A DNA stretch of 64,000 nt from positions 448,001-512,000 of the forward strand of contig CAWELD010000010.1 in assembly GCA_963809895.1 (NCBI GenBank), written 5' to 3'. Below, one piece after another: positions 1 to 64,000 of this stretch. This DNA comes from an uncultured Gemmatimonadales bacterium (GTDB lineage: Bacteria > Gemmatimonadota > Gemmatimonadetes > Longimicrobiales > Gaopeijiaceae). The notes under the pieces were generated by a model. The model was given only the letters and a program-made list of their open reading frames with translations. It did not search any database and was not told the origin of the DNA. Every line of letters begins with the position of its first letter. Within the stretch, counting starts at the first letter, position 1. Position numbers and translations under genes: made by a program.

Positions 1-26
1 GACCGCTGCGCCGACGGCGCCCCGGC

Positions 27-1289
27 TCACCCGTCGGGAGCGCCCACCGTGCCCGGGTCCACACCGGCGGACCCGGGCACCGAAGCATCCAGCACGTGCC
101 CGCTGGAACGGGGCTCGGGAAGCAGGAACCATACGATGAGCCCCATCCCCAGGACCGAGACGGCTCCCACCGTCGTGTTCGTCCAGTAGCCCACGTTGGC
201 GAAGAGCGGGCCGGCCAGCGCGCTTCCCACGGCGTAGCCCAACTGGCCCAGCGCCACGGTGAGGCTCATGAGGGAGCCCCGCCGGTGATCGTCCACCAGC
301 GCCGTGAGCAGTGCCGAGAAGGGGCTGGTGCGCATGGCGATGAGCACCATGGTCATGAAGAACATGGGGTAGGCCACCCAGAACTCCTTGACCAGGATCG
401 TGGTCAGGAGCATGACCGTGGACAGGCCCACGCTGGCCAGCAGGATGATGCCTTTGCGACCGATGCGATCCGAGAGATTGCCGGCCCGCGGGCCCGTCAG
501 GACGTTCGCGATCCCCCCGACGAAGAAGAGCGTCGCGATGGCGCCGCTGGTAGCGTCCAGGGAACGCTCCAGCCAGGTGGGCAGATAGACCACGTACAGG
601 GCGATCCCCAGGTACATGAGGAAGAACGCGAACGACGCGAAGGCCACCTCGGGACGGCGCAGCATGGCCAGATAGTCCCGGAGCGCGCCGCCGGCCGTGA
701 TGCGGCCCTCGGTGCGTTTCACGTCGGGCTGAGGGATGCGGAAGAGCACCAGGAGGAAGGTCAGGGCCATGGTGAGCGCGAAGACGTAGAACGGCGCCTT
801 CACGCCCAACCGTCCGGCGATCACGATCCCCAGGGGAATGCCGATGATCTGGCCGAAGGCGGAGCCGCTCATGATCCACCCCGTGGCCCATCCCCGGCGC
901 TGGTAGGGAAAGTAGTCGCCCACGTAGGAAACGGCGGACCCGCTCAGCACACCGCCGGCCATCCCGGCCAGGATGCGTACGGCCAGGAAGGACTTGTAGC
1001 CGACCACGAAGCCGTGCAGCACCAGAGCGCCGGTCATGATGCCCGCGCCCATGAGGAGGATCCGACGTCGGCCGATCTTGTCGGAGATGGGCCCGGAGAT
1101 GATGGCGAAGACGCCCACCATGAGCGCGTAGACGGAGACCAGGGTGCCCAGCGCCGCGTCGCCGATGCTCAGCTGTTTGCCGATCTGGGGAAGGATCGGC
1201 GAGATGATCATCACCTGGCTGGCCGAGGAGAAGACCAGCAGCCAGAGGGTGAAGACGATCAGGTTGGGCGACGGATCGCGGATCTTCAC
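27..1289 (-). CDS. MFS transporter (DHA1/arabinose-efflux-like)
   Basis: 420 aa with ~12 hydrophobic segments; MFS motif A twice (GPISDKIGRR, GNLSDRIGRK). Confidence 0.9.
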   Translation of the reverse strand: MKIRDPSPNLIVFTLWLLVFSSASQVMIISPILPQIGKQLSIGDAALGTLVSVYALMVGVFAIISGPISDKIGRRRILLMGAGIMTGALVLHGFVVGYKSFLAVRILAGMAGGVLSGSAVSYVGDYFPYQRRGWATGWIMSGSAFGQIIGIPLGIVIAGRLGVKAPFYVFALTMALTFLLVLFRIPQPDVKRTEGRITAGGALRDYLAMLRRPEVAFASFAFFLMYLGIALYVVYLPTWLERSLDATSGAIATLFFVGGIANVLTGPRAGNLSDRIGRKGIILLASVGLSTVMLLTTILVKEFWVAYPMFFMTMVLIAMRTSPFSALLTALVDDHRRGSLMSLTVALGQLGYAVGSALAGPLFANVGYWTNTTVGAVSVLGMGLIVWFLLPEPRSSGHVLDASVPGSAGVDPGTVGAPDG

Positions 1290-1321
1290 AGAAGGGGGGA
1301 GGTCGGGCCGCGAGGCGCCGG

Positions 1322-2098
1322 CTACCCGTCGTCCTTGTGGACCAGCATGGCATGGCGCTGGTCGGTGGGCATGAGGACCATCTGGAAGACGTCGACGTGC
1401 TCCGGCGCGTTCAGGGCGTAGAGCACCGCATCGGCGATGTCCTCGGGCGCCAGGGGGGTGTAGCCCTGATAGACCTTCTCGGCGCGCTCCGCGTCACCGT
1501 GGAAGCGCACCTCGCTGAACTCCGTCTCCACCAGGCCCGGATCGATGGTGGACACCCGCACCTGGGTGCCCAGCAGGTCCATGTTGACCCCTTCGCTGAG
1601 CGCCAGCACCGCGAACTTGGTGGCGGCGTAGACGTTGCCCCGGGGGTAGGTCCAGCGCCCGGCCACGCTGCCGATGTTGACCACGTGCCCCCGGTCCCGC
1701 TCGACCATGGCCGGCAGGAAGGCACGGGTCACGTAGAGGAGCCCCTTCACGTTGGTGTCGATCATCTCGTCCCAATCGTCGGGGTCGCCCTCCTGCAGGG
1801 GGTCCAGGCCTCGCGCCTTGCCGGCGTTGTTCACGAGGATGTCGATGCCCTCGCCGTCGTCCTGCAACTCGTCGCGCAGGTCTTCCACGGCGGCCCGGTC
1901 GCGCACGTCCACCGTCGACGTCCGCACGCGGATCCCGTGCTCGGCGCGCAGTTCGTCCGCCAGCGCCTGCAGGCGCTCGGCTCGGCGGGCCAGGAGCACC
2001 AGATGGACGCCGTGCGAGGCGAGCGCGCGGGCGCAGGATTCTCCGATGCCGGCGGTGGCTCCGGTGACGAGGGCGGTGCGACCTGCGATGCGGTTCAT
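1322..2098 (-). CDS. NADP-dependent short-chain dehydrogenase (YdfG-like)
   Basis: TGATAGIG, LVNNAG, YAATK and PGLVETEFS motifs; start trimmed to MNRIAG. Confidence 0.9.
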   Translation of the reverse strand: MNRIAGRTALVTGATAGIGESCARALASHGVHLVLLARRAERLQALADELRAEHGIRVRTSTVDVRDRAAVEDLRDELQDDGEGIDILVNNAGKARGLDPLQEGDPDDWDEMIDTNVKGLLYVTRAFLPAMVERDRGHVVNIGSVAGRWTYPRGNVYAATKFAVLALSEGVNMDLLGTQVRVSTIDPGLVETEFSEVRFHGDAERAEKVYQGYTPLAPEDIADAVLYALNAPEHVDVFQMVLMPTDQRHAMLVHKDDG

Positions 2099-2262
2099 GG
2101 CGCCAGGGTGTGGGTGGTCGAGCGTCGACGGATCAGGAGAATAGGCCCGCGGGGGCCACGGGCCAAGCGACACGCGATGGACAGAACCGGACGCGATGCG
2201 TACCGTGGCACGAGGTCGTCCAACGTCCGAGCCCGCCCGGTCCCCGCCCTTCCAGTGGAGCC

Positions 2263-3600
2263 ATGGCCCTGAACGAGTCTCCCGCCCCGACGGACGGGGT
2301 GTCGCCATCGGACCACGAGTACGATCGCCGCGCCGTGTGGGGCTGGGCGCTCTACGATTTCGCCAACTCGGCGTACACGACGCTCATCGTCACCTTCATC
2401 TACGCGGTCTACTTCGCCCAGCAGATCGCGCCCGACGGCATCACGGGCACGGCGCTGTGGTCCCGGGGGGTGACGGTGACGGCCGTGCTCGTGGCTCTGG
2501 CCTCGCCGGTGCTCGGGGCCCTGGCCGACCGCGGCGGGTATCGCCGCCGCTTCCTGCTGGCCACGACCGCGATCACCGTGGTGTTCGTGACGCTCCTCTA
2601 CCTGCCGGGCCCCGGTGAGGTGGGGCTCGCCCTGACGTTCTTCGTGGTGAGCAACGTGGCCTTCGAGCTCAGCGGGGTGTTCTACAACTCGTACCTGCCC
2701 GAGGTGGCGCCGCCGGACCGCATCGGCCGGGTGTCGGGCTACGGGTGGTCGCTGGGCTACCTGGGAGGGCTGCTCGCCATGGCGGTGGCGCTCTTCGTCT
2801 TCATCCGGCCCGAGCATCCGCCCTTCGGCCTGTCGGCGGAGACCGGTGAGAACGTCCGCGCCACCACCGTGCTGGTGGGCGTGTGGTTCGCCGTGCTGAG
2901 TCTTCCCATGTTCCTGTGGGTGAAGGAGCCAATCGGGCGAGCGCGTGCGGCGCCGGGGCGGGTGGTGGCCGATGCGTTCCGACAGCTCGGCACGACGTTT
3001 CGCGAGATCCGCCGCTACCGCCAGATCTTCCGGCTGCTGGTGGCGCGCATGTTCTACAACGACGGCCTGGTGACCATCTTCGCCTTCGGCCCGCTCTTCG
3101 CGGCGGAGACCTTCGACTTCAGCCTCACCGAGGTCCTGTACTGGGGACTCGCGCTCAACGTCACCGCGGGTCTCGGGGCACTCCTGATGGGCTTTCTGGA
3201 CGACCGCGTGGGCGGCAAGCGCACGGTCCTGCTCACCCTGGTGGGACTGCTGATCGGCGCCACCTGGGCCGTGACCTCCACGAGCAAGTTGAGCCTGTGG
3301 CTCGCCGGTCTGTGGGTGGGGATCTTCGTGGGACCGAACCAGGCCGCCAGCCGCTCGCTCCTGGGCCGTTTCGTGCCCCGGCGCATGGAGACGGAGTTCT
3401 ACGGGTTCTTCGCCTTTTCCGGAAAGGCCATCGCCTTCATGGGGCCGTTCCTGCTGGGAATCGTGACCGAGACCTTCGGCTCCCAGCGGGCGGGAATGGC
3501 TACCATCGTCCTCTTCTTCCTCATCGGCGGAGCGCTCCTCCTGGGGGTGGACGAAGGGGAGGGGCTGCGCCGGGCGGAAGCCGAGGTGTCAGCGGCCTGA
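2263..3600 (+). CDS. MFS transporter, UMF1/Atg22-like
   Basis: WALYDFANSAY N-terminal signature, GPNQAASRSL, ~12 TM; ATG at 2263 after GGAG. Confidence 0.85.
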   Translation: MALNESPAPTDGVSPSDHEYDRRAVWGWALYDFANSAYTTLIVTFIYAVYFAQQIAPDGITGTALWSRGVTVTAVLVALASPVLGALADRGGYRRRFLLATTAITVVFVTLLYLPGPGEVGLALTFFVVSNVAFELSGVFYNSYLPEVAPPDRIGRVSGYGWSLGYLGGLLAMAVALFVFIRPEHPPFGLSAETGENVRATTVLVGVWFAVLSLPMFLWVKEPIGRARAAPGRVVADAFRQLGTTFREIRRYRQIFRLLVARMFYNDGLVTIFAFGPLFAAETFDFSLTEVLYWGLALNVTAGLGALLMGFLDDRVGGKRTVLLTLVGLLIGATWAVTSTSKLSLWLAGLWVGIFVGPNQAASRSLLGRFVPRRMETEFYGFFAFSGKAIAFMGPFLLGIVTETFGSQRAGMATIVLFFLIGGALLLGVDEGEGLRRAEAEVSAA

Positions 3601-4719
3601 ATCCCCCTGGTCCGAGCCCGAGCTCGCCGGGGATCCCTCCACGTCCTCGGGCGGCAGTCTCCATTCCCGTCCGCGGACCCAGATGGCGCCGGCCAGCGCG
3701 ACGGTGAGGGGGAGCACCACGCCCAGCACCACGAGCCCGAACTCGTCCTGGTACTCGTGGTCGGTGACGTGGAGCGCCAGGTACACGAGGTAGAGGATGT
3801 AGTAGAGGAGGAAGACCGCCCCCTCGCGGCGTGAGATGCGGGCGCCCGTCCAGAACACCGGCAGACAAGCCGCGCCCACGGCCACCATCACGGGGAGGTC
3901 GAAGGTGCGCACGCCGGCAGGCACGGGAAGGCCCGCCTTGGCCGCCACCGATGCGATACCCAGCACGGCCAGCAGGTTGAAGATGTTGCTGCCCACCACG
4001 TTGCCCACCGCCAGGTCACGCTCGCCCCGGAGGCTCGCGATGATCGAGGTGGCCATCTCGGGCAGCGAGGTGCCGGCCGCGACCAGCGTCAGGCCGATGA
4101 CCAGCTCGCTCACGCCCGCGGCGCGGGCCACCGTGGTGGCGCCGTCCACCAGGAGCGAGGCGCCGTAGACCAGTCCGGTCAGCCCGGCCACAGCCAGCAG
4201 CACCGAAAGGGGCCAGGCACCCTGCCGGGCTCCGCCATCGCTCCCGCGGTCGTCGGGGTTCTTGAGCGCGAGCCGGCCCAGGTTGGCGAGGTAGAGCGCC
4301 AGGACCGTCAGCAGGAAGATGCCCTCGCCCCTGGAGATGAGGCCGTCGAGTCCCAGGAGCAGCGGCAGAAGGGAGACGCCCACCATCACCGGTACGTCGT
4401 ACCGCACCAGCTGGCGCTTGACGGCGAGGGGGGTGATCAGGGCCGAGACGCCCAGGATGAAGAGCACGTTGAAGATGTTGCTCCCCACCACGTTGCCCAG
4501 CGCCACGTCGCCCCGCCCGCCCACCGCCGCCTCCACGCTCACGGCGACCTCCGGGGCCGACGTGCCGAAGGCCACGACCGTGAGGCCCACGACCAGCGCG
4601 GGGATCCCCAGACGCCGAGCCAGCGAGCCCGCACCGCGCACGAGGGCTTCCGCGCCGGCCGTCAGCAGGATGAGCCCGGTGACCGTCTCCAGCAGCGCGA
4701 GGAGGGTGGGGGAGGTCAT
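3589..4719 (-). CDS. Calcium/sodium:proton antiporter (CaCA, YrbG-like)
   Basis: Two alpha repeats GTSAPE and GTSLPE, each followed by GNVVGSNIFN. Confidence 0.92.
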   Translation of the reverse strand: MTSPTLLALLETVTGLILLTAGAEALVRGAGSLARRLGIPALVVGLTVVAFGTSAPEVAVSVEAAVGGRGDVALGNVVGSNIFNVLFILGVSALITPLAVKRQLVRYDVPVMVGVSLLPLLLGLDGLISRGEGIFLLTVLALYLANLGRLALKNPDDRGSDGGARQGAWPLSVLLAVAGLTGLVYGASLLVDGATTVARAAGVSELVIGLTLVAAGTSLPEMATSIIASLRGERDLAVGNVVGSNIFNLLAVLGIASVAAKAGLPVPAGVRTFDLPVMVAVGAACLPVFWTGARISRREGAVFLLYYILYLVYLALHVTDHEYQDEFGLVVLGVVLPLTVALAGAIWVRGREWRLPPEDVEGSPASSGSDQGDSGR

Positions 4720-4749
4720 GCCGGGGCGCGGTGCGCTATACTCTCATGC

Positions 4750-5619
4750 ATGCGATGGCTCGTGCGCTTCTTCGTTCGTTGGATGCCCAGGATGTGCGTC
4801 CTGGGCGTCGGACTCGCCGCGCTGGTCTGGCTCTTCCTTCCCTGGCCCCTCACGCTGCGCTGGCGCGATCCGGGCACCACGGCCCTGATGCGCTACCGCA
4901 TCCAGGAAGCCCGCCAGCGGGGCGACACGTTGGAGCTGCGCCACGAGTGGGTCCCCCTCGCCCGCATGGCGCCCACCGTGCCCCAGGCGGTGATTACCGG
5001 CGAGGACGGGCACTTCCGCAGCCACCACGGGGTGGACTGGTCCGCGCTGGGCGAGGAGCTCCACTACGACGGTACGCCTCCGTTCTCGATCCTGGATCCC
5101 GCCGACCTGGCGGCGCTGGCTCGGGCCGTACGCTACGGCGTCGAGCACCGCAGCGAGGTCAAGGGACGGAGCACCATCACCCAGCAGCTGGCCAAGAACC
5201 TCTATTTCACCCCCGAACGTAGCCTGCTGCGCAAAGTGGCGGAACTCTTCATCGCCCAGCGGCTCGAGTGGCTCCTGTCCAAGGATCGGATCCTCGAGCT
5301 GTATCTGAACACGGTGGAGCTGGGCCCGGGGATCTTCGGTGTGGAGGCGGCGGCGCAGGCGTACTTCGGCGTGCCCGCGTCGCGCCTCAGCCGGTGGCAG
5401 GCCGCGAGCCTGGCGGCGACGCTCCCGCAACCGCTGAGCTCCAATCCGGACCTGAACCCCGGGCGCATGGCGTGGCGCAGGGACCTGATCCTGCGCTACA
5501 TGAACGGAGGTGGCGAGGTCAGGATTCCCGACGCCCCACCCCCCGTGCCGACCCCGCAGCTGGACATCCCGCCACCCCCCGACACCATGCCCGAGCCCCC
5601 TGGAGGAGAAGGACCGTGA
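4750..5619 (+). CDS. mtgA: Monofunctional biosynthetic peptidoglycan transglycosylase (GT51)
   Basis: EDGHFRSHHGVD, STITQQLAKNL, RKVAE and ILELYLN motifs; single N-terminal TM; no transpeptidase domain. Confidence 0.88.
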   Translation: MRWLVRFFVRWMPRMCVLGVGLAALVWLFLPWPLTLRWRDPGTTALMRYRIQEARQRGDTLELRHEWVPLARMAPTVPQAVITGEDGHFRSHHGVDWSALGEELHYDGTPPFSILDPADLAALARAVRYGVEHRSEVKGRSTITQQLAKNLYFTPERSLLRKVAELFIAQRLEWLLSKDRILELYLNTVELGPGIFGVEAAAQAYFGVPASRLSRWQAASLAATLPQPLSSNPDLNPGRMAWRRDLILRYMNGGGEVRIPDAPPPVPTPQLDIPPPPDTMPEPPGGEGP

Positions 5620-5843
5620 GCGACGACGCGCCCAGAGACGACGACGCCGTGCCGGACGCCCGGCCCGACGAGCCCGACCGTTCGCCGCGCATCACCTTTC
5701 GCGGCAACCGCCACCGCCGCCGGTTCTACCTGCCCTGGCCGGTGCTGGCGCTGCTGGGAGGGTTGGTGGGATGGCTGGCCGGCGGGTGGCCCGGCGCGAT
5801 CTTCGGCTTCGTGGTGGGATTCCTGGCCTGGAAGCTTCGCTGA
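5616..5843 (+). CDS. Small hypothetical membrane protein (75 aa)
   Basis: GTG start overlaps the mtgA stop (GTGA) after GGAG; C-terminal hydrophobic hairpin. Confidence 0.6.
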   Translation: MSDDAPRDDDAVPDARPDEPDRSPRITFRGNRHRRRFYLPWPVLALLGGLVGWLAGGWPGAIFGFVVGFLAWKLR

Positions 5844-7075
5844 GCACCACCGGCGTCGCCGTCGTGGGCGCTGGTGCCGCGGGGCTGATGGCGGCCCGGT
5901 TCGCGGCATCCGAAGGGGCCGACACGCTCCTCCTGGAGGGCACCGAGGACGGCGGACGGAAGATCCTCATATCGGGAGGGGGCCGCTGCAACGTCCTTCC
6001 CGCCCGCTTCCAGCCCGGGCGGTTCGTCACGGGGTCGTCACCCAACCTCGTGCGTCGCCTGCTCCGGGCCTGGCCACTGGCGGAGTTGAAGCGGTACTTC
6101 GAGGAGATCCTGGGGCAGCCGCTGGCGCTGGAGGAGGAGAGCGGGAAGCTGTTTCCCACCTCGAACCGCGCGCGCGACGTACGAGACGCCCTCGTCGACG
6201 CGGCTCGCCGGGCCGGGGCGCGGCTGCGCTTCGGGGCGCGCGTGACCGACGTGCGGCCCGCCGACGGTGGCTGGCGGCTGGTGCTGTCGGAAGGCGAGGA
6301 GATCCGGGCGCGGCGTGTGATCCTGGCCACCGGCGGGCTGTCGGTTCCACGGACCGGCTCCGACGGCTTCGGCCTCGGGATCGCCCGCAAGCTGGGGCAC
6401 CGCGTCCACCCCACCTATCCGGCGCTCACGCCGCTCACGGCCGATCCGCCGGTGCACGCCGAGCTCGCCGGCGTATCCCTCGCCGTCACCGTGACGGCGC
6501 CGGGGGCGAGGCCCCGTTTCTCGACCCACGGCGGTTTCCTCTTCACCCACCGTGGATACAGCGGACCCGCAGTGCTGGATGCCTCGCACCTGGCCGTACG
6601 CTCGCGCATGGAGGGCTCGGGGCGGCAGTCGCTGCGCGTGTCCTGGGCCCCGCTGGATCGTGAGGCCTGGCAGGAGCGATTCCTCGGGAGAGTCGGAACC
6701 GTGGGCGGCGTGGTCGCGCCCGACCTGCCCACTCGGCTGGCCCGGGCGCTGGTGGCCGAGACGGGGGTGGCGTGGGAGCAGCCGTTGACGAGGCTCCGCC
6801 GCGAGGATCGAGCCCGTCTCCTGGCCGTGCTCACCGACTACGATCTGCCGTGGACCGGCGACGAGGGCTACCGGAAGGCCGAAGTGACGGGAGGCGGCGT
6901 GGCGTTGTCCGAGATCGTGCCGGGCACGCTGGAAAGTCGCCGCGCTCCCGGACTCCACCTGTGCGGAGAGATGCTCGATGCCTTCGGCCCCATCGGCGGA
7001 CACAACTTCCTGTGGGCGTGGGCCACCGGGCGCACGGCGGGCGCCGGCGCTGCGCGTGGCGTCATCGAGCGCTGA
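5840..7075 (+). CDS. HI0933/BaiN-family NAD(P)/FAD oxidoreductase
   Basis: GAGAAG, GRKILISGGGRCN, LFTHRGYSGP, AEVTGGGV and GGHN motifs; start codon uncertain (CTG at 5840). Confidence 0.88.
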   Translation: MSTTGVAVVGAGAAGLMAARFAASEGADTLLLEGTEDGGRKILISGGGRCNVLPARFQPGRFVTGSSPNLVRRLLRAWPLAELKRYFEEILGQPLALEEESGKLFPTSNRARDVRDALVDAARRAGARLRFGARVTDVRPADGGWRLVLSEGEEIRARRVILATGGLSVPRTGSDGFGLGIARKLGHRVHPTYPALTPLTADPPVHAELAGVSLAVTVTAPGARPRFSTHGGFLFTHRGYSGPAVLDASHLAVRSRMEGSGRQSLRVSWAPLDREAWQERFLGRVGTVGGVVAPDLPTRLARALVAETGVAWEQPLTRLRREDRARLLAVLTDYDLPWTGDEGYRKAEVTGGGVALSEIVPGTLESRRAPGLHLCGEMLDAFGPIGGHNFLWAWATGRTAGAGAARGVIER

Positions 7076-7164
7076 CGGCGCTCCCCCGGGAATCCTGGCG
7101 TGGCACGTGGTGACGTGCCCATGATTGCGGCTCGTCCCGTGAATTCCTGAGGAGGTGAAGCGCC

Positions 7165-7239
7165 ATGATGATCCGCGGTCGTGAGGTCACGTCGACCTGG
7201 GGTGCCCGTGTCGACGCGGCGTGGGAGCGCGTGGCATGA
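7165..7239 (+). CDS. Candidate 24-aa upstream peptide (MMIRGREVTSTWGARVDAAWERVA)
   Basis: Strong SD (GAGGAGGTGA) just upstream; stop overlaps the RidA ATG (ATGA). Confidence 0.35.
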   Translation: MMIRGREVTSTWGARVDAAWERVA

Positions 7240-7748
7240 AGGTCCTGGGTGGAGTGGGGGCGCTGGCGGCGCTGGCGGCGGGCGTCTGGGTCCTCGCCTG
7301 CGAGTCGGACCAGGCGGCACCCGGAACCGCGGAGCTCCGGGCGCCGGCCGGTAGCCAGAGTCGGCGCATCGAGGTCATCCAGCCGGAGGGCGTGGCGCGC
7401 CTGCCGGTATTCTCGTCGGCGATCCGGGCGGGGGGCTTCATCTTCCTGTCCGGGGCCATCGGCACGCTGCCGGGGACCATGGATCTGGCCGAGGGGGGAG
7501 CGGGGGCGGAGACGCGTCAGACGATGGAGAACGTCGAGACCGTGCTGGACGCCGCCGGCGCCACACTGGACGACGTGGTGAAGTGCACCGTGTTTCTGGC
7601 CGACATGGCCGACTACCAGGCCGTCAATCAGGTCTACCAGGAGTTCTTTCCGAACCGCCCGCCGGCTCGCTCGGCCGTGGCGGGCAGCGGCCTGGCCCTC
7701 GGTGCCCGGGTGGAGATCGAATGTCTCGCGCTGGCGCCCGAGGGTTGA
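7236..7748 (+). CDS. RidA/YjgF family protein with predicted lipoprotein signal
   Basis: FLSGAIG, VVKCTVFL, PPARS and RVEIEC motifs; N-terminal hydrophobic stretch ending VLAC. Confidence 0.85.
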   Translation: MKVLGGVGALAALAAGVWVLACESDQAAPGTAELRAPAGSQSRRIEVIQPEGVARLPVFSSAIRAGGFIFLSGAIGTLPGTMDLAEGGAGAETRQTMENVETVLDAAGATLDDVVKCTVFLADMADYQAVNQVYQEFFPNRPPARSAVAGSGLALGARVEIECLALAPEG

Positions 7749-7866
7749 CCACCCCCGGGTGGGGAGCCGCCGTAATCATTTCACCGGCTCGTTCGTCTAA
7801 TAGACAGACGACGGCGTCGGAGGTGTCGACGCCACCGGCATGCGCCGGGGGTCGGTCAGACGGTGC

Positions 7867-7889
7867 GTGTGGTGTGGTGTGGTGTGGTG
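7867..7889. repeat. (GTGTG)4.6 simple sequence repeat
   Basis: gtgtggtgtggtgtggtgtggtg, intergenic. Confidence 0.7.
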
Positions 7890-8024
7890 AATGCGGTGCG
7901 GTGATGCCGTGCTCGACAGGCCCCCGGCCATCCGCCCGGGACGGCGGCGGGAGGTTAGCTCCTCGCCGCCGTTCCTCCTATCTTGGGGCAGGGTGGGTGG
8001 ATCGTTCGGGGGGAGGATGATGCG

Positions 8025-9086
8025 ATGATGCGCCGTTGTCTTTTCTGCCATAAGCCGTTTCCCGAGAACGGCGTCTTCCAGCACATGCCACTGTCCCGGC
8101 GGATCGCCTTCGATCCGGTGCGGGGCCGTCTGTGGGCGGTGTGCGGGCGCTGTTATCGGTGGACGCTGGTACCCATGGAGGATCGGGACGCGGCGCTCTA
8201 CGAGATGGAGCGGGCGGTCCACGACCGGGCGGTGCCGGTTGCCCACACCGCCCACGTTGCTCTCCTTCGCCTCGAGCAGGTTCTCCTGATCCGGGTGGCG
8301 GATGCGGGGCTGGCCGAGCAGGCGTGGTGGCGCTACGGCCGGGAGCTGCGGCGCCGACGGAGCGCCTTCGACAGCGCGGGATCGCGCCTCACCGCCTACA
8401 CGTACGGCGCCCTGGCCTTCGTGGGCGAGATCATGGGGCTCGGCGACCCCGAGGTCCCCATCGACTGGGACGACACCCCGGTGCAGGACATCCTGCGCTG
8501 GCGCCGCTTCGGATGGGCTGCGTGGCACGGGCGGGTGACGTGCCCCTACTGCAACTCCACCCTCACCGCCCTGCGCTACGACCTGTCCTGGTGGGTCTAC
8601 CCTCTGCAGGGTCGGGACGGGCGACTGGCGGTGGGGGTACCGTGCCCGCGCTGCGATCCCTGGACCCCCGCCAACGTCTACCGCATCGAGGGTGATCAGG
8701 CGGAGAACGTGCTGCGCCGGTGCCTGGCCTACCAGAACATCTCGGGAGCCAGCGAAGGGTTGATCCGTGACGCCGCCCGCGTCATCGAGGACGCCGGCTC
8801 CGTGGGCGAGTTCGCGCTGGAGGCCACCACACGGCGCCAGTGCCTGTGGAAGATGGGCCCTTCGGGCGCCGTGGCGCTGGAGATCGCGTTGAGCGAGTCC
8901 GTGGAGCAGCGGATGCTGGATCTGGAGATGCGGGCCATCGAGTTCCTGTGGAAGCAGGAGGAAGAGCTCGCCCGGATCATCGACGAGGAGCTCACGCCGC
9001 GGCGGATCCTCGAAGCGCACCTCCGGCGCCTGCCCATTCGGCTGGGCAGTCGCCGCACGCCGCACATCCTGGCCGACCCCGGCTGA
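8025..9086 (+). CDS. Hypothetical protein with four CxxC pairs (two putative zinc ribbons)
   Basis: CLFC, CGRC, CPYC and CPRC; GGAGG upstream; GC-rich third codon positions. Confidence 0.75.
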   Translation: MMRRCLFCHKPFPENGVFQHMPLSRRIAFDPVRGRLWAVCGRCYRWTLVPMEDRDAALYEMERAVHDRAVPVAHTAHVALLRLEQVLLIRVADAGLAEQAWWRYGRELRRRRSAFDSAGSRLTAYTYGALAFVGEIMGLGDPEVPIDWDDTPVQDILRWRRFGWAAWHGRVTCPYCNSTLTALRYDLSWWVYPLQGRDGRLAVGVPCPRCDPWTPANVYRIEGDQAENVLRRCLAYQNISGASEGLIRDAARVIEDAGSVGEFALEATTRRQCLWKMGPSGAVALEIALSESVEQRMLDLEMRAIEFLWKQEEELARIIDEELTPRRILEAHLRRLPIRLGSRRTPHILADPG

Positions 9087-9198
9087 GGGTTGCCGCGGCC
9101 GCCACGCGGGTGGCGGAATGGGCATGGCACGGGCGATTTGCAAGATAAATTCAAGCGCTCGAAGGGGGATCCCAGGGTCATCCGTGGGGTCCCTGATG

Positions 9199-9214
9199 GG
9201 GCACGGAGTTTGCA
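9199..9214 (+). promoter_or_regulatory. Candidate sigma-54 (-24/-12) promoter
   Basis: GGGCACGGAGTTTGCA with exact GG-N10-GC spacing; one mismatch to TGGCACG-N4-TTGCW. Confidence 0.4.
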
Positions 9215-9340
9215 GCGGTCTTCCCCTCGGCATTGCCGCAGGCCGACGTCCGGGCGTCACGCGTCCGTGCGTCCATGCTGCGACAATGCCGTCCTGTCGC
9301 CATGTTCCGAGACATTTCCGGGTCCATCTGGAGGCCTTTC

Positions 9341-12310
9341 TTGACTCGCTCACATCCTCGTTCCGGCGTCCTGCTTGCCCTGGCCCTGCTCACGGCCGTC
9401 GTCGGATGTGACAAGAAGAGCACCACCACTCCCAATCGTCCTCCGGACACGCCGACCATCGGGTCGCCGAGCTCCGGGGCGACCTTCGTCCCGGGCACCG
9501 CGATCCAGTTCCAGGGATCGGCGTCGGATCCGGAAGACGGGAATCTCTCGGGTGTCCAGCTCGTCTGGACCAGCAGCATCGACGGGCAGATCGGAACGGG
9601 CGCCTCGTTCAGCCGGAACGACCTGTCGGAGGGCACGCACACCATCACGCTGCGCGCGACGGACTCCGACGGAGCCAGCAGGACGGCCACCGTGTCCATC
9701 ACCGTGGCCAACGAGGCTCCGGTGGCGACCATCAGCCAGCCGGCCGACAACGCCAGCTTCGGCATCGGCGAGTCCATCGACTTCCAGGGCTCGGCCACCG
9801 ATGCCGAGGACGGGGCGCTCAGCGGTGGCGATCTGGTCTGGACCAGCAACATCGACGGCCAGATCGGCACCGGCGGCAGCTTCTCCCGGGCCGACCTCTC
9901 GGAGGGCACGCACACGATCACCCTGACCGCCACTGACAGCCAGGGTAAGACCGGCCAGGCCACGGTGACCATCACCGTGGAGAATCAGGCGCCGGCCACG
10001 CCGGTCATCTCGGCTCCGGCCGACGGCGGCAGCGCGCAGCTCGGTGCCTCGGTGCAGTTCCAGGGCTCGGCCACGGACCCGGAAGACGGGGTGCTCAGCG
10101 GTGACGATCTGGTGTGGACCAGCGACATCGACGGCGAGATCGGCACCGGTACGTCGTTCTCCACCACCAGCCTGTCGGTGGGCGAGCACACGATCACGCT
10201 GACGGCCACCGACTCCGACGGCCGGACGTCGAGCGCGTCCATCACCTTCACGGTGCTGGCGCCGCCCACGGCGACCATCACCGCACCGGCCGACAACTCC
10301 ACCTTCGCGGTGGGGAGCACCATCGACTTCGAGGGCTCGGGCACCGACGCCGAGGACGGGGCGCTCACCGGCGCCAGCCTGGTCTGGAACAGCTCCATCG
10401 ACGGTGATTTCGGCACCGGCGAGACGGTGAGCCTCGCGACGCTGTCGGCGGGCACGCACACCGTCACCCTGACGGCCACCGACTCCGACGGCCTCACCGG
10501 GACGGCCACCATCACGGTGGTGGTGCAGACGCTGGGCTCGCCCACGGCCGTCATCACGTCGCCGGCCAACAACTCGGCCTTCGCGCCGGGGCAGGCGGTC
10601 ACCTTCCAGGGCTCGGCCACCGATCCCGAAGACGGCGCGCTCACGGGCGCGAGCCTGGTGTGGACCAGCAACCTCGACGGCCAGATCGGCACCGGCATCT
10701 CGTTCTCCACGGCCGGGCTGTCGGTGGGTACGCACACCGTGACCCTGACGGCCACGGACAGTGATTCCCAGACCGGCACCGCGGTGGTGACGGTGATCAT
10801 CTCGGCGCCGCCCGCGGCCTCCATCACCTCGCCCACCGGCGGCTCCACCTTCTCCGCCGGCGCGTCGGTGTCCTTCCAGGGTTCGGCGACGGATCCTGAA
10901 GACGGCGCGCTCACCGGGTCGAGCCTGGTGTGGTCCAGCAGCCGGGACGGACAGATCGGGACCGGGGAGTCCTTCAGCAGCTCCAGCCTGTCGGTGGGCG
11001 TTCACGTCATCACGCTGGCCGCCACCGACTCCAACGGTCAGGTCGGCACCGCGCAGGTCAGCATCACCATCAATCCCGCCGGAAGCCCACCGGTGGTGAG
11101 CATCACGGCGCCTGGCGATGGCTCGACGGCGGTGCTGGGTGCCTCGGTCGGCTTCACCGGAACGGCCACCGACACCGAGGACGGGAACATCGCGGCCAGC
11201 CTGTCCTGGAGCAGCAACAAGGACGGGGCGATCGGCACGGGGGCCTCGTTCAGCACCAGCTCGCTCACGGTGGGCACGCACACCATTACCGCCTCGGTGA
11301 CCGACTCCGACGGCTGGATGGTGACCGATCAGATCACGCTCACGATCCTGAGTCCGCCCACGGCCAGCATCAGCGCTCCGGCGAACAACGCCACCGTGAC
11401 GGCCGGCGCATCGACCACCTTCATCGGGTCGGCGAGCGATCCCGAAGACGGCGCTTTGACCGGCGCGAGCCTGGTCTGGGTCAGCGACAAGGACGGCCAG
11501 ATCGGCACCGGCACCTCGTTCTCCACCTCGTCGCTCTCGCTGGGCGCCCACGTCATCACCCTGACCGCCACCGACTCGGACGGTCTGACGGACGACGCGG
11601 TCGTCAACATCACCGTGAACGACGCGCCCACGGCGACGATCACGGCGCCGGCAAACGGGGCGTCGTACAACGAGGGTGACAACGTCAGCTTCACCGGGAC
11701 GGGTTCGGATACGGAAGACAGTGCCGGGAGTCTGACCCTGTCCTGGAGCAGCAGCATCGATGGTGTTCTGGGGACCGGCACCTCGCTCAGCACCAGTTCG
11801 TTGTCGGCCGGCACGCACACCATCACGCTGACAGTCACGGACACTCAGGGTGGCACAGACACGGATCAGATCACGATCACGGTGAACTCGACCTCCAGCC
11901 CGATCGTGGTCGAGGTCGGAGCGACGGCGTCGTCGACCATCAACGTCGGCGAGCAGAAGGTCCTTCCCATCGTGGTGGACATGACCAATGCCGCGGGCCG
12001 CGACGTGGCGACGCTGAACCTGAAGATCACCTGGGATACGGGGGTCGCGACCTACGTGTCGGCGACCAACGCGGTCGGCTCTGGACTCGCTTCGAAGAAC
12101 GAGGGGAGCGTGGGCAGCGGCGAGCTCACTCTGGGGTGGATCGACACCAGCGGCCAGACGAGCACCTTCACCGCCTGGAACGTGACGCTCGAGGGCGCGG
12201 GGTCGGGTTCGACCACCGTCACCGTGCAGGTGGTGGAGATCAAGGACGAGACGGCCACGGATCTGTCCGGTGACACCGGAACCCGCAATCACATTCTTAC
12301 GGTGAACTGA
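9341..12310 (+). CDS. Large lipoprotein: nine ~90-aa Ig/PKD-like repeats plus C-terminal cohesin-like domain
   Basis: TTG start after GGAGG; lipobox VVGC; nine repeats with ATDPEDG...LVWTSxxDGQIGTG...LSxGTHTITLTATDS; last ~135 aa follow the cohesin beta-strand pattern. Confidence 0.85.
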   Translation: MTRSHPRSGVLLALALLTAVVGCDKKSTTTPNRPPDTPTIGSPSSGATFVPGTAIQFQGSASDPEDGNLSGVQLVWTSSIDGQIGTGASFSRNDLSEGTHTITLRATDSDGASRTATVSITVANEAPVATISQPADNASFGIGESIDFQGSATDAEDGALSGGDLVWTSNIDGQIGTGGSFSRADLSEGTHTITLTATDSQGKTGQATVTITVENQAPATPVISAPADGGSAQLGASVQFQGSATDPEDGVLSGDDLVWTSDIDGEIGTGTSFSTTSLSVGEHTITLTATDSDGRTSSASITFTVLAPPTATITAPADNSTFAVGSTIDFEGSGTDAEDGALTGASLVWNSSIDGDFGTGETVSLATLSAGTHTVTLTATDSDGLTGTATITVVVQTLGSPTAVITSPANNSAFAPGQAVTFQGSATDPEDGALTGASLVWTSNLDGQIGTGISFSTAGLSVGTHTVTLTATDSDSQTGTAVVTVIISAPPAASITSPTGGSTFSAGASVSFQGSATDPEDGALTGSSLVWSSSRDGQIGTGESFSSSSLSVGVHVITLAATDSNGQVGTAQVSITINPAGSPPVVSITAPGDGSTAVLGASVGFTGTATDTEDGNIAASLSWSSNKDGAIGTGASFSTSSLTVGTHTITASVTDSDGWMVTDQITLTILSPPTASISAPANNATVTAGASTTFIGSASDPEDGALTGASLVWVSDKDGQIGTGTSFSTSSLSLGAHVITLTATDSDGLTDDAVVNITVNDAPTATITAPANGASYNEGDNVSFTGTGSDTEDSAGSLTLSWSSSIDGVLGTGTSLSTSSLSAGTHTITLTVTDTQGGTDTDQITITVNSTSSPIVVEVGATASSTINVGEQKVLPIVVDMTNAAGRDVATLNLKITWDTGVATYVSATNAVGSGLASKNEGSVGSGELTLGWIDTSGQTSTFTAWNVTLEGAGSGSTTVTVQVVEIKDETATDLSGDTGTRNHILTVN

Positions 12311-12960
12311 TGGGCACCACGTTGAAGCTGGGCGGCCTGACGTTTCTTGCCGCGACGCTCATGATGGCCATGGTGGCGGCGGCGCCGCCCGCCGCGCCCG
12401 CCGTGGGCCCCTCCGGGACGAGCCTCACGTTCATCTTCGATACGTGCGACGGGGGCCTCCTGGGAGACGTGACCGCGGATGGCGCGGTCACGCTGGGTGA
12501 CGCTCAGCAGATTCTCCGCGGCGCCCTGGGGCTCTCGGTGAACAGCTCGGTGGAAGGGCGTCTGCTCACGCACGGCGACGTGGATGACAACGGGTCGGTC
12601 ACCCTCTCCGATGCGCAGCAGGTGCTGCGCTACGTGATCCTGGGAGCCTCATCCGTATCCTACCCGATCGGCCAGAACATCTGTGGAAGCGGCGATGTGG
12701 TGGTCAGGAATCAGACTCAGGGCACGCTTCCGCCGAATCCCTATACCCTCAGTCTGGATGGAGGCACGGCGATCAATCTGCCGCCGGGCTCTCCCACGGA
12801 CCCCGGCTACGCCACCTTCTCGGGAGTGAGTCAGGGGGAGCACACGGTGACCATCGGGAATCTCCAGGGATGTGCGCCGACGGGTGGGGCGCCGGTGTCC
12901 CAGAACTTCACCCTGGGCGCCACTGGCATCCTGGTGAACTTCGCCATCACCTGTCCCTGA
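12310..12960 (+). CDS. Secreted dockerin-domain protein
   Basis: Signal peptide; duplicated F-hand motifs GDVTADGAVTLGDAQQILR and GDVDDNGSVTLSDAQQVLR; TGATG overlap with the upstream gene. Confidence 0.85.
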   Translation: MGTTLKLGGLTFLAATLMMAMVAAAPPAAPAVGPSGTSLTFIFDTCDGGLLGDVTADGAVTLGDAQQILRGALGLSVNSSVEGRLLTHGDVDDNGSVTLSDAQQVLRYVILGASSVSYPIGQNICGSGDVVVRNQTQGTLPPNPYTLSLDGGTAINLPPGSPTDPGYATFSGVSQGEHTVTIGNLQGCAPTGGAPVSQNFTLGATGILVNFAITCP

Positions 12961-12965
12961 CGCCC

Positions 12966-14009
12966 CTACCGCCCCTGGATCCCCGGGTGCCCGTAGACGG
13001 GTGAGTTCATCTCCTGGACGCGCTGGACGTACTCGGCGTCGTTCAGGCCGTTCTGCCAGATCCCGGTGGCGCGGGCGCCGACGTAGCCGGCCAGGAAGAG
13101 GCCGGTGACGGCGGCGGCGTAGGCCAGGGGGCGAACCGGGCGCCGGCCCACCTTCACGGTGAGCGCGCCCTTCACTGGGCACGCGGCCACGCAGTCGAGG
13201 CATCCGGTGCATTCGACGCTGGTCACGGCCCTCGAGCCCGACACGTCGAGCCGGGCGCCACACGCCCGGTCGCACAGGCTGCATCCCACGCAGGCATCGG
13301 CTTCACGCCGGATCTTCGTCGGCGACATCCAGGAGAAGAGTCCCAGGAGCGCGCCGTAGGGGCACAGGTACCGGCACCACAGCCCGCGCACGAAGATGGA
13401 GCCGATCAGCAATCCCCCGGTGACCCAGAGCGCGGTGCGGCCCATGTGGGCGAAGAAGAGCCCCATCTTGAGGTCGGCCACGCGGTTGTAGGGCGACTCG
13501 ATGAAGGCCCGCAGCCCGGCCTCGCCCATGAGCGCGATGGAGCCCAGGAAGAAGGCCATGAGCACGTACTTGAGACTCCTGAGCGGCAGGTCCACCCAGC
13601 GCCAGAAGCGGAAGTTGCGGCCGAAGGACCAGCGGCCGAAGCGCGCCAGCAGCTCCGACAGGAAGCCGATGGGGCACACCCAGGAGCAGAACGACTTCCG
13701 CAGCAGCACGGCCATGAGGATGGCCACCAGGACCAGGACCGTGGCCGCGGGATGGACGGCGTTGAGCGTGCCCTGCCACAGCCAGTCCACGAATCCCATG
13801 ATACCGCTGATGGGAAGGAATCCCTCCACCCCGGCGGGACGCGTGGGCAGCGGCGTGGCGCCGGCCCGGGCCGCGTGATAGAAGCGCGCGAACTGGATGC
13901 CCAACAGGACGCAGGTCAGCGCGAAGACCACCTGCACGACGATGCGGACGCGGAAGCGGCGCTCGGCCTTGCGACCGGTGCGGCCGGCGAGCCAGTGAAC
14001 CAGGGACAT
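12966..14009 (-). CDS. Membrane-bound 4Fe-4S binding protein (NapH/MauN-like)
   Basis: FCSWVCPIG, WCRYLCPYG and two CxxCxxCxxxC motifs; multiple TM. Confidence 0.88.
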   Translation of the reverse strand: MSLVHWLAGRTGRKAERRFRVRIVVQVVFALTCVLLGIQFARFYHAARAGATPLPTRPAGVEGFLPISGIMGFVDWLWQGTLNAVHPAATVLVLVAILMAVLLRKSFCSWVCPIGFLSELLARFGRWSFGRNFRFWRWVDLPLRSLKYVLMAFFLGSIALMGEAGLRAFIESPYNRVADLKMGLFFAHMGRTALWVTGGLLIGSIFVRGLWCRYLCPYGALLGLFSWMSPTKIRREADACVGCSLCDRACGARLDVSGSRAVTSVECTGCLDCVAACPVKGALTVKVGRRPVRPLAYAAAVTGLFLAGYVGARATGIWQNGLNDAEYVQRVQEMNSPVYGHPGIQGR

Positions 14010-14185
14010 GACGGCCTCGACGGGGACAGGAGCCTCCCTGGAAAGATGCCGCCGAGCGTGGACGTGGGCCTGTGGGGAAAGTCCCCGAATCCGGTGTGCG
14101 CCGGAGCCCTACGTGCCCTCCGGGAGGCTACGGATGCCGACCCGCGCAGCCAGGGATGCCCGCCCCGCCCCTCGAGGGTGCTCGG

Positions 14186-15889
14186 CTACGGCTCCACCAC
14201 GTCGAAGTCGAACATCATGCCCGAGTGCAGGTGCTCGGCGATGTGGCAGTGGGCCATCCAGGTGCCGGGATTGGACATCTCCACCAGGAGGTCCACGGTG
14301 GAGCCCACGGGGATGATGGCGGTGTCCTTCCAGACGAGATCGTCGTTGGGCTTCCCGTCGATGGAGGTGACCAGGAACCGCTGCCCGTGGATGTGGAACG
14401 GGTGGTTCATGGGGTGGAAGGACTTGGGATTGTTGAACACCCGGATCTTCACCACGTCGCCCACGTGGAAGGTCCAGTCGATGTCGGCGTTCTCCTTGCC
14501 GGTCTCGCGGTCCCGGAGGATCCAGGTCACCTGCTTCGCCGTGGACAGCCAGTTCATCATGGGCATGGCGTCCATGAACTCCACCGGCGGCACGTAGAGC
14601 GTATCCATCTCCATGGACTGGACGATGGGCACGGGCAGCCCGGACACGCGCACCGTGGTTTCGAGCTCCTTGTCCGGGGCCTTGTCGAAGAGCGGGCGGT
14701 AGCGCTCGATGTCCTGCACCACCGCTTCGTTCTCGCGCAGGGTGGCGAAGGCCTCGGACAGATCGGGCTCGGCCGGCTCGTCGGAGACCGTGATGGTCGC
14801 CAGCGTGTCCACGTGGGGATAGAAGGTGCCGGCGAAGTGATTCACCGCCTGGATGCTGTTGGTGATGGCGAAGTCACCGGGCTCGTCGAACTGCACGTCC
14901 ACCACGTACCGCTCCGCCGGCGCGATGATCACGCTGGGGACCCACTTCTCGCGCTCGTACCGGCCCACGTCCGAGGCGACGACCTTGATCTTGGCGCCAC
15001 CGAACAGGACGTTGAAGGTGCGCGTGTTGGCCACGTCGGTGAGGAAGAAGCGGATCACCTCGCCGCGCTTGGCCGTCAGGTGATAGCCGGTCTGGCCGTT
15101 CACCATCATGACGTTGCCGAAGCGGCCCATGAGCGCGTGGGTGGGCGCGTCCTTGCCCCACGGCAGCAGCCCCTGATCGTCCATGAGGATGTCGTCCAGG
15201 ACGAAGATCTCCTGCCGGTTGGCCGGGCCGTAGTAGTCCGGGTCCGGAGAGGTGACCAGGAGGTTGCCGAAGAGCCCCAGGTCCTGCTGCACGTCCTCGC
15301 GCACGTGGGGGTGATACCAGAACATGCCCGCGTCGGGCACGTTGACCTGGTAGGTGAAGCTCTCGCCCTGCTCGATGGGCTTCTGCGTGATGCCGGGGAC
15401 CCCGTCGAAGCGGTTGTCGATGCGCACCCCGTGCCAGTGGATGGTGGTGGGCATCTGGATCTCGTTGGTGACCTTCACCACCACGGTGCCGCCCTGGGGT
15501 GCCTTGATGAGCGGGCCGGGATACTGCTCGTTGTAGCCGTACATGACCACCTCGTGCCCGGCCAGCGTGCGGCGCACCATGGACACCGCGATGTCCAGCG
15601 TATCCCCGTCACCGAGCTCCACGAGCTCCGACGGCCGGGCCTCGGGCAGCATGGACATGTCCATGCCTTCCATGTCCATCCCCGGCTTGAACGGGTCCAC
15701 CACCGGAACCAATCCCTCGATGCCCGGGAGCATGGGCATGTTGGGATCCATGGGCACCATCCTCCAGCCGCCGGCCATGCTCATGTCGTGCATCATGTGC
15801 ATGGAGCGCTCCTCCTGCGCCGAGGCGCGCGGAGCGAGCGTGAGGAGGAGGACCGGCAGGAGGGCTGTGAAGGGGAGGGCTCGGCGCAT
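14186..15889 (-). CDS. Multicopper oxidase with Met-rich N-terminus
   Basis: HWHG, WYHPH, HPFHIHG and HCHIAEHLHSGM; signal peptide; start at ATG 15889 or GTG 15892. Confidence 0.93.
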   Translation of the reverse strand: MRRALPFTALLPVLLLTLAPRASAQEERSMHMMHDMSMAGGWRMVPMDPNMPMLPGIEGLVPVVDPFKPGMDMEGMDMSMLPEARPSELVELGDGDTLDIAVSMVRRTLAGHEVVMYGYNEQYPGPLIKAPQGGTVVVKVTNEIQMPTTIHWHGVRIDNRFDGVPGITQKPIEQGESFTYQVNVPDAGMFWYHPHVREDVQQDLGLFGNLLVTSPDPDYYGPANRQEIFVLDDILMDDQGLLPWGKDAPTHALMGRFGNVMMVNGQTGYHLTAKRGEVIRFFLTDVANTRTFNVLFGGAKIKVVASDVGRYEREKWVPSVIIAPAERYVVDVQFDEPGDFAITNSIQAVNHFAGTFYPHVDTLATITVSDEPAEPDLSEAFATLRENEAVVQDIERYRPLFDKAPDKELETTVRVSGLPVPIVQSMEMDTLYVPPVEFMDAMPMMNWLSTAKQVTWILRDRETGKENADIDWTFHVGDVVKIRVFNNPKSFHPMNHPFHIHGQRFLVTSIDGKPNDDLVWKDTAIIPVGSTVDLLVEMSNPGTWMAHCHIAEHLHSGMMFDFDVVEP

Positions 15890-16512
15890 CACTGGTATCC
15901 GTACTTGGCGCACTTTTCCTGCTGGAAGGGCCCGTGCCCCGCCATGGTGTGCATCATGCCGCTCCGGGACATCCCCCGGAAGGCGATGGGGCCCGACCAG
16001 GTCGTCGCGTCGGGATCGTCCGTCGGCTCCAGGGTGACCACCACCAGGAACTTGTTCCAGCTCACCTGGCCGGTGGCCTTCAGGTCGGCGTCCAGGGGGC
16101 CGATGCGTCGGATCTGGTCCACCTGCGGCGTGGTGATCCAGGCCACCAGCGTGCCCTGCGTGGGCGGCTTGAGGTCCGAGATCTGGATGTTCAGGTCGTA
16201 GACGTAGCTGCCGTCGGGAGCCAGAGCCACACCGTAGGGCGAGGGCGCGAAGGTCATGTACGCCATGCCCTCGGCGTGGCCCGAGCCCGGAAGCCGCTTG
16301 GTCGTGACCAACTCCACGGCGTAGTACTCCGACGGGGCCGGATCGATGGCGCACATGGAAGGCGTGGCATCGGCGGTCGCGGGGGATGCCGACGCGGTTT
16401 CGGTCGGTCGTGACGCCGTTGCGGCGCCGGTCGCTGGGGGCGCCGTTGCGGCACCAGCCAGCGCGACGGTACCGAGCAGCGAGGCGGCGATCATGAGTGC
16501 GTTGCGTGCCAT
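15889..16512 (-). CDS. Secreted hypothetical protein, possibly copper-binding
   Basis: Signal peptide, Ala/Thr linker, C-terminal MMHTMAGH; stop overlaps the oxidase start. Confidence 0.7.
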   Translation of the reverse strand: MARNALMIAASLLGTVALAGAATAPPATGAATASRPTETASASPATADATPSMCAIDPAPSEYYAVELVTTKRLPGSGHAEGMAYMTFAPSPYGVALAPDGSYVYDLNIQISDLKPPTQGTLVAWITTPQVDQIRRIGPLDADLKATGQVSWNKFLVVVTLEPTDDPDATTWSGPIAFRGMSRSGMMHTMAGHGPFQQEKCAKYGYQ

Positions 16513-16538
16513 GGTCGTGTGCTCCGGGGGATTCCGTG

Positions 16539-18278
16539 TCAGTTGCCGCCGCCCTCGTACACCACCTCACCGCCGAGGATCGTGTACACCACCTGCGTGT
16601 CCAGGATCTCCTCGGCGGGGACGGTCATGATGTCCCTGGACAGCACCACGGCGTCGGCCAGCTTGCCGGGCTCCAGCGAGCCCTTTTCGTCTTCCTCGAA
16701 CGCGGCGTAGGCGCCGTTCAGGGTGTAGGTCTTGAGCGCCTGATCGCGCGTGAGCGCCTCGTCCGGGTAGAAGGTGGAGTCGGTGCCCACCATCTCGCGC
16801 GTCACCGTGCAGTGGAACGAAGCCATGGGATCGATGTTCTCGACGGGGACGTCGGTTCCGTTGGTGACCACCACGCCCAGGTCCCAGAGGGTCTTCCACT
16901 TGTAGGCTCCCTCGCGTGCGCGCTGCTCACCCAGGCGCGGGGTGACGTAGGGCGCGTCGGAGCAGGCGTGGATCCCCTGCATGGAAGCGATGACCCCGAG
17001 CTCGGCGAAGCGCGGGATGTCCGTGGGATTCAGGTGCTGGGAGTGCTCGATGCGCCAGCGCAGGGTGTCGCCGTCGACGCCCTCCTCCTGGAAGACCTGC
17101 TGGTAGACGTCCAGCGTTTCGCGATTGGCCCGGTCGCCGATGGCGTGGACGGCGATCTGGTACCCGTTGCGGAGCCCGATCTCGGCGATCTCCTTGATGC
17201 GGCTCATCTGGGTGACCTCGAGGCCCGTGCTGCTGGCGTCGTCGCTGTAGGGCTCCAGCATCCAGGCGCTCCGGGAGCCCAGCGCTCCGTCGGCGGTCAC
17301 CTCGCCGATGGCGCGCACCGTGAGGTGGCCGTCGGCGTAGTCCACCATGCGGTGGGCCGCCAGCGCCTCCTCGTTGTCGGGGCGCACCTCGCCCTGGCTC
17401 ACCAGGATGTAGAGCCGGATGGGCAACACGCCTTCGTCGGCCATGGCCTTGAGGCCGTCCACGGTCCTGAGCGACGCGCCCTGGTCCTGGAAGCTGGTGA
17501 CGCCGTTGGCCAGGGCCTCCTGCGCGGCCAGTTGGACCTGCTCGCGGAAGTCGGCCTCGACCTGCTCGGGCGTGCGATCGGCCTGAGCCCGGCTGCGTGC
17601 ACGACCCACCAGCCCGCTGGCGGCGTCCACCAGGATCCCCGTGGGCCGGCCCGAGGCGTCCTTGATGATCTCACCGCCTGAAGGGCTCGGCGTGCTCGGG
17701 CCGATTCCCGCGGCCTCGAGGGCCGCGGCGTTGGCGATGGAGGCGTGGCCGCTTGCGTGGGTGAGCAGTACCGGATTGTCGGGAGCCACCTGGTTGAGCA
17801 GGTCGTTGGTCTGGAAGCCGGCCACCACGCGGCCAGGCGACTCGTCCCACTTCTCCTGGTGCCAGCCGCGGCCCAGGATCCACTCGCCGGGCTCGGCATC
17901 GGCCACCGCCGCCGCCACCATGTCGACGATCTGTTGCCAGGTGCGCGTGCCCATGAGGTCGAGCTGTGTCAGCGAGCTCCCCAGGCCCATGAAGTGGCCG
18001 TGGCTCTCGATGAGTCCCGGCACCACCAGCTTGCCCTCGAGGTCGATGACCTGCGTCGCCGATCCCACGTAGGGCGCGATGTCGTCGTTGGAGCCCACGG
18101 CCACGATGGAGTCCCCGGCCATGGCGATGGCCTGGGCCTCGGGCTGATCGGGGTTCATGGTGACGACCTTGCCGTTCTGGAGGACCAGGTCGGCCGGGGC
18201 GACGCCGGGCCCGCAGGCGGTGAGGGTGACGGCGCCCAGCAGGGCGGCGGCGAGGAGGGTCGGGGCTCGTCGCGTCAT
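16539..18278 (-). CDS. Amidohydrolase (YtcJ/Amidohydro_3-like) lipoprotein
   Basis: PGLIESHGH, DGALGSR, HAIGDRA, RIEH, GTD and GSLEPGKLAD; lipobox LTAC. Confidence 0.9.
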   Translation of the reverse strand: MTRRAPTLLAAALLGAVTLTACGPGVAPADLVLQNGKVVTMNPDQPEAQAIAMAGDSIVAVGSNDDIAPYVGSATQVIDLEGKLVVPGLIESHGHFMGLGSSLTQLDLMGTRTWQQIVDMVAAAVADAEPGEWILGRGWHQEKWDESPGRVVAGFQTNDLLNQVAPDNPVLLTHASGHASIANAAALEAAGIGPSTPSPSGGEIIKDASGRPTGILVDAASGLVGRARSRAQADRTPEQVEADFREQVQLAAQEALANGVTSFQDQGASLRTVDGLKAMADEGVLPIRLYILVSQGEVRPDNEEALAAHRMVDYADGHLTVRAIGEVTADGALGSRSAWMLEPYSDDASSTGLEVTQMSRIKEIAEIGLRNGYQIAVHAIGDRANRETLDVYQQVFQEEGVDGDTLRWRIEHSQHLNPTDIPRFAELGVIASMQGIHACSDAPYVTPRLGEQRAREGAYKWKTLWDLGVVVTNGTDVPVENIDPMASFHCTVTREMVGTDSTFYPDEALTRDQALKTYTLNGAYAAFEEDEKGSLEPGKLADAVVLSRDIMTVPAEEILDTQVVYTILGGEVVYEGGGN

Positions 18279-18460
18279 GGTGGTTCCTCTGGCTCGGATA
18301 TCGCGGAGATCGGTCGGACCGGTTCAAGGGGCCATGCAGAATGCGATGTCGCCGGCTCCGGGGCCAGTCCTGTTCGGGCGCCGGGAGGCGCGCGGGCCGC
18401 GCCGGGCCCGGCATCCCGTACCGACGCCAACTGGTAACTGGAGCCCCTGTTTTCGTCGGT

Positions 18461-18560
18461 TTGCCAATTCAACTCGCTGAGCGAGTCGAAATCGACATGG
18501 CAGGGATGGCGGCTCCAACACTTTACCAATCCAACTCGCTGAGCGAGTCGAATCGGTAAA
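18461..18560. repeat. Two tandem palindromic repeats, 62-bp period
   Basis: CAACTCGCTGAGCGAGTCGAA at 18470 and 18532, each the centre of an imperfect hairpin. Confidence 0.75.
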
Positions 18561-18634
18561 TCGTCGATTTCGACCCCTCCAGTGGAACCGTAGCGACGTC
18601 CGAGGTTCGACGTTGGCGACGCTCGAGGGTTGGG

Positions 18635-18725
18635 GCCGGCGCTGGCGACGCTCGACGACGGCAGCGGCAATGTTCGACGGCGGCGACTACGCCGGCGCCG
18701 GCGACGCTCGACGATGGCAGCGGCA
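18635..18725. repeat. 35-bp direct repeat pair
   Basis: GCCGGCGCYGGCGACGCTCGACGAYGGCAGCGGCA at 18635 and 18691, two mismatches; partial third copy at 18615. Confidence 0.7.
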
Positions 18726-19057
18726 TCGGCGCGGCAACGTCGCCAACCCCCGACCCGGACGTCGCCGGCTCCGTCCGCCTGGCGCCGCGCCGATTGCGGG
18801 CGCCACCCGACGCTGCGGTGGTGCGCGCCGGCCAGCCCCCCGAGGGGCGCCCTACCGACAACCCCCGGGGGCCGAATCGACCCCCGGGGGTTGCTCACCT
18901 CACAGGCGGTGCGCGACCTCCGTCGGGCGCCCCGCCGGGCCGAAAGACCCTGGGAGCCGGGCGCGCCCACCGGGTCAGGAGCCCCAGCCGGGCGCCCGCC
19001 CAGCCGGCAGCCCGAGCGCCCGAACGGTCCGGCGCCCGGCCTGCCGGCCCCGAAACC

Positions 19058-20413
19058 CTACTGGCTGATGGGCTTCTTCACCGGGCCTGTGTCCCACTTC
19101 TGCGCCGACGAGATGTCCGGATAGCCCCAATCCTCGCCGTTCCAGCCCTGGAAGCCGTCCATGCGGAAGGTCCAGAAGCCGGTGGACATGTCGCTGATGA
19201 CGATGAGGCCGTCCTCGTTGCGGACGTCGATGCCGAAGGCGCCGTTGAACTGGGAGTAACGGTCCGTGTTGGGCGGGCCGATGTAGGTGTCGTAGTAGCC
19301 CACGGGCACCGGGTTGGCCGGGTCCTGCAGGTTGAAGATCTGCAGGCCGTCGAGATAGCCGGACACGAACACGTAGGGCCAGCGCACCTCGTGGTTGTGC
19401 ACCAGGTGGGTCCAGTCGGCGGTGAAGGCCGACACGGGGTTGTTGATGTTCTGGCGCTCGCCGTCCAGCGCGGGCTGCAGGTCGAAGATCCTGAGCGGCG
19501 CGTACTGGTATTCGGTCTCGGCCACCACGTAGCGCCCGTCGGGGCTGGGCGTGAAGGTATGGCCGTACGACACGCCGCTGATGCCCGTAAGCGTGATGCG
19601 GAGCTGCGGGTTCTGCAGGTCGGTGATGTCGTAGATGTAGTAGCCGCCGGTGCCGCCGCCGTAGAAGCGGTCCTCACCGCTGTCGGGGTGATAACCGACG
19701 TAGAAGTCGTGATACCCACGGCCACGGCCGCTGCCCAACGCGCCCTCGGGCACGGGCACCCGCGCCACGCGGGCGTTCTCCACGTCGCCGTTCACGACCA
19801 TGCCCAGATCGTAGACGTTGGCGTAGGGGCCGCTCACGGTGGTGAAGAGGTAGACCCCGCCGTTGGAGTGCTTGTAGATGAAGATGTTGTGGAAGCCGCC
19901 GGGCGTCTCCGGCTCGCGGATGCGCGCCACTTCCTTGACCGTGGAGGCGTCGGGAAGGCCGGTCACGTCCAGGATGACCGCGCCCAGATCGTTGTCGGGG
20001 CCGCCGGCGCCGAACTGGAGCGACTGCACCACGTAGTAGCGGTCGCCGATCTTGAAGTGCTTCACGTCCATGCCGCCGGTGCGCTGGTGCAGGTCCTGGT
20101 TCTCGATGCGCCAGCGGTAGAGCACCTGGGGATGCTCCGGATCGGCGATGCTGATGATGTCGGTGCCCTTGGGGCCCTCGTCGCCGTACACCATGCGAGC
20201 GACGTACGCGTAGGGGCGGTCCATCTCCTGCTCCACGTCGATGTCGGCCACCGACAGGCGCGGGCCCAGGGGGACGTGGCCCAGCACCTCGATGTTGTCG
20301 CTCCCCCGCTTCAGGGGAGTCCACGGGGTGGTCTGGGCGGAGGCGGCAAGGGGGATGCTGAGCGCCGCGATTGCGGCGGCCATCAGCACAGGACGGACGC
20401 GGTTCACCGGCAT
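19058..20413 (-). CDS. Secreted LVIVD-repeat beta-propeller protein
   Basis: Signal peptide; repeated IxDxTDxxNP units; His motifs HN, YHD, YGH and VHNH; GYYDTY and GAFG near the end. Confidence 0.8.
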   Translation of the reverse strand: MPVNRVRPVLMAAAIAALSIPLAASAQTTPWTPLKRGSDNIEVLGHVPLGPRLSVADIDVEQEMDRPYAYVARMVYGDEGPKGTDIISIADPEHPQVLYRWRIENQDLHQRTGGMDVKHFKIGDRYYVVQSLQFGAGGPDNDLGAVILDVTGLPDASTVKEVARIREPETPGGFHNIFIYKHSNGGVYLFTTVSGPYANVYDLGMVVNGDVENARVARVPVPEGALGSGRGRGYHDFYVGYHPDSGEDRFYGGGTGGYYIYDITDLQNPQLRITLTGISGVSYGHTFTPSPDGRYVVAETEYQYAPLRIFDLQPALDGERQNINNPVSAFTADWTHLVHNHEVRWPYVFVSGYLDGLQIFNLQDPANPVPVGYYDTYIGPPNTDRYSQFNGAFGIDVRNEDGLIVISDMSTGFWTFRMDGFQGWNGEDWGYPDISSAQKWDTGPVKKPISQ

Positions 20414-20640
20414 GGGGCAACAACCTGGTGGGGAGGGGACCGAAGACGAACGGCACATAGTGGGCCGCGGCGGAGGGTTCCGGCAAGTTCTTTCGCCGAA
20501 TCCCCCCACCGCGGCCCGTAACCGCATGTCAGCAACGCAACTCGCGCGCCGCGAACCCTTCGCGCCGTCCACGCCCCCGCTCGACGCGCTTCGCCTACGC
20601 GCCGAGCGTCATCCCTCGCGGGGCGAGCCCACCGGAACCG

Positions 20641-23589
<2,949 letters not shown>

Positions 23590-23695
23590 GACGAGCTTCC
23601 TGCCGGGGTGAATCGGGGCGGTGGGGGCGATCGGAATACGGTCTACCCTCGGTAACGGGGACGCGCAAGGGAGCCGGAGTGCTGACGCGGGGACC

Positions 23696-24277
23696 CTACC
23701 GGAACAGACGCTCCCCCACGGCACAGGCCTCCACGAGCTTGTTCAATCGCCGCCGCCGGGTCTCCTCGCGCTTGGCCTGCATGACCCAGTGGATGACCAT
23801 TCTCCGGTAGCCCGGGGGTTGGTCCTCGAAGAACGTCCACGCCTCTTTTCGGGCGCGGAACGACTCCACGTACGCGTCGTCCAGGACCGCGTCCTTGCGG
23901 CGCTCGAAGGAGTAGGGCTCGTGCTTGTCCGGGTCGAAGCGGCGAAAGGCCTGGCGTCCGGGCTCGGCGATGCGGCCTTCGGCGGTCAGGGCCTCGTAGC
24001 GCCTCACGTTCACCAGGCTCCACTTGCTGGTCTCGGTGCGGGGCGTGAAGCGGATCGTGTAGCGCTCCTCGTCCAGCTTCTTGCGGATGCCGTCGATCCA
24101 GCCGAAGCAGAGCGCCTCGTCCCGGGCGGTGGGGTAGTCGATGCCGCCCTTGCCCGTGCTCTTCTTCCAGAAGGCGAGCCACAGCTCCACGGACTCCCCG
24201 TGGTGTTCTTCGAGCCAGCGCCGGAACTGGCCGCCGGTGCGGAAGTGCCGGGGATTCTCGTGAGCGTCGCCGCGCAT
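23696..24277 (-). CDS. YdeI/OmpD-associated family protein
   Basis: WLEEHH, EALCFGWIDG, RFTPR...SKWS and AKREETRRRR motifs. Confidence 0.88.
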   Translation of the reverse strand: MRGDAHENPRHFRTGGQFRRWLEEHHGESVELWLAFWKKSTGKGGIDYPTARDEALCFGWIDGIRKKLDEERYTIRFTPRTETSKWSLVNVRRYEALTAEGRIAEPGRQAFRRFDPDKHEPYSFERRKDAVLDDAYVESFRARKEAWTFFEDQPPGYRRMVIHWVMQAKREETRRRRLNKLVEACAVGERLFR

Positions 24278-24282
24278 GGCGC

Positions 24283-25545
24283 TCACCCGGTGGGCGAGCC
24301 TTCCAGGAGTCCCTCGAACGACACCTCGCGGGCCCCGTTCTCGTCGCACACGGCGAAGGTCTTCTCGCCGGTGCCCCACAGCGCGACGCCGGCCCAATCC
24401 CCCTGCTTGCTGAGGATGAAGAAGCGCACGTCGAACGAGGGGAGGCCGTCGCCGTTCAGGAGGCGGGCTTCGATGGTGTTGTCGCGGATGCGGCGCAGCG
24501 TGGCCATGCCCGCGTCCTTGGGGCTCATCCCCTGACGCATGTGCTCCACGATGAGAAAGGAGGACAGGTTGTAGAGGTTGGCCTCGCCGCGACCGGTGGA
24601 GCCGGCGGCGCCGACGTCGTTGTCCACGTAGAGCCCGGCGCCCAGGATGGGCGAGTCGCCGACGCGGCCCGGGATCTTCCAGGCGAGTCCGCTGGTGGTG
24701 GTGACGCCGCAGATGTCGCCGTCGGGACTCACGGCGTCGCAGTTGATGGTGCCCCAGAAGGAGCGCTCGGGGATCAGTCCCTCTCGCACCATGTCGAGTC
24801 CAGCCTGGTACCAGGCGTCGGCGCGGGCGCGGAGCTGGCTCGGGGTGAGGGATGCCGTCTCGGGCTCGCCTTGGTCGCCGCCGCCCCCGCCTGCGCGCCG
24901 GATCAGATCGGGATCGGTCTCGCCACCCCGACCGCCCATGCCCTGCAGCCGCTCGCGGGGGTCCAGCCAGTGGCCGGGGTCGACCCGCCGCTTCCACTCC
25001 AACCAGAGTTGCCGGGATTTCTCGGTGTTGAGGTCGTCCTCGATCTCGAAGCCCAGGTCACGGGCGAACTGACGGGCGCCGGCGCCGGCCAGGAGATGGT
25101 GGTCCGTGAGCTCGGCCACGGCGCGGGCCACCTTCGAGGGCGTGCGCACGCCTTCGATGGCCGCCACGCCGCCGGCCCACTTGCGGGGCCCGTGCATGCA
25201 GCACGAATCGAGCTGCACCACTCCGTCGGCGTTGGGGAGTCCCCCGTAGCCGATCCCCGATTCTTCGGGATCCAGCTCGGGGATGTTGACGCCGGCGATG
25301 AGCGCATCCAGGACGTCCTCGCCCGAGGTGATGCCCCGGAAGGCCCGCTCCACGGCATTCTCGGGCCCACCGTTGCGGAATTCGATTCCGCTGAGGTCGG
25401 AGATCACTACCGGCCGTACCGCCCGGCGCACCAGCATCTCCGGGCTCCGGTGCTCGTTCAGGGCCGCGGCCAGGCTCGAGGGGCCAGCGGCGAGGGCGCC
25501 GGCGGCACCGGCCGCTCCGGTCTTCACGAAGTCGCGTCGCTTCAT
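24283..25545 (-). CDS. Tat-exported Ntn-hydrolase (glycosylasparaginase/isoaspartyl peptidase family)
   Basis: MKRRDFVK Tat motif; GYGGLPN, GTI, TTSG...GRVGDSP and TGRGE. Confidence 0.9.
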   Translation of the reverse strand: MKRRDFVKTGAAGAAGALAAGPSSLAAALNEHRSPEMLVRRAVRPVVISDLSGIEFRNGGPENAVERAFRGITSGEDVLDALIAGVNIPELDPEESGIGYGGLPNADGVVQLDSCCMHGPRKWAGGVAAIEGVRTPSKVARAVAELTDHHLLAGAGARQFARDLGFEIEDDLNTEKSRQLWLEWKRRVDPGHWLDPRERLQGMGGRGGETDPDLIRRAGGGGGDQGEPETASLTPSQLRARADAWYQAGLDMVREGLIPERSFWGTINCDAVSPDGDICGVTTTSGLAWKIPGRVGDSPILGAGLYVDNDVGAAGSTGRGEANLYNLSSFLIVEHMRQGMSPKDAGMATLRRIRDNTIEARLLNGDGLPSFDVRFFILSKQGDWAGVALWGTGEKTFAVCDENGAREVSFEGLLEGSPTG

Positions 25546-25705
25546 GGGTCGCGTGGGTTGGGGAACGAGACGCCTCGGAAGGCGACGGCGCCCCGGCCCA
25601 TCGAGCTTGCGAGTCGGCGAGTGGCGAGGCAAGCGCGGGCGGTGGAATGCGTCATGCAACGAAGAGTGTGTGGAGCGGGAGTCCACCCACCACGAGGAGA
25701 CGACG

Positions 25706-26843
25706 ATTGCGACGCTGTGGCATCGGCTGACCCGTGTGCTCCGCGCCGTGTACCGCGGATTTCGGGGGATTCTGCGCGTCGTGACCCGGCCCGTGCGGCG
25801 CCACCGGGGGCTGGAAGGCGTGGTGGTCCAGCCCTATCGGGGCTACGGCACCCGCGACGAGGTGCACCTCATGGGGCGGGTTTTCCACCAGCCACGCTTC
25901 GGGCAGGGGCTGCCCGCGGGCAGCCTGCGCCGGCAACTGGCAGACGCCCTTCGGCGCTTCGTGCGCTGGGGGCTCGGGGGCGCGCAGGTGACCGCCCGGC
26001 TCGCCGGCGGCACCGCCCGGGTGCAGACCGATCGCGACGGCTACTTCCATCTCGATCTGGCGCCCGACGACGTGCCGGAGCGGGACCGGCTCTGGCACGA
26101 GGTGGAGTTGGAGGTGGCGGCCGAGGGAACCCGGGTACGCGATGCCGGCGAGGTGTTCATCCCTCCGGCCAGCGCCCGCTTCGTGGTCATCAGCGACATC
26201 GACGACACGGTCATGGAGACGGGCGTGGCCAACCGCCTGAAGATGATGTGGCGCCTCTTCGTGCAGGGCGCCGAGAGCCGGGTGGCGTTCGCCGGGGTCG
26301 GAGCGTTGTACCGGGGATTCCATCGCGGGCGTGGGGGCGGCGGAGGAGAACCCCATGCTCTACGTGTCCCGGGCGCCGTGGAGCATCTACGAGGTGCTGG
26401 CGCGCTTCTTCCAGCTCCACCGCATCCCCGTGGGTCCCATCCTCTTTCTCCGGGAGTGGGGACTCACGCTGCAGCGGCCGTGGCCCCGGCGAGCGATCGA
26501 TCACAAGCGGGATCTGATCCGGGGGATGTTGGACCGGTACGAGGGCCTGCCGTTCATCCTGGTGGGGGACAGCGGCCAGCACGATCCCGAGATCTACGCG
26601 CGCATCGTGGAGGAGAACCCCGGGCGCGTGCTGGCGGTCTACATCCGCGACGTGGATCCGGCCGAGGCACGACGCGACGAGGTTCGCCGCCTGGCCCGGC
26701 GGCTCGAGGAGGCCGGCAGTCCCCTCATCCTGGCCGCCGACAGCGCCGCCATGGCCGAGCACGCGGCGCGCGAGGGCTACATCGACGCGGAGGCGCTGGG
26801 GGAGGTGGTGGGGGGCGGGGTGGACGCCCTCACCCGCTCCTGA
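25706..26843 (+). pseudogene. App1-family (DUF2183) phosphatase-like protein with one frameshift near 26330
   Basis: VISDIDDT in the first frame; YVS, GP.FLR, K and LVGDSGQHDPEIY in the +1 frame; shift lies in G runs. May be a sequencing error. Confidence 0.8.
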
Positions 26844-29163
26844 TGACGACCCGGTGCCGGCCTGCCGTCAGCGAGACGTCCGGTCGGGTCACCTCGGTCC
26901 GGCGGCCGTCCACCAGGGTCCCGAACGAATCCCCGGCCAGCGCGACCCTGAGGCGTGCGGGGCGCTCGAGGTGCACGTCGGCCGAGACCCCGTCTGCGGT
27001 GAGCTCCAGGTGGCGCAGCACGGCCGGGGCGTCGAGGCTCAGCGTCGGCAAGCCGTCGGCCCGCACGTCGAGGCCGTCCTGGGATGTCGCGACCGACCAG
27101 CTTCGGCCACGGAGCACGAGGCGCTCGATGGAGAGCGGGCCGTTCGGGCGGAGGCTGCCCACGCGCAGGCCGTCCCAGGGCGTGACGTCGGCCAGCTCTT
27201 CGAGCGCCAGCAGTCCCAGCAGCGGCCCCCAGCTCTGATGCCGCCGGCCGCCGCCCTCGCCCGTGCGGCTGTCGAAGTTCTCGCGGGCCAGCCCGGTGCG
27301 CTGCCAGGCCGTGAGGAAGAGCTCGGCGCTCGTGCGAGCCAGGTCGGCGGCCTGGGCGTCGAAGCCGTAGCGCTTGAGGCCCTGGTAGACGAGGTAGTTG
27401 ATCGGAGGCCAGATCGTGCCCCGCCAGTACTGTTGCTCGGCAAAGTGCGGGTCGTCGCGGCTGACGGTGGGGATGAGCCAGCGGCCGCCGAAGAGCTCGG
27501 GGTCCTCGAGGTGCTCGACCACGCGCGCCGCCCGGTCCCCGTCGGGGATCCCTGCGGCCAGCGCCAGGAAGTGCGAGGCGGCGCGGCACCGCGCCCATTC
27601 GCCGTCGGCCAGGCGGTCGCGGTAGCTGCCGGAGTCCGGGTCCCACAGCACCTCGTTCACCCGGGCGCGCAGGACCTCGGCGCGGTGGCGATGCGCGGAG
27701 GCGGCGGCTGCCGTCGCCCAGGAGCTCGGCCATGCGCGCCAGGCACTCCTCGTCCAGCACCCGGTAGGCATTGAGGTCCACGGGCGTGAGGTCCAGGACG
27801 CCGGCGTCGCGGTCGAAGGCGGCCTCGTCCCAGGTGGGCAGGTCGTCCTGGCCCGACTCCCAGGCAGCGAGCTGACGGGGGGTGGCGTCGCGCTCCCAGG
27901 GCGGCGCGTGGGGATCCACGAGGTCGAGGTCGGCCCCCCAGGAGAAGAGGCCGTCGCGGAGGGCGGCCCGCCGCGGACGGCCACGGGCGGTGGGGGCGCT
28001 CCACCAGGCGGCCCAGCGAGCCAGCCCGGGATACGCCGCCTCCAGGATGCGGCGGTCGCCGGTGCGCAGGTGGAGCTTGAGTGCGGCCAGGCTCCCCACC
28101 GGAGGCTGCGAGCGGTCCGGCGTGCCGCCGAAGCGGCCGCGCCAGTTGGGGACGCAGCCGTTGTCGTAGGCGGTGGCCAGGCCCGCTTCCAGCGCGGCCC
28201 GGGCGAGGTCGGGGCTCTCCAGCCCCAACTCCAGGGCATTGAAGTAGCTGTCCCAGCCGAACAGGGTCCAGTGGTCGCGGCCGCCGCCCCGCTCCGGCGC
28301 TCGCGGAAAGACCCAGCTCCGGCCCGCGGGGGAATAGAGGCGGCCGCTCTCGGGCTGCACCAGGACCAGCGCGTGCAGCGTGTCCGCCACCGCCGACGAC
28401 AGGCCTTCCCAGGCGCCGCCGCTCTCAGGGCGGGAGGCCTCGTAGGCGGCGCGGGCGCTGGCGAGGCGGGCGGCGATGGAAGAGAGGACGCGCGTCGGGC
28501 GATGCACCGGCAGGCGCCGCGGAGCGCTGCCGCGAATCGCCACCCTCGATCGCCGCGCCGGCAGTCCGAGGCCCGCCGGCGAGTCCCCGGGCCGCGTCCA
28601 TGGCCGAACCGGCCACCCGGTCCAGGGCCGCCGCCAACTCCACCGTCACGGCGCCGTCCCAGACGAGCTCGTCGCCGTCGCTCGGCTGGGTAACGACGCG
28701 CCCCGGGCGGCTCACCACCACGGCGGCGTGCCATCCCCCCTCGGTACGTCCTCGAAGCTCGTGGCCCGAAACCTCCCAGGCGCCCTGCCAGTCCCAGGGC
28801 AGATAGGGGCGCATCACCAGCGCGCCCGGCCCCGCGAAGGTGATGCGGGCCACCACGCCCCGGTCGCCGGCCCGGGCCCACTCCACGATCAGGCCGGACG
28901 GACGGCCCGCGCGGTCCGGGGTGGGCGTGGACTCGCCCTGGCCCCACGGCAGCTCCAGGTCGAAGCCCACCCGGGCGTAGCGGCCGTCGGGCGCCCACGG
29001 CCCCACGTCGTGGGCCAGGGCGTAGAGGTCGGCGCCGTCGGCCTCCTCGTCGACCCCGCCGCACGGCGAAGCGGAAGGCCAGGCCCTGGTCCGGCCCCGG
29101 GCACAGCACCAGCCCGGCCCAGGCGTGCCCGTCCAGGGCGCCGATGTGCACCGCGTCGGGCAC
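26830..29163 (-). pseudogene. MGH1/trehalase-like (GH63-like) glycoside hydrolase with about three frameshifts
   Basis: LFGWDSYF, DRSQPP, WESGQDD, YWRGTIW and ENF motifs spread over frames; shifts near 29055, ~28500 and ~27705. Confidence 0.8.
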
Positions 29164-29165
29164 GG

Positions 29166-31817
29166 CTACGAGCCGGCGGGCCCCAGTCGGATCTCGGCGG
29201 GAGCACGCCGCCCGGGACCCGCGGGGATGCGCACCTCCAGGAAGGTCAGATCCGGCGAAGCGATGCGCTCACCGACTTCGGCGGGTCCGTCACGCACCTC
29301 CACCGGAATCCCCCGGAGCACCAGCGGGTAGGTGAGCTCGCGCTCGCCCTCGACGGTGAGCAGCCAGCCGTCGCCGTCGCGTGTGAAGTCCACCACGCGA
29401 ATCCCCCGACTCTCCTGACCGGGCGTGAGCTCCACGTAGGGGGCCGCCACCTCGAGTCCGCCGCTCCAGGTGATCCGGACCACGTGCTCGTCGCCGTCCA
29501 GCGGCACCTCCACCGGAAGCGTGCCGTCGTGCGGGCCCTGGGTGACACCGCCCTCGGCGGACTCGCCATCGATCTCGAGCGACACGTCGCGGGCGCCCAG
29601 CGGCACTGACTGCACCAGGTCCAGCACCACCGGTGGTCCCCGGGAGTCCAGCGTCACGACCGCGGTCCCTGCGGCGCGGTAGATGTCCGCATCGATGGCG
29701 GTTTCGCCCACCCGCAGATCCTCCACCACCACGCGGTCCCACTCGGGCGGGAGCTGGGGCGCCAGCGTCGCGTGACCCCGGGGTGCGTCCGGTTCCCATC
29801 CGAGCATCCCCCGGACCAGGGGCGTCACCAGCATGGAGGTGGCGAAGAACTGCTGCGGGACGGTGGCGTCCATGGGCGTGTAATACGCGCCGGACAGGTT
29901 CTCGGGAAAGCGCCCCCGGGACCAGTCGAAGGTGAGCTGCTTGACCGCGTCCACCAGGTGCGCGCCCGCCCAGGGCCGCCGGTATTCGTACTGTCCCCAG
30001 GCCACGAATCCGGTCATGAAGGGCCACACGGCGCCGTTGTTGTAGTGGAGCGGATCGTAGAGGTCGCTCCCCACGGACAGCAGGCGCGCGCCCCAGTCCG
30101 ACGAGATGGAATCGGTGGCCAGCTTGCGCAGCGTGCGCTCGGCCCGGGGCGGGTCCAGGAGCCGGAAGGACAGCGCGGTGCCGGGCCAGGCGGTGAGGTT
30201 GTCGTTGGTGCCGCCGCCCTGGAGGATGCCGAAGGCGTGCTGGTCGTCGCCGGGCCGCCAGTAGCGCTCGTTCAGGGTCGTGAGCGCCGTGCTGCGAATC
30301 CCCCGGGCGCGCTCCGCTAACGCGTCGTCGTCCATGAGATGGGCGAGCTCGTCGGTGGCCTGGAGCGCCTCGATCCACACCGCGGCCAGGTAGATGTCTT
30401 CGTGCAGGTTCTCACCCAGCCCGCCCACTTCGATGGCGCCGTAGCCGCCCACCGTGTTCTCGATGATGCCGTCACCGTCGGTCTCGGCGGTGAGGCACCA
30501 CGCCCACGCCTTCCGGTAGGCGTCCCACAGCTCGCGCACCGTGGCGTCGTCGCCGCTGGCCCGCCAGTACTCCCACAGCGCCACCATCCAGTAGGGCGTG
30601 GTGTCGGCGTGGTAGTAGGGGTAGGGGAAGCGCCGGAACCAGTCGACGTAGGTGGCGGCCTGGCTGATCTCGTGGGGCATCTTGCCGTCGTCGCGCTGGT
30701 ACTTCGCCAGGAAGCGCAGATCCTCGGCCACCAGATCCCACTGGCCCACGGCGTCCATGGCCAGCGAATTGATGGCGGCGTCGCCCCCGAAGAACCAGCC
30801 GAAGCCGGGCCGGGTGCTGGCCGAGCCGCTGGCACCCCAGCCCGCCACCAGCCCGCAGCCCAGGGTGGGATTGCAGACCCGCTGCTCCTCGAGGTTGATC
30901 TTGGCCCACTCCAGCGCCAGGTCCAGGGCATCGTCGGGCGTGTCCACCGTGGTGGTGCTGGCCAGCACCGAGTCGGCCCAGGCGCGGTTCTCCCGGTAGA
31001 TGTCCTGGGCGTGACTCAGCAGGTCGTCGTAGGCGGCGAACACGTCGTCGCGCGATGCGGTGCCGCCGGCCACGGCGATGGGGATGAACTCCCGGGCCGC
31101 CCGGGCCGAATCCACGGGGATGACGAAGGTGGCCGGGGCCTCGGCGAGCTGGTGCGCCGGGTGGGCCTCGCCCTGGGAATCCCACGACGTGCCGATGACC
31201 GCATTGCGCTCCTGCAGGCTCTCGCTCAGGACGAAGGCGTCGTGGTCCTCGTCCCAGAAGACGTACTGCCCGCCGAAGGCCCCGGGCCACATGTACTGGA
31301 GCACCGGCTGGAACTCGACCTCCACCTCCAGCGGCTCGAAGGTGTCCACCTCCAGGAGCACCAGCAGCCCGGGCCGGTCCCGGGGCGCCAGGATGTGCTC
31401 CTTCACGGTGAAGGCCATGTGGCTGTAGGTGATGGTGGTGGCCTCCGGTCGCACCTCGATGGTGCGGGCCACGTTGCTGCCGGCGATGGGCTGCCGATAC
31501 TGGGGCACCTTGAAGCGGAGCTGGAAATCCCTGGCGATCTTCAGGGGATGCACCCACAGCTCCGCGGCTCCGGTTTCCGAGCCCAGCCACGCGCTCCGCG
31601 GGCCGGTCACGCCCAGGTACTGGCCGGGGCGGACCTCCTCCACGAGCGAGATGGGCGACGGCGTGATCTCGAAGCGGGGGACCGAGGGATGCTCGCCCTC
31701 GCCGGGCACATCGGTGCGGCCCACCTGGGCCGAGGCGGGAGACGGCGCCATGAGGCCGGCGACGAGCAGCCCGACCAGGGCTGTAGCGGGGGAGAGACGA
31801 ACGCGGTGGCGAGGCAC
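29166..31817 (-). CDS. Secreted amylo-alpha-1,6-glucosidase-like (six-hairpin) glycoside hydrolase
   Basis: WFFGGD, GKMPHEI, YHADTTP, YNNGAVWP and FPE motifs; signal peptide; GAGGAG before the GTG. Confidence 0.85.
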   Translation of the reverse strand: MPRHRVRLSPATALVGLLVAGLMAPSPASAQVGRTDVPGEGEHPSVPRFEITPSPISLVEEVRPGQYLGVTGPRSAWLGSETGAAELWVHPLKIARDFQLRFKVPQYRQPIAGSNVARTIEVRPEATTITYSHMAFTVKEHILAPRDRPGLLVLLEVDTFEPLEVEVEFQPVLQYMWPGAFGGQYVFWDEDHDAFVLSESLQERNAVIGTSWDSQGEAHPAHQLAEAPATFVIPVDSARAAREFIPIAVAGGTASRDDVFAAYDDLLSHAQDIYRENRAWADSVLASTTTVDTPDDALDLALEWAKINLEEQRVCNPTLGCGLVAGWGASGSASTRPGFGWFFGGDAAINSLAMDAVGQWDLVAEDLRFLAKYQRDDGKMPHEISQAATYVDWFRRFPYPYYHADTTPYWMVALWEYWRASGDDATVRELWDAYRKAWAWCLTAETDGDGIIENTVGGYGAIEVGGLGENLHEDIYLAAVWIEALQATDELAHLMDDDALAERARGIRSTALTTLNERYWRPGDDQHAFGILQGGGTNDNLTAWPGTALSFRLLDPPRAERTLRKLATDSISSDWGARLLSVGSDLYDPLHYNNGAVWPFMTGFVAWGQYEYRRPWAGAHLVDAVKQLTFDWSRGRFPENLSGAYYTPMDATVPQQFFATSMLVTPLVRGMLGWEPDAPRGHATLAPQLPPEWDRVVVEDLRVGETAIDADIYRAAGTAVVTLDSRGPPVVLDLVQSVPLGARDVSLEIDGESAEGGVTQGPHDGTLPVEVPLDGDEHVVRITWSGGLEVAAPYVELTPGQESRGIRVVDFTRDGDGWLLTVEGERELTYPLVLRGIPVEVRDGPAEVGERIASPDLTFLEVRIPAGPGRRAPAEIRLGPAGS

Positions 31818-31956
31818 TCCGGCTCCTCGTGGTTGGGGGACGGGGACCCTCCGACACTACTCCCGACGCCAGGCCGGCGACAGGGCAGCCTTGACGGCAG
31901 GCGCGCTTTAAATTCAAATTAAATAAAAATATCCCTCCTTCAACTTGAGCCGTGCC

Positions 31957-32277
31957 ATGGCATCCCACCTCACCGACCTCGAGCAACTCCTGCTGCTGGC
32001 GGCTCTCCGCCAGCCCGACGAGGCCCATGGCGCCGCGCTCCAGGAGGACATCCAGGAGGTGGCTGGCCGGCGCGTGTCGCTGGGGAGCATCCACCTCACC
32101 ATGAGCCGGCTCGAGGAGCAGGGGCTGGTGCACTCGGAGCTGGGTGAGCCCACCGGTGGTCGGGGAGGCAAGGCCCGCCGGCTCTACCGCGTGACCTCCG
32201 AGGGCCGCGACGAGCTGCGGCGCACACGCGAGATCTTCGAGCAGATGTGGTCCGAGGTGCCACAGGAGGCTCGATGA
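31957..32277 (+). CDS. PadR-family transcriptional regulator
   Basis: HG, SLGSIH.T..RLEEQG and GG.ARR.Y.VT..G winged-helix pattern. Confidence 0.9.
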   Translation: MASHLTDLEQLLLLAALRQPDEAHGAALQEDIQEVAGRRVSLGSIHLTMSRLEEQGLVHSELGEPTGGRGGKARRLYRVTSEGRDELRRTREIFEQMWSEVPQEAR

Positions 32278-34979
32278 GCGCTCCCGTCCGCGGAGTACTG
32301 GCCGCGTGGAGCATCCTCGTGCCCCGGGAATTCCGCGAGGCGCTGGTGGGGGATCTCCTCGAGGGGCTGGCTCGTGTGCGGCGACGGGGGCGATGGAAGG
32401 CGGCGATGTGGCTCGCCGCGGAGATGGCGCGCACGCCCTACGTGGGCCTCTGGCGCCAGGCACGCCGGGGCGTCACGAGGCGCGCGAGCGGCTCCGGCCC
32501 CCGACAGGTGAAACGACGCTGGGGGGACGGTATGGGGACGACGCTCAAGATCGCTGCGCGGATGCTCGTTCGGCGACCCGGATTCGCCGGTGTGGCGGTG
32601 GCGACGCTGGCGCTCAGCGTCGGGGCCGCGACGCTGATTTTCGGTCTCCTGAACGCGGTGCTGCTGCGGCCCTTGCCGTATCCACAGCCCGATGCGCTCT
32701 ACGAGGTCTACGGCACCAACACCGCGTGGCGCGACGGAGACCAGGCGTTCCTGAAGGCGGCCTGGGACCGGGCGCCCATCTCCGCCACCATGGCCGAGGC
32801 GTGGCGCGAGCAGGGCGCTGTCCAGGTGGGGACGTTTCAACCCGACTCGCGGACCACGCGTGTGGCGGAGGGTCCGGCGGAGCCCCTGAGCGGTGCACTC
32901 GTGGGCGCGCACTTCTTCGAGACGCTGGGAGTCCAGCCCCTCCTGGGCCGCTTGCCGACCGCTGACGAGGTGGCTGCGGCCCAGCCTGTGGTGGTGATCC
33001 ACGAGAGTCTCTGGGCGAGGGATTTCGGGCGGGACCCGGAGGTGGTGGGGCAGACCCTGGAGTTGGACGGGACCCCCTACACCGTCGTGGGCGTCATGCC
33101 TCGTACCTTTGCCCTGCCGGCTCAGGGCACCCGCTGGTGGGCGCCCTTCCCGCAGGAATTCGCGGACTACGCCGACGCGACCGTCCTGAGCGCGGTGGTG
33201 CGACTGGGCCCGGACGCCACGGCCTCGTCAGCCGCTGAGGCCATGAACGCCGTAGTGGACAACCTGGCCACCGCGGAGCCTGCCTACGAGCCGTTGGGCG
33301 CCCGCATCGTGCCGCTCCGCGAGGAGGTGCTGGGCTCGGTGAGCGACGGCCTCCGGCTCCTGTTCGCGGCCGTGTGCGTGGTGGTCCTGATCGCGTGCGT
33401 GAATCTGGCGAACCTGGTGGTGGCCCGAGGCGCTCGCCGCATGCCGGAGCTCGCCGTGCGCGCGGCGCTGGGGGCGGGCCGGGGAGGGCTCGTGGGTGCG
33501 GTGCTCACGGAGGTGGGCCTGCTCTGCCTCGTGGGGGTGGCGCTGGGCGTGGGGATCGCCGCCCTGACGCTGGGCCCGCTGGTGTCGTTCCTGACGGCGG
33601 CCATGCCGGACTTTCCGCGGGCGCAGGACGTGTCGCTGAGTCTGCCGGTGCTGGCCTTCGCCGTGGGCGTGATGCTGCTCACGGCCGTGTTGGCCGGGCT
33701 GTTGCCGGCGCTGTCGGTGGCGCGGCGAGCCCCGGCCGAGTACCTGCGGGCGGGGAAGCGGAGCGGACGGTCCCTCGGCATCCGGCGCACCCAGGCGGGG
33801 CTGCTGTTCGCCGAGGCGGGTCTGGCCATGCTGCTCCTGGTGGGTGCCGGGCTTCTCACGCGCAGCATGGCGCACGCGCTCCGTCTGGATCCCGGATTCG
33901 ATTCTCGGGGGATCGCGTATCTGTCGCTCCAGTTTCCCGAGGGACGGTTTCCCGACGACGCGGACGTGGTTCAGGCGCTGGACGAGCTGGAGGGACGCCT
34001 GGCCCGGGTGCCACAGGTGGCTGGCGTCGTGGAGGCGCGCCCGCTGCCGTCGCTAGGCGGGAATACCATGACTCCCGTGCGACCCGAGGGAGCGCCGGCG
34101 GACCAGGCCGGCATGGTGCTGCGGCCCTCGGTGGGGCCCGGCTACTTCCGGGCGTTGTCGATCCCGTTGCTCGAGGGGCGCGGATTCGAGCCCGCCGATG
34201 GCCCGGACGCGCCTCCCGTGGCCGTGGTGAGCGCCTCGCTGGCGCGCCAGCTCTTCGGCGACGAGGACGCCATCGGACGGGTCATCGTCGCGGCAGACGG
34301 TGCCGTCCTGACCGGCGCGCGGGCCGATGTGAGCAAGGAGACGTCCATGCGGATCGTGGGCGTGGTGGGCGAGGTCCGGCAGCTCGCGGTGGTGCGCGAG
34401 GCCGAGCCGGTCCTGTATCGGCCCTTCCGGCAGTCGTCGCTTCGTTACCCGACGCTGGCGGTGACCACCGAGGGTGATCCGAGGCGCGCGCTCGCCTCCG
34501 TACGGGCTGCCGCCGGGGAGCAGGACGGCGTCGTGATCGACGACGCGGGCGTCTACCGCCGCCAGACCTTCCGCATACTCGCCCCGGTGCGATTGCGTAC
34601 CGTGCTGCTCGGGGCGCTGGCGGGGTTGGCGGCGGTGCTCGCCATGGTGGGGATCTACGGGGTGGTGAGCTACGTGGTCTCGGATCAGCGGCGGGAGATC
34701 GGCATCCGCATGGCGTTGGGCGCCCACGCGGGCGGCGAGACCGGCCGCATGATCCGTCAGGCGCTCCTCCCGAGCCTCACGGGGGCGGTGCTCGGGTTGG
34801 CGGTGGCGTCCGCGCTCTCGCGGGTCCTGGAGTCGTCGATCTTCGAGATCAGCCACCTGGATCCGCTGACGTACGCCGCGGCATTCGCGCTCCTGGTCGT
34901 GGTGGCGACGATGGCCGCGTGGTGGCCCGCCCGCCGTGCCGCGCGGGTGGAGCCGGTGACGGCGCTGAACGAGGAGTAG
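32274..34979 (+). CDS. Duplicated orphan ABC permease (ADOP, MacB/FtsX-type)
   Basis: LLRPLPY, LIACVNLANL, ELAVRAALGAGR, EIGIRMALGA and PARRAARVEP; ATGA overlap with padR. Confidence 0.92.
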   Translation: MSAPVRGVLAAWSILVPREFREALVGDLLEGLARVRRRGRWKAAMWLAAEMARTPYVGLWRQARRGVTRRASGSGPRQVKRRWGDGMGTTLKIAARMLVRRPGFAGVAVATLALSVGAATLIFGLLNAVLLRPLPYPQPDALYEVYGTNTAWRDGDQAFLKAAWDRAPISATMAEAWREQGAVQVGTFQPDSRTTRVAEGPAEPLSGALVGAHFFETLGVQPLLGRLPTADEVAAAQPVVVIHESLWARDFGRDPEVVGQTLELDGTPYTVVGVMPRTFALPAQGTRWWAPFPQEFADYADATVLSAVVRLGPDATASSAAEAMNAVVDNLATAEPAYEPLGARIVPLREEVLGSVSDGLRLLFAAVCVVVLIACVNLANLVVARGARRMPELAVRAALGAGRGGLVGAVLTEVGLLCLVGVALGVGIAALTLGPLVSFLTAAMPDFPRAQDVSLSLPVLAFAVGVMLLTAVLAGLLPALSVARRAPAEYLRAGKRSGRSLGIRRTQAGLLFAEAGLAMLLLVGAGLLTRSMAHALRLDPGFDSRGIAYLSLQFPEGRFPDDADVVQALDELEGRLARVPQVAGVVEARPLPSLGGNTMTPVRPEGAPADQAGMVLRPSVGPGYFRALSIPLLEGRGFEPADGPDAPPVAVVSASLARQLFGDEDAIGRVIVAADGAVLTGARADVSKETSMRIVGVVGEVRQLAVVREAEPVLYRPFRQSSLRYPTLAVTTEGDPRRALASVRAAAGEQDGVVIDDAGVYRRQTFRILAPVRLRTVLLGALAGLAAVLAMVGIYGVVSYVVSDQRREIGIRMALGAHAGGETGRMIRQALLPSLTGAVLGLAVASALSRVLESSIFEISHLDPLTYAAAFALLVVVATMAAWWPARRAARVEPVTALNEE

Positions 34980-35036
34980 GCGGAGAGGCACGCGAGCCGA
35001 GGCCGGCCCCGATGACCGCCTGCAGGCCGTGGGTGT

Positions 35037-35196
35037 CGCGTGCCAGGGCCGAATCAGGCTGGGTTTCGCAGCCAGAGATGGCAGCGGCGAGGGGCGCGGG
35101 CTGCAAAGTCCAGGACTATCCTGGGGTTCGCAGCCACGGAAGGGGCGGCGCAGGTCTGGGGCTGCAGACACCATGATAGTCATGGTGTTCGCAGCC
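35037..35196. repeat. Three ~37-bp hairpin units at a 61-62-bp period (REP-like)
   Basis: All end in TTCGCAGCC (35073, 35135, 35196); units 2 and 3 start GGCTGC and fold back with 3-nt loops. Confidence 0.75.
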
Positions 35197-35279
35197 GTCT
35201 CGCGTGATTCTGCGATTGACGGCGGCGATCACCATCATCCGTCCACCCAGGGCGACGCCCCCCACGAAGCCTCCGTCCC

Positions 35280-36191
35280 CTACCGGAATCCCTCCATCTG
35301 AATCCCCCGCACGAAGTAGCGCTGGGTGAAGAAGAAGAGGATGACGATGGGGAGCACCGCCGTCGCTCCGGCGGCCATCTGATAGGGCCAGTTCACCTCG
35401 TAGGTGCCGTGGAAGGAGGCGATGCCCACCTCCACCACGCGCATGGCCTGCGAGCGGGTGGCCAGCAGGGGCCAGAGCAGGTTCTTCCAGGCGTCGATGA
35501 AGGCGAACAGCGCCAGGGTGGCCAGGGCGGGCCGGGCCAGGGGCAGCGCCACGCTCCAGAAGATGCGGAAGGGCCCGGCGCCGTCGATGCGGGCGGCGTC
35601 CTCGAGCTCGCGGGGGACGGTCCGGAAGTACTGACGCATGAGAAAGATCCCCCAGACCGAGACCAGCTCGGTACTCACCAGTCCCTGGTAGGTGTCCACC
35701 CATCCCAGCGACTCGATGAGGAGGAAGCGGGGGATGAGGACCACCACCGCCGGGACCATCATGGTGGAGAGCACGAGCAGGAAGAAGCGGTCGCGCCCGC
35801 GGAATTCGAGGCGGGCGAAGGCGTAGCCCGCGGTGGTGGCGGTGAAGAGCTGGCCCGCCACCACGCAGGTGGCGAACACGGCCGAGTTGAGGAAGTAGCG
35901 GGCGAAGGGCTGGGCCGTGAGGGCGCCTGAGTAGTTGCCCCAGTGGGGCGGGTCCGGAAGAAGGTCGGGGGGATAGCGGAAGACGTCGAGCTGCCCCTGC
36001 AGGCTCGTCACCAGCATCCACACGAAGGGAAAGAGCATGGTGAGGGCCGCCAGGATCGTGGCGGTCCAGGCCAGCGGCGTCAGCCAGTCGCGCCGGCGCC
36101 GGGGATGTCGCTCGTCGCCGGGTCGTTCGTCGCGTGGTCGCTCGTCGCCGGGTCGATGGTCGTCGGGTCGGCGGTCGCCTCGGGCGCTCAT
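35280..36191 (-). CDS. Carbohydrate ABC transporter permease (MalG-like)
   Basis: ELEDAARIDGA EAA motif, AGYAFARL; ATGA overlap with the upstream permease. Confidence 0.92.
   Translation of the reverse strand: MSARGDRRPDDHRPGDERPRDERPGDERHPRRRRDWLTPLAWTATILAALTMLFPFVWMLVTSLQGQLDVFRYPPDLLPDPPHWGNYSGALTAQPFARYFLNSAVFATCVVAGQLFTATTAGYAFARLEFRGRDRFFLLVLSTMMVPAVVVLIPRFLLIESLGWVDTYQGLVSTELVSVWGIFLMRQYFRTVPRELEDAARIDGAGPFRIFWSVALPLARPALATLALFAFIDAWKNLLWPLLATRSQAMRVVEVGIASFHGTYEVNWPYQMAAGATAVLPIVILFFFTQRYFVRGIQMEGFR
36107..36181. repeat. 15-bp tandem repeat, five degenerate units (RPGDE-like peptide)
   Basis: gtcgctcgtcgccgg and variants in the permease N-terminus. Confidence 0.7.
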
Positions 36192-38002
36192 GCCGCTGCC
36201 TCCGCGGTGCGCCGCTCCAGGATGCGGAAATGGAGCCAGGTCACGGCGAAGATGAGGGCGAACAGGATCCAGCTCATGGCGGCGGCGTTGCCGAAGCGCA
36301 GGAACTCCCACGCCTCCTGGTAGATGTGGTAGACCGCCACGTCGGTGCTCCGGAGCGGGCCGCCCTCGGTCATGACGTAGACCGCGCCGAAGACCTGGAA
36401 GGAGCCGATGACCGACGTCACCAGGACGAAGAAGATGGTGTGGCGGAGCCCGGGTAGCGTGACGTGCAGGAAGCGGCGCCACGGCCCGGCGCCGTCGATG
36501 CGTGCGGCCTCGTAGAGCTCCCGCGGTATCGCCGCCAGCCCCGCCTGGAAGAGGATCATCTGGTAGCCCACCACGAGCCAGACGCCCAGCAGCATGATGG
36601 AGAGGAGCGCCGTGCGGGGTGAGGTGAGCCAGGGCACGGGGCCCAGCCCCACCTTGCCCAGCAGCCAGTTGAGGAGGCCGTACTGATCGTTGAGCATCCA
36701 CTGCCAGACCACCGCGATGGCCACCAGGCTGGTGATGCTGGGCAGGAAGAGGGCGGCCCGCACCAGGAGCACGCCCCGGGTGCGGCGGTGCACCAGGAGG
36801 GCGAATCCCAGCGCCACCGCCATGGCCACCGGCACGTGCAGCGTGAACAGGGCCGTGTTGCCGATGGCGTTCCAGAAGGGCCCATCCCGGAGGAGCGTCA
36901 GGTAGTGACCCAGGCCGACGAAGGGGCGGGCCGGGTCCACCAGCGACCATTCGTGCAGGGAGAGCCAGAGCGCGAAGGCCAGGGGTCCCAGCGTGAAGAC
37001 CGCCAGGTGCAGCGTCGCCGGTGTCAGGAACGCCCAGGCCACCAGGTTGCGGCGGAGCTCCAGACGGCGCGCCACCAGCGGCGCCAGCGTCATGGGGAGC
37101 GTCGCCAACAGCAGCCCCGCCAGCCCCACGCCCAGGAGCGCACCCCAGGGCGAGTGAGTGTGCTCGTACGGGACCATGGCGAGGATCACCGGCCCCAGGT
37201 CGGCCAGCGCCCAGGGCGCCCGGTCGACGGTGGTCCGGTCGGGAAGGGGGCGGGGCGCGGCGGCGAGGGTGGCGGCGGTGGTGGGGAGGAGCGTCGTCGT
37301 GGTGACCTCGCCGCCTGGCGCCACTCGTACGAAGGACAGGCCGGTGAGGCGGGCTACGCCGCCGGGCCGATCTATCACGGCGTCACGGTCCGGCACCGCC
37401 TGAAGGGCGCGCAGGGCCGTCTCCATCCGGGTGTCGGTGAGGTCCGTCAGGGCGTCCTGGCTCCAGCGACCCGCCAGCCCCAGCGAGCCGGCCAGGACGA
37501 CCGCCGCCAGAAGCGCCGGCCCAACCATGCCGGCCGGCCGGCCCGAGGCCGCCAGTCCGGGCCACACGGCCGCGATGCCGAGCAGTGCCGCCGCCGCCAG
37601 GGCGGCCATGAGGACCACCCGATCGGGTAGCCGCGGCCGGTCGGCCGGATCTTCGGAGAGTTCGAGGGTGCCCGCCGGCGTCCATCCATCGGCGGCGTAG
37701 ACGGTAGCGCGGGCGACGCGGCCGTCGGGGCCCTGTGCGAGGACCGGCCGGTCGAGGCCGCTCTCGCTCGGGGGGTCGATGCGCCAGCGCTGTTGGAAGA
37801 GCCGGTCCAGGAGCCCGGGCCCCCCGACCTCCGCATGGAGCGCCACCGCGATTCCGGCCTCGGCTCGCAGGAGCTCGCCAGCCGCGCCGTCCACCGCCCG
37901 CCGAGTCAGCGCGAGGCCGAGCCCCAGGGTGGCCAGCAGAAGGACGCCAGCCACGGCGGCCAGGAGGGTGCGGGGACGGGTCAGCGAAACGGTGCGCTCC
38001 AT
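36188..38002 (-). CDS. Carbohydrate ABC transporter permease (MalF-like) with ~300-aa N-terminal extension
   Basis: FVGLGHY, ELYEAARIDGA and MTEGGP motifs in the C-terminal half. Confidence 0.88.
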   Translation of the reverse strand: MERTVSLTRPRTLLAAVAGVLLLATLGLGLALTRRAVDGAAGELLRAEAGIAVALHAEVGGPGLLDRLFQQRWRIDPPSESGLDRPVLAQGPDGRVARATVYAADGWTPAGTLELSEDPADRPRLPDRVVLMAALAAAALLGIAAVWPGLAASGRPAGMVGPALLAAVVLAGSLGLAGRWSQDALTDLTDTRMETALRALQAVPDRDAVIDRPGGVARLTGLSFVRVAPGGEVTTTTLLPTTAATLAAAPRPLPDRTTVDRAPWALADLGPVILAMVPYEHTHSPWGALLGVGLAGLLLATLPMTLAPLVARRLELRRNLVAWAFLTPATLHLAVFTLGPLAFALWLSLHEWSLVDPARPFVGLGHYLTLLRDGPFWNAIGNTALFTLHVPVAMAVALGFALLVHRRTRGVLLVRAALFLPSITSLVAIAVVWQWMLNDQYGLLNWLLGKVGLGPVPWLTSPRTALLSIMLLGVWLVVGYQMILFQAGLAAIPRELYEAARIDGAGPWRRFLHVTLPGLRHTIFFVLVTSVIGSFQVFGAVYVMTEGGPLRSTDVAVYHIYQEAWEFLRFGNAAAMSWILFALIFAVTWLHFRILERRTAEAAA

Positions 38003-38104
38003 GGGAGCGGGAAGCTAGGTCGGTCCGGCCGATCAGACCATTCGGCCGCCCGGCGGTATCGATGACGCTTGACGGGGGATCCCGCATCAACCCGGGCTTG
38101 CGGC

Positions 38105-38125
38105 TTGTATCATTAATGCTACAAT
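38105..38125 (+). promoter_or_regulatory. Palindromic operator overlapping an extended -10
   Basis: TTGTATCATT-AATGCTACAA (one mismatch) containing TGnTACAAT, ~15 bp before the DUF4160 gene. Confidence 0.65.
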
Positions 38126-38140
38126 GGGATAGTGAGCACG

Positions 38141-38392
38141 GTGCCCACGGTCATATAGGACGGCGAACTCCAGTTCGTCGTGCACACCCGGGAGCTGCCA
38201 TTCGAGCCGCCGCACGTGCATGTGCGTTTCGGAGGTGCCGAAGTGAGAATCGAGCTGATTGCGGGGACATTCATGGAGGATCCTCCCGAAGGGGATCGCC
38301 GGGCGATCGTCACCGCGTTCTCGCGACACGCCGCTGCGATTCGTCGGGCCTGGGAGGAGATTCACGGCTCGCCAGCAGAGGGCCGACAGTGA
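38141..38392 (+). pseudogene. DUF4160-family protein (putative TA toxin) with in-frame TAG at codon 6
   Basis: MPTVI*DGELQFVVHTRE...EPPHVHV...AWEEIHG matches the DUF4160 pattern. Confidence 0.7.
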
Positions 38393-38874
38393 GTGGCGCA
38401 CCCATGACCTACGTTCGAGGTGCCGACCGTATGATGACGGGTGCTCGCCTCACGCCCGAAGGGCTCCACGTGCTGTTCGCGGATGATCACTCCGCGGTGA
38501 TTCCCCGGGCGGTGCTGGACCTCGGAGGTGCGCCTGTTCGTGTGGGTCTACCCACCCCTTACGCCATCGAGGTGCACCTGGACGACGAGCGGGTCGAAGA
38601 AGTCCCCTGGGATTTCGCACGTCACTTCGCCGACCCGGATCACCGGCGTCGTTCCATCGCTATCGTGGAGCGGAGCGGTAGGGTATTGGGAGAGCGCCTA
38701 CGGGAACTCCGTTCCGCGGCAGGGCTCACTCAGGAAGCGCTTGCGCAAAGGGCAGGAGTGAGTCGCGTCACCATCGCGCGTATTGAGGTGGGGGACCACC
38801 TGCCTCGCTACCAGACCATGGAGGCGCTGGCGGCCGGGCTTGGTGCACCGATCAGTCGCCTGATCGTGGGGTGA
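38389..38874 (+). CDS. XRE-family HTH protein with N-terminal DUF2442-like domain (putative antitoxin)
   Basis: LRELRSAAGLTQEALAQRAGVSRVTIARIE...P HTH; GTGA overlap with DUF4160. The N-domain call is an inference from context. Confidence 0.75.
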   Translation: MSGAPMTYVRGADRMMTGARLTPEGLHVLFADDHSAVIPRAVLDLGGAPVRVGLPTPYAIEVHLDDERVEEVPWDFARHFADPDHRRRSIAIVERSGRVLGERLRELRSAAGLTQEALAQRAGVSRVTIARIEVGDHLPRYQTMEALAAGLGAPISRLIVG

Positions 38875-38896
38875 GGGCCCAGTCCACCCATCCTGA

Positions 38897-39462
38897 TCAC
38901 CCCAGCAACTCGATCCCGAGGGCCCGGGCCGCGTCGGTGACCGCCGGACTCTCCACCGCGAGGACGCCCGGCTGTCCGAAGGTGAGCCGCCCCTCGGTCC
39001 GGGACGTGAACAGGACCCAGGTGTGCCAGTCTCCCCAGAAGCTCGACCACCAGCGGAGTCCGGCGTAGCCCGAGTCCCACAGAGCGCGGGCCATGGGCTG
39101 TGTAGTCGTCCGTGACGGGACGCCGAGCGATCGGGCGCGATCTCCCGGCGCGCCAGAACGGTCGGATCGCAGAGGTCCGCGACCTGGAGACCGGACGTAT
39201 CCAGGTGCACCTTCACCAGTGCCAGTGGGCGGGAGGCGCGCTGAAGATGTGCCGAACCGATTCGACCGCCCCTCCATGGCTGGATGGCTTCGGCGACGGC
39301 GTGCTCAGGGGTCTCGGCAAGGTAGAGAACCGAGGAGAGGTTCCGCGGAAGATCGAAGCGCCCCCGTCCCGAAGGATGAGGCACGAATTCCGGTGAGTAG
39401 CGCTGCCCGTCCGCGACGCCACGCTCCCAGGGGAACACCCTCCAGAGCTCAGCCGTAGGCAC
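38897..39462 (-). pseudogene. RES-domain toxin with frameshift near 39111
   Basis: GRFD, LYLAE...AVAE and ADL in one frame; TQ..AR and GLRWWS in the other. Confidence 0.78.
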
Positions 39463-39818
39463 CCGCCTTCTCCGCCTCGATCGCACCGATGACGTCGGCT
39501 ACGTGACCTCGCCGGATCAGGTACAAGGGCGTACGGTTGTCCAAGATGGACGTTGGCGCCCCTGAGCCACGCGCCGACCGTCTCCGGCTCGATCCAGCGG
39601 CCGAGCATCTCTGCCACGAGGGCCAGTCCGCCCAGGCGGTCGGCGTTGTCGGGATCGGGCGTCTGCCCCTTGCGCCAGCGGGAGACCTGAGAGGCGGACA
39701 CTCCCAGCGCATCCGCCACGGCGCGGTCCGATCCCAGAGCGGCGCGGCACGCGTCCAGATGCAGAGAGGACGGGGTCGGGCTCGTTTCAGAAGAGGCAGG
39801 TTGTGCGAGCGTGGTCAT
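39449..39818 (-). pseudogene. Xre/MbcA/ParS-type antitoxin with frameshift near 39542
   Basis: HTH VADALGVSASQVSRW; WLRGANVHL then DNRTPLYLI..G in the shifted frame; overlaps the RES gene. Confidence 0.8.
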
Positions 39819-39830
39819 GCTTGAAGATAT

Positions 39831-39866
39831 CGCAACGCTAATCGTTGCGCAACGAAATATGTTGCG
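39831..39866 (-). promoter_or_regulatory. Two overlapping 19-bp inverted repeats (antitoxin operator)
   Basis: CGCAAC-N7-GTTGCG at 39831-39849 and 39848-39866, 12 bp upstream of the antitoxin ATG. Confidence 0.7.
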
Positions 39867-39883
39867 TGTCCTTCAAGGCGCGA

Positions 39884-40453
39884 CTAGCTGGTCCTGAACA
39901 GCGCGGACAGGTCGATGGTGAGCGTTGCGCCCGCCCCGATCGGGGTCCAGCGCAGTGAGTCATCGCCCTCACTCACTACGGGCCTGGTCTTTCCCCCCGC
40001 CAGCTCCCAGACCTCTACTCGTCCCTTGTCGGGATCGACGATCCAGTACTCGGTCACGCCGAACAGCCGGTACCGTTCGAGCTTGAGGCCGTAGTCGCGG
40101 GCTTCTGTCGAGGGAGACAGAATCTCCACTACGAGGTCGGGTGCTCCCTCCACCCCCCGGTCGCTCAGGATGTCGGCTCTGTCCTTTCGGACGAAGACGA
40201 TATCGGGCTCCAGGTAGTCGCCCTCGGCCAGGAGGACATCCAGAGGAGCGGGGAACACCTCTCCAAGACGGTGCTTCTCCACGAAACCGAAGAGCCGTGC
40301 GAACAGTCGTCCTGCGATCCTCTGATGGTGCAGCGACGGCGTCGGTGTCACGGCGAGCTGGTCGTCGATGACCTCGAAGCGCGTGCCGCCCGATTCCGGA
40401 AGACGTGCGAACTCCGAGTAGGTCCAACGCTTGCGCGTGTTCTTGGCCTCCAT
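39884..40453 (-). CDS. Uma2 (DUF820) family endonuclease-like protein
   Basis: HQ, EPDI, GAPDLVVEILSPST, K...Y and GVTEYWIVDP motifs. Confidence 0.92.
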   Translation of the reverse strand: MEAKNTRKRWTYSEFARLPESGGTRFEVIDDQLAVTPTPSLHHQRIAGRLFARLFGFVEKHRLGEVFPAPLDVLLAEGDYLEPDIVFVRKDRADILSDRGVEGAPDLVVEILSPSTEARDYGLKLERYRLFGVTEYWIVDPDKGRVEVWELAGGKTRPVVSEGDDSLRWTPIGAGATLTIDLSALFRTS

Positions 40454-40606
40454 GGCATCTCCCCCCTCCCAGCAAGCTAGCTCTCGGACTGCGGAGGGAA
40501 CAACGATGCGGGGCCCCGTAGGGCGAGTCGATGGCTGGACGGGACGGGTGCGGGGCACACGTCGAGCTACCGGGAAGATGCGGCAGGGCTCTTCCAGGTC
40601 CGGGGC

Positions 40607-41176
40607 TCACCGACCGGGGAGCCACCCGGCGGACCGGAGCCGGCCGAGTGCCCGGCTCTCCCATGCATGGAACGTACGCTGCACCCGGAGGCCGACGGAT
40701 CGGATCACGGGAATGACCAACAGCAGCCCGGCCACGATGAATACATCGGCCAGGTTGAAGAACATCTGGAGCCCCTCTCGCCGCGTGAGGAAAGCCACCG
40801 GATCGATGCCGATGAAGTCCACCACCGCTCCGCCACGGCCGATGAGGTCGATGAGGTTCCCGAGGCCGCCGACGGCGATGAGCGCGAACCCGAGACGCTG
40901 GCGGATGCGGAGCCCGGCGGCCCGCGCGGCGACCCAGGCGCAGATCGCGAAGATGGCGAGCCGCGCGAGCACGATCAGATCGGCAGGCAGGGCGCCGGCG
41001 CCCAGCGACAGCACGAGCGCCTCGTTGCTGACGTGTGCCAGCGTGAAGGGACCTGCTTCCAGCGGATGATGAAGCGTGGTCGCCCAGGACTTGCTCGCGA
41101 AGTCCATCGCCAACGCGACGAGGGCGAAGGGGAAGATCATCCGGAGCGGCATCGGGGCCGGGCGTGGCTCGTTCAT
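40607..41176 (-). CDS. lspA: Signal peptidase II family protein (divergent)
   Basis: D..SK, GGLGNLID, VVDFI and FNLAD motifs. Confidence 0.8.
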   Translation of the reverse strand: MNEPRPAPMPLRMIFPFALVALAMDFASKSWATTLHHPLEAGPFTLAHVSNEALVLSLGAGALPADLIVLARLAIFAICAWVAARAAGLRIRQRLGFALIAVGGLGNLIDLIGRGGAVVDFIGIDPVAFLTRREGLQMFFNLADVFIVAGLLLVIPVIRSVGLRVQRTFHAWESRALGRLRSAGWLPGR

Positions 41177-41365
41177 GGCCACTCGAAGGGTCAAGGACCG
41201 TGCCGCCACCCGTTTCCGTTCCCGCTCGGGTCCTGCAATCGACCCGAATGTGCTGCTATTTCGGGAGTTCCGGGGGTGACCGGGAGGCCGCGGACGAGCG
41301 ACGACCTGTTGCGGCCGCGCCGCAGCCTGCCGTGTGGCTGCCGCCCTCCGGGGGCGGCTCGGCCC

Positions 41366-42694
41366 TCAGCGCCGCAGCACCTCGTCCACCTGCCGGGCGA
41401 TGTCGGTGGCGGCGGCGTCCAGCGGCTCGCCCCGGAGCAGGTGGCGGTCCATGACGCGGAAGACCAGCTCCTCGACCTCGTTGAAGTCCCGCACCCGGGC
41501 GCCCCAGGTCATGCGACCCAGCGCCGCCTGCTGGAGAAAGGCAGCCTCCACACCGGTGGTGTCGGCGGCGGCCAGCTCCTCGGCGACGTCCTGGAACGAG
41601 GGGATGGCCAGGCGCGTGCTCGCCCGAACGCGTTGCGCCTCTTCCGAGGCCAGGAAGGCCGCCAGCTCCAGCGCCCGGCGGCGGTGCACGACGTTGGCCG
41701 GCACCGCCCAGCCCGAGGCGTACAGCACTGTCACCGGGTCGACGCCCCGGCGATGGGGAATGGGCAGGATCGCCAGCGACGCCGGGTCCACGCCCATGCC
41801 CGAGACCAGAAGCTGCAGCGTCCAGTGTCCGGAGAAGAGCATGGCCTGCCCGCCGGTGGCGAAGCGCGCCTCACGCGCCGGGTCGCCGGCGGCCACGAAC
41901 TGCACGCCGGGCGTGACTTTCGCGTCGGTGACTAGGCCTGTGAGAAACCGGAAGCTCTCGACGGTGGCCGGACTGTCCAGATACCCCGTCGCCCGGGTTC
42001 CGTCTGGACCCAGGATGTCACCGCCGCCGGCCCATACCCACGGGATCCATTGGTAGGGGTTCCGGGGGAAGTCGAAGGCGTACAGGTCCACGCGGCCGTC
42101 GCCGGTGGTGTCGCGGGTGAGCGTGCGAGCCGCGGCGAGGAAGGCATCCCACGTCCAGTCCGCGCCCGGTGCTGGCAGCTCCGCCCCCCACCGCCGGAAC
42201 ACGGAGCGGTTGGCGTAGATCACCATGGGGGTGAAGTCCTTGGGGAACGCGTACAGGCGGCCGCCCCGCTCGAAGGTCTCCCGCACCTCGTCGAAGACCC
42301 GGCTGCGGTCGTAGCCCAGGGGCGGCAGGTACGGCGTCAGGTCGAGGGTGAGCCCCCGGTCCAGGAACGAGGGGATGTCGGGCCCGTCCAGGAGAAAGAC
42401 GTCGGGCGGCGCCCCGGCGGCGATGGCGGTGAGGAGCTTCTCCTGGTAGTTGGCCGGGGTGGACTCCACTACGACGTGCACCCCCGGGTGCCGCTCGGCG
42501 AAGAGGTCGGCGATGCGCTGCTCGGTGGTGACCTCCTGGTCCCCGGCCCACGTCAGCACGCGGAGGGTGACGGTCTCGGGGGATCCCGGAGCGGTGTCGG
42601 GGCCGCAGGCGGCGATTGAGAGCGCGACGGCAGCGGGCAGCCAACGGAATCCCACGGTAGATCGCTGCGCCGTACGCACCTGAGGTGAGATCAC
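41366..42694 (-). CDS. Sugar ABC transporter substrate-binding lipoprotein
   Basis: Lipobox IAAC; KLLTAIAAGAPPDVF, GRLYAFP and WTWD motifs. Confidence 0.92.
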   Translation of the reverse strand: MISPQVRTAQRSTVGFRWLPAAVALSIAACGPDTAPGSPETVTLRVLTWAGDQEVTTEQRIADLFAERHPGVHVVVESTPANYQEKLLTAIAAGAPPDVFLLDGPDIPSFLDRGLTLDLTPYLPPLGYDRSRVFDEVRETFERGGRLYAFPKDFTPMVIYANRSVFRRWGAELPAPGADWTWDAFLAAARTLTRDTTGDGRVDLYAFDFPRNPYQWIPWVWAGGGDILGPDGTRATGYLDSPATVESFRFLTGLVTDAKVTPGVQFVAAGDPAREARFATGGQAMLFSGHWTLQLLVSGMGVDPASLAILPIPHRRGVDPVTVLYASGWAVPANVVHRRRALELAAFLASEEAQRVRASTRLAIPSFQDVAEELAAADTTGVEAAFLQQAALGRMTWGARVRDFNEVEELVFRVMDRHLLRGEPLDAAATDIARQVDEVLRR

Positions 42695-42714
42695 GGGATC
42701 CGGGCTGAGGGGGG
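42478..42714. repeat. Left copy of ~237-bp diverged direct repeat (SBP gene 5' end)
   Basis: Aligns by eye with 58758-58995; about 8 differences in the first ~137 bp, more in the signal-peptide part. Confidence 0.9.
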
Positions 42715-42744
42715 ACTACGAGTGGACTCGGGGAAGGTCGGCGG

Positions 42745-43415
42745 GTGGGGGTCGTGGCGGCAAGGGAGGCCCTCAGCTTCCCCCGTACAGCCGTGTTCGT
42801 GGAGGACCGTTCAGCGTTCGCCGCCCGACTCTCGGCAGCCGACGTAGGGGTGGTCCTGTGCGACGACAAGAGCGGATCGGAATTGGATGGGTGGATGCCC
42901 GGACTGCGTGCTCATGCACCGCTCACCCCGATACTGTGTGTCGCGCCCTTCACCACCGCTGTGGCTCGGGGCTCGCTCGGTCGGGGTTCGTCGATGTGGT
43001 ATGGGATTCGGAGCCGCCTGCCACACTCGCCAACCAGGTGGCCACGCTTCAATGGCCTGGGCCCGAGGTGGTGCTGAGGAGGCTGAGGCGGGCGGCCGAG
43101 GGGATGCGGTTTCCAGTGAACTCGGCCATCCGACGTTTGTGCGACCTCGAGAAGGCTGCCGTGAGAAGTGTGCGGCGGCTATGTGAAGAGATCAATGTGC
43201 CGGAGCGGACATTCCGGAAGGCGTGGCACGAAGCGTTGCCGGGATGCCGTCCGAGCATGATGGTCCGCTGGGTCTTGCTCATCAGGGCCATGGCTCTCCT
43301 GCATTACCAGCGTGCGGTGGTTCGTAGCACGCTACAAGCCTTTGCCGCGTTCGTGACGGATGCAGTCACTCCGGACCCTTCAGGCGGCGACGCACCAAAT
43401 GCCGAGATTGCCTGA
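42745..43415 (+). pseudogene. Degraded AraC-like HTH regulator remnant
   Basis: SVRRLCEEINVPERTFRKAW...P....RW..L resembles an AraC HTH; frameshift near 42975; second HTH missing. Confidence 0.45.
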
Positions 43416-43633
43416 GAGCGGCCGGGATTCTCATGGCGTAGGCTCATGATGGGCAACCCATCGTTTCGGCGGACCCAGGTTGAGCAGCACCCGGGTGACC
43501 TCGTCGGCATCCACAGGCTTCTCGCTAAGGGATGTCGTCCTCGACCTCCGACGCGTCCAGGTCGAGTAGGGCCCGGACTTCTTCCTGGTAGCTGCGTTGG
43601 GAGTGATCCGGAGGGGTCGTAGGCCTTCGCGTT

Positions 43634-44119
43634 CTAAGGCTCGTCCTGCAGAGCCCCGTACCTTCCCCCGAAGAAGAGAAGTGGCTCGCGGACGTCCTCG
43701 TCGCGGTCGATCTCTTCCACCTGCCCAACCACGATGAAGTGGTCTCCCGCTTCGTGCATCGCTACCGTGCGGCAGCGAAATGCGGCCATAGCCTCCGCGA
43801 GCCGGATCCCGTCCTTCCATGCCTGCAGCCGGTACGGGGGTGGGTCCTGCCCCCTCCATCCCCCTGCGAAGTACGTTGACAGGTCCTGTTGGGCCCGGGA
43901 GAGGATGTTCACGACGAACGTTCCCTCGCCCTCCATCAGGCTGGCGATCTTCGTGGCCGAGCCGACGCAGAGCAGGATCAACGGCGGATCCAGCGAGACC
44001 GACGTGAACGAGTTGGCGGTCATCGCGTGGGCTTCGCCCTTCATCCGGACGCTGACCACCGTCACGCCCGTGGCGAACAGGCCGAACGAGGATCGCAGAA
44101 TCTCAGGAGGAAGACTCAC
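43634..44119 (-). CDS. Flavin reductase (HpaC-like)
   Basis: FATGVTVV, MTANSFTSVSLDPPL, AGDH and PL.F motifs. Confidence 0.92.
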   Translation of the reverse strand: MSLPPEILRSSFGLFATGVTVVSVRMKGEAHAMTANSFTSVSLDPPLILLCVGSATKIASLMEGEGTFVVNILSRAQQDLSTYFAGGWRGQDPPPYRLQAWKDGIRLAEAMAAFRCRTVAMHEAGDHFIVVGQVEEIDRDEDVREPLLFFGGRYGALQDEP

Positions 44120-44466
44120 TTGCCCGTGACCTCTCCGTTCAATTCCAATACCGCCTCAGCGTTGAAGAACGGAGCCGGCCTCAGCAGCTTGTTCTCCATC
44201 CTGACGATGAGTGGACGAATCTGCGCCAGGTAGGGTGCCCAGGCCGGATCAGCCCGCATGGCTTCACGGCGTGTGTGCCGATCCTCGAAGTCCCGATATC
44301 CCCAGAGATGGACGACCTGATTGAGGGGTCCGACCTCCGTGGAGTAATAGCCTAGCAGGCCCCCGAGATACTTGAGCTGAATGTGCAGAGCTTGCGCCTC
44401 GTACCGACGCATATAGTCGGGCACCTTCCCTGGCCACAGATCGTACGTACGCTGTTCGATGATCAT
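44116..44466 (-). CDS. NIPSNAP family protein
   Basis: EQRTY, TEVGPLNQVVHLW.Y and ENKLL.PAPF motifs. Confidence 0.9.
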   Translation of the reverse strand: MIIEQRTYDLWPGKVPDYMRRYEAQALHIQLKYLGGLLGYYSTEVGPLNQVVHLWGYRDFEDRHTRREAMRADPAWAPYLAQIRPLIVRMENKLLRPAPFFNAEAVLELNGEVTGK

Positions 44467-45113
44467 ACCCGCTCCCGTCCGCCTGCCGGTCGAGGAAGTT
44501 CGAAGAAGGGTGTCTCGTCGGGCCCGCCGAGTTTCACGTCGAAGCGGTACACAGGGGGCGCTCCCTCTTCGGATGCGGAACCATCCCGACGGGCGATCAA
44601 CCGGCTGCGCAGCTCGGTGTCCTCGATGGCCAGCAGTTGTCGGTCAGCTTCGTTCAACGGCTCCCCAGGCATGAAGACCTGGGTGACCAGGGGTCGCATC
44701 ACGCCCGACGCGAGTATGCGGATGCGGAAATGGGGCGGACGGATCCACCCGGGCACCTCCGGGACGGAGTAGCTTCCCGGCTCGATGGTGCGGAAGCGGT
44801 ACCAGCCGTCAGCGTCCGTAGCGACCCTTCCCCACCCCCGGCAAACATGGTCATCCTCTGCGCCGGCCTCCTCTGTCCGCGTCGGAAAGCGCCCCATCGC
44901 ATCGGCTTGCCAAAGCTCCACCAGCGCGTTCTCAATGGGTTCGCCCTCCGCGTCGGTGACCCGACCGGCCAATACGAGTCTCCTCCCCGGGACGGTACTG
45001 CCTTCGGTGAGGTCGGCGTGCTCTGCCACGGTGAACTGGATCGGGAAGAACGGTCCGATCGTGTGATGGGCCGTCGGGCCGGGCCGGGGGGTATGGGCCT
45101 CGTCACGCATCAT
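44463..45113 (-). CDS. pcaG: Protocatechuate 3,4-dioxygenase alpha-subunit-like
   Basis: TIGPFF, VELWQADA.G, GWGR and FRTI.PG; incomplete Fe ligand set as expected for alpha; follows pcaH. Confidence 0.82.
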   Translation of the reverse strand: MMRDEAHTPRPGPTAHHTIGPFFPIQFTVAEHADLTEGSTVPGRRLVLAGRVTDAEGEPIENALVELWQADAMGRFPTRTEEAGAEDDHVCRGWGRVATDADGWYRFRTIEPGSYSVPEVPGWIRPPHFRIRILASGVMRPLVTQVFMPGEPLNEADRQLLAIEDTELRSRLIARRDGSASEEGAPPVYRFDVKLGGPDETPFFELPRPAGGRERV

Positions 45114-45841
45114 CGACGCCCCTCGAACGGCGTCGCCCGTGAGCCGCCCAGCACGATGTCGTGACTGTAGCCGAGCACGCCGTCGGACGTCCGCGCCTCG
45201 GGAACGAAGTCACAGACCAGTCTGTCCCGGGCCGCTGCATCCGGAATGCTGTTCAGCAGGAGATCCAACTCGTTGAGCGGTTCGCCCGGGAAGTAGATCT
45301 GGGTGGTCAGTCGACTCCCGAACGTGCGGCCCCAGATGGAGAGATGTAGATGCGGCGGGCGCCACCAATTCGCGGCACTTCCGGCCCCGTCGCTCGGAAC
45401 TGCATACCCACCGGGCTTGATGGTGCGGAAGGTGAAGCGACCTTCTTCATCAGCGAAGAACCGTCCGAGGCCATGGAAGTTGGGGTCGAGCGGACTGGCC
45501 GAGGGGTCGTTCCGGTGCAGGTATCTGCCAGCAGCGTTCGCTTGCCATAGCTCGATCATGGCGTTCGGCACGGGCCGCCCGCCCGGGTCGAGGATCTGCC
45601 CCGTCATCACGATCAGTTGGCCCATGGCCCGGGGCCGTCCCGGGCTGATGACACTCAGGTCGTTTCCGTGAAGATCCATCGTCACGGGGTCGAAAACCGG
45701 TCCGGCCCGGTCGGCGGAATCGGCAAGCAGCGGCCAGGGAGACAAACTTGGAGTTCTCAGGCCGCTCTTCCGGTATCCTGCGATTACCCGCGGCGGTTGG
45801 GTCGGATCTTCCGTTGTCACTCGCACTCGGTGTTCACTCAT
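45110..45841 (-). CDS. pcaH: Protocatechuate 3,4-dioxygenase beta-subunit-like
   Basis: ELWQANAAGRYLH, DPNF.G.GR, KPGGY and WRPPHLH supply 2 Tyr + 2 His Fe ligands. Confidence 0.88.
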   Translation of the reverse strand: MSEHRVRVTTEDPTQPPRVIAGYRKSGLRTPSLSPWPLLADSADRAGPVFDPVTMDLHGNDLSVISPGRPRAMGQLIVMTGQILDPGGRPVPNAMIELWQANAAGRYLHRNDPSASPLDPNFHGLGRFFADEEGRFTFRTIKPGGYAVPSDGAGSAANWWRPPHLHLSIWGRTFGSRLTTQIYFPGEPLNELDLLLNSIPDAAARDRLVCDFVPEARTSDGVLGYSHDIVLGGSRATPFEGRR

Positions 45842-45862
45842 CTCTGATCCTCTCCTGACAGG

Positions 45863-47050
45863 TCAGGTCACCCAGATCTCTTCAATCGTCATGTCCCCCA
45901 CAGCCTCTTGATCCAGCTCCACCCCGTTTCCGGGGCCTTTGGGCACCAGCATATGCCCGCCCTCCACTATGGGCGGGTTCAGACACAGCGAGTGCTCGAG
46001 CAGGTGCAGTCCGGAGTCGTTGGCCCTGCGGATCGGCTCGCAGGCTGCGGCCAGATGCAGATTCACCGCAGTTCCCACGCCGGACTCGAAGAGGCTGTGT
46101 ATGGCCACCTCCATCCCCCGTCCATCAACGGCCCGCACCGTCTCGTGGAACCCCTGGATGCCCCCCCACAGGAAGACGTCGGCCAGAACGACATCCACGG
46201 CCTGCAGTCGTGCGGCCGGGGCCAGATGCTCGCGCGAAGTCACGAACATGTTCGTCGCCACAGAGGACGCGCTCGCTGACCGGACCGTGCTCAACCCTTC
46301 CAACTCGGGGGCCGGATCCTCTAGGAACTCCAGTTCCAGTTCGTCCAGATCTCCACACAACCCCAGTGCCTCCGCCACGGAGTATCCGGCATTCGGATCG
46401 AAACGCAGTCGGGACTGAGGGCCCAGTGCTGCGCGGAGTTCCCGCATGACGCAGAGATCCCAGCCTGGATCCAGGGCTGCGCTCTTGTACTTGAAGCAGC
46501 GAAATCCACGCTCCTCGGCGTGGGCGCGGGCGCACTCAGCGACGCGATAGGCGTTGGCGCGGTCGGCCATGTGGGCGCGCAGATCCGTGGCGTCCGAAGC
46601 GCTCTCGAAAACCGCGGCTGACAGAGGACACACGACCTCGATGCTCCTCCGCAATGCACCCCCCAGGGCCTGACTGAGGGAGACTCCGTCATGGCGAGCC
46701 ACCAAGTCCCAAGCCGAAGTCTCCAGGGTTGCCAGGGCAGACCAGCCGTTGCGTCCATTTCGATTGTGGAAGGTGGTAGGAGCGAACTCTCTCCGTAGCG
46801 CGTCACGGTCTCGTAGGTCCCGACCCAACCACGTCCGCGCCAGAGCCGCCGTGAGTCGGACTACCTCGGGGTAGCCCGGCCCGTCGCCGATGCCGACCTC
46901 ACCGTTCTCGCTCTCCAGTTCGACGATTGTGCGCACCGTGGAGTCCATCACGTACATGGAACTCACGTAGACGAAGTTCAGCGGGATGCGCACGCGGCGG
47001 ATGCGCACACTTCGGAGCCTCAGCGGAGCCGACACGGATACGGGGTTCAC
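45863..47050 (-). CDS. Enolase-superfamily enzyme, glucarate-dehydratase-like
   Basis: FKYK, DPN, EDP, ATNM and HS match the GlucD motif pattern; GTGA overlap. Confidence 0.8.
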   Translation of the reverse strand: MNPVSVSAPLRLRSVRIRRVRIPLNFVYVSSMYVMDSTVRTIVELESENGEVGIGDGPGYPEVVRLTAALARTWLGRDLRDRDALRREFAPTTFHNRNGRNGWSALATLETSAWDLVARHDGVSLSQALGGALRRSIEVVCPLSAAVFESASDATDLRAHMADRANAYRVAECARAHAEERGFRCFKYKSAALDPGWDLCVMRELRAALGPQSRLRFDPNAGYSVAEALGLCGDLDELELEFLEDPAPELEGLSTVRSASASSVATNMFVTSREHLAPAARLQAVDVVLADVFLWGGIQGFHETVRAVDGRGMEVAIHSLFESGVGTAVNLHLAAACEPIRRANDSGLHLLEHSLCLNPPIVEGGHMLVPKGPGNGVELDQEAVGDMTIEEIWVT

Positions 47051-47811
47051 TTCGGGTCCCGCGCCCGCACCCAGCGGGACAGGGGCACTCCGTCGTCCAG
47101 CAGCTTCATGCGCGCCCTTTCGGCACGCACGCTCTCCTCCGCGAGCGTCACGACCTGCTCGGCGCGAGCTGTGGGCACGACACACACGCCGACATCGTCG
47201 GCCAGCACGAGATCGCCGGGCCGGACATCGACCCCAGACACCGTGACATGCCCGTTCACCTCGACCGACTCCAGGCGGTACTTGCCGGTAAGTGGGCTTA
47301 CCGACCGCGACCAGACCGGGAACCCCATCCTGCGCAACGCGTCGATGTCGCGCACGCCGCCGTCCACTATGGCGCCGACCTCACCCTGCCGAAGACCGAT
47401 CCGTCCCGACACCGCGCCCATGTTGGAGACGGGTTCGGGCACGCTCTGGATGACGAGCACATCGCCAGGTCGCGCCAGGTTGTGGCATTCAACGTCGGCC
47501 AGTCGCGAACTCCTTTCCTCGACGGCTCGCGTGAGCCCGTCAGTCCGGGCCACATTTCGCAACGTGACCGCCGAGCCGACCAGGCGATTACCGGGGCTAC
47601 GTGGCACCAGGACCGAGCCGGAGACCCCTCCTCCGATCTGCAGTCGGTCCAGGATGTCAGACACGGTGGAAGTGAGGTCGTCCAGCGCCTGGAACCGTGC
47701 GACGATGGCGGGTTCGGGGCGGGCCGACCATCGTACGCGGACGCGAGCTTCGTCGATGCGCCCTGTCGGCGTCCATTCCGTAGCCTCGGAGCCAGTCGAC
47801 GTGTCGCTCAT
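47047..47811 (-). CDS. RraA/HMG-CHA aldolase family protein
   Basis: VSD.LD, G.AVT, PGDVLVI, VDGGVRD and VRPGDLVLADDVGV motifs. Confidence 0.88.
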   Translation of the reverse strand: MSDTSTGSEATEWTPTGRIDEARVRVRWSARPEPAIVARFQALDDLTSTVSDILDRLQIGGGVSGSVLVPRSPGNRLVGSAVTLRNVARTDGLTRAVEERSSRLADVECHNLARPGDVLVIQSVPEPVSNMGAVSGRIGLRQGEVGAIVDGGVRDIDALRRMGFPVWSRSVSPLTGKYRLESVEVNGHVTVSGVDVRPGDLVLADDVGVCVVPTARAEQVVTLAEESVRAERARMKLLDDGVPLSRWVRARDPK

Positions 47812-48680
47812 CCCTGAAAGCGCGGCTCCTCGATTCCCCGCACCCCGGGTACGCACGCGAACAGCGCTCCGGCCAGAGGCTCCCGCGCGAGCTGCGCCGG
47901 GGACAGGCGCTGGGAGGCGGTGGTGATGTACATCGTGTCCAGACGCGATCCTCCGAAGGTCACGCAAGTGGGATTCGACACGGGGACCTCCACGACACAG
48001 TCTACCGAGCCGTCCGGCCGATAGCGGACCACACGCGCCCCGGCATACTCGGCGTTCCACAGGCATCCGTCCTCGTCTACGGCGGATCCATCCGGACGGC
48101 CGGGCTGATCCCGCGTGTCGCGAAAGAGCCGCTCGTTCGACATCCGTCCCTCGTCGGAATCGAAGTCATAGGCAAGGATGTGGTGGCGGTACGTATCGGC
48201 GAAGTACATGACAGAGGAATCCGGACTCCATGCCAGGCTATTCGGCACGATGACGTCTTCCAGCATGCGCCGACACGATCCGGCTCCGTCCAGGCGGTAC
48301 AGTGCTCCCACGGGATCTCTACTGACATCGCTCATGGTCCCCGCCCAGAACCTCCCGGCACGGTCGCATCGCCCGTCGTTGAATCGGTTCTGGGGATGGT
48401 CCTGCTCGGGAGACGCGAGCAGGGAGATGTCGCCGGTATCCGGGTCAAGCGTGTATATGCCGGTCTTCATGGCCGCGACGAAACCGCCACTTTCCCGCAA
48501 GGCCACGGAGCCCACCACCTCAGGCAGGCTGGACCGACTCCAGCCCGACCCATCCGCCTCGCAGGACTGCAGCGCCGGGCCGCGGCTGTCGACCCACCAC
48601 AGCCTCCCAGCCCTTCCGTCCCACACTGGGCTCTCACCCAGGCGATCACCGCACCTCACGACCAACTCCACATCGCTCAT
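47808..48680 (-). CDS. SMP-30/gluconolactonase family protein
   Basis: LGESPVW, RFNDG.CD..GR.W.G, PNSLAWSPD and PDG..VD..G motifs. Confidence 0.92.
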   Translation of the reverse strand: MSDVELVVRCGDRLGESPVWDGRAGRLWWVDSRGPALQSCEADGSGWSRSSLPEVVGSVALRESGGFVAAMKTGIYTLDPDTGDISLLASPEQDHPQNRFNDGRCDRAGRFWAGTMSDVSRDPVGALYRLDGAGSCRRMLEDVIVPNSLAWSPDSSVMYFADTYRHHILAYDFDSDEGRMSNERLFRDTRDQPGRPDGSAVDEDGCLWNAEYAGARVVRYRPDGSVDCVVEVPVSNPTCVTFGGSRLDTMYITTASQRLSPAQLAREPLAGALFACVPGVRGIEEPRFQG

Positions 48681-50155
48681 GTCCAAGCGGCGTCGTCGGA
48701 GTGACCCGCCCAACGTGTGGTCACTTTTCGGCTTTGCGTCCAGAACGCCAGGGACCCAGAGCCTGTGATGTCCCCAACACCAAATCTGGAGTGGTACCAT
48801 CCTCCAAAGGAGAACGGCTCGCGCGGCACGGGGACGCCTACGTTCACGCCGACCATTCCAGCGCGCACACGCTCGGTGACGGTGCGGGCCGCACCGCCGT
48901 CATTCGTGAATACCGAAGCCGCATTGCCGAACGGCGATGCGTTTTCCAACGCCACTGCGTCCAGCAGGCGGTCCACTCGCATCACCGCGAGAACGGGGCC
49001 GAAGACCTCATCACGTGATATGCGCATCGCGGGCGTGACGCCATCGATCACCGTCGGCCCTAGCCAGAACCCGCCGCTGCGGTCTCCCATCTTTGGCGAC
49101 CGTCCGTCCACAACGACTCGGGCGCCCTCACGCTCTGCCTCGTCGATGGCGGCCACGATCCGGTCGCGCGCGTGGGCAGAAATCACGGGTCCCATGTGAA
49201 CGCCGGGCTCCATGGCCCGGGCCTGCCTGATCAGCTCGTCGATGAGCTCGTCCGTGCCTGGTAGGGTCACCAACACCGAAGCCGCCATGCAGCGCTGCCC
49301 GGTGCAGCCCGCCATCGCGCCCAGAATAGCAGGCGGCGCGGTAACCGGGTCGGCGTCGGGAAGCAGGATCACATGGTTCTTCGCTCCTCCCAGGGCCAGC
49401 GCCCGTTTCAGGGTGGAGGTCGCTCGTCGGAAGACCGACTGTGCGGCAGGGGTCGAGCCGACGAAGGTGACCGCCACCACATCCGGGTGATCGCAGAGGG
49501 CCTCGACCGCAGATCGATCACCGTTCACCACGTTGAATACACCGGGCGGAAGACCCGCCTCGGCCAGGAGGTCCGCGGTCCGAGCCGCTGTGAGCGGCAC
49601 ACGCTCCGACGGTTTGAGGACCATGGTGTTGCCCAGCACCAAAGCCGTGGGAATGGTCCAGTGGGGCACCATGCAGGGAAAGTTGAACGGTGTGATCGAC
49701 GCCACGACACCCAGTGGCAGGATCTCGGAGCGGCACTCAACCCCGGCGCTGACCCGGTCGATACTTCCGGTCGTCAACTGCGGGAGCGAGCAGGCGAACT
49801 CCGTTTCCTCGATGGCCTTGTACACCTCCGCCTCGGCTTCCTCCTTGGTCTTGCCGTGCTCCTCCCTGATGAGGGAGCCCAGTTCCTCTACGTGCTCTTC
49901 CAGGAGAGTCCGATACCGGTAGAACACCTCGGCGCGCTCCCTTGACGTCAACGCGGACCACGAGGAGAAGGCCTCCCGGGCCACCTGAACGGCACGCCCC
50001 ACAGTGTCTGTAGACCCCAGGGGCACGTGTGCGATGATCTCCCCGGTTGACGGGTTGTGCACATCGGCCCTGGGACCATCGTCGTCTATGGGCACACCTC
50101 CGATCCGGTGCTGAACAAGCCCATATCGAGGGTCGGTCGTCGGTGTCATCGTCAT
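48677..50155 (-). CDS. mmsA: CoA-acylating (methyl)malonate-semialdehyde dehydrogenase
   Basis: ITPFNFP, LKPSE, FVGST, GGAKNH, GQRCMA, EVFGP and GVNVGVPVP motifs. Confidence 0.9.
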   Translation of the reverse strand: MTMTPTTDPRYGLVQHRIGGVPIDDDGPRADVHNPSTGEIIAHVPLGSTDTVGRAVQVAREAFSSWSALTSRERAEVFYRYRTLLEEHVEELGSLIREEHGKTKEEAEAEVYKAIEETEFACSLPQLTTGSIDRVSAGVECRSEILPLGVVASITPFNFPCMVPHWTIPTALVLGNTMVLKPSERVPLTAARTADLLAEAGLPPGVFNVVNGDRSAVEALCDHPDVVAVTFVGSTPAAQSVFRRATSTLKRALALGGAKNHVILLPDADPVTAPPAILGAMAGCTGQRCMAASVLVTLPGTDELIDELIRQARAMEPGVHMGPVISAHARDRIVAAIDEAEREGARVVVDGRSPKMGDRSGGFWLGPTVIDGVTPAMRISRDEVFGPVLAVMRVDRLLDAVALENASPFGNAASVFTNDGGAARTVTERVRAGMVGVNVGVPVPREPFSFGGWYHSRFGVGDITGSGSLAFWTQSRKVTTRWAGHSDDAAWT

Positions 50156-51144
50156 GTGCGGTACACCACGTTTTCAGGCTCGGCACCCCTAGCAAACCGA
50201 GCTAGGTTCTCGGCAATGAACGCCCATCGCCGCTCCAGCATTCCCTTGGTCCAAGCGGACGAATGGGGCGTCATCAGGACGTTCTCCAACTCAGCGAAGG
50301 GATGGCGGGAGGGTGGCGGATTCCGATCGCCTTCGGTGGGATAGCGGTACCAGGCGTCGAGCACCGCGCCGCCGATCAGTCCGGTCCTGAGGGCGTGGAA
50401 GAGGGCATCCTCATCAACCACTTCGCCGCGAGCGACGTTGATCAGCACGCCCGAATCCTTCATGCAAACCAGTTCATGGACGCCAATCAGGCCTAGCGTC
50501 TTGTGCCCGAGGGCCGTAGCCACCACGACGAAGTCGCACTCTCCCAGGAAGTCCTGGAGGGCGTCGAACCCCACGACGCTCTCCGCAAGGCCCTCTTTTC
50601 CGGCCGGCGTTCGTGTGCAGGCCAGCACCCGCGCACCCATGCAACGGGCCCTGCGTGCCACGGCTTGGCCGATACGCCCCAGGCCCACGATTCCGACCGT
50701 CGACTGGCCCAACTCACGCCCGAGGGGACCATCCATGCGGCCGCTCATGCGCCAACTCCCGGCTCGAAACGTCCTCTCTGCCTCTCGAAACGTCGAGCAA
50801 TTCAGCAGCATGGCGAGGACCACGTACTCGGCGATGGCCCCTTCATGACCGTAGGCGTTGGCCACCACGACTCCCGTGGGCAGGTGGTCGATGTCGATGC
50901 CATCCCACCCCGAACCCGCCACTTGGAGAAACTCCAGGTGCGGGGCAGGCGGCATCTCACGCGTATAGCGCAGAGTGAGCACTACCCGGGCCTCGGCCAG
51001 CACCCCGGTCATTTCCTCGATGGGCGTATCGTCCAAGACGCAGCTGAGCCGAGCCCCGGGGAATAGGTCCTTCAGGACCACCCCCTGTTCGCATGCCAGG
51101 GTGCCCAACATCACGACATCCAGAGGTTCAGCCGCCGTCGCCAT
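50152..51144 (-). CDS. D-isomer-specific 2-hydroxyacid dehydrogenase
   Basis: GIVGLGRIG, INVARG, LDAW and TPH motifs. Confidence 0.9.
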   Translation of the reverse strand: MATAAEPLDVVMLGTLACEQGVVLKDLFPGARLSCVLDDTPIEEMTGVLAEARVVLTLRYTREMPPAPHLEFLQVAGSGWDGIDIDHLPTGVVVANAYGHEGAIAEYVVLAMLLNCSTFREAERTFRAGSWRMSGRMDGPLGRELGQSTVGIVGLGRIGQAVARRARCMGARVLACTRTPAGKEGLAESVVGFDALQDFLGECDFVVVATALGHKTLGLIGVHELVCMKDSGVLINVARGEVVDEDALFHALRTGLIGGAVLDAWYRYPTEGDRNPPPSRHPFAELENVLMTPHSSAWTKGMLERRWAFIAENLARFARGAEPENVVYRT

Positions 51145-52630
51145 GTGCCTCGCCGGTTGAGTTCGCCAGGAAATCCCGGATGCGATCCATGTAGACAGTG
51201 CGGTCATGGCTCTTCACCACCGCACCAGCCATGCGAACGGGATCGCCGAAGAAGAAGCGCTCGTAGAGCACCTGCCGCGATGCAAACGCCGACATGGCGG
51301 TATCCCACGCCAGGCGGAAGATGGGAATCCGCTCGTGGGCCTCCGCTCGGGCCGCTTGGAAATACCGCTGTATATCGGCAGCCATGGGGCCGTCTACGTC
51401 GGCTTCGGTGGGCATGGCCACGAGTCCGGACGCCCCCATCTGCCTGATGATCTCCACCATGCGCGGGTACAGGCGCGGGTACAGATTACGCGCGGCATCC
51501 AGTGGGGCCCATGCGGGTCGCATGACACCCCACTCATCCAGCTCGGCGTCCACCTCCGCCGTGCGGAGGAAGGCCTTCATCGTCTCCAGGTTCACCCAGA
51601 TCTCGGCAATCTTCTCCTGGATATGCTGGAATCCTTCGATGGCGATCGTGTCCGCAACCAGCGACGCGACGCCGAGCAGGAACTCGGTCTTCGCAACGTT
51701 CTTAACTACCACCTGGTGCGCCATGTGGACGACCGCGCCGGTACGGGCATACGACGCATTACACCGTTCGGGCTCACGGTACATGAACACGCGCTGCCAC
51801 GGGACCAGGACATCATCGAACGTCACCACCGCGTCCATCTCCTCGAAGCGCGAGGAGAGCGGGTGGTCATAGTGGGAGCGACCGTAGTCCACGCTCTCAC
51901 GGCATAGGAACCTCAGCCCTTCGGTGTTGCTCGGGATGCAGAATGCGTACGAATAGCCCGCATGTTCGGGTGTGTTCTTCAGGAACGTGGAGGGGAATAC
52001 CATGATCTCGTCGGACACGGGCAGAGTGGCCAGCATCCGACATCCCCGGATAACGATGCCCTCCGACGTCTCCTCCTTCACCTTCGCTGCCAGGTAGGGA
52101 TCATCCTGCTCAGCCGCGTGTTTGGCCCGGTTGGCCTGCGGGGAGCTGAGCGTGTGCGTGAGGCAGAGGTCGTTTTCCCGCATGTAACGGTGATACTCGC
52201 GGATATTCTCCCCAAAACGCGGGTCCTTTTCGGCGAGGAAGTCCGCGCCCCCGGCGTACCCCGAGATGGATCGGTTGATGTAGTCGGGCAGGCGGCCCAT
52301 GAGGCCGAAGCTGGCGCTCGCCCACTTCTTCATGGACCGACCGATGCTCTCCAACTCTGGTCCCGTGCGCGGGATCATGAACGAGCGTCCCACCTGGTTC
52401 CCAGTATCGGGAGACTGGAAGAGCGTGGCTTCTGGATCCTCCCACTGCATGTCGTAGAGGCCCGCCAGCGTATGGATGCCGCGCCCGATGGCCGGGTGCT
52501 CGGTCGGATCCTCGACCTGCTTCCCGCCGTACCAGAGGTTGGGCGGATCCTTGCGTAGGCGTTCCAACAGCGCAGAGCCGCTGCGTGCACCCCTCCCGGT
52601 GTCTTGTTCTCCTGCCGCGTCCTGCATCAC
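51128..52630 (-). CDS. hpaB: 4-hydroxyphenylacetate 3-monooxygenase-type oxygenase component
   Basis: MGRLPDY, TH, GCRMLATL, DHPLSSRFEEMDA and RQVLYERFFFGDP; GAGGAG before the start. Substrate not established. Confidence 0.88.
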   Translation of the reverse strand: MMQDAAGEQDTGRGARSGSALLERLRKDPPNLWYGGKQVEDPTEHPAIGRGIHTLAGLYDMQWEDPEATLFQSPDTGNQVGRSFMIPRTGPELESIGRSMKKWASASFGLMGRLPDYINRSISGYAGGADFLAEKDPRFGENIREYHRYMRENDLCLTHTLSSPQANRAKHAAEQDDPYLAAKVKEETSEGIVIRGCRMLATLPVSDEIMVFPSTFLKNTPEHAGYSYAFCIPSNTEGLRFLCRESVDYGRSHYDHPLSSRFEEMDAVVTFDDVLVPWQRVFMYREPERCNASYARTGAVVHMAHQVVVKNVAKTEFLLGVASLVADTIAIEGFQHIQEKIAEIWVNLETMKAFLRTAEVDAELDEWGVMRPAWAPLDAARNLYPRLYPRMVEIIRQMGASGLVAMPTEADVDGPMAADIQRYFQAARAEAHERIPIFRLAWDTAMSAFASRQVLYERFFFGDPVRMAGAVVKSHDRTVYMDRIRDFLANSTGEAHGDGG

Positions 52631-52687
52631 CCCTCCTCCGTGGTCTCATGATCCCCGCCTGACGCAGCGGATCTCTCGATCGATTAA

Positions 52688-52700
52688 ATTGTCTGACAAT
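52688..52700. promoter_or_regulatory. Candidate GntR/FadR operator
   Basis: Perfect palindrome ATTGTC-T-GACAAT in the AT-rich divergent hpaB/gntR intergenic region. Confidence 0.65.
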
Positions 52701-52773
52701 CCTAATGTATGGACATTTGGAGAGGAAGCAAGTATGATTGTTGGTCTGCACCGGGTTCACAGCACGAGGCGTC

Positions 52774-53502
52774 ATGAACCAACCAACGTTGTTTGCCGAC
52801 CGGAACGTCACGATCAGGAGGACGACCACCGTGGATCAGGTGGTCGCCACCGTGTCCGACCTGATTTTCCAGGGGGAGCTTCCGCCAGGCACTCCGCTCA
52901 GGGAGGAGGCTCTGGCCGCGAGCCTGGGCGTCGCGCGGACCACACTTCGTGAAGCGTTGAAGGAGCTGATCCACAAGGGACTGGTGCGGCACCACGCTCA
53001 CCGGGGATCTGCCGTGGTCACTCTGACCCCTGTGGATGTGGCCGACCTTTATCGTGTGCGGAGGCTTCTGGAACTTCCGGCTGTGCGGACCTGTCTTTCA
53101 GGCGAAGATCGCCTGCTCAGGATCGAGCGCCTGGAGGCGATCGTGGAGCGAGCAGAGGCCGCCGCCCGAGGCGGTAGGATCGCCGACCTCGTCCATGCCG
53201 ACCTTGCGTTTCACCGAGAAGTCGTGAGTTGGTTGGGCAGCAGCCGGACCGACCAGTACTTCGACTCGATCCTCAATGAGCTCCGCATCGGGTTCGCCCA
53301 GGTGGAGCGCGAACAGCGGTCCCTGACGGCACAGGCGAGCGTGCACCGCGAAATCCTGGAATGCCTTCAAGCGGGAGACGGCGAGGGATGCGCGCGTGTT
53401 CTCGGAGACCATCTCGCTGACTCCGAAGAAACGGTGGGGGCGGCGGTCGCGCGGTCGGTGAGCGAGGACGCGGGACCCCAGGGATCGGCCGCGACGGCCT
53501 GA
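52774..53502 (+). CDS. GntR-family regulator (FCD domain)
   Basis: LPPGTPLRE..LA..LGVARTTLREAL wHTH; R..LE, D..FH and H..I in the FCD. Confidence 0.92.
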   Translation: MNQPTLFADRNVTIRRTTTVDQVVATVSDLIFQGELPPGTPLREEALAASLGVARTTLREALKELIHKGLVRHHAHRGSAVVTLTPVDVADLYRVRRLLELPAVRTCLSGEDRLLRIERLEAIVERAEAAARGGRIADLVHADLAFHREVVSWLGSSRTDQYFDSILNELRIGFAQVEREQRSLTAQASVHREILECLQAGDGEGCARVLGDHLADSEETVGAAVARSVSEDAGPQGSAATA

Positions 53503-53533
53503 GTTCCAGCACCTGTCCTCCACCGAGGACCCA

Positions 53534-54919
53534 ATGAGTCCCACACCTGGGCCAAGCGGCAATCCGTCCACAGCACGGGAGCACTGGAAGAGCAGACTCG
53601 GGTTCATCAGTGCAACGGCGGGACTGTCCATTGGCTTGGGCAACGTCTGGCGATTCCCATACGTGGTCGGAGAGAACGGGGGGGGGGCTTTCCTCCTGGT
53701 GTACCTGCCAGCAGTAATCCTCATTGGTATTCCTCTGTTCACTGCGGAGATTTCACTGGGCCGGAGTGCGCAGCTCACCCCTATCGCTGGGATGCGTAGG
53801 CTCACCGGGCGAGCCTTTGGGTTCTGGAATCTCATCGGATGGCTGGGCGTCATCGCTGCCTTCGGAATCCTGACCTACTACGTGATGCTGCTGGCCTGGA
53901 TCGCTGACTATACGGTGGCGACCGCGACCGGTCGGTTCGTGGGGGCCGGTGCATCCGAGATCTCCGACGCCTTCGAGGTGATGGCGGGAAGTCCCGGACG
54001 CGTACTGGGGTGGATGGTGACGCTCTCGGTGGTGATGGGACTTGTCGTCACCCGTGGCCTCCAGCGCGGCATCGAGATGGCGAGCCGTATCCTCATGCCT
54101 TTGCTGGCGGTCCTCATGGTGGTGCTTGCCGTGGGGGCCATGTCATTGCCTGGGGCAGGAGAGGGCCTGGAGTGGTTCCTCCGTCCCCGGCTCGAAGGGC
54201 TCTCACCCCGGACCGTCCTGACCGCGCTGGGACAGGCGTTCTTCAGCCTGAGCATCGGCATGGCCGCAGCGTTCGTGTTCGGGAGCTATCTCGATCCCGA
54301 GGACAGCGATATTCCGGGTGCAGCCGCGACCGTCGCGGTTTTCGATACATTAGCCGCCATCTGTGCTGGTCTCATCATCTTTCCGGCGGTTTTCTCGCTT
54401 GGGTTGGAGCCCGATTCGGGGCCGCGGCTCATCTTCGTGACCATGACGAACGTGTTCTCCCAGGCGCCCATGGGGCGCTTGGTCGGAACCGCCTTCTTCT
54501 CCCTCCTGCTGCTCGCCGGGGTGACCTCCGGGATGGCTACGGTGGAGGCCGTAACCGCAACGGTTATCGATTCCTTGGGTCTCGACCGAAAGAGAACCGT
54601 CTGGATAGTCCTCGCCTCGGCCTTCTGCTTCGGAATTCCCAGTGTTCTCTCGTTCGGACCGTGGTCGGCAGTACGCCTGTTCGGCATGGACATCTTCGGG
54701 CGTGTCGACTTCTTGTTCGGAGTGGTCTTCCTGGCGCTGGGCGGGCTCCTGATGGCGTTGTACACATCACTTGTTTGGGGCTTCGACGCTTTTGCCAGGG
54801 ATACGAACGTCGGCGCGGGTCGGATCCGTGTGGGTCCCGCCTGGAGGGTGTTCGTGAAGATCTTGGTGCCCCTCTCCATCATCCTCGTCCTCCTCAGTGC
54901 CATCGGAGTCGTATCGTGA
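53534..54919 (+). CDS. Sodium-dependent transporter, NSS/SNF family
   Basis: IGLGNVWRFPY...NGGGAF and GQAFFSLS motifs; ~11 TM. Confidence 0.93.
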   Translation: MSPTPGPSGNPSTAREHWKSRLGFISATAGLSIGLGNVWRFPYVVGENGGGAFLLVYLPAVILIGIPLFTAEISLGRSAQLTPIAGMRRLTGRAFGFWNLIGWLGVIAAFGILTYYVMLLAWIADYTVATATGRFVGAGASEISDAFEVMAGSPGRVLGWMVTLSVVMGLVVTRGLQRGIEMASRILMPLLAVLMVVLAVGAMSLPGAGEGLEWFLRPRLEGLSPRTVLTALGQAFFSLSIGMAAAFVFGSYLDPEDSDIPGAAATVAVFDTLAAICAGLIIFPAVFSLGLEPDSGPRLIFVTMTNVFSQAPMGRLVGTAFFSLLLLAGVTSGMATVEAVTATVIDSLGLDRKRTVWIVLASAFCFGIPSVLSFGPWSAVRLFGMDIFGRVDFLFGVVFLALGGLLMALYTSLVWGFDAFARDTNVGAGRIRVGPAWRVFVKILVPLSIILVLLSAIGVVS

Positions 54920-55839
54920 GCTTTCCTCGCACCGAGTGGATCTGGAAGAACGGCGAACTGATTCCGTGGGAAGACGCCACCATCCACTCACTCTCCCACG
55001 TGGTGCATCACGGCTCGTGCGTCTTCGAGGGTGTGCGCTGTTACGAAACGGCGGAAGGGGCGGCGATCTTTCGCCTGCGTGATCACATGCGTCGCCTGGT
55101 CGGCTCGGCGAAGGTGTACCGGATGGAACTGGCCCACTCGGCCGAGGAACTCGGAGCCGCCTGCGTCGAGCTGGTGCGCAGCAACGGGCTCCGGGCCTGC
55201 TACATCCGGCCTTTCGCCCTCCGAGGTCTCGGATACCCGGGCGTGAACCCGACCGGTACGCCCATCGAGGTGTTCATTGCGTGCTGGCCCTGGGGGACAT
55301 ACCTGGGAGACGAGGCTCTGGAGCGGGGTGTGGATGCCTGTGTGTCCAGTTGGTCGCGGCCCGCGCCCAATACGTTGCCGGTCGGGGCAAAGGCCGCGGG
55401 CAACTATCTGAGTTCGCAACTCATCAAGATGGAGGCCCTCGCCAACGGTTACGACGAGGGCATCGCCCTCTCTCCCGGGGGCTTGGTGAGCGAGGGGAGC
55501 GCGCAGAACCTCTTCCTGGTGCGGGACGGGGCTCTGTTCACGCCCGCCGTCGATGGGACCCTCCTCGCCGGGATCACCCGCCACACCGTGCTCCAGATCA
55601 TCAAAGATCTCGATCTCACGGTTGTGCAGGGCCCCATCCCCCGCGAGGACCTGTACACCGCCGACGAATTGTTCTTCTGCGGGACTGCAGTAGAAGTGAC
55701 ACCGGTGCGGGCCGTGGATGGCGTTCCGATCGGCTCCAGGGAGCCCGGACCCATTACCCGCCGGATCCAGAGTCGCTTCCTGGAGAGCGTCACCGGACGG
55801 CTCCGCGACGTCCACGGATGGCTTACCCGGGTCGAATAG
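54916..55839 (+). CDS. ilvE: Class IV (branched-chain) amino acid aminotransferase
   Basis: VFEG.R.Y, YIRP, KAAGNY, EGSAQNLF, L.GITR and GTAVEVTP; GTGA overlap with the transporter. Confidence 0.9.
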   Translation: MSFPRTEWIWKNGELIPWEDATIHSLSHVVHHGSCVFEGVRCYETAEGAAIFRLRDHMRRLVGSAKVYRMELAHSAEELGAACVELVRSNGLRACYIRPFALRGLGYPGVNPTGTPIEVFIACWPWGTYLGDEALERGVDACVSSWSRPAPNTLPVGAKAAGNYLSSQLIKMEALANGYDEGIALSPGGLVSEGSAQNLFLVRDGALFTPAVDGTLLAGITRHTVLQIIKDLDLTVVQGPIPREDLYTADELFFCGTAVEVTPVRAVDGVPIGSREPGPITRRIQSRFLESVTGRLRDVHGWLTRVE

Positions 55840-56078
55840 TCTCGGGTGCCGATGCAGGTGACCGAGTCGTCGGCGTCCCCACGCCGCCAAGACCAGGCGA
55901 CGTCACCGCACCATGGTCTCCGTGGGGAGAGTGCACGCTCTCTACGTTCGACGTGGGGCCTGCGTCCAACAACGGCTCAGTGCACGAACCGGTATCCCGG
56001 TGCCACGAACCGGTCGTGAAATGGGCAACTCCCCGTCAGAGCCGTGCCCATTGGATCGGACCATTCAGAGATCGGAGT

Positions 56079-56408
56079 CTAGGTGGGCGGGCTCACCCTC
56101 TCGTCCAAGACCTCAAAATGAGCTGATCTCAGGTCCCACCGCTTGAGGACTGCCTGAGCCGGTTCGGGTACGTAGCATTGCTCATAGTCTTCGCCCGTGA
56201 AGTCTCTCACGCTCTGAAGGGACGCGAAGGTCATCACGGTCACAAACTCGACCTCGTCTTCATGATCCCGCCTCAGAACGTCAATCCCCCGGTAGCCTTC
56301 TATCTTCTTGGCCTCGATTCCGGGGATCACGATTGTACTCAGGACCTGCCAGTAGGCCTCGGCGTCCTCAGGAGCAGTCCAGCCGTGCCGTATACGTTTG
56401 ATTGTCAT
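56079..56408 (-). CDS. ABM-like (dimeric alpha-beta barrel) small protein
   Basis: I.R..HG, GY.G...LRR, EF.T.M.F.S...V..F.G.DY pattern. Confidence 0.75.
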   Translation of the reverse strand: MTIKRIRHGWTAPEDAEAYWQVLSTIVIPGIEAKKIEGYRGIDVLRRDHEDEVEFVTVMTFASLQSVRDFTGEDYEQCYVPEPAQAVLKRWDLRSAHFEVLDERVSPPT

Positions 56409-56527
56409 TCGTCCGCCTTCGAGAGTGTTCGAAACTGTAGTCAGCTTGGGACGGATCGGATGACGGATCCAGTGGGAGCGGGTCATCGTCTCGTCCCTCA
56501 CGGAATGCTGGCTCCGGACCAGGAGCC

Positions 56528-56863
56528 TCACCTCCTCACACATAGGCAGCCAGCGGGGCGATAGTAGAAGACAGAGCTGATCTGGTCGGGATTGCCTCCG
56601 TCATTGGTGCCGTTGTCGATGAGCTCGATGGCCACTCCGGTGATCAAGGCGTCGACGTCGTCCCCATATGTCGATCGATCCCACGTCGTCTCGTTGGACT
56701 GGAAGAGGATCCGGCGTCCGTCTGGGGAGAAGTGGGGGTACTTGAACTCCACCGTGGTGAGGCGGACCAGCGAGTCCAGGGAGAGGGAGGCCTGGGCGGC
56801 CGCGCCGGGTACGGCCAGGACCACCGCGAGGGCGGAGTGGCGGACGGGAGCGGACCGGATCAT
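56528..56863 (-). pseudogene. Truncated or chimeric TolB/PD40-repeat protein remnant
   Basis: Signal peptide and one PD40 unit (YPHFSPDGRRILFQSN), then unrelated sequence. Confidence 0.5.
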
Positions 56864-57315
56864 CGGTATCTCCGTGCTTATGACAACACCAGGTGTTGGC
56901 AAAGTATCAACAGCACAGCCATGCACAATCAATACCTGGGACGCGACGCCGTGCCACTACCATTGCTAGGTGTGGGCATGACAGAGCCCCGCGACGTGCG
57001 GCCGTCCCCCCCTGACCCGGCGCCTCCTCCGCGGTCCGGCTCGGCTCCCCCGCCGCCGAGGTTTCCGCCCCATGCGCCTGAAGGGACGGTCCGGCACATC
57101 CTCGTCCGTTTCGGCGGCCGCGGGTGACGTCGTCCTCCTGAATGCCCTACCTGTGGATTGAAAGCCTCAACTGAGGGCGCCAACCAGTGGTGCGCCACCA
57201 CGGGAGCCGGCCCGACCTTCCAGGCCGACCATGGACAGATCCAGATCCGCTAACCGACACTCGTCTCACCTTCAGCGGTCGACCTCCGGTCCGCCGCTCA
57301 ATCGGGGACACTGAC

Positions 57316-57837
57316 ATGTCCGAAACGAACAGCCGCACGTGGTGGGTGGCCGCAGGCCTCCTGCTCGCTCTCGCTCCAGCCTCCGCCGTGGGGCAGACCT
57401 CGCCGAGGTGTACCGACGCGGAGTTCCGCCAGATGGACTTCTGGATCGGAAGCTGGGAGGTGACCGACGCCGAGGGGACCCTGGTGGGCCGGAGCACCGT
57501 CTCTCCCATCATGGAGATGTGCGCGCTCCGCGAGGAGTGGGACTCGGGCCAGGTGAAGGGGATGAGCATCAACATGTATGACAAGCCCACCAGGTCCTGG
57601 CACCAGATGTGGGTGGACAACATGGGCGTGGTGTTGCGTCTGGAGGGCGCCCGATCCGGCGAGGCCATGGTGCTTCACGGCAGTCGGGTGGGGTCGGACG
57701 GGAAGGAACGTCAGCTACGGGTGACGCTGACGCCCCAGGCCGACGGATCGCTCCGCCAACTCCAGGAGCGTTCCGAGGATAACGGCATGACCTGGTCGGT
57801 GATCTTCGATGGACACTATTCGAAGACCGGGATGTAG
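57316..57837 (+). CDS. Secreted hypothetical protein (DUF1579-like beta-barrel)
   Basis: Signal peptide; DFWIGSW, G.S...YD....WHQ.WVD and S.D.G.TW...F...Y. Confidence 0.75.
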   Translation: MSETNSRTWWVAAGLLLALAPASAVGQTSPRCTDAEFRQMDFWIGSWEVTDAEGTLVGRSTVSPIMEMCALREEWDSGQVKGMSINMYDKPTRSWHQMWVDNMGVVLRLEGARSGEAMVLHGSRVGSDGKERQLRVTLTPQADGSLRQLQERSEDNGMTWSVIFDGHYSKTGM

Positions 57838-57861
57838 AACGGGCGTTCGCACGGGAAACGG

Positions 57862-58195
57862 ATGACCCGCGGCGAGCAGCGACATCCGACCGAGCCCTTT
57901 TGGGAGGTTTCCTACCAGGACGACGACGTGGCCACCTTCGGTCCTCCTTCATCGGGGTTGGACCGGGTGGTCGCGTCGCTTCCATAAGGGGCGCGGGCTC
58001 TGGATCTTGGGTGCGGAGACGGGCGCAACACACTCCACCTGATCCGCCTGGGCTGTGAGCGCGTGGGTTCAGGAGGTGACGACGCTGGAACTCAAACGGT
58101 CTTATCACCTCGTGGTCTGCCAGGGGCTCCTGCACCTGCTCCTGCCCGACGCCCGCCTTCCCCTGGTCGAAAGGCTCAAGGCCGCCACTCTGCCT
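57862..58195 (+). pseudogene. SAM-dependent methyltransferase remnant (TehB-like)
   Basis: RALDLGCGDGRN motif I preceded by an in-frame TAA; later frameshift and truncation. Confidence 0.65.
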
Positions 58196-58360
58196 CCCTC
58201 GAAGACGAGCATCCGGGCGGGGTACGGCACCGTCATGCGGTCAATTCGGTGGTCGCCCGGAGGCGTCCCTGACCGGGCCGCGGTGATCCGTCGCCGTCGC
58301 TGCCCGCGACCGTCGGGCGATGCGGCCGGCTCCCCCGGTGCACCCCGGAGGTCGTGGCGT

Positions 58361-58460
58361 CTACTCGTCCCGGAGCACCTCGATCGGATCGACCCGCGCA
58401 GCTCTGCGCGCGGGGAAATAGCACGCCAGCAGCGTGACGGATCCCAGCAGGGCCGCGCAC
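58361..58460 (-). pseudogene. C-terminal fragment of an ADOP-type ABC permease
   Basis: LLACYFPARRAARVDPIEVLRDE*, paralogous to the C-terminus of 32274..34979. Confidence 0.75.
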
Positions 58461-58464
58461 CGAG

Positions 58465-58752
58465 GCTCGAAGCTCACTGCGAACCGCCCGAAACAGAATC
58501 CGAAGTACCGCGCTTGACAGCTCACCGTTTCGCATGAGGTGCGGTCGCAGCCGCTTGGGCACGGACAGCACCCATTGCCGCATCGGTACGACCGGAACGA
58601 CGCTGTCGCTGAGGTGTGCGGCGACCTCGGCCATGCGCCGGTTGGTGCACGAGGGGCAGACGCAGCGTCCCTTGCAGCTGAAGGCCACCAGCCGCTCCTG
58701 GCGGCAGTCGTTGCAGCGCGCCCGAGCGAACCCGAACGCGAGGATCCCGCAG
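58465..58752 (-). mobile_element. IS91-family transposase zinc-binding domain fragment
   Basis: CGILAFGFARARCNDC...VAFSCKGR..CPSC..RRM...A.HL...P.RQWVLSVP; Y2 catalytic domain absent. Confidence 0.85.
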
Positions 58753-58757
58753 GTGGC

Positions 58758-58995
58758 GCACCCCTGGGTGCCGCTCGGCGAAGAGGTCGGCGATGCGTTG
58801 CTCGGTGGTCGACCTCCTGGTCTCCGGCCCACGTCAGCACTCGCAGGGTGACGGCGTCGGGGGATCCCGGAGCGGTGTCGGGGCCGCAGGCGGCGGCGAC
58901 GAGCACGAGCGCAACGGACAGGTACCGGAATCCCAGGGCGGATCGCGGGCGCGTGCGCATCGGACGTGGGATCACGGGATCCGGGCGGTGGGGGA
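58758..58995. repeat. Right copy of the direct repeat: truncated, frameshifted SBP 5' end
   Basis: Encodes MIPRPM...VAAACGPDTAPGSPDAVTLRVLTWAGDQEV from GTG 58975; one extra base near 58810. Confidence 0.9.
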
Positions 58996-61900
58996 GCCTG
59001 CCGAGAGCCGGTCGAGGGCGCTCCGTACCTCGGCCACCTCGGCCGCCATGGCAGGCTCGGGATCGGCACGGAGCGTCAGATACTGCGTGTAGAGTGAGAC
59101 GGCCCGGTCGCGGTGCCCGGCCAGCACCGCCATCCGGCCGCCTTCTCGCAGGTACGCGGCCAGGTAGTGCGGATAGCCGAGCCCGACCCGGAACCGGCCC
59201 GCCGCCGCCTCGGCCCGGGCGTACTCGCCCTCCCCCTCCAGCATCTTCGCCACCTCCAGGTTCTCCCACATCAGTTGCAGGTAGGGAACCGTGAGCAGGA
59301 GGGTGTCCACCGCCAGGATCATCCGGCGCGCTTCGGGCCTGCCGGTGCCCTGGGCGTGCGCCGCTTCCAGGATCCTGCCACAGACCCTCGCCTGTCGTTC
59401 GGGAAGCGTTCCCATCCCCGACCCGGTGAAGTCCCCGAGGCGCGTGACGGCCTTATCGACCGCCTCCCAGCGGCCCGCGCGCGCGTCCATCAACCCCAGA
59501 GCACAGACATCCGGTCCGTCCCCCAGCCTCGCGATCTCGTGGGAACCCGCGACAGGCGTGCCACCCCAGAACAACTCGTCCACGATGGTCTGGGACGGGG
59601 TGGCCTGTGGGCCCACATCGGGCATCTGCTCGTCGGCCTCCCGGGGTCGCCCAGCGTCCAACGCCAACCATCGGCGCATGACCGCCAGCTCTTCGCGGTG
59701 CTCGCGTCGCTGCACGACATGGTCCATGTGTTCGAGCAACGCCCGAAGCGGGCCGATGAGCTCGGGAAAGAGCGCCACCGAGAAGACCAGCGAGCTGAGA
59801 CCTGTGAACGCTGTGTCGCTTCCGTCGAAATGCTCCAGCGCTCCCCGCGCGAGCGCGCTGTCGCCCAGGACTTGTCCCACCAGCCACTCGTCCTTGAACC
59901 GCACCGCAGGATCGGGGACGGCGGCGCGGTACTCGGTCCAGAGCGAGCGCACCCGGGCGGTGTCGCCACGTCGCGCTGCGATCTGAATCAGATGCTGGAG
60001 GACGCCAGCCTGCCCGGGATCCAGCGCCAGCGACCTGCGGAACGCCTCATCGGCCCGCTCGAGCGGCCGGTCGATTCCCAGCAGGGCCCCGACGTGGAAC
60101 AGGTGATCGGCGAGTAGATACCACGCCTCGAACCGGTCGGCTGCTACGACGGCCGCGTGCTCCCGTGCCGCCTGCACGTCGGCCAGGGCCGACGGCTCGG
60201 GCCCGTTCGGCCCCACGATCGCCTCGACGAGCGCCCGGTCCTTGGCCCGGAGCCGCTGGCGGTTCCGCCATGCCGTCTCGGTGGCGAGACGTGCCGTGGC
60301 CTCGGCGGCGTTGCCGGACCACTCGTGGGCCATCAACAGCCCGAGGCCCGCCAGCGCGAAGCTGGGATCGAGCTCCAGAGCCTCTGTGAACCGATCCACC
60401 GCGAGGTCGTACTCGCCCCGCCGATAGTGGCGTTGGCCGACGAGATAGGCGCGGGTGGCGGTGAGCGAGCTGGTGGTAAGGCTGCCGCTCTGGTCCGGGG
60501 GGATGCCATCGAGCTGCGCCAGGAGACGTCCGAGCAGGCGCGGCACGTGGGCCAGCAGACTGTCCGTGGGGCCCGTTACCGACACATGCAGCACCTGACC
60601 GGCGCCCACGGGCGCCAGAGAGGCGCGGAGCAACACGTCGTCGCCGGCGCCGACGAACGATCCCCGCAGTACCCAGCCCGCGCCCAGGTCCCGTGCGATG
60701 GCCACAGCGTCGTCGTCATCCAACTCGGGATCGGATGCATGCCCGCCGTGGGCGTTCCAGGTCCGGAACAGGGTCGCCGGTTCGACGGCTCGCAGGCCGC
60801 CGTCATCACCCGTGAGATAGATGGCGGAGAGATCCACCACCCCCTCGCTCAGCTCCTCAAGCGCCGGGCCGCCTCCCGCGACCCGGAACGGAAGCACGGC
60901 CACGAGGTTCGGGTCGCCTCCGCCTCCGCCGGCCTCTGCCACGGCCCAGAGTCCGGCCGCCAACAGGGCCGCCACTAGCGCGCTGGCCTTCCAGGCGCGT
61001 GGCGAGATCCGCGAGGTCAGCGCCATGAGACGAAGCCACGGTCGGGCCACACTACGTACGCCCGGCGACGAGTCCTGCCTCAGCGGGTGCTCCGCCGAGA
61101 GCTCGCCCGCCAGAATCTCCGCCGACTGGGGCCGCTGCGCCGGCTCCCTCTCCAGGCAACGCATGAGAAGGCTCGCCAGCCACGGCGGTGCGTCCGGACG
61201 CAACTCCAGCAGGTCTGGAGCCTCTCGGGTCAGCTTCTCGGCCAGGATCTGCTGCGGAGTGTCGCTGATGAACGGCGGCCGCCCGGTCAGCAACTCATAG
61301 CCCACCACCCCCAGGGAGTACAGGTCGGCCAGGTGGCTCACCCGCGGGTCGCCGGCGGCCTGCTCCGGAGACGTATAGGTGGGCGTGCCGAGGCTCGTAC
61401 CGGTCTGTGTGAGGAGCACGCCGTCCCCTTCACCAGGTATGCGGGCGGCCTCGGCGGCCCGGGCGATGCCGAAATCGGCCACGAGCGCGCGGGGGCCCAC
61501 CAGCAGGATGTTCTCGGGCTTGATGTCACGATGGATGACGCCCAGTTCGTGGGCATGACGGAGGCTCTCGGCCACCTCTCGGAGAACCTGGATTACCTCG
61601 GCCGGCTCCATCGGTCCGCGGCGCAGGCGGCGACGGAGCGTCTCTCCGGGAACGACGGGCATCACGTAGTAGAGGCGGCCGTTCACCTCTCCGGAATCGA
61701 AGAGAGGGACGATTCCAGGATGCTGGAGCTGGCTCGCGATGCGGATCTCGCGCAGAAAGCGGTCGCGGGCCAGACCCTCGGTCATCTCCGGAGCCAAGAC
61801 CTTGACGGCTACAAAGCGGTCGTGCTTCAGGTCGCGCGCCAGGTAGACGGTGGCACTCCCGCCGGCGCCCAGCGCACGCTCGATGCGGTAGTGCTCGCCG

Positions 61901-62715
61901 AAGAGAGCATCTCCCTCGGTCCAATCGGTGTCGGCCGAGGCCGCGGCGGCGGGATCGACCCGATCCGATCCCCCAGGGCCCGCGAACTCGGTGATGCGGC
62001 CACTTCGGAGGTCCTCCATGAGGCGTTGCGTCTCGGGGGCGGGGGCCGAACCCCAGGCCTCCTCCAGCCGTTGGACGAAGCCTTCGTAGAGGTTCAGCGC
62101 ACCGGCGTGGTCGCCGGCGCGCACGTGGAGGCTCAGGAGGTCGCGTAGGGCGCGCTCGTCGTTCGGGGTGATCTCGAGCGCCCGCCGGCCCCAGGTGATG
62201 GCCACGGTCAACGCACCTTCGCCTTCGTGTCGCCGGGCCAGCTCGCGGGCGCCGCGGGCGGCGAGCGCACGGAGTGCCGCGCGCTCCGTTTCCATCCAGC
62301 GCTCGAAGCCGTCCGCGCCCTCGACGAAGAACCCCCGCAGGAAGTCGCCGCGGTAGAGGGCGAGAGCGTCGTCCCAACGTTCCGCTTCCGCGGCGGCCCG
62401 GAACGCGGAAGCGTCGCACCAGACGAGCTCAGGATCCACGCCCACGTCTTCGGCGCTCCGGCGCACCAGGGCTTCCGCGCCGAGTGCCTGACGAAGGAAG
62501 CGCAGGGACTGGTTGAGGGCATCGCGGGCACGTGCCTCGCTCAACTCGGGCCAGAAGAGGGCCAGCAGCCGATCGCGGCGCTGCACGCCGCGCGGCCGGG
62601 CGGCGGCCAGATAGGTGAGGAGCGCGAACCGTTTCGGCTGGGCGAGGACCGGCGACACCTCGGAGCCGTCGGGGGCCCGGAGGTCCGTCAACCCGAAGGT
62701 GCGCAGGCGAATCAT
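58972..62715 (-). CDS. SARP/BTAD-domain + Ser/Thr kinase + TM + TPR protein
   Basis: N-terminal QPKRFALL..L, R..L..LFWP, LYRG.FL and W...ER; kinase GAGGSATV, VAVK, HRDIKPEN, DFG and SPEQ; then TM, VAVLPF and TPR-like helices. Confidence 0.9.
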   Translation of the reverse strand: MIRLRTFGLTDLRAPDGSEVSPVLAQPKRFALLTYLAAARPRGVQRRDRLLALFWPELSEARARDALNQSLRFLRQALGAEALVRRSAEDVGVDPELVWCDASAFRAAAEAERWDDALALYRGDFLRGFFVEGADGFERWMETERAALRALAARGARELARRHEGEGALTVAITWGRRALEITPNDERALRDLLSLHVRAGDHAGALNLYEGFVQRLEEAWGSAPAPETQRLMEDLRSGRITEFAGPGGSDRVDPAAAASADTDWTEGDALFGEHYRIERALGAGGSATVYLARDLKHDRFVAVKVLAPEMTEGLARDRFLREIRIASQLQHPGIVPLFDSGEVNGRLYYVMPVVPGETLRRRLRRGPMEPAEVIQVLREVAESLRHAHELGVIHRDIKPENILLVGPRALVADFGIARAAEAARIPGEGDGVLLTQTGTSLGTPTYTSPEQAAGDPRVSHLADLYSLGVVGYELLTGRPPFISDTPQQILAEKLTREAPDLLELRPDAPPWLASLLMRCLEREPAQRPQSAEILAGELSAEHPLRQDSSPGVRSVARPWLRLMALTSRISPRAWKASALVAALLAAGLWAVAEAGGGGGDPNLVAVLPFRVAGGGPALEELSEGVVDLSAIYLTGDDGGLRAVEPATLFRTWNAHGGHASDPELDDDDAVAIARDLGAGWVLRGSFVGAGDDVLLRASLAPVGAGQVLHVSVTGPTDSLLAHVPRLLGRLLAQLDGIPPDQSGSLTTSSLTATRAYLVGQRHYRRGEYDLAVDRFTEALELDPSFALAGLGLLMAHEWSGNAAEATARLATETAWRNRQRLRAKDRALVEAIVGPNGPEPSALADVQAAREHAAVVAADRFEAWYLLADHLFHVGALLGIDRPLERADEAFRRSLALDPGQAGVLQHLIQIAARRGDTARVRSLWTEYRAAVPDPAVRFKDEWLVGQVLGDSALARGALEHFDGSDTAFTGLSSLVFSVALFPELIGPLRALLEHMDHVVQRREHREELAVMRRWLALDAGRPREADEQMPDVGPQATPSQTIVDELFWGGTPVAGSHEIARLGDGPDVCALGLMDARAGRWEAVDKAVTRLGDFTGSGMGTLPERQARVCGRILEAAHAQGTGRPEARRMILAVDTLLLTVPYLQLMWENLEVAKMLEGEGEYARAEAAAGRFRVGLGYPHYLAAYLREGGRMAVLAGHRDRAVSLYTQYLTLRADPEPAMAAEVAEVRSALDRLSAGSPTARIP

Positions 62716-62927
62716 GGATCCCCCGAACGTGGCGATGCACCTGACCGCGCCGCCGCTCCAGGAACCGCGCGGCTCCGGCGCCAATGTAGTCCCGGCTTTC
62801 CGAGAGCGACAATCCTGGGTTTTCGGCGGCGGGATGCCGGATCAGTGCGGGGTCAGAGGTGGGTCACCGCGTGAGCGCATCGTCGGTTCCTGTCGGTTCG
62901 CGGCCTCATCCCTCAAGGAGCCCTCCC

Positions 62928-64000
62928 ATGGATCGGACCCTCCTATCGCGGACGGCGGCGTTCGTCGTCGTCGCCCTCCTCTCCGTGACCACGCTGTCGT
63001 GTTCGGACTCCTCACCGCCCGTGTCTCCGGAGCTGAACCTGCCCGGGCCCGCCCGCCAGATCGTCGACGCGGCACACTCTGGCGGGAATGCGCACTTCTT
63101 CTGGCTTCCGCCCATGGTGGCCCAGCCCTCGGGCTTCAATGGCGCCTTCGACCCGTCGCTGTCGCCGGTGGTGCGCGTGTGCGACCTGTCCGACTGCGAC
63201 TCGCAGGTCGTGGCGGAGTTCACCACGGCCTCGGGCACCGGCTCCGAGGCTGTCCAGCTGGAGAGCGACCACTACGTGGTGGACTGGCACGTGGACGATT
63301 CCGGCGTGGTTCCCGGGCCGACCTACCGGATCCGCGTCCTGGCAGGTGGCACGCAGCTCGGCCTGGCGGACGTCCAGTTCGGCGAGAACGGGAAGGAGGC
63401 CCGGAACCTCACCACGAACGAGGTCATCGGGCTGAACGAGGGGCGCACGCTGCCCATCAAGTTCCGCATCGAGGAAGGCGCCGTATTCGTGGTCTCGCCG
63501 GCGGACGGCGGCACGGTCGAGGCTCTGGAGGGCACGGTCAATCTGGCGATCCCGCCCGGCGCCCTCACCGAGGAGACCGGCGTGACCGTGGAGTCCGCCG
63601 AGCCCACGGGAGAGGCGCTGGTAGCGGTGGACTTCGGTCCCGACGGACTCACGTTCGAGGAGCCGGTTCCGGTCACCATCGGCTACGATCCGCTGATGCT
63701 TCCGCCGGGGCTCGCGGAGTCCGATCTCGCGCTAAATCTGCTCGACGGACTGGGCCGCTGGATCGTGCTTCCCGGTAGCGTGGTGGATCCCGCGACGCAC
63801 ACCGTGACGGCCCCCTTCTATCACTTCTCCACCGGCGGGGTCGGTGCGGCCTCCCTCGCCGTGTTCTGCCCGGATGACGGCGATCCGGCGACCTTCGACG
63901 ATCTCACCGCGGCCGTGGACGCCGTCCGGAGAGGCGGCACCGTCGAGGTCTGCGAGGGCACGCACACCGTTCAGGGTGAGCTGGTGGATCGGCCGATCAC
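62928..64000 (+). CDS. Large secreted lipoprotein with ZU5-like domain, partial (runs off window)
   Basis: AAGGAG then ATG; MDRTLLS...TLSC lipobox; IPPGAL, FGPDGLTF..PV and HFS motifs; open to the window end. Confidence 0.75.
   Translation, partial: MDRTLLSRTAAFVVVALLSVTTLSCSDSSPPVSPELNLPGPARQIVDAAHSGGNAHFFWLPPMVAQPSGFNGAFDPSLSPVVRVCDLSDCDSQVVAEFTTASGTGSEAVQLESDHYVVDWHVDDSGVVPGPTYRIRVLAGGTQLGLADVQFGENGKEARNLTTNEVIGLNEGRTLPIKFRIEEGAVFVVSPADGGTVEALEGTVNLAIPPGALTEETGVTVESAEPTGEALVAVDFGPDGLTFEEPVPVTIGYDPLMLPPGLAESDLALNLLDGLGRWIVLPGSVVDPATHTVTAPFYHFSTGGVGAASLAVFCPDDGDPATFDDLTAAVDAVRRGGTVEVCEGTHTVQGELVDRPI

Follow-up and report, generated by a model that had tools for sequence, protein, structure and literature searches.

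A conserved Gemmatimonadota operon that may degrade 4-hydroxyphenylacetate through a divergent intradiol dioxygenase

What does an operon degrade when it sets an HpaB-type hydroxylase and a flavin reductase beside a PcaHG-like intradiol dioxygenase, and what follows ring cleavage? In the window, by which we mean the whole 64,000-nucleotide stretch analysed here, the original prediction had described ten co-oriented, mostly overlapping genes of this kind. Profile searches confirm ten intact open reading frames, all on the minus strand, in the order described and with matching Pfam families (HpaB_N+HpaB, 2-Hacid_dh, Aldedh, SGL, RraA-like, MR_MLE N+C, Dioxygenase_C twice, NIPSNAP and Flavin_Reduct):

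51128..52630, minus strand: hpaB, Thermus/Gram-positive-type 4-hydroxyphenylacetate 3-monooxygenase oxygenase (TIGR02309, 660 bits against a cut-off of 480; start at GTG 52630 or ATG 52627)
50152..51144, minus strand: D-2-hydroxyacid dehydrogenase of an unnamed subfamily (PF02826/PF00389)
48677..50155, minus strand: mmsA, CoA-acylating (methyl)malonate-semialdehyde dehydrogenase, an accessory insert (TIGR01722, 502 against 448)
47808..48680, minus strand: SMP-30/gluconolactonase-family lactonase (PF08450, 288 bits)
47047..47811, minus strand: putative class II pyruvate aldolase of the RraA fold, its metal site atypical (PF03737)
45863..47050, minus strand: enolase-superfamily enzyme of the GlucD-like subgroup, in its own clade (MR_MLE N+C)
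45110..45841, minus strand: pcaH-like beta subunit, PcaH* (TIGR02422, 220 against 296; W449 to V)
44463..45113, minus strand: pcaG-like alpha subunit, PcaG* (TIGR02423, 132 against 126; Arg133 to Ser)
44116..44466, minus strand: NIPSNAP-family protein, candidate isomerase/hydratase (PF07978)
43634..44119, minus strand: HpaC-type flavin reductase (PF01613; HpaC_Thermus 126 bits, under the cut-off of 200)

Eight of the nine junctions overlap (one by 17 nt, seven by 4 nt as ATGA or GTGA), and the ninth is a 21-nt gap with an AGGAG. The names first given to hpaB, mmsA and pcaG lie above their NCBIfam cut-offs, whereas those of pcaH, the GlucD-like enzyme and the RraA/LigK aldolase fall below. Nine of the genes recur in identical order behind a divergent GntR gene in four other genomes, mmsA being found in none of these orthologous clusters; the five cluster genomes are kin rather than independent, and two are without stated completeness. 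The original inventory listed the ten reading frames and missed the following features beside hpaB:

52688..52700, no strand: palindrome ATTGTCTGACAAT, likely GntR operator, predicted by pattern search
52738..53502, plus strand: GntR (FCD-type) regulator, divergent (PF00392+PF07729)
53534..54919, plus strand: SNF-family sodium/amino-acid symporter (PF00209)
54916..55839, plus strand: ilvE-type aminotransferase (TIGR01122, 373 against a cut-off of 246)

An orthologue of the regulator, 38-40% identical, occupies the matching position in all four relatives, each of which has the 11-bp palindrome core between gntR and hpaB. With a pattern derived from these very sequences, the palindrome is the sole match within the window and was matched in none of 100 shuffles; it is likely the GntR operator. 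Gene overlaps, conserved order and the shared regulator site support a coherent aromatic operon, as had been proposed, and paaABCD lies directly downstream of the cluster in two of the four relatives. Neither the SNF symporter nor ilvE, a second genome copy with a 59% identical paralogue elsewhere (C3), occurs in any of the four related clusters, where the gene next after gntR encodes an enoyl-CoA hydratase. The gene set had not been recognised as a described pathway, and indeed our literature searches yielded no description of such a cluster or pathway.

Which catechol the operon cleaves is best approached through its dioxygenase. Aligned to 2PCD_M, PcaH* retains Y408, Y447, H460 and H462, which we take to be the iron ligands of protocatechuate 3,4-dioxygenase, together with R457 and Y324, all six being invariant across 42 sequences. 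Val and Ser replace beta Trp449 and alpha Arg133, presumably the substrate-carboxylate positions of that enzyme (the Arg133 numbering was verified on 1YKK_A; 2BUX has His there). The PcaH phylogeny that the original prediction had proposed as a check places PcaH* in a separate clade (support 0.999), apart from pcaB/C/D-linked enzymes. Furthermore, Val449, WWRPPH and alpha-Ser133 occur at all 15 loci selected by the enolase alone, while loci of pcaB/C/D/pobA context have Trp449 (11/11) and Arg133 (10/11). The pcaH of Novosphingobium SA1 pSA3, which adjoins 4-sulfomuconolactone hydrolase, carries Val449 and Lys133, so the residue change marks a shifted substrate, although this enzyme branches among canonical PcaHG, outside the PcaHG* clade. 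These substitutions, the separate clade and the TIGR02422 score below cut-off make a plain protocatechuate enzyme unlikely on sequence grounds, as first suggested. PcaHG* otherwise resembles the PcaHG of the beta-ketoadipate pathway in its adjacent alpha/beta genes, four iron ligands, Arg457 and Tyr324. Canonical pcaH is also present elsewhere in 12 of 13 proteobacterial PcaHG* carriers, and pcaB in 11 of the 13; pcaH* and pcaG* are the only intradiol-dioxygenase genes in the host genome.

The reported absence of pcaB, pcaC, pcaD and hpaD from the window extends genome-wide (the host genome being 95% complete). Across the five cluster genomes, profile searches gave no pcaB, pcaC or pcaD above cut-off (for pcaC, at most 35 bits, against 156 and 149 in the canonical controls G111 and G190) and no HpaD (TIGR02295), the search with the other HpaD type, TIGR02298, having had no positive control match; LigB (PF02900) is absent from the host genome. 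PcaHG* is therefore the one enzyme found that could open the ring of the HpaB product, and a lower pathway other than beta-ketoadipate, as originally proposed, is supported. An enolase-superfamily enzyme, an SMP-30 lactonase, a dehydrogenase and an RraA protein stand in its place, although in both pathways a metal-enolate/elimination-type enzyme comes after the dioxygenase.

The enolase is probably a cycloisomerase or hydratase for the ring-cleavage product, and lactone chemistry is on record within its superfamily. Its KxK, DxN, E, N, D and H motifs are invariant and include the His-Asp set of the GlucD subgroup, which we presume to play the same roles as in GlucD; its model (pLDDT 92.8) best matches the folds of 4DYE and 2OQH, titled merely putative isomerases. 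It shares the KxK, DxN, E, N and His-Asp motifs with GlucD/GlucDRP and galactarolactone cycloisomerase, and in the relatives a truncated, degenerate subunit, missing from the window, partners it just as GlucDRP partners GlucD. Unlike GlucD, to which it is about 24% identical, it has H-S-L (H-S-L/F/I) for H-S-N and an aromatic rather than sugar-acid context, and it falls under the cut-offs of both GlucD (TIGR03247, 84 against 829 bits) and muconate cycloisomerase (TIGR02534, 85 against 335 bits).

It could be argued that PcaHG* is an ordinary protocatechuate dioxygenase beside an unrelated sugar-acid pathway made up of the lactonase, GlucD-like enzyme, aldolase and dehydrogenase, since the lower enzymes resemble sugar-acid families, distant enolase relatives adjoin RraA genes where no dioxygenase is present (L021, L024, L026, L049, L078), and protocatechuate remains a substrate of type II enzymes (PMC5535693). 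We consider such a mosaic highly improbable: the enolase clade accompanies PcaHG* in two phyla (15/20 loci linked to pcaHG-like genes against 0/60 outgroup loci), pcaB/C/D are missing as above, and the cluster holds no sugar transporter and forms a single operon with a single operator. Membership of the GlucD-like enzyme in an aromatic rather than a sugar-acid route, as first proposed, is thus supported.

At the other end of the operon, assignment of the hydroxylase to HpaB-1 agrees with its TIGR02309 score, five site residues and partner reductase, whose best NCBIfam match is HpaC_Thermus. The best PDB match is 2YYG (519 bits), and R100, Y104, H142, S197 and T198 of the Thermus enzyme are kept in the host and all four orthologues. 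The Ser-Thr pair S197/T198, which we take to bind the acetate side chain, is absent from eight of nine more distant HpaBs checked, and its retention argues against bare phenol or pyrogallol as substrate, although family-level residues alone do not fix the substrate. HpaB-1 is above cut-off in only one of the 13 proteobacterial carriers, so the PcaHG* clade may not have one common substrate.

We conclude that the operon probably performs ortho cleavage of a side-chain-bearing catechol and ends in C-C lysis rather than at beta-ketoadipate. More specifically, and with somewhat less than even confidence, it may be a GntR-controlled operon for aerobic 4-hydroxyphenylacetate (4-HPA) breakdown by intradiol cleavage of homoprotocatechuate with a 2-oxo-acid aldol ending. 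HpaB and the flavin reductase, judging by family and site residues, would form homoprotocatechuate; PcaHG*, in which W449V and R133S may open the pocket for a chain longer than a bare carboxylate, would cut it between the hydroxyls to 3-carboxymethyl-cis,cis-muconate. The genetically coupled enolase would act on this muconate in place of PcaB, most economically by lactonising the side-chain carboxylate onto C5 to a delta-lactone, a 1,6-addition for which we know of no enolase precedent. The SMP-30 enzyme could open the lactone to 2-hydroxy-4-(carboxymethyl)hex-3-enedioate, which the D-2-hydroxyacid dehydrogenase may oxidise to a 2-oxo acid homologous to the LigJ substrate; hydration by the enolase, NIPSNAP or the gntR-adjacent hydratase of the relatives would give a CHA homologue, and RraA would release pyruvate and 3-oxoglutarate, the latter losing CO2 to acetoacetate. 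That the steps from lactonisation to hydration run in exactly this order is doubtful, and mmsA would be a local add-on without a role.

The dehydrogenase, lactonase and RraA gene are present in all five clusters, and the dehydrogenase (52-54% identical) and NIPSNAP (55-57%) have orthologues in all four related ones. The lactonase is nearest in structure to regucalcin and 7PLB, and close homologues also flank the PcaHG* clade in L083, L085 and L088. The dehydrogenase is below every named NCBIfam cut-off and has Tyr at the position of the catalytic Glu of solved relatives. RraA retains G101, R123 and D124 of 3NOJ, but D102, presumably a metal ligand in HMG/CHA aldolase, is Ala here, Arg in all four orthologues and, in the wider set of 53 relatives, Gly in 45, which leaves the aldolase role insecure. 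In LigK/GalC-type aldolase, Arg123 is described as essential for the pyruvate enolate in one study (PMC5065237). Points against the homoprotocatechuate scheme are thus the 1,6-lactonisation, which is our own construction, the Asp102 loss, the Tyr for Glu, the lack of an enolase partner in the window, and an mmsA that is coupled yet roleless.

The homoprotocatechuate scheme follows the logic of the gallate/protocatechuate 4,5 lower pathway (LigI, LigU, LigJ, LigK/GalC), in which a lactone is hydrolysed, water is added and an RraA-fold aldolase releases pyruvate, but its lactonase is SMP-30 rather than amidohydrolase, its hydratase candidate is an enolase, it has an extra dehydrogenase, and its RraA, besides lacking Asp102, is far under the LigK cut-off (TIGR02798, 74 against 305 bits). 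HpaB-1, the flavin reductase, probably the ring substrate and a pyruvate-aldolase ending are common to it and the homoprotocatechuate meta pathway (HpaBC, HpaD-E-F-G-H-I), whereas the cluster uses an intradiol enzyme and other lower enzymes, no extradiol dioxygenase having been found.

In the original prediction mmsA had a role: HpaB would hydroxylate twice to a triol, PcaHG* cleave this to a 2-pyrone, the lactonase open it, the enolase hydrate and RraA cleave to pyruvate and malonate semialdehyde. The chemistry is precedented, as PcaHG converts pyrogallol to 2-pyrone-6-carboxylate (PMC6628648) and gallate to PDC (PMC12481942), and A. baumannii and P. aeruginosa hydroxylases produce triols; unusual enolase chemistry becomes unnecessary. 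A ring that bears no carboxylate would suit the Arg133 loss, the nearest PcaHG* (L085, L088) are flanked by a close lactonase and a UbiD decarboxylase, mmsA is joined by 4-nt overlaps on each side (its product shares 57-58% identity with copies encoded next to a class III aminotransferase), and MmsA is above cut-off somewhere in all five genomes. However, the dehydrogenase of all five clusters is left idle, mmsA is missing from the four related clusters, E. coli HpaB ends at the catechol, no report of double hydroxylation by a Thermus-type HpaB was found in our literature searches, and S197/T198 and Tyr324 indicate an acidic side chain. We regard a triol route as unlikely overall, its version from 3,4,5-trihydroxyphenylacetate to pyruvate and 3-oxoglutarate as quite unlikely, and the version from pyrogallol to pyruvate and malonate semialdehyde for MmsA as very improbable.

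The dehydrogenase might alternatively act on the side chain of a tyrosine-derived aryl 2-hydroxy or 2-oxo acid (4-hydroxyphenyl-lactate, -pyruvate or -mandelate), whose ring would be cleaved and C3 hydrated or lactone-opened before RraA releases pyruvate (or glyoxylate). The 2-oxo acid would be supplied directly, the dehydrogenase, lactonase, enolase and RraA would all be used, and the widened PcaHG* pocket suits a longer chain; the SNF transporter and second ilvE adjoin the operon in the host, but in none of the four related clusters. HmgA is absent from the five cluster genomes, yet it is likewise missing from all five congeners without the cluster, so its absence says little. The lactate/pyruvate version would end at maleylacetate, and Fe-ADH/maleylacetate reductase was found above cut-off in none of the five genomes, which disfavours routes ending there. 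We regard such a substrate as unlikely.

Elsewhere, a hydratase and a C-C lyase occur together in PcaHG* neighbourhoods, the examples being of HMG-CoA-lyase-like (with hydratases), Fe-S fumarase-like and DHDPS-family types. In the betaproteobacterial clusters, two hydratases and a homologue of HMG-CoA lyase are accompanied by a CoA ligase and a family III CoA-transferase. By analogy, the enolase might convert cleaved homoprotocatechuate to the ordinary 4-substituted muconolactone and the lactonase open this to a tertiary alcohol, from which a CoA-dependent HMG-CoA-lyase-type step encoded elsewhere would release maleylacetate and acetyl-CoA; what remains would fall to RraA and the dehydrogenase. 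The hydratase beside gntR in the relatives, the single HMGL-like gene of the host genome and the parallel to the sulfocatechol route (PMC5535693) are consistent with this, but the cluster is without CoA enzymes, no maleylacetate reductase was found, and the RraA and dehydrogenase roles are vague; we think it improbable. The type II/4-sulfocatechol pathway (PcaH2G2, PcaB2, 4-sulfomuconolactone hydrolase, maleylacetate reductase) likewise has Val449 and a lost Arg133, for another 4-substituted catechol, and a lactonising step then lactone hydrolysis, yet its SA1 pSA3 enzyme lies outside the PcaHG* clade, and PcaB2, the amidohydrolase-type lactone hydrolase and maleylacetate reductase are all absent from the cluster.

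Returning to the homoprotocatechuate reading, it is possible, if on the unlikely side, that PcaHG* makes up a widespread and so far unrecognised subfamily of 3,4-dioxygenases dedicated to homoprotocatechuate (or a side-chain catechol), which, with the enolase, defines an ortho route via vinylogous lactonisation, 2-hydroxy-acid oxidation and RraA splitting. If true, the route would escape the 4-substituted muconolactone dead end, and different phyla would complete a shared core with different C-C lyases.

ORF calls and Pfam matches bear out the original prediction's outline of the aromatic catabolic operon, ten minus-strand genes with the order and families first described; the ORF caller was a simple codon-score script, and start positions are approximate. 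The operon and the features around it are:

43634-52630, minus strand: hpaB, dehydrogenase, mmsA, SMP-30 lactonase, rraA, GlucD-like enolase-superfamily gene (hereafter enolase), pcaH, pcaG, NIPSNAP and flavin reductase genes
52688-52700: palindrome ATTGTCTGACAAT
56528-56932: short PD40-containing ORF, near the right edge of a low-GC segment
58233-59069: IS91-type transposase zinc-binding ORF, near the same edge
38698-40558: adjoining ORFs 39213-39818 (helix-turn-helix by eye) and 38698-39486 (RES-like by eye), presumably a toxin-antitoxin-like pair, then ORF 39884-40558, which by eye we take to be a Uma2-like nuclease

Eight of the nine operon junctions overlap, seven of these by four bases. 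Three names (hpaB, mmsA and pcaG) pass their NCBIfam cut-offs; pcaH, the enolase and RraA score far under those of their named families. JGI/NCBI records label dioxygenase and enolase genes of this kind protocatechuate 3,4-dioxygenase and glucarate dehydratase. Beyond the operon, the plus strand carries a divergent gntR, then an SNF-type transporter gene and the genome's second ilvE. Operon GC is 64.8% against 69.4% for the genome, a level this low being found in only 3.7% of 592 nine-kb windows, and the low-GC segment spans about 44-58 kb; together with the lack of any PcaH in the five congeners examined, this fits lateral gain. Promoter/terminator and repeat scans returned nothing above chance level.

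Few genomes have the cluster: 2 of 400 others in the phylum encode a close PcaH, and in the family of relative G147 the enolase occurs in 2 out of 251. The conserved order, gntR / hpaB-dehydrogenase-lactonase-rraA-X-enolase-pcaH-pcaG-NIPSNAP-reductase with gntR set apart, is whole in three related genomes (G401, a Gemmatimonas MAG, at locus L003; G147; and G126) and divided between two contigs in a fourth, G402. Since identities to the window's proteins are just 38% to 71%, the gene set has been retained by selection. All four relatives have the palindrome core in the interval from gntR to hpaB, with 2 to 6 such sites per genome, and the palindrome's match in the window is the sole one; the pattern was drawn from these same sequences. 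By comparison, mmsA, SNF and ilvE are present in none of the four related clusters. Four DNA runs provide contigs that tile the operon region and bridge the hpaB/dehydrogenase and enolase/pcaH junctions; neither mmsA junction is bridged by any listed contig piece. In three relatives (L206-L208) the closest mmsA (57-58%) has a class III aminotransferase gene as its partner, along with a creatininase-like gene in divergent orientation; the mmsA inserted in the window's operon likely came from a locus of this type.

At the core of the operon, the window's PcaHG and its clade constitute a distinct, new dioxygenase subfamily, judged from pocket residues and phylogeny. Every iron ligand is retained, as are Arg457 and Tyr324, with beta Trp449 replaced by Val and alpha Arg133 by Ser, two positions that we take to bind the substrate carboxylate in PcaHG. 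Loci with at least two of pcaB, pcaC, pcaD and pobA have Trp449 in 11/11 cases and Arg133 in 10/11 (in the remaining locus, extraction of the alpha chain was poor), against Trp449 in none and Val in 95 of the other 99 sequences, and Arg133 in 0 of 84 aligned alpha chains. As 80 of those 99 were retrieved by a neighbouring motif, an unbiased comparison has to use the 15 loci selected through their enolase, all of which carry Val449 and Ser133. A tree likewise places the window's protein outside the canonical enzymes: 94 pairs, short chains excluded, gave 90 unique alpha-beta pairs, 79 of which form one clade (support 0.999) that is separate from the 10 canonical pairs. An alpha Tyr16 to Phe change was discarded as a subfamily mark, several canonical enzymes having the same change. 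On plasmid pSA3 of Novosphingobium SA1, a pcaH adjoining a 4-sulfomuconolactone hydrolase gene has Val449 and Lys133 and branches with the canonical enzymes, so that the same pocket change was arrived at independently, in a gene cluster whose target is a different 4-substituted catechol. This 4-sulfocatechol system shares Val449 with the divergent PcaHG but differs in clade and partner genes, which rules it out as the operon's identity. Among 13 proteobacterial genomes with an enolase-linked pair, canonical pcaH is also present in 12 and pcaB over cut-off in 11; because the two coexist in most carriers, the divergent PcaHG most likely has a different job.

The enolase belongs with this dioxygenase. 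A GTDB scan with an enolase alignment retrieved at least 80 loci, and among the matches listed pcaH- and pcaG-like genes accompany 15 of 20 in the close clade (39-48% identity) versus none of 60 more distant ones; of the five without pcaHG, four are short or end at a contig edge and L010 is a true exception. Carriers of the pair span Betaproteobacteria, Alphaproteobacteria and Gemmatimonadota. The enolase has a GlucD-type motif set, which presumably maps onto the corresponding GlucD residue roles, and is about 24% identical to GlucD; the structures closest to it in fold bear titles no more specific than putative isomerase. That the operon is a sugar-acid mosaic seems very improbable to us. In most relatives a degenerate enolase-like partner of 200-330 aa precedes the enolase or is fused to it (as in L006 and L019), for example:

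L185:8161-8826, partner gene
L185:8823-9992, enolase gene

A binding model of the G126 proteins (score 0.88, best control 0.00, contact agreement at least 97%, partner pLDDT at least 81) supports predicted binding of partner to enolase, the mark used being reached by 51 of 78 solved pairs and 2 of 108 mismatched pairs; the score may mirror resemblance to solved enolase oligomers. No partner was found in the window's operon, and a search of its genome gave just the enolase and an unrelated full-length enolase-family protein.

Across divergent PcaHG neighbourhoods, hydration and C-C lysis recur with enzymes that differ between groups. In Betaproteobacteria the neighbours of pcaHG are MarR, a pair of enoyl-CoA hydratases, both a family III CoA-transferase and a CoA ligase, and in addition an HMG-CoA lyase homologue with a MetE-like gene. 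Nine proteobacterial, mostly beta, loci (L001, L002, L004, L006, L008, L011, L014, L019, L147) share the pcaHG-MarR-hydratases-CoA transferase-CoA ligase core along with genes for the enolase and its partner and with HMG-CoA-lyase-like and MetE-like (PRK06520) genes, in what looks like a CoA-dependent ending for a similar ring-cleavage product; for the window's operon, a CoA-lyase ending is improbable. In a subclade of five loci (L098, L104, L127, L130, L144), where no enolase was seen, a two-subunit Fe-S fumarase/tartrate-dehydratase-like hydratase adjoins pcaH, with GST, CoA-transferase and tricarboxylate-binding proteins nearby, and non-orthologous replacement of the enolase is possible. 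A DHDPS-family enzyme lies near PcaHG in L093, and TPP enzymes do in Acetobacteraceae loci. At the nearest PcaHG loci outside the cluster (L083, L085, L088), pcaG faces the gene of a closely related SMP-30 lactonase (52-63%) in convergent orientation, followed in L085 and L088 by a UbiD-family decarboxylase. A third context holds a pcaH-like gene without adjoining pcaG, a LigXa-type Rieske oxygenase, MarR and an amidohydrolase (L233:3533-5808, which adds an SDR; L234:284-3201, which adds a cupin).

The lack of an ordinary lower pathway, noted for the window, extends to the genome (95% complete): its intradiol-dioxygenase genes are just the operon's two, searches gave no pcaB, pcaC, pcaD or HpaD over cut-off, and no LigB-family gene was found. 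HmgA was uninformative as an argument for a complementary pathway, being missing in all five cluster genomes and in five cluster-free congeners alike. As for substrate, the window's HpaB and its four orthologues retain R100, Y104, H142, S197 and T198 of the Thermus 4-hydroxyphenylacetate enzyme, site residues whose roles we assume here; the Ser-Thr pair is missing in 8 of 9 distant HpaBs. Genes of the paa type follow the cluster in two of four relatives, and a Sulfobacillus HpaB 53% identical to the Thermus enzyme is described as producing homoprotocatechuate (PMC6375179). On these grounds 4-hydroxyphenylacetate to homoprotocatechuate is taken as the default. A separate HpaB clade includes HpaB-1 of G617 (44% identical), a genome for which no intradiol gene was found; at L227:7375-13541 a HpaB-1 (44% identical) accompanies a LigA subunit that stands alone, together with a cupin, a flavin reductase and a dihydroorotate-dehydrogenase-like gene.

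RraA needs a 2-oxo acid and ordinary ortho cleavage of homoprotocatechuate yields none, so three ways out were considered. Tentatively, we favour ortho cleavage of homoprotocatechuate with an aldol ending. The enolase would lactonise the side-chain carboxylate of the muconate onto C5, the gluconolactonase-type SMP-30 enzyme would hydrolyse the lactone to a 2-hydroxy acid, the dehydrogenase would oxidise this to a 2-oxo acid, and after hydration RraA would cleave it to pyruvate and 3-oxoglutarate, the latter going to acetoacetate. We infer this scheme, which would employ every conserved enzyme and end in central metabolites, against the background of LigI, LigU and LigJ and of galactarolactone cycloisomerase chemistry; to our knowledge the 1,6-addition by the enolase has no precedent. 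RraA, named at family level only by ESM Atlas and representative searches, retains Arg123 and Asp124 and not Asp102, to which we ascribe a role in the aldolase, and the dehydrogenase has Tyr at a position that is usually Glu; both caution against the assigned roles. An aryl-lactate, -pyruvate or -mandelate substrate is unlikely. An aryl-pyruvate side chain would supply the 2-oxo acid, but its route terminates at maleylacetate, and a search of the five cluster genomes gave no member of the maleylacetate reductase family over the cut-off. Similarly doubtful is the triol family of routes to which the original prediction belongs, which yields a 2-oxo acid directly but leaves the dehydrogenase without use. 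Its frame holds, with premises in print: PcaHG forms, with pyrogallol as its substrate, 2-pyrone-6-carboxylate, whose further catabolism is termed unclear (PMC6628648), and, with gallate, PDC (PMC12481942), and triols are made by the A. baumannii and P. aeruginosa hydroxylases and not by the E. coli one (PMC10958861, PMC9303722). The specific malonate-semialdehyde route fares worse, as it depends on mmsA, the one non-conserved gene; MmsA is encoded over cut-off somewhere in all five genomes, so malonate semialdehyde may still be an intermediate.

All parts come from known families, and pathways that open the ring and then proceed by aldol lysis are already a known kind. A literature search on intradiol homoprotocatechuate cleavage and enolase/aldolase pairing, in which older biochemistry in subscription journals was possibly missed, agrees with the original prediction in finding the gene set undescribed. 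According to PMC6375179, homoprotocatechuate is degraded via extradiol cleavage; PMC6449761, a bioinformatic paper, gives the usual end of ortho cleavage of 4-substituted catechols as a lactone seldom used by bacteria and offers, as a guess, that 3,4-dihydroxyphenylacetate is the substrate of a COG3485 dioxygenase, in another gene set. Cultured carriers, two Roseomonas with the core (L017/L018) and a Paracoccus plasmid with divergent PcaHG (L194), make the route testable. Were the triol version true, it would supply the missing catabolism of 2-pyrone-6-carboxylate and bear on syringol/lignin conversion (PMC6628648). If the favoured reading is true, a genetically defined ortho route would be a new branch of aromatic catabolism with a new enolase-superfamily reaction, and many protocatechuate 3,4-dioxygenase and glucarate dehydratase annotations would be corrected.
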